From assembly GCA_018650165.1 (NCBI GenBank), contig JABIGM010000038.1, forward strand, positions 1-32,054: a stretch of 32,054 bases of DNA, in the 5' to 3' direction. Numbering within the stretch: the first letter of the stretch is position 1; each line of letters begins with the position of its first letter. Shown piece after piece: positions 1 to 32,054 of the stretch. The DNA comes from Methanobacteriota archaeon. Its GTDB lineage: Archaea; Thermoplasmatota; Poseidoniia; Poseidoniales; Poseidoniaceae. The translations under genes and the position numbers were made by a program. Under the pieces are notes generated by a model. It was not told the origin of the DNA. It worked only from the letters and a program-made list of their open reading frames with translations, and ran no database searches.

Positions 1-3000
1 ATTGCGAGACTCCATTGGGGGTCCAGTACGAGGCAAGTCTTCTATTGCAGGAGTGATTTTTGGGCCTTGCGGTAATTCATCTTTGGATTTCCGTTTCAAA
101 ATTAGTCCCAGTACCAATAAAGCAATTATTCCCGCACCTAGGCCAACATACAATCCTGTATTGAATTCTTCAGGTGCATAATAATCCTTTGAAAATGTGT
201 TGTCACTTTCGTTTAATTCCCAAATATGCTGTTCTTCATCAACTACCACTTCAAGTGTCCAATCGCCTTCAGGCACAAGAACTGAAACCCGTTTTATAAT
301 TCCCTGACCACTTGTGATTTGGGCTTGGTTATACCTTCCAATCAGTTGCTTATCCTCACCCGATATTGTGTAAACTGTAATGTTAAAGGAATTTTGAAGA
401 CTTTCACCAGTGTTTTTCACAGTAATTTCTAGCCTAATTTCTTGGCCCGGTTCGCCATTTCCTTCCGATTTAACCTCTACCAATTCGATGTTTGGCCCTA
501 TTGTAGACAAGGGCAGGGTTAACCATGGTTCAATTAGGGATTGATTTGTTGAACTAATCAAATCCCATCCTGCATCATCTTTTCCACTGGCCCAACAATC
601 AATGCGAGCTTCGGGGGACAACAAGGAAGGGTCACCTTGCTGCGAGAAATCAAAATCAAATGAAAACAGTGTTTTACCTTGGAAAACCGTAGATGGGATA
701 ACTGAACGAGTTAGAGGGGGCCATTGAAGGTCAGTAGAAATAATTTGACAAGTGAGATTTAATTCATCAGTCCATGATACCTCTTCCACAATATTTACTC
801 CAATCCCTATACTCTCAAGGTGGAATCGCGAATAGCCTTCGGAGTTCGATTCCAAAATGATGGGTGCACCTGCATCTACAATGAAGTCGGGTACTTCATA
901 ACTGCCAAGTGTTCTTGTTTCAAGTGGATCCATAATTGCCAAATTCATGTCTAGAATCCCACCAGTAGTAGGCATTGGAATAGTAGTGGAGATCACGCCA
1001 TCTACTACCGAAATTGTTCCTGCTCCAAACCAACTTTGCCCCTGAAGTAGACCCCACCAACTTACCGAAAGGTCGCCTTGATATGGTGTGCCTGAGAGTG
1101 AATGGGTAATCGTACCAGATATCTGGATTTCATCACCAATAATTACGATGCTCTCAGTAGTCACCATTCCAACAGTTGATCCTGTTATATCTTCAACCAA
1201 ATCGATAGAGAAATCAAAGTCCTGAGAAAATATCCACATATCATCAAATGTTGTTTTACTGGTGCCATCTAGATCCTCGATGAATATTTCGATCTTGCCT
1301 TCATCCAGTATGGAACGTTCGACCTCCCATCCGGAAAATAATCTTACAGATACGACCATATCATCATCGTCATATGAGTGACTACAAATTGTTCTGTCTG
1401 AATCAATACGTGAATCAAGTGTGGAGCAAGTTGAGTCTGCTACATCATAAATTACTCCGAATTGTGAATCTTTACCTAACTCAATACGTAACGACATAAC
1501 ATCAGATATTGCATTAGCATCACTGATAGTAACATCCCATGTAATATCTCGGGAAACTTCCCAGAATTGGGTTTGATTTTCACTTGATATTGATTTTATT
1601 ACTGCATTTTGTGCATCACGAGTTTGCCAAGAGACTGTATTATTTTGAGTTGAATTTCCTACCAAGTCCGAACCGATTATTCGCATGAATACTAGGTCAT
1701 GGTCCGCATTCATATCATCTGATTGTGTTGCATTGAACCACCACATACTTCCATTATTCTCTAGAGTATGGTTGATGACGCGGTATTCCATATCTTGCGG
1801 TATTTGGTCAGGGAAACTGCCATCGGAACCATCATCGAGCCCCTGAACCCACACTTCGAGGCTCATATTTTGTGAAATAAAGCCAGATGTATCTGCAAGT
1901 AGTAGTGAGATTTCTCTATCTGGCATACTGTTAATGTAACTGCCATGTTGTGGATTACTCGATAGTATAACCGGATTTTCATTATCCAATAATAGCCATG
2001 AGGAGTTTGCATCACTCAACATTTGGAATGATTGGTCACTGCGTGATTCAACTTCGATTTCAACATGCCCTGATATATCACTCGGTAGAGACCATGAGAT
2101 TATATCTGATTGACCAATTGTCAAATCAGTCCATGGAGTTGTTTGGTTTACCCAAGTTGTATAATTGTTCAATTCAGGGTCAAGAACCTGTACATAGAAG
2201 GTGATACGTGCTTGTATATCGCCACTCGACAAGGTCAATCCAGAAGAGGGGAATGTATGCTCAAGCCCTACATTGATGGGAATTCCACCAGTTATTGCAT
2301 CACCAGTAGAAAAGCCACCTAGGTCGGTGATTCTGACTTCGAGGATATTGTCAATAGCGATTGGTGCAGAATGCGTATATTCTGTAGTCTTTAACCCGTC
2401 GGAACCAACACGTATGCAGAGGTTCGTAATCCCTGTTAAATCACCGAGATCTATGTACCAATCAATAATCGTTTCACCGAGTGATGAACTATTAATCGTT
2501 ACACCACTTTGGATGAAAAGTCCCTGGGTATCTGTTTCGGTATATACTGCTCCATCATGCGATAAGCGAGACCATGGTCCAGTAATTGCACCAAAGGAAT
2601 CACAGGCAGCTAATTCGACATACATTTCACCAGAACTCGAGATATTATGGCTAGTTTGAAGGGAAAATGTCTCCGCTCTTGGATGAAGTACTGATGGAAT
2701 ATTTGATACAAATGCCGCATGCTCGGCACCTATTGATATTGAATCTAAATTTGGTTCATCCCAATTCTGCATATCTGTTACAGTCATTTTTATTCGATAT
2801 TGAATGACATCAGCATAATCATCCAAATCCAAGTCTGTAGTTCCGAGGGGGTAGGAGGTGTTAATCGTTCCATCAAGACCCACCCACACTTCGGATGAGA
2901 GTGCAGCAGAATCTGAGGCTGCACGATACTGGAATCCTAATTCTCCACCGGGTGTATTAGTGCCTTGTAACTCAAATTGAACCGGTGTGGCATGCCCATT

Positions 3001-4197
3001 CACATTTGGTCGTAAGTCAATCACTGGTGATGTAATCCACCCTGTATGTGAATCCGTCTGATTTTGATATTCTGTATCGCCTGAGAACATTTGTTGCCAA
3101 CTGGTGTAGGCATAAGTCGAGGTGTCTCCTGAGGCCCAAACTATACTACCGTTTATTTCTTCAACTATCATATCGAAATGTCCGATAGAACCGATATCAT
3201 TGCCAGCAACCCATGTGTCTGCAAGCGGGTTCCAATGATACACAGATCTCTGAGGCCCTCCGTTGTTTCCACCAACGAGAATTATTTCGTCATTGAGAAC
3301 AGTACCTCCCCACCCATACATCCCCTTTGGGAGTGAAGAAAGGTTCGACCAAGTGTCAGTAGCAGGGTCATAACGTTCTACATAGTCTAGTGCAGCACGG
3401 TTCCATGATTGTGTACCTTGGAAACCACCCATTGCATACAATTGGCCATGGTAATTAATTAATTCAAAAGAGGCTCTTGGTTGGTTCATGTCGGCCATTC
3501 GATCCCAATGGTCGGCAACAGGGTCGTAGCGATATGTACGATTTGTGGCATCAGTTCCAGCAGAATTTCGCACACCACCCGCATAGTATAGGTAGCCTCC
3601 ATCTTCTGCCATACCTCCTAGACCTCTTTCGTTATTGGATGGCATAGGGGTGCCATTGAACCATGTGTTGTTTGTAATATTGTAAATCTGAACACGGCCA
3701 GTAGGATATTCAACTGGATTAGAATTCCTGTACCAATCTCCAACTATTACAACCAAATCTCCAACCATTTCTGCTTCACAATACTGTTGGGTAAATGGCA
3801 TGTTGAGTTGTGCGGGTAGCCAGGTTTTGTTTGAGTTGGTCAGAACCTCTATCATGTTAGTTGGTAATTCATCACCGTTTTGAGTTGGGTTTGGATCCAT
3901 CCGACCTCCCATCATCCATACTTCATCAAAGGATTCTATTGCAACCGAGCATGCACCTGAACGAATTGCGGCAAGCCCTTGATTGGGCATAGTCCACTGA
4001 ATCGGAGGTCTACCAAGGTGTGCTTCACCATCAGTTGTGGTGAAGATCCCATCCTCGTAGAACCCTGTCAGGTTGAAGAGTTGGTCCTCATGATAAGTGT
4101 GGGATTTTTTATTTTCGGATAATTCACTACCTGTAATAGTCCATGCTTGCAACAGGAAAAGCGTGGCAATAAAAACAGCCCAACACCCCCTACGCAT
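1..4197 (-). CDS. Very large membrane-anchored surface protein: signal peptide, ~6-blade Kelch propeller, beta-sandwich region, CARDB-like domain, C-terminal TM (3' end beyond window start)
   Basis: Hand translation from ATG at 4197 (MRRGCWAVFIATLFLLQAWT). Kelch-type blades VWMMGG, VVVIGD, YLYYAGG, LYAMGG, IILVGG; WELNESDNTFS (CARDB-like); TM TGLYVGLGAGIIALLVLGLILKRK near 90-160. Spot-checked segments stay in frame and the frame is still open at base 1. It is absent from the ORF track, consistent with no stop inside the window. Confidence 0.85.
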   Translation of the reverse strand, partial: MRRGCWAVFIATLFLLQAWTITGSELSENKKSHTYHEDQLFNLTGFYEDGIFTTTDGEAHLGRPPIQWTMPNQGLAAIRSGACSVAIESFDEVWMMGGRMDPNPTQNGDELPTNMIEVLTNSNKTWLPAQLNMPFTQQYCEAEMVGDLVVIVGDWYRNSNPVEYPTGRVQIYNITNNTWFNGTPMPSNNERGLGGMAEDGGYLYYAGGVRNSAGTDATNRTYRYDPVADHWDRMADMNQPRASFELINYHGQLYAMGGFQGTQSWNRAALDYVERYDPATDTWSNLSSLPKGMYGWGGTVLNDEIILVGGNNGGPQRSVYHWNPLADTWVAGNDIGSIGHFDMIVEEINGSIVWASGDTSTYAYTSWQQMFSGDTEYQNQTDSHTGWITSPVIDLRPNVNGHATPVQFELQGTNTPGGELGFQYRAASDSAALSSEVWVGLDGTINTSYPLGTTDLDLDDYADVIQYRIKMTVTDMQNWDEPNLDSISIGAEHAAFVSNIPSVLHPRAETFSLQTSHNISSSGEMYVELAACDSFGAITGPWSRLSHDGAVYTETDTQGLFIQSGVTINSSSLGETIIDWYIDLGDLTGITNLCIRVGSDGLKTTEYTHSAPIAIDNILEVRITDLGGFSTGDAITGGIPINVGLEHTFPSSGLTLSSGDIQARITFYVQVLDPELNNYTTWVNQTTPWTDLTIGQSDIISWSLPSDISGHVEIEVESRSDQSFQMLSDANSSWLLLDNENPVILSSNPQHGSYINSMPDREISLLLADTSGFISQNMSLEVWVQGLDDGSDGSFPDQIPQDMEYRVINHTLENNGSMWWFNATQSDDMNADHDLVFMRIIGSDLVGNSTQNNTVSWQTRDAQNAVIKSISSENQTQFWEVSRDITWDVTISDANAISDVMSLRIELGKDSQFGVIYDVADSTCSTLDSRIDSDRTICSHSYDDDDMVVSVRLFSGWEVERSILDEGKIEIFIEDLDGTSKTTFDDMWIFSQDFDFSIDLVEDITGSTVGMVTTESIVIIGDEIQISGTITHSLSGTPYQGDLSVSWWGLLQGQSWFGAGTISVVDGVISTTIPMPTTGGILDMNLAIMDPLETRTLGSYEVPDFIVDAGAPIILESNSEGYSRFHLESIGIGVNIVEEVSWTDELNLTCQIISTDLQWPPLTRSVIPSTVFQGKTLFSFDFDFSQQGDPSLLSPEARIDCWASGKDDAGWDLISSTNQSLIEPWLTLPLSTIGPNIELVEVKSEGNGEPGQEIRLEITVKNTGESLQNSFNITVYTISGEDKQLIGRYNQAQITSGQGIIKRVSVLVPEGDWTLEVVVDEEQHIWELNESDNTFSKDYYAPEEFNTGLYVGLGAGIIALLVLGLILKRKSKDELPQGPKITPAIEDLPRTGPPMESRN

Positions 4198-4294
4198 ACT
4201 GACTCGTGTGTGCATGAAGGGTTTGATAGTTGTGTTATCCGGTTAGGCAGAAAAGAGGAGGGTTCATGTCCTTCGACATTATGCCCGGCCTGCA

Positions 4295-5494
4295 ATGGCC
4301 CGAGATTACATAGCGCGCGACCCTCGAACCGGTCGCCCCCTCAATGTAGGTAATACCCGTTCTAAGACTAAGCGAAGCGAAGTCAAAGAGGGCCCCTGGA
4401 TGGTAATTCCGCAACAAGCAGTCATTCCATTAGCTACAGGACAAATCGAATCTTATCGAGTTGGTTGGAAGGAAAAGGATTACCAAATGAACCAACTCGA
4501 TGGGATCAAGGCACTATCCATTCTTTCTGGAGTGCTGGCGCATGATGGCCATGCAATCCTCCTCAAAAGTTTGATGGACAACGAACCAGAAATCAGAATT
4601 GCGGCATTATTCTCACTCCCATCAGTTGCTGAAACATGTCCTGATGAATTATTCGACCATCTGTCTGTACTATTGGATGACAGCGACGCATCGGTACGAA
4701 AGGCCGCAAGTGATTGTCTAAAGAACGTAGCACCAATCTTCCCATCAGCCACAGAGGGGACACTTGCTTTCGAATTACGGCACGAAATACGTTCTCGTCG
4801 TGATGCTGCATTCTCGGGTTTAGGTGGCCTTTGTCGAACATGGCCTGAAGTTGCTTGTGATCATATTGATGAATTATTACAGGAAGAAAATTTGGAACTG
4901 CGAAGAAAAGCAGCTGGATTACTACGCAGGGTTTTGGGAAAGGGTGGAGCTGCAGCCTGGGATTTAATTGGCTGGGCACTTAGTGACATGGATGTTGAAA
5001 CACGGCGTCAGGCATCATCGTGTCTCGTTCCTTTAGCGCATAGGGAACAGAGAATCGCAACCATACTGGCAGAAAGAGCAATTCTTGATTCGGATTCGAA
5101 GGTTATGCTTGCAGCAATTCGATGTATAGAAGTTCTAGATACTGATAACGGTCGTGCAAGAGAACTTGTATTATCTGGATGTACCCACAAGGATGTCAAT
5201 GTCCGTTTGGCTTGTGTTAAGATATTGCCTAGATTGATGGGAGATGAAATTTTGCGTAACCACTGCAATTCTTTGTTACGTGATGAAAAGGATGAACGTG
5301 TCATATCTGAATTACATCAGTTGTCATTCGATGCTCAGATTGAGGGTACTGAAGCGCAAAAGAATGCCTACTTGGCTCCGTCACCTAGCGTGCCGCAAAT
5401 AGACTTGGAAATAGCCGAATCACAGGGCAAAACCGTTGGACTGGAAGACCTTGAGCCTCCAGTCAAGGAAGATGACAAGCCGCGGCATGGTTAA
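4295..5494 (+). CDS. HEAT-repeat protein
   Basis: 399-aa ORF with recurring HEAT-like helices (EPEIRIAALFSL, DASVRKAASDCL, NLELRRKAAGLL, DVETRRQASSCL, DVNVRLACVKIL); divergent from the Kelch gene. Confidence 0.85.
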   Translation: MARDYIARDPRTGRPLNVGNTRSKTKRSEVKEGPWMVIPQQAVIPLATGQIESYRVGWKEKDYQMNQLDGIKALSILSGVLAHDGHAILLKSLMDNEPEIRIAALFSLPSVAETCPDELFDHLSVLLDDSDASVRKAASDCLKNVAPIFPSATEGTLAFELRHEIRSRRDAAFSGLGGLCRTWPEVACDHIDELLQEENLELRRKAAGLLRRVLGKGGAAAWDLIGWALSDMDVETRRQASSCLVPLAHREQRIATILAERAILDSDSKVMLAAIRCIEVLDTDNGRARELVLSGCTHKDVNVRLACVKILPRLMGDEILRNHCNSLLRDEKDERVISELHQLSFDAQIEGTEAQKNAYLAPSPSVPQIDLEIAESQGKTVGLEDLEPPVKEDDKPRHG

Positions 5495-5536
5495 GAAGGG
5501 TGTGCTGGTCGGCGAATCGCTCAAGGAGTTGTTATC

Positions 5537-5752
5537 ATGACTGATGAACCATTCAATGACAAAGAGAAGCAGTTTAATGACATGTGGGAAGGAGTAACTC
5601 CAAACGGTATTAATCGTACAAAGTCACTCAAATTCCGCCAGTATATCTTTGAGCATGTTCGCCAGATGCAGCGTCCTCTCACTAAGGAAAACGCCCTAAA
5701 ATATTGGGTTGGTATTCTCAAGGCTGAGGCTAAGGATAGCGACAACTTCTGA
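5537..5752 (+). CDS. Small hypothetical protein (71 aa)
   Basis: ATG preceded by AAGGAG at 5522-5527; fills the gap between two co-oriented genes; normal globular composition. Confidence 0.7.
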   Translation: MTDEPFNDKEKQFNDMWEGVTPNGINRTKSLKFRQYIFEHVRQMQRPLTKENALKYWVGILKAEAKDSDNF

Positions 5753-5800
5753 TCGTGAAGAGGGTCACTGACCCGTCCCGGTGGCCCATATTGGGAAGGG

Positions 5801-7219
5801 ATGGAACGAGGGACTCGCATGTTTACAACAACCACATTCTCTTCATGGGATTTAAAATCAGAGATTAAGGACGGTCTAGCTAGTATTGGTTGGGAGTTCG
5901 CAACACAAGTTCAAACAGAAACAATTCCACTTGCACTTTCGGGTAAAGATGTGATTGGCCAAGCAAGAACTGGCTCAGGTAAAACTGCAGCATTTGGTTT
6001 GCCAACAATGAATGCTTGCCAAACAACGGGAGAACTCCAAGCATTGATTTTAACCCCAACAAGAGAATTAGCCAATCAAGTCGCAGAAGAGTTATCCGCG
6101 ATTCAGGGTAATGCTGGACTGATTATTCAGACAGTTTATGGTGGAACTGATTTGGAAAAGCAAGCCCGCTCACTAAAGAGTGGTGTTGACATTATTGTGG
6201 GAACTCCTGGCCGAGTAATGGATATGACTAACCGTGGCCATATCGATTTGGCTAAGCCGGGTTTCTTTGTACTCGATGAGGCAGACCGTATGCTCGACAT
6301 GGGATTTTTCCCAGATATTATGTGGGTAATTGAAAGAATGACCAGTCGTTCTCAAACACTACTTTTCTCTGCAACTTTCCCTCAGGAAATTATTGATGCT
6401 GCAAATGAGTTCATGAATGAACCAGAATTTGTTTTGACAAATACCGAAAAACTTGACATCCCTCCGATTGACCAATACAGTGTTCGAATTGGAAGAGCCA
6501 ACAAGTTGTGGGTAGTCGGAAGATTACTTACTCGGATGAGCGATGAGGACCAAACTATTATTTTCGCAAATACCAAGCGGATGGTAGATTTGACCGTTCA
6601 GAAACTCAAGAAGAACCGATTTGATGCTGATGGAATTCACGGTGACCTTTCACAGAATCAGAGAGAGAAGATAATCGCCAATTTCAAAGAAGGTAATTCA
6701 CGAATACTTGTTGCAACAGATGTTGCAGCAAGAGGAATCGACGTTGACGGAATCACTCTTGTAATCAATTATGATGTCCCTGATGATGTTGATAGTTATG
6801 TCCACCGAATTGGAAGAACAGGCCGAATTGGACGCAAAGGAGAAGCATGGGTCCTTGTTGGACGAAATGATATCCCACAACTCAACAAGATAATAGCAAC
6901 ACATTCACTTGATATCGTTGCAGCAGAAGCTCCTGACCTGCCAGAAGGCGTTGATAGAGAACCTGTTCGCAAAGTAGAAGACAATTCAGAAGCAGCAGAT
7001 GTTTTCGGCATGGTTCCTATTATGATTGCAACAACATCGATGTCTAAATTTGCGATTGTTGATGAGATCACCTCCTCTTTGAATTGTAATGAATTGTCGG
7101 TTGGAGATATTGTAATCAACGACGATTTTACAATCGTTGAGGTGCACAATAAACATGCATCTTTGGCAGTACGTTCATTCAATGCAAAGGATATAGTGGC
7201 ATCAATTATTGAGTCTTGA
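5801..7219 (+). CDS. DEAD-box ATP-dependent RNA helicase (DeaD/CsdA-like, probable C-terminal DbpA-type RNA-binding domain)
   Basis: Q motif (ATQVQ), GSGKT, PTRELA, TPGR, LDEAD, SAT, ARGID, HRIGRTGR. True start may be the ATG at 5819. Confidence 0.95.
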   Translation: MERGTRMFTTTTFSSWDLKSEIKDGLASIGWEFATQVQTETIPLALSGKDVIGQARTGSGKTAAFGLPTMNACQTTGELQALILTPTRELANQVAEELSAIQGNAGLIIQTVYGGTDLEKQARSLKSGVDIIVGTPGRVMDMTNRGHIDLAKPGFFVLDEADRMLDMGFFPDIMWVIERMTSRSQTLLFSATFPQEIIDAANEFMNEPEFVLTNTEKLDIPPIDQYSVRIGRANKLWVVGRLLTRMSDEDQTIIFANTKRMVDLTVQKLKKNRFDADGIHGDLSQNQREKIIANFKEGNSRILVATDVAARGIDVDGITLVINYDVPDDVDSYVHRIGRTGRIGRKGEAWVLVGRNDIPQLNKIIATHSLDIVAAEAPDLPEGVDREPVRKVEDNSEAADVFGMVPIMIATTSMSKFAIVDEITSSLNCNELSVGDIVINDDFTIVEVHNKHASLAVRSFNAKDIVASIIES

Positions 7220-8164
7220 TTATTCTTCTTCGTCATTTGGTTTGTCGATTGCGATTATAGTACATACAAATCCAAGCATACCTAAGGTCGCAAGCGACCA
7301 AGAAGATTGAATTTCTTGTGACCATGCATCTCTCGCCTCGCCACAATCACCTGTGATGCTTGAGTAAAAATCACACATCTCAACAGTTTCCCTAGCAGCC
7401 ATTGCATCAGCATCTAGCAATACATTGGCAAATGCGCCTAGAACAAGTAAGACCGAGATTACCAATGCAGCCTTGTGGAAATTTTCCCAGTTTTTTCGAT
7501 AAATGAACTTCCACTGGCTTTGACTCTTTGCTTGTTCCTTTCTAATCAGGTCACCTGCATTTACCCACTTGAACCAAGCAAGCCACATCAAAACCAGTAT
7601 TATCAGAAATCCCCACTGATAGACGAATGAATGAAAGTCATGCATTGGTTGCTCACAATACATCAAATTTGGATTTTCGTTACAACCAGAAACAGCTAAT
7701 GGATACAAAATAAGCAGCCTGATGATATTGAGGACATATACTATGCCACAGGCCACAATCGCACTCCTGATACGAAGTTTCTGTGGAACACCGGTAGTCA
7801 TCATAATCAGTACGGTAATGAATATCATTTCATGTACACCGGCACACTCATCGGAGACATACAATCGAATGTGGTCAAAGTAAAAGTCAGGGTGTTGCAG
7901 TGTTACCAAGGTTGTCCATCCATTATACTCTGACAGAGTTGCTGCGCCTGGGCCGTATATCAGTTCGGTCAACTGGTACCAGATCCATGCCTCAGATTCT
8001 TGAATAACACCAAGAGTATTTGTTGGTTGAGTGATGAACCAATAGAACATCTCGACAATAATTAGGGCCAACGGTATTCGCAAATAACCCCGTGCAAGTG
8101 TTCCAAATTCTCCCCAAGAGAGGTCTTCGACCTCCTCAATAAGTGGCTTGGAATCTTCCGCCAT
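7220..8164 (-). CDS. Archaeosortase/exosortase-family membrane transpeptidase
   Basis: Multi-TM protein with VSDECAG (Cys107), LNIIRL (Arg149) and HDFH (His175/178), in the order of the exosortase-family catalytic residues; two extra C-terminal TMs. Confidence 0.85.
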   Translation of the reverse strand: MAEDSKPLIEEVEDLSWGEFGTLARGYLRIPLALIIVEMFYWFITQPTNTLGVIQESEAWIWYQLTELIYGPGAATLSEYNGWTTLVTLQHPDFYFDHIRLYVSDECAGVHEMIFITVLIMMTTGVPQKLRIRSAIVACGIVYVLNIIRLLILYPLAVSGCNENPNLMYCEQPMHDFHSFVYQWGFLIILVLMWLAWFKWVNAGDLIRKEQAKSQSQWKFIYRKNWENFHKAALVISVLLVLGAFANVLLDADAMAARETVEMCDFYSSITGDCGEARDAWSQEIQSSWSLATLGMLGFVCTIIAIDKPNDEEE

Positions 8165-8240
8165 GCTGTTGAATAATTCACCTCATTGATGAAGTCTCAC
8201 TTGTACGAGAGTTCAAGTTGGCTATCCCCTCGCCCAATCT

Positions 8241-8471
8241 GTGGAGCCAACTCACAAATTGGACGTATTGGGCCATTACTGTCCAGTTCCAGTTAGTAAA
8301 GCTCGAAAGGCATTGTCAGATTTGACAACTGGAGACGTGTTGCTAGTGGTTGCAGATGACCCCGAAACCATGCACGACCTGCCGATTTTGGTAGACCGTT
8401 TGGGTCATCATCTAGTCGATGTCCTCAAGTCTGCAGGGGAGTTCCGTTATATTATCGAGGTGTGCAAATGA
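8241..8471 (+). CDS. TusA/SirA-family sulfurtransferase
   Basis: LDVLGHYCPVP (CPxP motif), GDVL.V.ADDP; 76 aa; GTG start. Confidence 0.9.
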   Translation: MEPTHKLDVLGHYCPVPVSKARKALSDLTTGDVLLVVADDPETMHDLPILVDRLGHHLVDVLKSAGEFRYIIEVCK

Positions 8472-9070
8472 CGATCGACGAAGTTCCTAGTGAGGCACGC
8501 CTACCCACGGCCCATGCTAATTTTAGGATTCGTGTATTCCATGAATCAGGGACCGGTCTTGACCATGTTGCACTGACATTAGGCGATATGGCTGGCCCTG
8601 ACCCAGTTATGATGCGAGTTCACTCTGAATGCCTGACAGGTGATGTATTCGGTTCTCTTCGTTGTGATTGTGGACCACAACTTGATGCAGCACTCCAAGC
8701 GATTGCACAACGAGGTTGGGGAGTTGTTCTTTATTTGCGCCAAGAGGGTAGAGGAATTGGACTGCATGCAAAAATTCAAGCATACCATTTACAGGACAAA
8801 GGTGCGGACACTTTAGACGCTAATTTAATGCTAGGTCTGCCGGCTGATGCTCGTAATTATAGAATTGCTAGCACCATGCTAGAAGCCCTTGGTGTAACTG
8901 ATGTATGCCTACTTTCCAATAATCCAGATAAATCAAAACAACTTGAGAGATATGGAATTAATGTTGTCGAAATGGTTCCACTAGTAGTTGGTGTTGGAAG
9001 TGACAATCGAGATTATCTTCAAACCAAGGCGGATAGAATGGGTCATGATATTGAATTGGATGGTGAGTAA
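8468..9070 (+). CDS. ribA: GTP cyclohydrolase II (monofunctional, bacterial type)
   Basis: RVHSECLTGDVFGSLRCDCG (Zn-binding Cys triad), LYLRQEGRGIGL, DARNY, LSNNP.K. ATG at 8468 overlaps the tusA-like stop (ATGA). Confidence 0.95.
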   Translation: MTIDEVPSEARLPTAHANFRIRVFHESGTGLDHVALTLGDMAGPDPVMMRVHSECLTGDVFGSLRCDCGPQLDAALQAIAQRGWGVVLYLRQEGRGIGLHAKIQAYHLQDKGADTLDANLMLGLPADARNYRIASTMLEALGVTDVCLLSNNPDKSKQLERYGINVVEMVPLVVGVGSDNRDYLQTKADRMGHDIELDGE

Positions 9071-9469
9071 ATGGTTAGGATAGAAGCAACATATGATGGT
9101 AATTTACGCTGCACTGCAACTCATGGCCCATCTGGTACTGAACTGATTACCGATGCACCAGTCGATAACAAGGGGAAGGGTGAATCATTCTCTCCAACCG
9201 ATTTACTTGCAACTTCAATGCTTACATGTGTAATGACTATTGTCGCAATTCGGGCAGATTCTAGAGATATTGATGTTTCTGGGATGTCTGGAAGTGTTGA
9301 GAAATCAATGGCTGCTAACCCACGGCGTGTTGCAAAACTTGAGGTTGTAGTAAATCTCCCATCGGCACTATCTATGGATAATCGTGCTTGGTTAATTACT
9401 GAAGGTTGCAATTGTCCCGTGTGTGTATCAGTAAGTGAATCGATGGAAGTCGATGTCACTTTCCAATGA
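9071..9469 (+). CDS. OsmC/YhfA-family protein
   Basis: TDAP...G.GESFSPTDLLATSMLTC and distal CPV; starts immediately after the ribA stop. Confidence 0.9.
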   Translation: MVRIEATYDGNLRCTATHGPSGTELITDAPVDNKGKGESFSPTDLLATSMLTCVMTIVAIRADSRDIDVSGMSGSVEKSMAANPRRVAKLEVVVNLPSALSMDNRAWLITEGCNCPVCVSVSESMEVDVTFQ

Positions 9470-9478
9470 GTTGGTCTC

Positions 9479-10072
9479 ATGCCAAGCAATGCGCAACATT
9501 GGAATGATGCATTCAATGTTGCAGATACAACTCAATTAGGTTGGTATCAAAAGGAGCATGCTGTTTCAATGGAACTAATCTCATCATGTGATGGTAAGAA
9601 GATTATCGATGTGGGGGCAGGTGCCACAACTCTTGTCGATACACTTCTTTTGGATGATTATGATGTCACAGTATTGGATGTCTCGTCAGAAGCTCTTCGA
9701 ATACTTTCTAAGCGACATGGTACTAATCTGCAATATGTTCAAGGCGATCTTACTGAGAATCTGAAACTGGGAATTTTTGATATCTGGCATGACAGAGCAG
9801 TATTGCATTTCCTTCTTAACGAAAATGAAAGGAAGTCCTACGTGGTAAATTTGGAAGCAGCGATACCAAGTGGGGGTTTTGCTGTAATTGAGACCTTCTC
9901 TACAGATGGAGAACAGATGTGTTGTGGTCTTGATTTACACACATATGACGAAGGGATGCTGACTGAATTACTAGGGGCGAATTGGATTTTAATTGAAGCG
10001 ATAAGACATACTCACATCAATCCATTTGGTGGAGAGAGGCCATATATTTCTACAATCTTTAAACGTCTTTAG
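9479..10072 (+). CDS. Class I SAM-dependent methyltransferase (TPMT/TehB-like)
   Basis: IIDVGAG glycine loop, VLDVS, DIWHDRAVLHFL. Confidence 0.88.
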   Translation: MPSNAQHWNDAFNVADTTQLGWYQKEHAVSMELISSCDGKKIIDVGAGATTLVDTLLLDDYDVTVLDVSSEALRILSKRHGTNLQYVQGDLTENLKLGIFDIWHDRAVLHFLLNENERKSYVVNLEAAIPSGGFAVIETFSTDGEQMCCGLDLHTYDEGMLTELLGANWILIEAIRHTHINPFGGERPYISTIFKRL

Positions 10073-10144
10073 GATTAGATGGATTTGGTTACTTCTCATC
10101 ATTAAGGGGCGCATCTATGCTAAGAAAAACAAGTAACCGTTCAC

Positions 10145-11176
10145 TTACATAGGTGGTTTCATGCCTCTGGGACGAAAAATCACCCACTTCATTTTCTTCA
10201 TTAGATTCCAGTAAAATCTGAATCCTACACCTATTGAACGGAATGGGTGACGAATAATATTGAGGGGATTTCCTATTTGCCATAGTGGATACAATAGTTG
10301 ATCGATCATATTTGGCTCAATATGTTCATCGATACCATACACGCTTGGGCGCTTGTCCTTTGGCATGTAATAGGTTCCAAACACTTGGTCCCATAATGGA
10401 AGCGCTACTCCATAATTTGTCCAAACTGCATCGTTTTCATTGCTATGGTGCCAATGGTGCATTTCTGGAGTCCCCACAAATGGATGCAGCCATCTAAATC
10501 TGAATTTTACATTTGCATGTAATAAGAGACCGAGAATAATTTGGAATATTGCGAATACTCCTGTTATCTCTGGACTGAAACCAGCGGCTATTAGGAATAT
10601 AAACGCGGGTGCAATCAATGTTCCATCAAATGGATGCGCCCTAAATCCACTAACCCAATCAAGATGTTCAGTTGAGTGATGAACAGCATGAAATTTCCAA
10701 AGAACTGGAATTTCATGGTAGAAGCGATGAGTCCAATATCCAATCATATCGAATATTAAAAAACCAACAATCGGCATCCATTGTACTGGAATCTCATCCA
10801 CTAATGGCCTGATTAGTAAGCCCGGTATCCAAGCGAAAGAAATGATGGCGACGATACCTGCGGCAATTAGTCCAACCAAATTGAGTAAAGGTGACGAAAG
10901 GGCATAACTAACATCCAATTTGTATAGTGGTCTACGGACTTTTTGCCCTTTGTGCCGTGGAAATAATTTCTCAACAGGTACTATGAGAATAAATAGGACA
11001 ATCATAAACACTAATCCTTCTGTTGAATAGAATACTGCCCCTCCAACAATCAATGCGGATAATAGGCGAATTAATGCTACTAATACCCATCCTCTGTCCT
11101 TTGCTTCTTCTTCAGGTGGGGGAGTATATTCCACTACTTCAGCAGGAAGAGGTCCAAGACGAATCTCTTCTTCCAT
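10145..11176 (-). CDS. Sterol desaturase / fatty acid hydroxylase family di-iron membrane enzyme
   Basis: His boxes HRFYH, FHAVHH, HANV, HHWHH; NYG..LPLWD..FGTY; several TMs. Confidence 0.92.
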   Translation of the reverse strand: MEEEIRLGPLPAEVVEYTPPPEEEAKDRGWVLVALIRLLSALIVGGAVFYSTEGLVFMIVLFILIVPVEKLFPRHKGQKVRRPLYKLDVSYALSSPLLNLVGLIAAGIVAIISFAWIPGLLIRPLVDEIPVQWMPIVGFLIFDMIGYWTHRFYHEIPVLWKFHAVHHSTEHLDWVSGFRAHPFDGTLIAPAFIFLIAAGFSPEITGVFAIFQIILGLLLHANVKFRFRWLHPFVGTPEMHHWHHSNENDAVWTNYGVALPLWDQVFGTYYMPKDKRPSVYGIDEHIEPNMIDQLLYPLWQIGNPLNIIRHPFRSIGVGFRFYWNLMKKMKWVIFRPRGMKPPM

Positions 11177-11196
11177 GATATAGAATAATTCCGATA

Positions 11197-11205
11197 ATAT
11201 ATAAT
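11197..11205 (-). promoter_or_regulatory. Putative archaeal TATA box for the desaturase gene
   Basis: TTATATA on the minus strand 22-28 nt upstream of the ATG at 11176, the spacing expected for a leaderless archaeal transcript. Confidence 0.45.
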
Positions 11206-11284
11206 TGAATACACAAATCTTCTAGTAAACATCTCGAAGTTATGAGTTTTGCAATGCCTTGACAATATTTTGATAAGGCCTCTA

Positions 11285-12397
11285 CTAAAGATAGTAATCA
11301 GGTTGCAAAGGCATTCCTGGCTCAACAGCGTACTGGTCAAAGTCCTCTATGCCTTCTTCTCGTAAAACCGATTCATCGGTGTGGAACTGTCCAGTAAATT
11401 CACTTGATTTACTCATTATCACGAATGCAGCATCGCCAACTATTCTTGGAATTCTACTACGTCTGACCATTTCAGCTCCACCAAGTGCCTCGTTGTATCT
11501 AACTGCGGCAGTATCAATTGTAGTGGCAGGCCAAAGGCCGTTTACAGATATTCCATCGCTTGATAATTCCTCTGCAAGACCCAATACAAGCATCGACATT
11601 GAGAATTTAGAGATTGTATAGGCTACAGTTCCCTTATACCACTTTGAATCCAATGAAATTGGCGGACAAATCAGTAATAATCGGCCGTTATCACTCTTGC
11701 GTAGGTGTGGTAATGCCGCTTGGCACAGCGCAAATGATGCACGGATATTTACCTCGTGGACAAGATCAAATCTCTTCATTGGAGTTTCATCAAACGGTGC
11801 AATAAATAACGCACCAGCATTGCAAATGACAGCATCAATTCCACCAAATGCATCAACACCTATCTGGACTGCAGCAATCACATCCTCATCATTGCGAACA
11901 TCACAAACCGCTGCTACTGCTTTGCCACCTACAGATTCAACCATTTCGGCGGTTTCATTCAGAGAGCCTTTCCCGTCTTCATCATCAAGTGTACGTCCAA
12001 GAAGAACAAGGTTTGCACCTTCTTCTGCGAAGCGTAGTGCCATTGCTCTCCCAAGTCCTCGACTGGACCCACTGATTAGCACAGTACGCCCAGCCCATGA
12101 TTCGATATCTGATATTTTTTCAGAACGCTGCATTAATTCATCGACAATGTCAGAGTATTCTCCCATTGCCTCTTCAGAGCCCTTACCTTTCTGTTTTTTC
12201 CAGGCTCGATATTTTGCTATTGCGACAATTCCTCCACTTACGGGGAGTCCTCCGGTTACATCACCTTCAGTAGATTGTTTATACAGAGAATATAGCAATA
12301 GCATAGTCTTGTCATCAGGTTTGCTACCAATGTTCATTACATCCTTTGCAGATTTCAAAAATCGCTTTTCGTTACCCAATCCATCAACTCCTTTCAT
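11285..12397 (-). CDS. Fusion of an N-terminal acyl-CoA-binding protein (ACBP) domain and an HSDL2-like short-chain dehydrogenase
   Basis: Residues ~13-88: LYSLYKQSTEGD...AKYRAWKKQKGKGSEEAMGEY (ACBP signature). Then TVLISGSSRGLG, CNAG, YTISK (YxxxK) and NGLWPATTIDTAAV (HSDL2-like). Confidence 0.9.
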   Translation of the reverse strand: MKGVDGLGNEKRFLKSAKDVMNIGSKPDDKTMLLLYSLYKQSTEGDVTGGLPVSGGIVAIAKYRAWKKQKGKGSEEAMGEYSDIVDELMQRSEKISDIESWAGRTVLISGSSRGLGRAMALRFAEEGANLVLLGRTLDDEDGKGSLNETAEMVESVGGKAVAAVCDVRNDEDVIAAVQIGVDAFGGIDAVICNAGALFIAPFDETPMKRFDLVHEVNIRASFALCQAALPHLRKSDNGRLLLICPPISLDSKWYKGTVAYTISKFSMSMLVLGLAEELSSDGISVNGLWPATTIDTAAVRYNEALGGAEMVRRSRIPRIVGDAAFVIMSKSSEFTGQFHTDESVLREEGIEDFDQYAVEPGMPLQPDYYL

Positions 12398-13412
12398 TCA
12401 ACCAATTCTCGAGAATATTCCTTCTATTCGGTGAATCTAAAGTGGTAGTATGCTCCAAATCAGAAACCAGATGAAACTGGTTTTCCTCATCTTCAGGAAT
12501 ATGCTTTAAAATCAAATTGTAGTGCTTTCTACCAAGTGTGTTATCATTTTTTGATTGAAGTGTGAGCACTGGTATTTTTGGTATCCCAATCTGTGGTAGT
12601 TTTGCGTTCCAAAATCTAATTGGTAAATCAGGATGTATTCTTTCCATCTCAGTGCGAATAATTCGGCGAATCAAAGGGCGACCAAAATTCCACATCGAAC
12701 CTACTCGCATTTTAACAATCAATGGTATTGATGTTACAGATGATTCCAAAATCAAAGAATCGAGTTGATCTGCCCACCATCCCGATTTGTGACTAGACAG
12801 TCTTAGGGCAAGAAATCCCCCCATCGAATGCCCGTAGAAATGCACCCGTGGTAATTCCTTGTACTCAGCAAGGATGGTATCTAAAAAGGCCTCGATGTCT
12901 GCTGCTACTTTCAGTAATGTCCAATCTTGATTTAGATCACAGCTACCATGCCCTCTCATGTCGATACCGGCTACATCAAATCCTTGATTGCTAAGATGGG
13001 ATATTCGGCTTTCTGCCCACGACATAGAAGATGAATATCCATGCATGTACAAAATCAAACCTTTCGATTTACCTTTTGCTGAAATGAAATATCCTATTGG
13101 TTCTTCGCCCCCCCATCCTGTGAATTTTATGTGGCGCCAATTTGGATTGATGTTGTTTTCTCCAACCCTTGGATGAGCTAGGAAAAATGCTGACAATACC
13201 TTTGCTTCCAAAGCCAAGTAGGTTGCATTCAATGCAATAGCAATAGCAATTGTCCAGAATAGAATATTCACCAGAATTTGACTCTCCTGACTCCACAATA
13301 TCAACTCAATGACGATTAGGGCCCAGAATATAGTCCAAGGCCATGTCATTTTCCATTGCAAACTTTTGGAATATGCAGCCGCACCTTTGCTCATTGGATA
13401 CTGTGACTTCAT
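12384..13412 (-). CDS. Membrane-anchored alpha/beta hydrolase (lipase/esterase)
   Basis: Two N-terminal TMs, HGYSS oxyanion motif, GHSMGG nucleophile elbow, candidate Asp (QSKND) and His (LEH). Confidence 0.9.
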   Translation of the reverse strand: MKSQYPMSKGAAAYSKSLQWKMTWPWTIFWALIVIELILWSQESQILVNILFWTIAIAIALNATYLALEAKVLSAFFLAHPRVGENNINPNWRHIKFTGWGGEEPIGYFISAKGKSKGLILYMHGYSSSMSWAESRISHLSNQGFDVAGIDMRGHGSCDLNQDWTLLKVAADIEAFLDTILAEYKELPRVHFYGHSMGGFLALRLSSHKSGWWADQLDSLILESSVTSIPLIVKMRVGSMWNFGRPLIRRIIRTEMERIHPDLPIRFWNAKLPQIGIPKIPVLTLQSKNDNTLGRKHYNLILKHIPEDEENQFHLVSDLEHTTTLDSPNRRNILENWLNERS

Positions 13413-15196
13413 CAGAAGGCAGCCTCCGGGTATGACATTAGGTGCTTGTGTCCTGCGAGGATTTTAGCGGCAAGTCCAACATTGTCTGGATGAATTTCTG
13501 CAAAGAATACTCTTGCGCTTGCAAGTTTGGCTTCATGAAATTCAGTTGAGGTTCCTTTAGTCTTAGCATCTAGACAAACTCGCGCCATTTTTGCCCATAA
13601 GTAGGCTAGTAAGGTATTTCCGAAGTATGTACAATAATCGGTAGCACCTGCTGCCAAGAAGTGTGGATTACCTGCGCCTTCTGCCATTAGGAGAAGTGTT
13701 AGTTGTTGTAATCCTTTTACACTTTTATGCAGTGGCTTATTGAATTCTTCCATTTCCTCAATAGCACGACTTTCTTCTATGAATTCAAGTAATGGCCACA
13801 TCAAATGACGAAGATTCTGACCGAAATTTTGGGTGACTTTTCGGCCTACTAAATCGAGTGCTTGTATTCCGTTAGTTCCTTCCCAAATGGGAGCAATTCT
13901 TACATCACGATAGAATTGTTCAACTCCGTATTCAGAACAATAACCAGCCCCTCCCATAACCTGGATAGAAAGCGATGCACTCTGACACCCAACATCTGTC
14001 GAATATGCCTTCATGACAGGAGTGAGTAATGCGATTAGTGAAGTAGCTTGTTTTTTGGTTTCTCCATCGCCTCTTTTCATCTCATCGAGTAGTATCCCAA
14101 TCCATGTTCCTAGGGCTCTAGTGCCTTCACAGTTAACTTTGGCCTTTAGCAACATTCTACGGACATCTGGATGAACTAGAATGTTATCTGCAGGAGCATC
14201 TAGATCTTTCATACCACGTAGGTCTCTTCCTTGACGTCTTTCTAGAGACCAGGCTAATGCATTTTGATATGCAATTTCACCCAGTCCAAGACCCATCATT
14301 CCAGTGGCAAGTCTTTCTCTGTTCATCATCTCGAACATCAGCGCCATACCTGTATTCTCTTCACCTACTAGCCAGCCTTTACTAGAATCGAAATTAAGTA
14401 CACAGGTTGGTGAACCATGGAGGCCCATTTTGTCTTCAATTCCTGAAATTGATGTACCGTTTTTTTCACTGGAAAGATCATCACCTTCACTGAGGTATTT
14501 TGGTACAAGAAATAGCGAGATACCTTTGGAACCCTCTGGAGCATCTGGTAGTTTCGCTAGCACCATATGAACGATATTATCACTCAAATCATGGTCGCCT
14601 GCTGTAATGAATATCTTTGTACCTGTTATCGTATATGTTCCATCTTCTTGAGGGATTGCTTTGGTCTTGATCAGCCCAAGGTCGGTACCACAATGTGGCT
14701 CGGTAAGGCACATTGTGCCACACCATTCTCCGCTACCAATTTTGGCAGCATAAAGGTCGATATTTTCCTGTGAAGCATGACCACTTATTATGTCGTAAAC
14801 ACCCAGGCTCAATGCGGCTACAACGGAGATTGCCATATTGCAAGAAATCGCAGGCTCATCCATTGCATTACGGAAGAAGAGTGGCAATTCCATACCTCCA
14901 TGTTCCTCTTTGCAAACCGCCTGTAGCCAGCCGGAATCAACAGTTTGCTTCCATGCCTCTTTGAAACCAGGTGGTGAGAAAACTTCTCCATTCTTCAATT
15001 GAGAACCAAATTTATCACCATCAATGTTTGATGGCTTCCACACATCAATAACGAATTGTGACCACTCTTCAGTCATCATATCCAAGGCCTCTCTGTCCAT
15101 ATTATCATACTCTAAGCGATTACACACTTCAACAACATCGAATACTTCGTGGAATAGGAAATTGTAGTCGTCCAAAGGAGCCTTGTATACAGTCAT
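13412..15196 (-). CDS. Acyl-CoA dehydrogenase (~595-aa FadE5/DmdC-like family)
   Basis: YKAPLDDYNF N-terminus, MCLTEPHCGTDLG, GTKIFIT, EDKMGLHGSPTC, IWEGTNGIQ (catalytic Glu). GGAGG at 15203-15208 favours the ATG at 15196 over 15202. Confidence 0.95.
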   Translation of the reverse strand: MTVYKAPLDDYNFLFHEVFDVVEVCNRLEYDNMDREALDMMTEEWSQFVIDVWKPSNIDGDKFGSQLKNGEVFSPPGFKEAWKQTVDSGWLQAVCKEEHGGMELPLFFRNAMDEPAISCNMAISVVAALSLGVYDIISGHASQENIDLYAAKIGSGEWCGTMCLTEPHCGTDLGLIKTKAIPQEDGTYTITGTKIFITAGDHDLSDNIVHMVLAKLPDAPEGSKGISLFLVPKYLSEGDDLSSEKNGTSISGIEDKMGLHGSPTCVLNFDSSKGWLVGEENTGMALMFEMMNRERLATGMMGLGLGEIAYQNALAWSLERRQGRDLRGMKDLDAPADNILVHPDVRRMLLKAKVNCEGTRALGTWIGILLDEMKRGDGETKKQATSLIALLTPVMKAYSTDVGCQSASLSIQVMGGAGYCSEYGVEQFYRDVRIAPIWEGTNGIQALDLVGRKVTQNFGQNLRHLMWPLLEFIEESRAIEEMEEFNKPLHKSVKGLQQLTLLLMAEGAGNPHFLAAGATDYCTYFGNTLLAYLWAKMARVCLDAKTKGTSTEFHEAKLASARVFFAEIHPDNVGLAAKILAGHKHLMSYPEAAF

Positions 15197-15209
15197 AAGC
15201 ATCCCTCCT

Positions 15210-17600
15210 TCAGTTCCTCAATGGTTTGCCTTTGCTCAGCATATGTTCCATTCTAGCCAGGCTTAGTTCATTTCGAGCCAGTGTCGAAATTGCTTTTCTT
15301 TCGAGCGCAAGAATGTCGTCCTCACTCAATTCCTTTGTATGGTCACATTCTCCTCCGGTCAGAACTTTTGCAAGTTCACTGATAACCGTAATGTCATGAG
15401 GGGTAGCATGACCGGCAATAGCAAGATCGTTCAACGCCATGGCTAGTGCGGATTTTCCAGAAGGCCCAGGTAGGTGGTAGACATGAGGTACAGGTGGGCA
15501 ATAATCTTCGGCTAGTTCTAGCAAGTATGATTTAGCATTGGACAAAACATGATTACGGTTCATAGTGATACGGTCGCTTCCTCGAAGGTAACCTAGATCT
15601 TTGGCCTGTTGAGCAGATTTAGCAATCTTAGCCATACCTATATTTTCGAATACCATCATGGTTGCAGCCATTGGCCCCAATCCTACGAGTTTCTCTGTAG
15701 TGACTCGTGCAAGCATCTCTTTACAACCTCCCCAGGCGGGGATAATACCTACTCCGGTTTCAACCAATCCGATATATGATTCTGAATGTGCAACAATACC
15801 ATCGGAGTGCAGAAGAATTTCACATCCACCTCCAAGGCACATTCCAGATGCTGCCGAAACAACAGGGACTTCGGCATATTTTAGAGCTTGATATGTGTCT
15901 TGACCTAGAGCAATAAAGTCCTCCAATGTGCCCCATGCTCCAAGGTTTGCAGCAAATAATGCAAGTCCAAGATTTGCACCTGCACAGAAATTGGCAGAAT
16001 CGTTGGCGATTAGTATTCCCTTCCAACCATCGCTTTCTGCAATGTCTACAGCAGCGAGGAGTATTTCCATGATAAATGGATCTAAAGCATTCATTTTTGA
16101 GTGGAATTCCACTAAAAGGACTCCATCATTGGCATCCCAAATACTGGCCGAAGCATTTCTTCTAATCGCCTCACCTCGTCTACGTTTGATGTCTGCTACA
16201 GTAGTATCTTGAGCGCCTTTTAGAATTTGATTGTGTCCTCCAGTGAAATCCAGTCGAGTTATTTCGGCTTCCTCTATCCCGTAGAACGAACCGTGCTCTG
16301 CCGCAAGTGACAGGAATGGCGGAATTACAATATTAGATGATTTCATTTCTTTGACAAGCCAATCGATACCAATGGAATCCATCATTTCAAAAGGTCCCTT
16401 CTTCCAACTATATCCTACCTTCATCGCATCATCAATCGCATGAATATCTTCACTGACAGTCGGTACGAGTGAGGCAGCATAAGCAAACGTATCAAGCAAT
16501 ATTTCTTTGACGAAAGTAGCACCCTTGTCCGGGTGAGTCATAAGGCGCTTGAGTCCTTGCCGACCGACTTTAGCAGAAGAAAAAGCAGCCTTGCGATTAG
16601 CGGTTTGATATGCTCCGTCGACGAGACTTCTTGCTTCTTTAGTGCGCTTACCACCTTCGGTATTGAGTCTGAAGAATCCACCTTTACCCTTGCGCCCAGT
16701 ATATCCATCAGAGATCATTTTCTCAATGACATCTACTCCCTTTCCTGCTATGGTGTGCAGTGGGTCCTCAGGTGGCAGATTATCCACCATGCTCTGGACA
16801 ACGGCGGGAATAATATCGATTCCAACTAGGTCCATCAATGCGAAAACACCAGTCTTTGGTAAGCCAATAGGACGGCCAAGCATAGCATCTGCCTGTTCCA
16901 CGGTGAAGCCATAATCTAATGTGGCTGCAATGGAACGTTGGACGAAGTATATTCCAAGACGATTGCCTATGAAGCCCGGAGTGTCATTGCAAAGAATTAC
17001 TTTCTTTCCGAGTCTCTCGGATGCGAAGATATTCATTTTGTGGAATAAGTCCTCTTCCACTTCTTCTCCGACAACTAATTCCAGTAAAGGGAGATAGCGA
17101 GGGGGATTGAAAAAGTGTGTAATTAGGAATCTTGAAGCTAAAGATGAACTCATCCCCTTGACAAGAGACGATCTTGGAATTGTTGATGTGTTTGAAGATA
17201 AAATAGCACTTTTTGAAAGATGTTTTTCTATATTGGAATAGATGGTGTGCTTGATGTCAAGGCGTTCCACTACAACTTCCACTACCCAGTCTCTATCTTT
17301 GAGGAGATGCAAATCATCCTCAAGATTAACGGGGTGTATTCTTTGGGAATTTGATGGGTGCATAAGAGGTTCAGGGTTACTTTTTTTCATTCGTAATATT
17401 GCTTCTCGAGCAACAATAGACCTATCAGTGGCACCTTTTGGGACGATGTCGTATAGTAGAACATCGCAACCTGCATTTGCACAATGGGCGGCAATACCTG
17501 CGCCCATGATTCCACTTCCAATAACTGCAACTTTGTTGATAGAACCATTGCTCTTCAATTCGGTTTTAATCACAGGAGATTGGATGTCAAGTACCATCAT
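15210..17600 (-). CDS. fadN: 3-hydroxyacyl-CoA dehydrogenase / enoyl-CoA hydratase multifunctional enzyme (FadN-like domain order)
   Basis: VAVIGSGIMGAG, SSNTST, HFFNPPRYL, NDTPGFIGNR; C-terminal crotonase motifs FCAGANL, LGGGCE, GLVETGVGIIPAWGG. Confidence 0.93.
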   Translation of the reverse strand: MMVLDIQSPVIKTELKSNGSINKVAVIGSGIMGAGIAAHCANAGCDVLLYDIVPKGATDRSIVAREAILRMKKSNPEPLMHPSNSQRIHPVNLEDDLHLLKDRDWVVEVVVERLDIKHTIYSNIEKHLSKSAILSSNTSTIPRSSLVKGMSSSLASRFLITHFFNPPRYLPLLELVVGEEVEEDLFHKMNIFASERLGKKVILCNDTPGFIGNRLGIYFVQRSIAATLDYGFTVEQADAMLGRPIGLPKTGVFALMDLVGIDIIPAVVQSMVDNLPPEDPLHTIAGKGVDVIEKMISDGYTGRKGKGGFFRLNTEGGKRTKEARSLVDGAYQTANRKAAFSSAKVGRQGLKRLMTHPDKGATFVKEILLDTFAYAASLVPTVSEDIHAIDDAMKVGYSWKKGPFEMMDSIGIDWLVKEMKSSNIVIPPFLSLAAEHGSFYGIEEAEITRLDFTGGHNQILKGAQDTTVADIKRRRGEAIRRNASASIWDANDGVLLVEFHSKMNALDPFIMEILLAAVDIAESDGWKGILIANDSANFCAGANLGLALFAANLGAWGTLEDFIALGQDTYQALKYAEVPVVSAASGMCLGGGCEILLHSDGIVAHSESYIGLVETGVGIIPAWGGCKEMLARVTTEKLVGLGPMAATMMVFENIGMAKIAKSAQQAKDLGYLRGSDRITMNRNHVLSNAKSYLLELAEDYCPPVPHVYHLPGPSGKSALAMALNDLAIAGHATPHDITVISELAKVLTGGECDHTKELSEDDILALERKAISTLARNELSLARMEHMLSKGKPLRN

Positions 17601-18721
17601 TCAACCCTCCTGAGTACTGTGGCAATTCCCTGGCCACCGCCTATGCACATGGTTGCAAGTGCAATATTCGCTTTATTTCGTGTGAGTATTGTTACAGCAC
17701 GTCCAACAATTCTTGCACCGCTGGCTCCAAGTGGGTGGCCAAGTGCGAGAGCACCCCCGTCGATGTTGACCTTGGAGGTGTCTATTCCAAGTTCTTCAAT
17801 AACTGCAAGTGATTGTGCTGAAAATGCCTCATTAAGTTCGATTACATCGATATCTTCCAGGCCGACACCGGCTCTAGCCAGTGCTTTCTGAGATGCACCA
17901 ACTGGACCTATGCCCATAATTTCGGGAGAGCAACCTGACACAGCAGTTGATTCTATAGATGCTAGTATCTTTAATCCTTGTGTGCGTGCAAATTCATCGC
18001 TACAAACGAGGACAAAGGCAGCACCATCTGTGAGCGGTGAAGAAGTTCCAGCGGTTACGCTACCATCCGCCTTGAATGCAGGCTTCAGTCTAGCAAGGGA
18101 ACTTGTATTGGAATCGGGTCTAATACAACCATCAGTTGAGACCACTCCATCAGTAGTGGTTATTGGAATTATGACATCAGTGAAGTCAGCATTCGCTGCC
18201 TTGCGGTGGCTTTCAACAGCAAATTCTTCTTGATTTTTCCGTTCAATTTCATAGATTGCAGCAAGATTCTCAGCAGTCAATCCCATGTTTGTGAAAGCAT
18301 CTGGCATTTCTGCTGCGAGTCTTGGATTAGGCATTGGATTAAAACCTGACATTGGTATTCTTGTCATAGATTCAACCCCTCCTGCGATAAATGCATCTCC
18401 CGAGCCCATAGCGATTCTACCGGCGGCATCATGAATCGCTTGCATTGAAGACCCACAAAACCGATTGACAGTAACCCCGGCGACTGTGTGTGGTAACTCG
18501 GTGAGGAAGGATAGCATTCTTCCCAAATTGAAGCCCTGTTCAGCTTCAGGAAAAGCGCAACCTAGTATCAAGTCTTCAATCAGATTTGGATCAATTCCAG
18601 TTTTTTCAATCAATCCCTTAACGACTTCAGCCGCTATGTCATCAGGTCGAGAACCTGCCAAATCTCCTTTTTTGGCGGGGGTGAATGGGGACCTATAGTA
18701 TCCACAAATTACGGCTGGCAT
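17597..18721 (-). CDS. fadA: Acetyl-CoA C-acyltransferase (3-ketoacyl-CoA thiolase)
   Basis: NRFCGSS (active-site Cys), NEAF, GHPLGASG, MCIGGGQG; ATGA overlap with the fadN-like gene. Confidence 0.95.
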   Translation of the reverse strand: MPAVICGYYRSPFTPAKKGDLAGSRPDDIAAEVVKGLIEKTGIDPNLIEDLILGCAFPEAEQGFNLGRMLSFLTELPHTVAGVTVNRFCGSSMQAIHDAAGRIAMGSGDAFIAGGVESMTRIPMSGFNPMPNPRLAAEMPDAFTNMGLTAENLAAIYEIERKNQEEFAVESHRKAANADFTDVIIPITTTDGVVSTDGCIRPDSNTSSLARLKPAFKADGSVTAGTSSPLTDGAAFVLVCSDEFARTQGLKILASIESTAVSGCSPEIMGIGPVGASQKALARAGVGLEDIDVIELNEAFSAQSLAVIEELGIDTSKVNIDGGALALGHPLGASGARIVGRAVTILTRNKANIALATMCIGGGQGIATVLRRVE

Positions 18722-18742
18722 AATATTGTCACGGCGGTGTAA

Positions 18743-18750
18743 TAATTAAA
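18743..18750 (-). promoter_or_regulatory. Putative TATA box of the beta-oxidation operon
   Basis: TTTAATTA on the minus strand 22-29 nt upstream of the thiolase ATG at 18721. Confidence 0.4.
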
Positions 18751-18849
18751 CCGGCAAGTATCATCGGCAACACCTGATATAAATTCAGACAGTTGGTGCT
18801 TTAGGAGTGATAACCCAAACCACACCTTTGTGAACCAAGACCTCTTGCG

Positions 18850-19353
18850 ATGTCTATGGCCAAGATACTGATGATTACCGCTACCTCGGATAATAATCTC
18901 GCTTTAGCAGAAAAGTTCGCAGATGCTGCAAGTGGTATGGGACACGAATCTGATATTGTTAATCTCGCGGAATTGGATATGCCAATGTTCACCGTTGCAA
19001 GATCTAAGGAACTTGATGTAGTTCCAGGAATGGCCGCCCTCAAAGAGGCTATGTCGTCTGCTGATTCTTGGATGATTGTAGCTCCTGAATACAACGGTTC
19101 TATGCCACCAACTCTCAACAATGCAGTAGCATGGCTTAGTACAGAATGGCAAGACTTCCGTGCATTGTTCAATCGTCGTAAAGTTGGACTTGCAACCCAC
19201 AGTGGTGGCGGTGGCGAGCATGTAATCATGGCAATGCGCCAGATGTTCTCTTATCTTGGGTGCAATGTTATCGGGCGAAAATTAGTTTCCAACAAGGATA
19301 AAGAAGCAAATCCAGAGACTATCGAGGATATGCTTAACCAGCTTGCTAACTGA
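18850..19353 (+). CDS. NAD(P)H-dependent FMN reductase (flavodoxin-like fold)
   Basis: IVAPEYNGSMPPTLNNAVAWLS, KVGLATHSGGGG. Confidence 0.92.
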   Translation: MSMAKILMITATSDNNLALAEKFADAASGMGHESDIVNLAELDMPMFTVARSKELDVVPGMAALKEAMSSADSWMIVAPEYNGSMPPTLNNAVAWLSTEWQDFRALFNRRKVGLATHSGGGGEHVIMAMRQMFSYLGCNVIGRKLVSNKDKEANPETIEDMLNQLAN

Positions 19354-19374
19354 TTTCCTGTAGTAGAAATTACT

Positions 19375-19761
19375 ATGACAGATGCGCTTTCAGTGCGTAC
19401 TATGGAGAATAACGAGTGTTTCATCACCACCGTGGGTGAAGATTGGGAAAGAATCGAAGATTGCAATGTTCATATGAACGTAAAGCGCCGATTGCAGCGC
19501 ACAGTTATTCGTGGTAATGAAGGAGATGACCTTCTTGATGAAGGTGCAGAATCCGCAGTTTACACAATCACAGGTAAGATGGATATGGACCAGTACAAGA
19601 GAATCCTAGTCATATTCAGAAAGGACCAACCAATCTTCCACGACCCATTCGAAGATCGCCAGATGAAGGCAGTATTCTCAACTATCGATTATGACAGTAG
19701 GAGTGGAGAATTCGAGTTCATTCTAGTCGAAGATGCTGAACAAGACGAAATCATGTCTTGA
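19375..19761 (+). CDS. Hypothetical protein (128 aa), possible phage tail-tube/DNA-circularisation N-domain-like fold
   Basis: Co-oriented with the FMN reductase (21-bp gap) and fills the space up to the convergent gene. The fold guess comes from motif spacing only (see findings). Confidence 0.75.
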   Translation: MTDALSVRTMENNECFITTVGEDWERIEDCNVHMNVKRRLQRTVIRGNEGDDLLDEGAESAVYTITGKMDMDQYKRILVIFRKDQPIFHDPFEDRQMKAVFSTIDYDSRSGEFEFILVEDAEQDEIMS

Positions 19762-20445
19762 TCACAGTAGCGGTCCTAAGTGAACACCCGCTGCAATCAC
19801 TATGCTAGAAGCGATTACAATCAGTACGTTATCATCGATTGGCCCAAACTCATAGCGCTCAACAAATGAAGCAAGAGCGCCAGAGAGTGCTCCCCAAAGA
19901 GGTATTGAAGGGTCTGCATTCTTGCCGATTAGGTAGCCAAGTGGAATACAAAGAATTGCCATTCCAAGGTTTCCCCATGCACTCTTAGTCCGCTTTGCAA
20001 ACATCTTGTTGCGAATAATTCCAGTTACTCCATCACCATATGCCATGAATAGGGCAGGAAGAATTGCCAGCCAGGCATCATCCAAGTAATGCCATAGAGC
20101 GAATACTGAGATTCCAAGCATGAATGCGAATGTAGCATCATTCATGTTCTGCTCAGTTTGCATCCACCAAAGTCTGCGGTCAGTCATGTGAGCCGCAGCT
20201 AAGCCAGCAGCACCTAGAAGTCCACCTAGAAGTGGATAGATTGGGTCTGTGAACACTATTGGACACAGGATTAGCGGAACTCCACCTGCTACCATATGTG
20301 CCACTTTGCGGTTGTAGTAAACCGCAACCATGTTCTCGCAGCCTTTCGACATTAGGTATGCGTGAAACGGCTTTATTGCCATCACTGTGATGAATGCAAA
20401 AGCCCCTAGGGCGAGAAACCATAGCAACTGTGAATCGAAGACCAT
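19762..20445 (-). CDS. CTP-dependent polyprenol kinase family membrane protein (phytol/farnesol/dolichol kinase-like)
   Basis: RKVAH, GDGVTG, KSAWG and C-terminal IDDNVLI motifs; 7-8 TMs. Confidence 0.85.
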   Translation of the reverse strand: MVFDSQLLWFLALGAFAFITVMAIKPFHAYLMSKGCENMVAVYYNRKVAHMVAGGVPLILCPIVFTDPIYPLLGGLLGAAGLAAAHMTDRRLWWMQTEQNMNDATFAFMLGISVFALWHYLDDAWLAILPALFMAYGDGVTGIIRNKMFAKRTKSAWGNLGMAILCIPLGYLIGKNADPSIPLWGALSGALASFVERYEFGPIDDNVLIVIASSIVIAAGVHLGPLL

Positions 20446-20487
20446 GCTGAGTCGTCAGGCAACTAGTGCATAGTCATGACTGAATGA

Positions 20488-20685
20488 CTATACCGCTGCT
20501 GCGAAGAAAAGCCAACCAATGTTCATGATGATTACGGGGGCTAAAAGGAACATGATGGTGATCATGACCGGAAATAATGTGATGATGAATGTCATCATGA
20601 AGATGACGGTCATTATCATCACAAATTTGGCCGTCGTTGCTGCATTATTTTTCTTGAAGGTCTCTACAATATTTATTTGCTCCAT
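20488..20685 (-). CDS. Small two-TM membrane protein (65 aa)
   Basis: Hydrophobic, Met-rich ORF co-oriented with the kinase; TTAATAT lies 23-29 nt upstream. Confidence 0.55.
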   Translation of the reverse strand: MEQINIVETFKKNNAATTAKFVMIMTVIFMMTFIITLFPVMITIMFLLAPVIIMNIGWLFFAAAV

Positions 20686-20919
20686 ACACTATCCATCGTC
20701 GGTCAACATATTAAGGCCTGTTTCACACTAAGAGAAAATTCGCATACCATCAACTAGAACAAGATAGCATTGAGCATCCAACCCGATGGCGTGCCCATTC
20801 AGGTCTCTTCTGGTACCACTTGTCTTCATAGGTTTAATGCTCTTAGTAAGGGGTTTTGAGGAATTGAAGGGTCAGTATCTAATCGGAAAGATTCAAACCA
20901 TTTAACCCCTCGAAGTGTT

Positions 20920-22323
20920 ATGAATAAATTAGTTAGTTTGCTATTTTGTGTATTAATCGCAACTGCACCACTCGCCGGTTGTTTAGACGATGAAATCGAT
21001 CCTGCAGAAGAAATCGATTTACCAGTTATTGATCCTTCCTTTGATGAAACTAATGGAACTAACAACAGTAACGGAACAGGTACTCCAATAGATACTAACA
21101 ATGGAACCAACAACACTGGTAACAACAATACTGGAAACAATAATTCTGGTAACAATAACACTGGTAACAACAATACTGGTAACAACAATACTGGTAACAA
21201 CAATACTGGTAACAACAATACTGGTAACAACAATACTGGTAACAATAACACAGGGAGCAACAATACTGGTAACAATACGATTGGTAACAATACCAATACT
21301 GGCAACAATACTGGTAACAATACCAACAACGGCAATAATACCACTGGCAATAGCACATCAGGCAATACTACAGGTGGAAATGTAACCGGTGGCAATACAA
21401 CGGAATGTGGCGGAGATATTACCGGAACCTTCGCCTATTCCTTTACAGCATTTGACTACACTAATCATCCTGATTACACGAATTTAGGGGGAATCGAAAT
21501 CGATTGTGATTTGAATGTCCTTTATGGGTATGCCTGGGATGAAACTAATTCGGAGGAGGTGTTTGTTTCTATCGACCCGAGTACAGGTTTGGTGTCATAT
21601 CTAGCCACAATTCCAACAATTGAAATGGTTACACATTCTTCAACCTATGGTGAAGGGGAATATTTCGCTGTAATGCGTGATGGACAGGGTGTAGTAAATC
21701 TCATTCAGGTTTCGACACTCAATGGTAATTTAGTGTCAGTTACACCTTTTGATTATACCAATGCGCCTGATTTAGAGCAGGTTGGTGGAATTGAATATGA
21801 TGAGGTAAACGATGTGATCTATGGATATGCATTTGACAGTACAAACGATGATGCTGTTTCAGTTTCGATTGAACCAAGTACTGGATTGATAACAGAACTA
21901 GGCGTTATTTCCGCTGGACCAACTTCGGTAACAGCTTTGTCTACTACCTTTGATGGCACTAATTACTACATTGGAATTAGAGATTCTCAGAGCGAACGTT
22001 GGCTTGGTATAGTTTCAGTAACTGGAACTTTTGGTGTAACTCTTTCAGAACTTTCAAATCCTACATCAGCAAACATTTTGTCATCAGTTGCCGGATTTGA
22101 AGTCGAATCAAACACTGGCTTCGTTTATGGATATGGATGGGATTCCTCAAATAACGAAGAAATATTTGTTGAATATGACCCGGCAACTGGGACTACGACT
22201 TCGATAGGAGTTCTTACTGGAATTACTCTTACAACTGCAACTGCAACATATTTTACAGGTAATTTTTATGCCATTATGGCAGACTCATCCAAGACACAAT
22301 ACCTAGTTCACATACAATTTTGA
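20920..22323 (+). CDS. Lipoprotein with Asn-rich (GNNNT)n linker and a probable six-bladed beta-propeller
   Basis: Lipobox PLAGC (Cys21); low-complexity N/G/T region; three ~95-aa internal repeats (GGIE.D...LYGYAWD....E.FVSIDPSTG). Confidence 0.88.
   Translation: MNKLVSLLFCVLIATAPLAGCLDDEIDPAEEIDLPVIDPSFDETNGTNNSNGTGTPIDTNNGTNNTGNNNTGNNNSGNNNTGNNNTGNNNTGNNNTGNNNTGNNNTGNNNTGSNNTGNNTIGNNTNTGNNTGNNTNNGNNTTGNSTSGNTTGGNVTGGNTTECGGDITGTFAYSFTAFDYTNHPDYTNLGGIEIDCDLNVLYGYAWDETNSEEVFVSIDPSTGLVSYLATIPTIEMVTHSSTYGEGEYFAVMRDGQGVVNLIQVSTLNGNLVSVTPFDYTNAPDLEQVGGIEYDEVNDVIYGYAFDSTNDDAVSVSIEPSTGLITELGVISAGPTSVTALSTTFDGTNYYIGIRDSQSERWLGIVSVTGTFGVTLSELSNPTSANILSSVAGFEVESNTGFVYGYGWDSSNNEEIFVEYDPATGTTTSIGVLTGITLTTATATYFTGNFYAIMADSSKTQYLVHIQF
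21118..21267 (+). repeat. 15-bp tandem repeat (GGTAACAACAATACT), 10 units, coding GNNNT
   Basis: Five perfect adjacent copies at 21163-21237, another perfect copy at 21118-21132 and variant units between and after. Confidence 0.97.
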
Positions 22324-22363
22324 GATTGTAATACATTGAACGCATGTTTGAGTGCGACAATAA

Positions 22364-22648
22364 TCAGTATTTTGCTAATGCGTTTTTGAACTCATTAGCA
22401 TCGACTCGATTGTCGTTATTGTCATCTAATATTTTGATAATTTTAGAGATTTGGCCAAGTGACATATTATTCCCAGTGATATCTTTAATTCCATTATACA
22501 ATTCTGGACCGCTAATTTTTCCATCACTATCAGCATCGATTTTATCAAAGATTTCATCGAGTGTCATTTCGCTTTGCTTTAGCAATCCGGCTAATGCTTC
22601 AATTGCTTTCTCGATGCTTAGTTCATCACTACCTGTATCTTCGGCCAT
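22364..22648 (-). CDS. Small two-EF-hand (calmodulin-lobe-like) Ca2+-binding protein, ~94 aa
   Basis: EF loops IDADSDGKISGPEL and LDDNNDNRVDANEF in helix-loop-helix context. Start reassigned to the ATG at 22648 (MAEDTG) because GAGGGG lies just upstream. Confidence 0.88.
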   Translation of the reverse strand: MAEDTGSDELSIEKAIEALAGLLKQSEMTLDEIFDKIDADSDGKISGPELYNGIKDITGNNMSLGQISKIIKILDDNNDNRVDANEFKNALAKY

Positions 22649-22741
22649 GCCCCCTCTAAGCCCCTTGCGGACAAAACATTTCCCCACAAGCAATTTATTT
22701 TTTGGAGGCAAGTTGATAACATGCCGAGAACAGGACAAAAT

Positions 22742-23359
22742 ATGAACTCCACACTAGAGCACATGCTCTCACGTGAAACAATAATTGTTAAACAAGATAC
22801 TGAGTTAACTAACATTATTTTGGGATTTGATGCAGCTAACCGCTATGTCCTTTTTGATCCAAGTGGTGAAGTCTTGGGCAATGCTGCCGAAGAAGGAAGT
22901 GGAGTCGGCGGTTGGTTAATGCGCCAGTTTTTGCAAAGCAGACGCCCATGTACGCTCCATATCTATGATACACAGGGCCAAGAAATAACCACTGGAAAGA
23001 AGCCATTTAAATTCTTATTCTCTGAAATGAATACAATAGTTAATCAACAAAATATCGGGTGTGCCCGTCGCCGTTTCAACATATTGAATCGCAAATATTC
23101 TATAGGTGCATCAGGTTCTTCTGGATTTGAAATAACAAGTAGTATCTTCCAGTTCGGAAAGCATTCTTTCGACATAACAAAGAACGGTCTAGTAGTTGCT
23201 AAAATCACGAAAAAATTCGAAGGTATGTTGAAAATGGCATTTACCCAAGCAGATACATTTTCAATTACATTTCATGACAAAAACTTGACACTGGAGGAGC
23301 GTTGTGTGCTCCTTCTAACTCTCTTCCTCATAGATTACGATGTATTTGAGCAAAGATGA
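22742..23359 (+). CDS. Phospholipid scramblase / LURP-one (tubby-like) family protein
   Basis: IIVKQ..EL..IILGFDAANRY, LMRQFL...RP, AKITKKFEG...AFTQADTFSITF, LLLTLFLIDY..FE. The start is uncertain (22721, 22742 or 22763). Confidence 0.85.
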   Translation: MNSTLEHMLSRETIIVKQDTELTNIILGFDAANRYVLFDPSGEVLGNAAEEGSGVGGWLMRQFLQSRRPCTLHIYDTQGQEITTGKKPFKFLFSEMNTIVNQQNIGCARRRFNILNRKYSIGASGSSGFEITSSIFQFGKHSFDITKNGLVVAKITKKFEGMLKMAFTQADTFSITFHDKNLTLEERCVLLLTLFLIDYDVFEQR

Positions 23360-23377
23360 TTCCGCTCAAAGTTGGAA

Positions 23378-23510
23378 CGGACGTGTAATTGCAAACGGGC
23401 GACCCCTCGCCCACTCCAGAAACGTCCGCCCCGGGTCTGGAGCAGGTTTAGGACGAAATCGACTGATATTAATCCATGGATGGCATTCTAAATGTGTCAT
23501 CACGTTTGCA
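23378..23510. ncRNA. Candidate structured RNA / cis-element (unassigned)
   Basis: GC-rich intergenic patch with several perfect stems (see findings); no known family recognised. Confidence 0.3.
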
Positions 23511-23554
23511 TAATCAATACAAGGTATGAAAACTAAACCGATTTTGGTACATAC

Positions 23555-26296
23555 ATGGCAACTAAGCGCGTCAGTATTATTCTTCTCGTAATCCTAGTTG
23601 CATATCTTCCATCTCCTGTTGTGGCAGATGGCGATACTCAAGTCGTTTCTCAGTTTGGAGTAAGTTTCGAAGAGGTTGTAATTGCCGATTCTTCCGATGC
23701 TCTCTCCGATCCAAGAGATCTTGAATTCCATCCCGGTAGGGCTAACGAACTTTGGATTGCAAATCGGGCAACTGATAGTATGACCATAGTCCACAATACC
23801 GGGCTTGTAAACCAAACTTCAGAAAACCGTCATGATGCTTATGGCAACCATTTTCTTGAAGAGGTAAGTGCAATTTCTTTCGGGACATATCATCCTGAAT
23901 TTGATTGGCAGTGGGGTTCAGCCCAAGAATCTGCTAATACTTACTGTGGACAAGGTAGTCCAAATAATTTCATGGGACCCACACTTTGGCCATCATCACT
24001 AAGTCACTATGCAGTGGAGCATCAAAGCGACCAATACCTCGGTAGTCACATCGACATGAACCATGAATCCCCGTACGGGATGGGGATTGCCCATGATTCA
24101 GGTAATTCATACTGGTACAATGATGGTCATAATGGTGAATTGGTTTACTATGATTTTCAAGAAGACCATGATACTGGTATGGACGACCATTCCGATGGTA
24201 TAGTCCGACGATATTCCGATGTCCAGTTAACCCATTCTTATGGTACGCCGGGGCACATGGTACTCGACAAAAACTCTGGTATACTCTACATTTCAGACCC
24301 AGGTTCAAGCCGAGTCGTTTGGGTAAATACCGATGATACAACTTACAACACAGTGAACATAATGAGCGATTCATCTAGACTTGAACCACTAGCAGAGTAT
24401 TCCCGCATCACTGGAATTGAATGGGGTGTTCTTGATACAGGCCTAAGTAAGCCTTCTGGAATCGCCTTGGAGGGCGATCAGTTATTTGTTTCATTGAAAG
24501 GCAATGGTCGTATTATCGCCTATGATTTGAGCACAAACGGAAAGAGTGCAACTGAAGCTGGCTCAATTCAAACATCAGCATCTGCCATAATGGGCTTAGA
24601 AATAGGTCCAAATGGGCATATTTACTATGTTGACAATGGAGCTGATGAAGTAGTCAGAATAGATCCCAATAACGATGGGGATGATGATGGAGTTGTTGAC
24701 CAGGATGACAATTGCCCTCTAATCGCAAATCCGAGTCAGGCAAACCATGACAACGATTTACAGGGTGATGTTTGCGATGAAGATGATGATAACGACGGTG
24801 TGCTAGATAATCTAGACAACTGTGCAACTGGAGATTTGGCTTGGTCGCAATCCTCTGCTACCGATCATGACATGGATGGTTGTAGAGATTCTTCAGAAGA
24901 CTATGATGATGACAATGATGGTGTCCTAGACATTGGAGATGGTTGCTCTACAGGTGAACTAGCCTGGACTTCAACAACTGATCTGGACTACGATGGAGAT
25001 GGCTGTAAAGATGCTACAGAAGATTATGATGATGATAATGACAACATTTGTGATTCAAGTTGGAATGAGGATTGGGGATGTATGCTCTCAACATTGGATG
25101 TTGACTTCTGTCCCGAAAGCCATCCAACGTTCTTTTCAGTATTATCTAACGATGCAGACCAAGATGGCTGTGAAGATAGAAATGAAGACAAAGATGATGA
25201 CAATGATGGTTTCTTAGATGGCCAAGATGATTGTCCAATTGAAACTGGTTTTAGCGATACTGGAAGAATATTTGGATGTCCGGATTCTGACGGTGATGGC
25301 TACGCAAATACAATTGATGTATTCCCTGACGAGCCTAGTCAATGGTCGGATGTAGATGAGGATGGCTTTGGTGATCAATCAGACGGCTTAGATGGAGATG
25401 ATTGCCCTGGTGTTTATGGAACCTCGAATCAAGACCGCACTGGTTGCTTGGATTCAGATGGAGATGGGTACTCAAATCCAGATTCAAATTGGGATACTAC
25501 GCTAGGAGCCGACGCATTTTCGACTGATATTACACAGCACCTAGACGGTGATGGAGATGGATATGGTGACAATATGGATGGGTTCCAAGCTGATTCCTGT
25601 TCAGAGATTGCAGGAACTTCGAACCAGGACCGTTTTGGCTGTTTGGATTCAGATGGTGATGGCTGGTCCGATGAAGGAGATATGTTGCCTCTCGACCCCA
25701 CCCAGCATTCTGATGATGATGGTGATGGCTATGGTGACTCATTACTTGGAAATACTCCTGATAGTTGTCCAAGTGTGTATGGGCTTTCTAGCGAGCAGCG
25801 CTACGGTTGTCTAGATTCAGATAGTGATGGTTGGGATGATGAATTTGATGCATTCCCTGACAATATCAAGTTCTGGTCAGATACAGATGGAGACTCACAT
25901 CCGGACCAACAAGACACTGAACTTTCAGACGACTGCCCTGATGAGGCAGGTGATTCATATGAAGACCGAATCGGTTGTCCAGATTCGGATGGAGATGGTT
26001 GGTCTGACAAAGCTGATTCATATCCCGATGACGCCTCACGCCATCTTGAATCGGATAGCACTTCTCTCATACTGATAGTAGTTGGAATTGTAGTTGTTGG
26101 AATTGCTCTAGGTTTACTTTTCTTGAATCGAAGAAAGGGCGGCGATATGATTCAGAATGTTGATTATAATCCAACAATAATGACTCCACAAGTCCCAGTT
26201 CAGGCTGGGCCACCATTGCCTCCAGAAGGATTACCTGTTGGTTGGACTATGGAACAGTGGGCTTGGTATGGTGAAGATTATCTCAAGAATCGCTAA
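23555..26296 (+). CDS. Membrane-anchored surface protein: His/Asp-rich beta-propeller, many thrombospondin type-3-like Ca2+-binding repeats, TM, Pro/Trp cytoplasmic tail
   Basis: Signal peptide; propeller-type motifs (PRDLEFHP, PYGMGIAHD, PSGIALEG, IMGLEIGPNG); repeated DxDxDGxxDxxDxC(P) units over ~24670-26040; TM LILIVVGIVVVGIALGLLFL followed by NRRK. Confidence 0.9.
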   Translation: MATKRVSIILLVILVAYLPSPVVADGDTQVVSQFGVSFEEVVIADSSDALSDPRDLEFHPGRANELWIANRATDSMTIVHNTGLVNQTSENRHDAYGNHFLEEVSAISFGTYHPEFDWQWGSAQESANTYCGQGSPNNFMGPTLWPSSLSHYAVEHQSDQYLGSHIDMNHESPYGMGIAHDSGNSYWYNDGHNGELVYYDFQEDHDTGMDDHSDGIVRRYSDVQLTHSYGTPGHMVLDKNSGILYISDPGSSRVVWVNTDDTTYNTVNIMSDSSRLEPLAEYSRITGIEWGVLDTGLSKPSGIALEGDQLFVSLKGNGRIIAYDLSTNGKSATEAGSIQTSASAIMGLEIGPNGHIYYVDNGADEVVRIDPNNDGDDDGVVDQDDNCPLIANPSQANHDNDLQGDVCDEDDDNDGVLDNLDNCATGDLAWSQSSATDHDMDGCRDSSEDYDDDNDGVLDIGDGCSTGELAWTSTTDLDYDGDGCKDATEDYDDDNDNICDSSWNEDWGCMLSTLDVDFCPESHPTFFSVLSNDADQDGCEDRNEDKDDDNDGFLDGQDDCPIETGFSDTGRIFGCPDSDGDGYANTIDVFPDEPSQWSDVDEDGFGDQSDGLDGDDCPGVYGTSNQDRTGCLDSDGDGYSNPDSNWDTTLGADAFSTDITQHLDGDGDGYGDNMDGFQADSCSEIAGTSNQDRFGCLDSDGDGWSDEGDMLPLDPTQHSDDDGDGYGDSLLGNTPDSCPSVYGLSSEQRYGCLDSDSDGWDDEFDAFPDNIKFWSDTDGDSHPDQQDTELSDDCPDEAGDSYEDRIGCPDSDGDGWSDKADSYPDDASRHLESDSTSLILIVVGIVVVGIALGLLFLNRRKGGDMIQNVDYNPTIMTPQVPVQAGPPLPPEGLPVGWTMEQWAWYGEDYLKNR

Positions 26297-26341
26297 TTTG
26301 TAATCAAAAAATAAGTGGCCCTCTTTTGAAGGATAATGCAT

Positions 26342-28420
26342 TCACTGTTCGACCGGACGACGCTTAAGTGCGACAACGATTAGTAGGCAGAGTGTGCCTA
26401 ACATAGTAAATCCAGGTAGCAGAGCTGGGCTTTCATCGGTGTAACCATCTCCCCACAGATGGTACAACTTTACCGTAGGGTCATCCCATCTCTCGCCAGC
26501 GTCGGTGTAAATTATGATAGTATCACCATCATCGAGGTAGTTATTTTCATTTACATCTGTATATGTAAATGTCCAATTATTTCCAGATGGGTCTGTTGCT
26601 TGACCGGATTCCATTTGCGCTAGGTCAAAGGAAACATGCAATGTAAACTCGTCTTCCTCAAGATCGTCATTATATTCCGTATATCCCAAATCAAGCCTAA
26701 ATTCAGCAAGGCTGTTTTGGAACTTCATCTCATCTTCTACAAGATATCCAAATCCATAAAGTCCATCTCTATTAGATTCACCGAGACTGTAATAATTTAA
26801 CTCTGCAACAACCGATAGATTTTCACCAATTTCACTAGCGGTTGAACGTTTGAACCAAAACTCAGTACCCTTGTACCGGTCTTCATAGTTCCACATTTCT
26901 AAATAATCATCTAAAATAAAGTGGAGATATTCATTGTCCATTTCTAAGAATGTCAAGTTAGTTGTAGTTTCACAAGAATCTGTTGCTTCAACATATACTG
27001 CATGTGTAAATTGTCCAAGTCCTGAGCAGCGCAAATAAATTTCATTTTCTAGGTCGGGTTGCAAACCTTCGTCAGCACCATCACTACAATCTACGGTACC
27101 ATCATTTATTTGGCTGATTTCAACGCTACCTCCTTCGCAGTAGAACAACTGAATATTTGCTGCTGCATCGACCGAGGTTGTGACTAAGTTACCATCTTCA
27201 ATTCTCATGGTGTGATAGTCTTCTGACCATCCATCCCATCCTCCCTTGTGCTTATCTGTACTAAATCCAGCATTCCAGAAATAATCGATATCAGTCATAT
27301 CTGCAAATGTGTGGATTGAAGCATTATCGTTATAGTATTCATTACACCATTCTGGCATCTCTTCTTCAGTTACCTGTTCTTTTATGGCATTGATTTCATC
27401 GAATGTGACCATCTGGTCTCCTGGTATATCAGCAGCCCAATTACAATCCCATAAATACTCACGTGCATCATAATTTCTTTCAAGAAGGAATGGAGATGCT
27501 GCAGCCGGATATGTGTCTGAAATAGTTTTAACATCCACATCGATTATTGAAATTTTAGATTCGACATTTTCAAATCCCACACCAAAGGTATCCGCTGAAG
27601 TTGAAGACTTAACCACTAAAGAAACCATTTTTAATTCGCCATCGAAGTTAATGTAATATGTCTCATTATCAACAGTTGTAAAAATAGTTTGATAACCCTT
27701 TTCGACAGTCATTGACCAATCGTATTCCGCAAATATATCTTCACCAAAGAACAACGGAGATTGCCTACCTGTAGCCATTAATTCATCGATCTCTTCTTGC
27801 GATACTCCCTCATCAGTTCCATCTTCGCAGTGTTCCATGCCATCATTTACCCATTCCATTGGTACCTCATATCCATTCTCACAGGTAAAATAAGGGTCCA
27901 TGGTGGCATCATCACCAGTTCCTTGTAGGATTAAAGCATCAAGTAATTCAGTAACATTTTCTAACTCATCGTTCAAATTATACCATTCATCTTCGGAGTT
28001 AACATTGATAATTTCCCCATTTTGTCGGACTTCATAATAAGCCATTTGCATACCATCCATTGCATAGGTGTATGTGTATCGCATAGCGTCATTTTCGGCA
28101 TCAAAAACCTCAATTGTTGTAATTTCTGTAACCATTGAATCTCCATCGATTTCAACATCTGTTTTCACCACAGTTTCAACCCCATATGATTCGCCATTAG
28201 CTCTGCTTTGGTCTAAGGCCAACATTTGTGTTATCGCAGCACTTTCCAGTTCACTTTGTGAAGCTGGCATCACACATGAATCGTCGCCCTCATCTGCAGT
28301 TGAATCGTAGTTAACAGCATCAGAGTCTGTACAGCCAGTAGTGGGGTCATCACCCCCGAGACATCCAGCCAGAGAGGTAGTCAGCAGCAAGCATGCAATC
28401 AAAGCATGAATAATCTTCAT
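26342..28420 (-). CDS. Acidic surface lipoprotein with GCTD repeat, two LDL-receptor-A-like motifs and a C-terminal PGF-CTERM sorting signal
   Basis: Lipobox SLAGC (Cys20); GCTDSDAVNYDSTA; FTCENG...VNDGMEHCEDGTDE and FYCEGG...INDGTVDCSDGADE; ends LPGF-hydrophobic helix-KRR. Confidence 0.88.
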   Translation of the reverse strand: MKIIHALIACLLLTTSLAGCLGGDDPTTGCTDSDAVNYDSTADEGDDSCVMPASQSELESAAITQMLALDQSRANGESYGVETVVKTDVEIDGDSMVTEITTIEVFDAENDAMRYTYTYAMDGMQMAYYEVRQNGEIINVNSEDEWYNLNDELENVTELLDALILQGTGDDATMDPYFTCENGYEVPMEWVNDGMEHCEDGTDEGVSQEEIDELMATGRQSPLFFGEDIFAEYDWSMTVEKGYQTIFTTVDNETYYINFDGELKMVSLVVKSSTSADTFGVGFENVESKISIIDVDVKTISDTYPAAASPFLLERNYDAREYLWDCNWAADIPGDQMVTFDEINAIKEQVTEEEMPEWCNEYYNDNASIHTFADMTDIDYFWNAGFSTDKHKGGWDGWSEDYHTMRIEDGNLVTTSVDAAANIQLFYCEGGSVEISQINDGTVDCSDGADEGLQPDLENEIYLRCSGLGQFTHAVYVEATDSCETTTNLTFLEMDNEYLHFILDDYLEMWNYEDRYKGTEFWFKRSTASEIGENLSVVAELNYYSLGESNRDGLYGFGYLVEDEMKFQNSLAEFRLDLGYTEYNDDLEEDEFTLHVSFDLAQMESGQATDPSGNNWTFTYTDVNENNYLDDGDTIIIYTDAGERWDDPTVKLYHLWGDGYTDESPALLPGFTMLGTLCLLIVVALKRRPVEQ

Positions 28421-28546
28421 GATTAACCGTGGTGGCGGTAGTCAATAAGTTCACTGTATGAGGGGAAGTTTCACATTCAGAATGCATCTGTGTCTCAGAA
28501 TGAATTGAAAACCAAAGTTTTAGATTACTCGTTTTCGATACAGATT

Positions 28547-30541
28547 TCATTCGACATCGTAAAATCCGTAATCCGTGATGTCATACCAAGGGTTCACGCC
28601 AATCTCAGAGTTGCCATCATAATGGGCCGTTGCTTCAACAAAATAGAACGGTATTTCTGATTTTGGTGCATCGCCATACCAGCCGTCACCTGAGTGGTCT
28701 GGAATGTAAATTACTGCCCACGCATGACCGCCCCAATCTTCATCCGAACTCGATTTGACAGACCCCAACATTAGTGCTGAATCAAAGCCAATACTTTCTG
28801 TCAAACTGATGTATAGCAACGCAGCATCCTCACAATCTCCATTTTGTTCCCACAACATTTCTATTGGGTACTTTGGGTACTCTTGTGAACCATGTTCAAT
28901 TGAATCTAATTGGTACTGTATGTCACCCACAAATGCATGAATAAAACTTGCAATTTGTAGCTCCGATGTGTAGCCTTCCTGCACTGCCATATCTCTCAAT
29001 TCATTTGCAAGGTCCAAAATATATTGCTGGTCTGTAACCGCAAATGCTGCATATTGGTCAATTGCATCAGGAAGAGTATCTACCCCACTCCAATCTATTG
29101 CATGTGGTAATGCTTTACTTTGGGCATAGGTTGTGTAATCCAACATCCAATCTAAATAATACCAATCTCCTTCAAAGTCCCAGGAGTATTGATTTATTGC
29201 AATTCCACGGCTATCAAACGGTGCAAGTGAATATAGTAATTCACCATCCCAGCCGGTTGAATCTTGGGTTCCATCAGCGATAATAGATAGTGGCGATAGC
29301 GAAGTCACACTATCAAAAATAATTACTTCAGTGTCCCAATCTGGGTCTGAACTAATGTCGATTGGGTCATCATCCCAAGCATCAGAATCCCAAACTGAAA
29401 TCTGTATATTGTGCTCCCGTACTGATTCATTGAGATCAATATAAATCGAAGTATTAATCCAGTAATTTGTGCCGGTTTGCAAACTCAAATACGAGTTTTG
29501 GTCGGGTATGCACCCGTGATCTAATCCATTGACATATATACAGAAATACACTTCTGCATAGTCGTCAAAATAATCCATTTTAGTATGTGTAGTAAATGTA
29601 GTCAAGTTGAGGTACATTGCTGCATCACGTGTCGGGTTCAGATCGTAGATGTCCAACACAGCATCATTATCATCATCTAAATCATAGTTGTCGCCGATAC
29701 CGTCTTCGTCATAGTCTAACCACTCAGTTGAATCATAGGGAAATACATCATTTTCATCGTTTACACCATCATTGTCATCATCAGTGTCAACGATATTACA
29801 AATCATATCACCGTCATAATCGGCAGGCTGGCTAAGGCTACTTAGGTGGTTTGTGCCACACTGCGCTTCTTTGGTATCTGACCATCCATCATTGTCATCA
29901 TCAGCATCACCATCGTCATGACAACCATCAGCATCATTGTCATCACTTTGGCTCGAAATCCATCCTAATTCGCTGGTGTCACATTGGTCAATACCGTCAG
30001 TCACACCATCGTTATCATCATCATCATCTTCTGTGAAATCAAGGCATCCATCACCATCAAAATCCGAAATAATCGTAGATTCCCAATTTGTTTCACCATC
30101 AGGGCAATCATCTACATCATCATCGAGGCCATCATTATCTGTGTCGCGTAATTCAGGGTCTGTCCCCAGCAATATTTCATCTTCATCAGTAATGCCGTCC
30201 CCGTCGGAATCACGCATTTCATCAAGCAAACTAGATGTTCCTGGTGCGAGTGCTGAAACCAATAAGATTAGTGCCACTATTACCACAATTGCACCCACTC
30301 CGATGAGTACCGGCTTATTTTGAAAAGCACTCTTTTGTTCAACTTCCTTGTGCTGGAGGTCAACTGGGTTTGCAACTTTTTGTAACAGCCCCATTCCAGT
30401 TGGAGTTGTATCATTAACGGCGAGGGCATCCATTGGAGAATATGCTTCCATCCCGCTAGCAACAGCAACATTTTGCATTTCGGTAGGAACCCATGCCCCA
30501 TCGATTAGTTGCCAATATCCATCATCACTGATTTGAGGCAT
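28547..30541 (-). CDS. Type II membrane protein with TSP3-like repeats and a C-terminal transglutaminase-like cysteine protease domain
   Basis: N-terminal TM (VLIGVGAIVVIVALILLVSAL); DxDxDG repeats; YPIEML....GDCEDAA (Cys), GHAWAV (His), YFVEAT (Glu). The ATG at 30541 is preferred over the TTG at 30571. Confidence 0.88.
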   Translation of the reverse strand: MPQISDDGYWQLIDGAWVPTEMQNVAVASGMEAYSPMDALAVNDTTPTGMGLLQKVANPVDLQHKEVEQKSAFQNKPVLIGVGAIVVIVALILLVSALAPGTSSLLDEMRDSDGDGITDEDEILLGTDPELRDTDNDGLDDDVDDCPDGETNWESTIISDFDGDGCLDFTEDDDDDNDGVTDGIDQCDTSELGWISSQSDDNDADGCHDDGDADDDNDGWSDTKEAQCGTNHLSSLSQPADYDGDMICNIVDTDDDNDGVNDENDVFPYDSTEWLDYDEDGIGDNYDLDDDNDAVLDIYDLNPTRDAAMYLNLTTFTTHTKMDYFDDYAEVYFCIYVNGLDHGCIPDQNSYLSLQTGTNYWINTSIYIDLNESVREHNIQISVWDSDAWDDDPIDISSDPDWDTEVIIFDSVTSLSPLSIIADGTQDSTGWDGELLYSLAPFDSRGIAINQYSWDFEGDWYYLDWMLDYTTYAQSKALPHAIDWSGVDTLPDAIDQYAAFAVTDQQYILDLANELRDMAVQEGYTSELQIASFIHAFVGDIQYQLDSIEHGSQEYPKYPIEMLWEQNGDCEDAALLYISLTESIGFDSALMLGSVKSSSDEDWGGHAWAVIYIPDHSGDGWYGDAPKSEIPFYFVEATAHYDGNSEIGVNPWYDITDYGFYDVE

Positions 30542-30592
30542 GTATGAACATACATTCCTATCCCTTATCAATAATTCTCCGGCATTATCAGA

Positions 30593-30718
30593 TTAATTTA
30601 ATCTATAGAAAAATGCTCGTACCGGAAAACTCAAACCTTCCTTACGGATAATTTCAATTGCTTCCGTAGCCTCGATATATTGAAGATGGATAGATATTAA
30701 AAATAATAATAATAATTG
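30593..30718 (-). pseudogene. Possible remnant duplicate of the 3' end of the gene that ends at 31985
   Basis: Start-less frame QLLLLFLISIHLQYIEATEAIEIIRKEGLSFPVRAFFYRLN*, sharing SFPVRA and exact DNA with the window-end ORF fragment. Confidence 0.35.
30612..30632. repeat. 21-bp direct repeat, copy 1 (AATGCTCGTACCGGAAAACTC)
   Basis: Identical to 32034-32054. Confidence 0.95.
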
Positions 30719-30761
30719 CTAAGAACCAAACATTTAATGTATCCCAATTCTAGCATAAAAT

Positions 30762-31925
30762 GTGCGAAAGAAATCCACTGCAATATTCATTGGAATGATA
30801 TTACTGGTAAGTATTTTATATTATTCTCAATATAAGATCTCCAATAAAACTCCTAGTGATAACGTTGAAATTGATTCTGATGGCGATGGAATCGTTGATA
30901 CATTAGATTTATGCCCCAATACACTAAGTGGATCGATTGTAGATCTCAATGGCTGTAAGGAAACTCTCCGTTTTTCAAACTGGATGCATCCGAATCTAGA
31001 TAGCGGAAAAATAGATATGTTCAACGAGACTGAACAGTGGGATGAAACTTTGGCTAGTATAGATGGCTACGGTTTCTATATTGCTGAATTGAGTAATTCA
31101 CGAACAAATTACTCTCGAATAATCAATGCACTGGATAGTAATGACGTAGATGTTATTGTGGAGGGTGGGGGCACTCTCAATTTCGGAGGTTGTGATGAAC
31201 GAAATGGGGAAAATTCCGCAGAGATTGAAATTGAAAAAATGCGGCCATATTATGAAGCGGGAGGTCATGTAGACTACTTTACTATGGATGGCCCAATCTC
31301 GCGGGTAATTGATGGCGGCAGGTCAAATGATTGTGGTTTTACATTAAATCAGTCCGTTGATGAGTTGGTCGATTATATGCAAACTATGCACCTCGCCCAT
31401 CCTGAAATCGGCATAGGATTATTGGTCAATTTTCCAAATTGGGCTTATGCTGAAACAGAATCATATCAATGCAATAATTCTAATTGGGGTGGAGGAATTG
31501 ACTATTATGATGTATTGGAAGCTGCCCTTAACGCAATTGAACTAGCCGGCGAGGAATTGGCATATTTTATCGCCGATAATCCATGGGGTTATGCGTCAGG
31601 AACACATACATCAGTTTGTTCTTATGATGTCAGTCGAATTGATTGGATGGGTAGAATACTTAGTCTTGAGAATCAAGTGAAAAGTCATGGAATTCCATTC
31701 GGAATGACCTATAATTCAGAATTAGGTGGGAATTCTGATAATGAGACATATTATAATGATACGATTGAATTTATCAATACTTACCAGGACTACGGAGGGT
31801 CGCCAGACATTCGCAATATTGAATCATGGTACCCCTATCCTGCAGAAAACCGCCCTGAAGAAACACTATACACATTTACAAACTTGATGTTGGCTGCGAT
31901 AGATCTCCTTGAGAAGGATGATTAG
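30762..31925 (+). CDS. Membrane-anchored protein with one TSP3-like repeat and an uncharacterised acidic domain (possibly glycoside-hydrolase-like TIM barrel)
   Basis: N-terminal TM; DSDGDGIVDTLDLCPNT...VDLNGC. The rest has a beta/alpha alternating pattern (YFTMDGP, IGLLVNFP, YFIADNP, IESWY); the GH call is a guess. Confidence 0.8.
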   Translation: MRKKSTAIFIGMILLVSILYYSQYKISNKTPSDNVEIDSDGDGIVDTLDLCPNTLSGSIVDLNGCKETLRFSNWMHPNLDSGKIDMFNETEQWDETLASIDGYGFYIAELSNSRTNYSRIINALDSNDVDVIVEGGGTLNFGGCDERNGENSAEIEIEKMRPYYEAGGHVDYFTMDGPISRVIDGGRSNDCGFTLNQSVDELVDYMQTMHLAHPEIGIGLLVNFPNWAYAETESYQCNNSNWGGGIDYYDVLEAALNAIELAGEELAYFIADNPWGYASGTHTSVCSYDVSRIDWMGRILSLENQVKSHGIPFGMTYNSELGGNSDNETYYNDTIEFINTYQDYGGSPDIRNIESWYPYPAENRPEETLYTFTNLMLAAIDLLEKDD

Positions 31926-31984
31926 AATCCCGTAAGTGCTGTGACTTGGATGAGTTTCATAATGATAGATTCTCAACTTTGAAT

Positions 31985-32054
31985 CTATAGAATCTTAGTG
32001 GGTGCGAGCATAAGGACAACAATTAGCATCACTAATGCTCGTACCGGAAAACTC
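31985..32054 (-). CDS. 3' end of a probable membrane-protein gene entering from beyond the window
   Basis: Open frame ...SFPVRALVMLIVVLMLAPTKIL* with a TM-like stretch; only 22 codons are visible. Confidence 0.35.
   Translation of the reverse strand, partial: SFPVRALVMLIVVLMLAPTKIL
32034..32054. repeat. 21-bp direct repeat, copy 2
   Basis: Identical to 30612-30632; the match runs to the last base of the window. Confidence 0.95.

Follow-up and report, generated by a model that had tools for sequence, protein, structure and literature searches.

A small EF-hand gene beside a scramblase-family gene in marine group II archaea: a lineage-limited pairing viewed next to bacterial EF-loop/scramblase fusions

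The stretch of archaeal DNA analysed here (the window, 32,054 nucleotides) carries a gene for a small EF-hand protein head to head with a gene of the phospholipid scramblase family, and the question raised by this locus is whether the two form a Ca2+-regulated membrane module, as proposed in a preliminary description made from the sequence alone, or are neighbours without a functional tie. The genome of the window comprises 1.75 Mb, is 80% complete and has one scramblase gene, and the related contigs belong nearly all to MAGs of Poseidoniales (marine group II).

The EF-hand gene lies at 22364..22648 on the minus strand and encodes 94 amino acids. Its start is likely the ATG at 22648, giving the N-terminus MAEDTG, which is also found in the EF-hand proteins of two related loci (L064 and L065); with MAEDTG kept as the N-terminus in relatives, a 124-aa frame extended to a TTG (to 22738) is improbable. 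The protein matches EF-hand_7 (PF13499) with an E value of 6.9e-14 and 52.4 bits (cut-off 30) and, in two stretches, EF-hand_1 (PF00036) with 46.1 bits against a cut-off of 25.4. Both 12-residue loops, DADSDGKISGPE and DDNNDNRVDANE, are canonical: ligands occupy positions 1, 3, 5, and 12, position 6 is Gly or Asn, and position 8 is hydrophobic, which bears out the earlier reading of a stand-alone protein with two EF-hands. These positions vary little or not at all across 15 members of an archaeal small EF-hand family that is defined here by alignment A3 alone, the invariant residues being D38, D42, G43, I45, G47, P48, E49, D75, D79, N80, and R81; this family is common in the window's Poseidoniales genus. 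The window protein is acidic and, on reading its sequence, free of a signal peptide, TM segment, or other hydrophobic segment, and it is by these features a cytosolic protein with a predicted pair of Ca2+-binding loops. An EF-hand pair close to this family also occurs in a membrane protein encoded in genome G000 (contig C45, 1-1422, minus strand; locus L004), which has two N-terminal zinc ribbons, long acidic repeats, and TM segments and has homologues of 570-690 aa in most genomes of the genus.

The scramblase-family gene (PF03803) lies at 22742..23359 on the plus strand and encodes 205 amino acids, its assignment resting on Pfam, an AF2 model, and structural matches. An alternative 212-aa reading from an ATG at 22721 is possible, but the start is probably 22742, leaving a spacer of 93 bp, because the ATG at 22721 is not kept in L065 and every homologue begins at the equivalent of M8. 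The two genes of the preliminary description are thus both present, with starts at 22648 and 22742 preferred to those given there. Which of two related families the protein belongs to had been left for a profile search, and the answer is PF03803, matched at E 3.6e-42 with 144.6 bits against a cut-off of 25.4 and over profile positions 9-221 of 221, whereas no PF04525 match was reported by Pfam at E <= 0.1; both families are listed in the precomputed annotations of the protein's relatives. The AF2 model (pLDDT 80, pTM 0.83) consists of 12 strands and a C-terminal helix at residues 184-202, with an extra helix and a Gly-rich segment at residues 54-67. It superimposes on Tubby (1i7e_A) with Z 12.9 and rmsd 3.1 over 155 aligned residues and on At5g01750 (2q4m_A) with Z 11.5 and rmsd 3.0 over 144; Foldseek likewise ranked the Tubby and At5g01750 folds at the top, yet with E values above 1e-3. 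As modelled, the scramblase-like protein is a soluble, Tubby-like 12-stranded barrel round a C-terminal hydrophobic helix, a fold from which a role in peripheral membrane or lipid-headgroup binding, and putatively in scrambling, may be surmised.

The preliminary description had also placed a segment of this protein opposite a segment of human PLSCR1. With the eukaryote-type family member P0070 standing in for the human protein this position holds, QADTFSITFHDK of the window protein being aligned to NADNFGIQFPKE of P0070, and residues 172-177 form the last strand of the AF2 model. The window residues at positions 1, 3, and 12 of the proposed Ca2+ segment are Q169, D171, and K180. D171 alone is invariant in the animal-type Ca2+ segment, position 1 is Q in 50 of 50 aligned sequences, and the acidic pattern of the animal PLSCR1 type at positions 1, 3, and 12 is absent from the window protein. 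Neither clustered Cys residues nor a proline-rich N-terminal tail are visible in its sequence, which begins about 10 residues ahead of the first barrel strand, and Cys clusters occur in the eukaryote-type members P0070 and P0094 of the same alignment. No archaeal scramblase of 360-2000 aa that would represent a longer, fused form turned up in a search, a result that is weak as evidence.

The divergent spacer (22649..22741, strand not applicable; defined from alignment A2 and the sequence) is 93 bp long, in agreement with the head-to-head arrangement across less than 100 bp described earlier. It has a single central A/T-rich block at about 22703-22714, and the blocks GACAAAACATTTCCCCACAA and CAAGTTGATAAC are invariant in the three loci aligned in A2 (the window, L064, and L065). 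The spacer may be the promoter region for the gene pair. Contigs from RNA libraries of two studies (metatranscriptome) match both genes at 100% identity, covering 22344-22627 for the EF-hand gene and 22768-23466 for the scramblase gene and beyond; no contig bridges the spacer (22628-22767 uncovered) or lies over the flanking surface-protein genes, gaps that prove nothing. These contigs are silent on strand, expression level, and co-regulation, and they fit transcription of both the EF-hand and the scramblase gene. Downstream of the scramblase gene, a GC-rich intergenic element (window 23360-23554) is reached by RNA contigs 23217-23466 and 23277-23427, and it may be part of the scramblase transcript, since these contigs run on from the scramblase 3' end; an Rfam scan of 22000-24000 gave nothing meaningful, the element included. 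In L065 and L124, the scramblase gene is followed by a gene for a small zinc-ribbon membrane protein (144 aa in L124, cut by the contig end in L065), which the window does not have.

The pair is embedded in a block of surface-protein genes with TSP3, LDLa, and transglutaminase domains. Pfam finds TSP_3 in a 913-aa neighbour protein and LDL-receptor class A, TSP3_bac, and transglutaminase core domains in further genes, which confirms surface proteins with Ca2+-type repeats as neighbours, as reported earlier. Given that surface proteins of this type flank the pair, the EF-hand gene could belong functionally to the Ca2+-repeat surface-protein block (e.g. through cytosolic Ca2+ buffering or sensing tied to export), with the scramblase gene as an unrelated insertion; genome G211 has the small EF-hand gene, a PQ-loop gene, and the gene for a homologue of the 913-aa TSP3 protein in the same order and without a scramblase gene. 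On the other hand, the Ca2+ repeats lie outside the cell but no signal peptide is present on the EF-hand protein, and most genomes of the genus keep the EF-hand gene elsewhere, in a consensus block made up of HAD-like (named from sequence only), NERD, small EF-hand, PQ-loop, and glutamine-synthetase-like genes. We consider this surface-block explanation highly improbable.

The surface-protein block lies downstream of a fatty-acid beta-oxidation cluster (window 12384-18721, minus strand) that encodes an alpha/beta hydrolase, an acyl-CoA dehydrogenase, a fused 3-hydroxyacyl-CoA dehydrogenase/enoyl-CoA hydratase, and a thiolase. Between this cluster and the pair, a gene for a 467-aa N-rich lipoprotein (window 20920-22323) occupies the place that a SelO-like gene has in L065 and L066, and a 39-aa remnant at window 20753-20869 (minus strand) is 87% identical to the C-terminus of the 507-aa SelO-like protein. 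It looks as if the lipoprotein gene replaced the SelO-like gene and left the old gene's end behind. The idea that the pair had moved as a unit between two contexts was dropped, as the SelO remnant points to one locus with a replaced flank.

How far the pairing extends was assessed from about 120 scramblase loci, in which all ORFs were scanned with a small-EF-hand HMM and the neighbours were clustered. The head-to-head pair occurs only in the window, in L064 (98% scramblase identity) and in L065 and L066 (86-87%), and these represent one locus rather than several contexts. The remaining Poseidoniales scramblase loci, about 100, are spread over about ten further neighbourhoods (about 11 in all), at least five different contexts being found in the window's genus alone, and no adjacent small EF-hand gene was found at any of these other loci. 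The scramblase family itself is present in 8 of 201 genomes of an order-level sample (5 of 10 from the window's genus and 2 of 8 from one genus of another family) and, in a phylum sample of 401 genomes, in the window's genus only; most genomes in the order-level and genus-level samples are without it, and across marine group II archaea the scramblase is an accessory gene of patchy distribution. Nor do the two genes co-occur consistently. No small EF-hand gene was detected in the scramblase-positive genomes G038, G108, and G105 (91, 86, and 84% complete), many genomes show the reverse, and five (G104, G066, G112, G213, and G221) have both genes on separate contigs. The small EF-hand gene is present in about 18 of 31 genomes of the genus, in some of which only was the scramblase tested. 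The notion of a conserved Poseidoniales module is refuted, because adjacency is limited to near relatives and co-occurrence fails; the pairing is real, but it is lineage-limited and facultative and no conserved archaeal module. What remains of the preliminary description is the domains and their divergent layout; a pairing that is not conserved had been named there as a ground for refutation, and its phrase "eukaryote-like signalling unit" is overstated, the family being so patchy in the phylum.

These findings favour, in part, an explanation in which nothing specific couples the two neighbouring genes. A mobile accessory scramblase gene would have landed by a general-purpose EF-hand Ca2+ sensor or buffer within a surface-protein region that is variable, and the youth of the lineage would be the only reason for the persistence of the divergent layout. 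Adjacency confined to relatives at least 86% identical, some 11 neighbourhoods for a patchily distributed gene, inconsistent co-occurrence, and a region in flux, as seen in the exchanged SelO-like gene, are all in its favour. So are the habits of the small EF-hand gene, for which at least 7 of 12 fetched loci place it between a NERD-domain gene and a head-to-head PQ-loop/SemiSWEET-like gene; the small EF-hand protein would have scramblase-independent roles, because a gene for a PQ-loop membrane protein is its frequent head-to-head partner. Three observations run counter to this explanation, namely the situation in G000, a second linkage in other Poseidoniales loci, and a family of bacterial fusion proteins, and we regard mere neighbourhood as quite possible, if somewhat doubtful.

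In G000, the consensus block is present on contig C21 (about 16491-19195), but the EF-hand gene is missing from it and nothing separates the NERD from the PQ-loop gene, so that G000 has a small EF-hand gene only beside its scramblase gene. In the window's lineage, the scramblase gene is thus the head-to-head partner of the sole small EF-hand gene of the genome. Its protein is 42-47% identical to the consensus-site proteins, as against 73-84% for the flanking proteins.

The second linkage is found in L032, L033, L070-L072, and G202, where a small EF-hand gene is followed by a gene for a 765-aa surface protein and then by the scramblase gene, all three in the same orientation and separated by 21 and 30 nt, in an operon-like arrangement. 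The EF-hand protein belongs here to a different subfamily, 41% identical to that of the window. In the scramblase tree, the EF-linked classes A and B fall into one 7-row clade with support 94/94, and the same clade also holds three loci without an EF-hand neighbour. With one small EF-hand gene per 1.75 Mb, the chance of meeting one in a 6.3-kb neighbourhood is about 0.36%; two hits in about 11 classes would then have p of about 7e-4 if independent and about 4% if there was one ancestral linkage, both figures being rough and post hoc. One of these loci, L033 (DLTN01000060.1), is labelled Gemmatimonadales bacterium UBA7835; its scramblase is 62% identical to that of the window, its small EF-hand protein agrees with that of the Poseidoniales contig L032 wherever L032 is readable, and the bin label looks wrong.

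Other candidate links were discarded. A loose EF-loop pattern was dropped, as it marks 79 ORFs and puts 33% of G000 within 3 kb of one, and its matches near scramblase genes (c25, c57, and the extracellular "ELW-x-DGT" repeat proteins, c66) were not counted. A large marine group II clade has the scramblase gene between an HD-domain gene and sodX/sodN, which encode nickel superoxide dismutase and its maturation protease (L049-L056, L100-L122, and similar loci); in class C (about 30 loci), the order is a membrane protein with an N-terminal EF loop, an HD protein, the scramblase, then sodX and sodN. Class C was dropped as a third linkage, as contig C62 of G000 (2272-6373) has the same synteny without a scramblase gene and Pfam skips that EF loop. 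Co-folding of the window scramblase (alignment A4) and EF-hand protein (alignment A3) with two Ca gave a score of 0.00 in both runs, which were made without controls, and weighs neither way.

In bacteria there is a family of fusion proteins of about 300 aa (19 clusters, 38-65% identical) that consist of an N-terminal helix, an EF loop, a linker, and the scramblase domain, and in which the loop YDxDGDGxISGEEW is invariant or nearly so. A search of 1.84 billion representatives returned 3,029 members of the scramblase family at E <= 1e-3. A strict EF loop at residues 28-40 is present in at least eight representatives at the 50% identity level, including the diverged P0065-P0067, and P0061-P0067 are further diverged fusion representatives with a strict EF loop. 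The fused loop scores below the Pfam gathering threshold (21 vs. 25.4 bits, E 2e-4), and the AF2 model of a fusion has a helix-loop-helix at residues 4-56. One fusion protein, annotated as hypothetical, comes from a Desulfobacterales MAG (locus L063), and even in the class of that MAG the fusion is rare, being carried by 2 of 13 scramblase-positive genomes (301 sampled). No strict EF loop was found in the flanks of stand-alone bacterial scramblase loci. This approximately 300-aa family supplies what the Rosetta-stone approach looks for, a fused form in other organisms; because EF-hands are promiscuous fusion partners (PMC7016017), such a fusion is weaker evidence than it would be for rarer domains. 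In many other, apparently bacterial members (P0083, P0117, P0128, P0136, P0156, P0163, P0199, and P0202), reading of the sequences shows the N-terminal place of the EF-hand to be taken by zinc-ribbon modules of the pattern CPxC...C..C.G.W.D..EL. The domain layouts suggest that the barrel may commonly serve as the output domain of proteins that begin with a small module, and the fusion family is arguably a more useful lead than the archaeal pair.

The operon-like arrangement and the bacterial fusions independently support a possible functional coupling of EF-hand and barrel and, together with RNA contigs over both genes, keep the Ca2+ link alive. We therefore lean, tentatively and at just short of an even chance, towards a facultative, lineage-limited Ca2+ link in which the EF-hand would serve in trans as it may in cis in the fusions. 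According to this preferred reading, the EF-hand protein would bind Ca2+ and act in trans on the scramblase-like protein, altering the membrane association or activity of the latter, and the fused N-terminal EF-hand would do likewise in cis in the bacterial subfamily. Prokaryotic barrels are without acidic residues at positions 1 and 12 of the segment called EF-hand-like in the animal proteins, and a separate canonical EF-hand could therefore supply the Ca2+ response. The broader proposition, that prokaryotic barrels of the PLSCR/Tubby fold are recurrently switched by Ca2+ through canonical EF-hands (fused in cis in some bacteria, encoded by a separate neighbouring gene in some marine group II archaea), is rather unlikely.

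The function of the PLSCR family and the action of Ca2+ on it are still unsettled, and a prokaryotic version, with an unmistakable EF-hand, fused or adjoining, as its sensor, would offer a cleaner handle on the Ca2+ response and membrane activity of the fold. If EF-hands do form such a recurrent switch, simple two-part prokaryotic systems could serve to test whether the PLSCR fold depends on Ca2+, a matter long in dispute, and animal PLSCRs could be set directly beside a form in which there is no doubt about the Ca2+ site. For archaeal biology the meaning is more modest, that of an accessory feature of one Poseidoniales lineage and not of a general signalling unit. No description of the pair was found in the searched literature, and the claim that it is new stands to that extent; no paper there joins Poseidoniales and scramblases, the PLSCR1 motif string gave no match, and calmodulin was not found in a PLSCR1 review. 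Prokaryotic members of PF03803/DUF567 were already known (PMC2639001), as were diverse bacterial EF-hand fusions, in a survey without mention of scramblases (PMC7016017).

Among known systems, EfhP of Pseudomonas aeruginosa resembles the window EF-hand protein in being a small protein with two canonical EF-hand loops (PMC9132961), and differs from it in that neither a signal peptide nor a membrane anchor is present in the window protein. The barrel shares its fold with the Tubby C-terminal domain (Z 12.9) and with the plant LOR/DUF567 proteins (PF04525; At5g01750, PDB 1zxu/2q4m; Z 11.5), although its sequence profile puts it in PF03803 and not in PF04525. The bacterial fusions (P0033-P0052 and P0061-P0067) likewise combine a canonical EF loop with a PF03803 barrel and have the FT-x-AD-x-F and C-terminal helix motifs of the window protein; however, their EF-hand is single, N-terminal, and in cis, joined by a disordered or Gly/Ala-rich linker, and their barrels are 27-29% identical to the archaeal one. 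Animal PLSCR proteins have a proline-rich N-terminus and a Cys-rich palmitoylation stretch, and the window protein differs from PLSCR1 in having neither. It is like PLSCR1 in its full-length match to the PF03803 profile and in the F-T-x-A-D-x-F strand and LID-x-D-x-FE helix, which align with the eukaryote-type member, and its modelled Tubby/At5g01750-like barrel with a buried C-terminal helix is the structure that Bateman et al. predicted for the PF03803 family (PMC2639001). The Ca2+ segment proposed for PLSCR1, D273-D284, is acidic at positions 1, 3, and 12 and was held by the same authors to form a strand of the core rather than an EF-hand (PMC2639001). In the window protein, positions 1 and 12 of this segment are Q and K instead of acidic residues, and putative Ca2+ sensing in the archaeal pair would, unlike in PLSCR1, go through a separate protein with canonical EF-hands.
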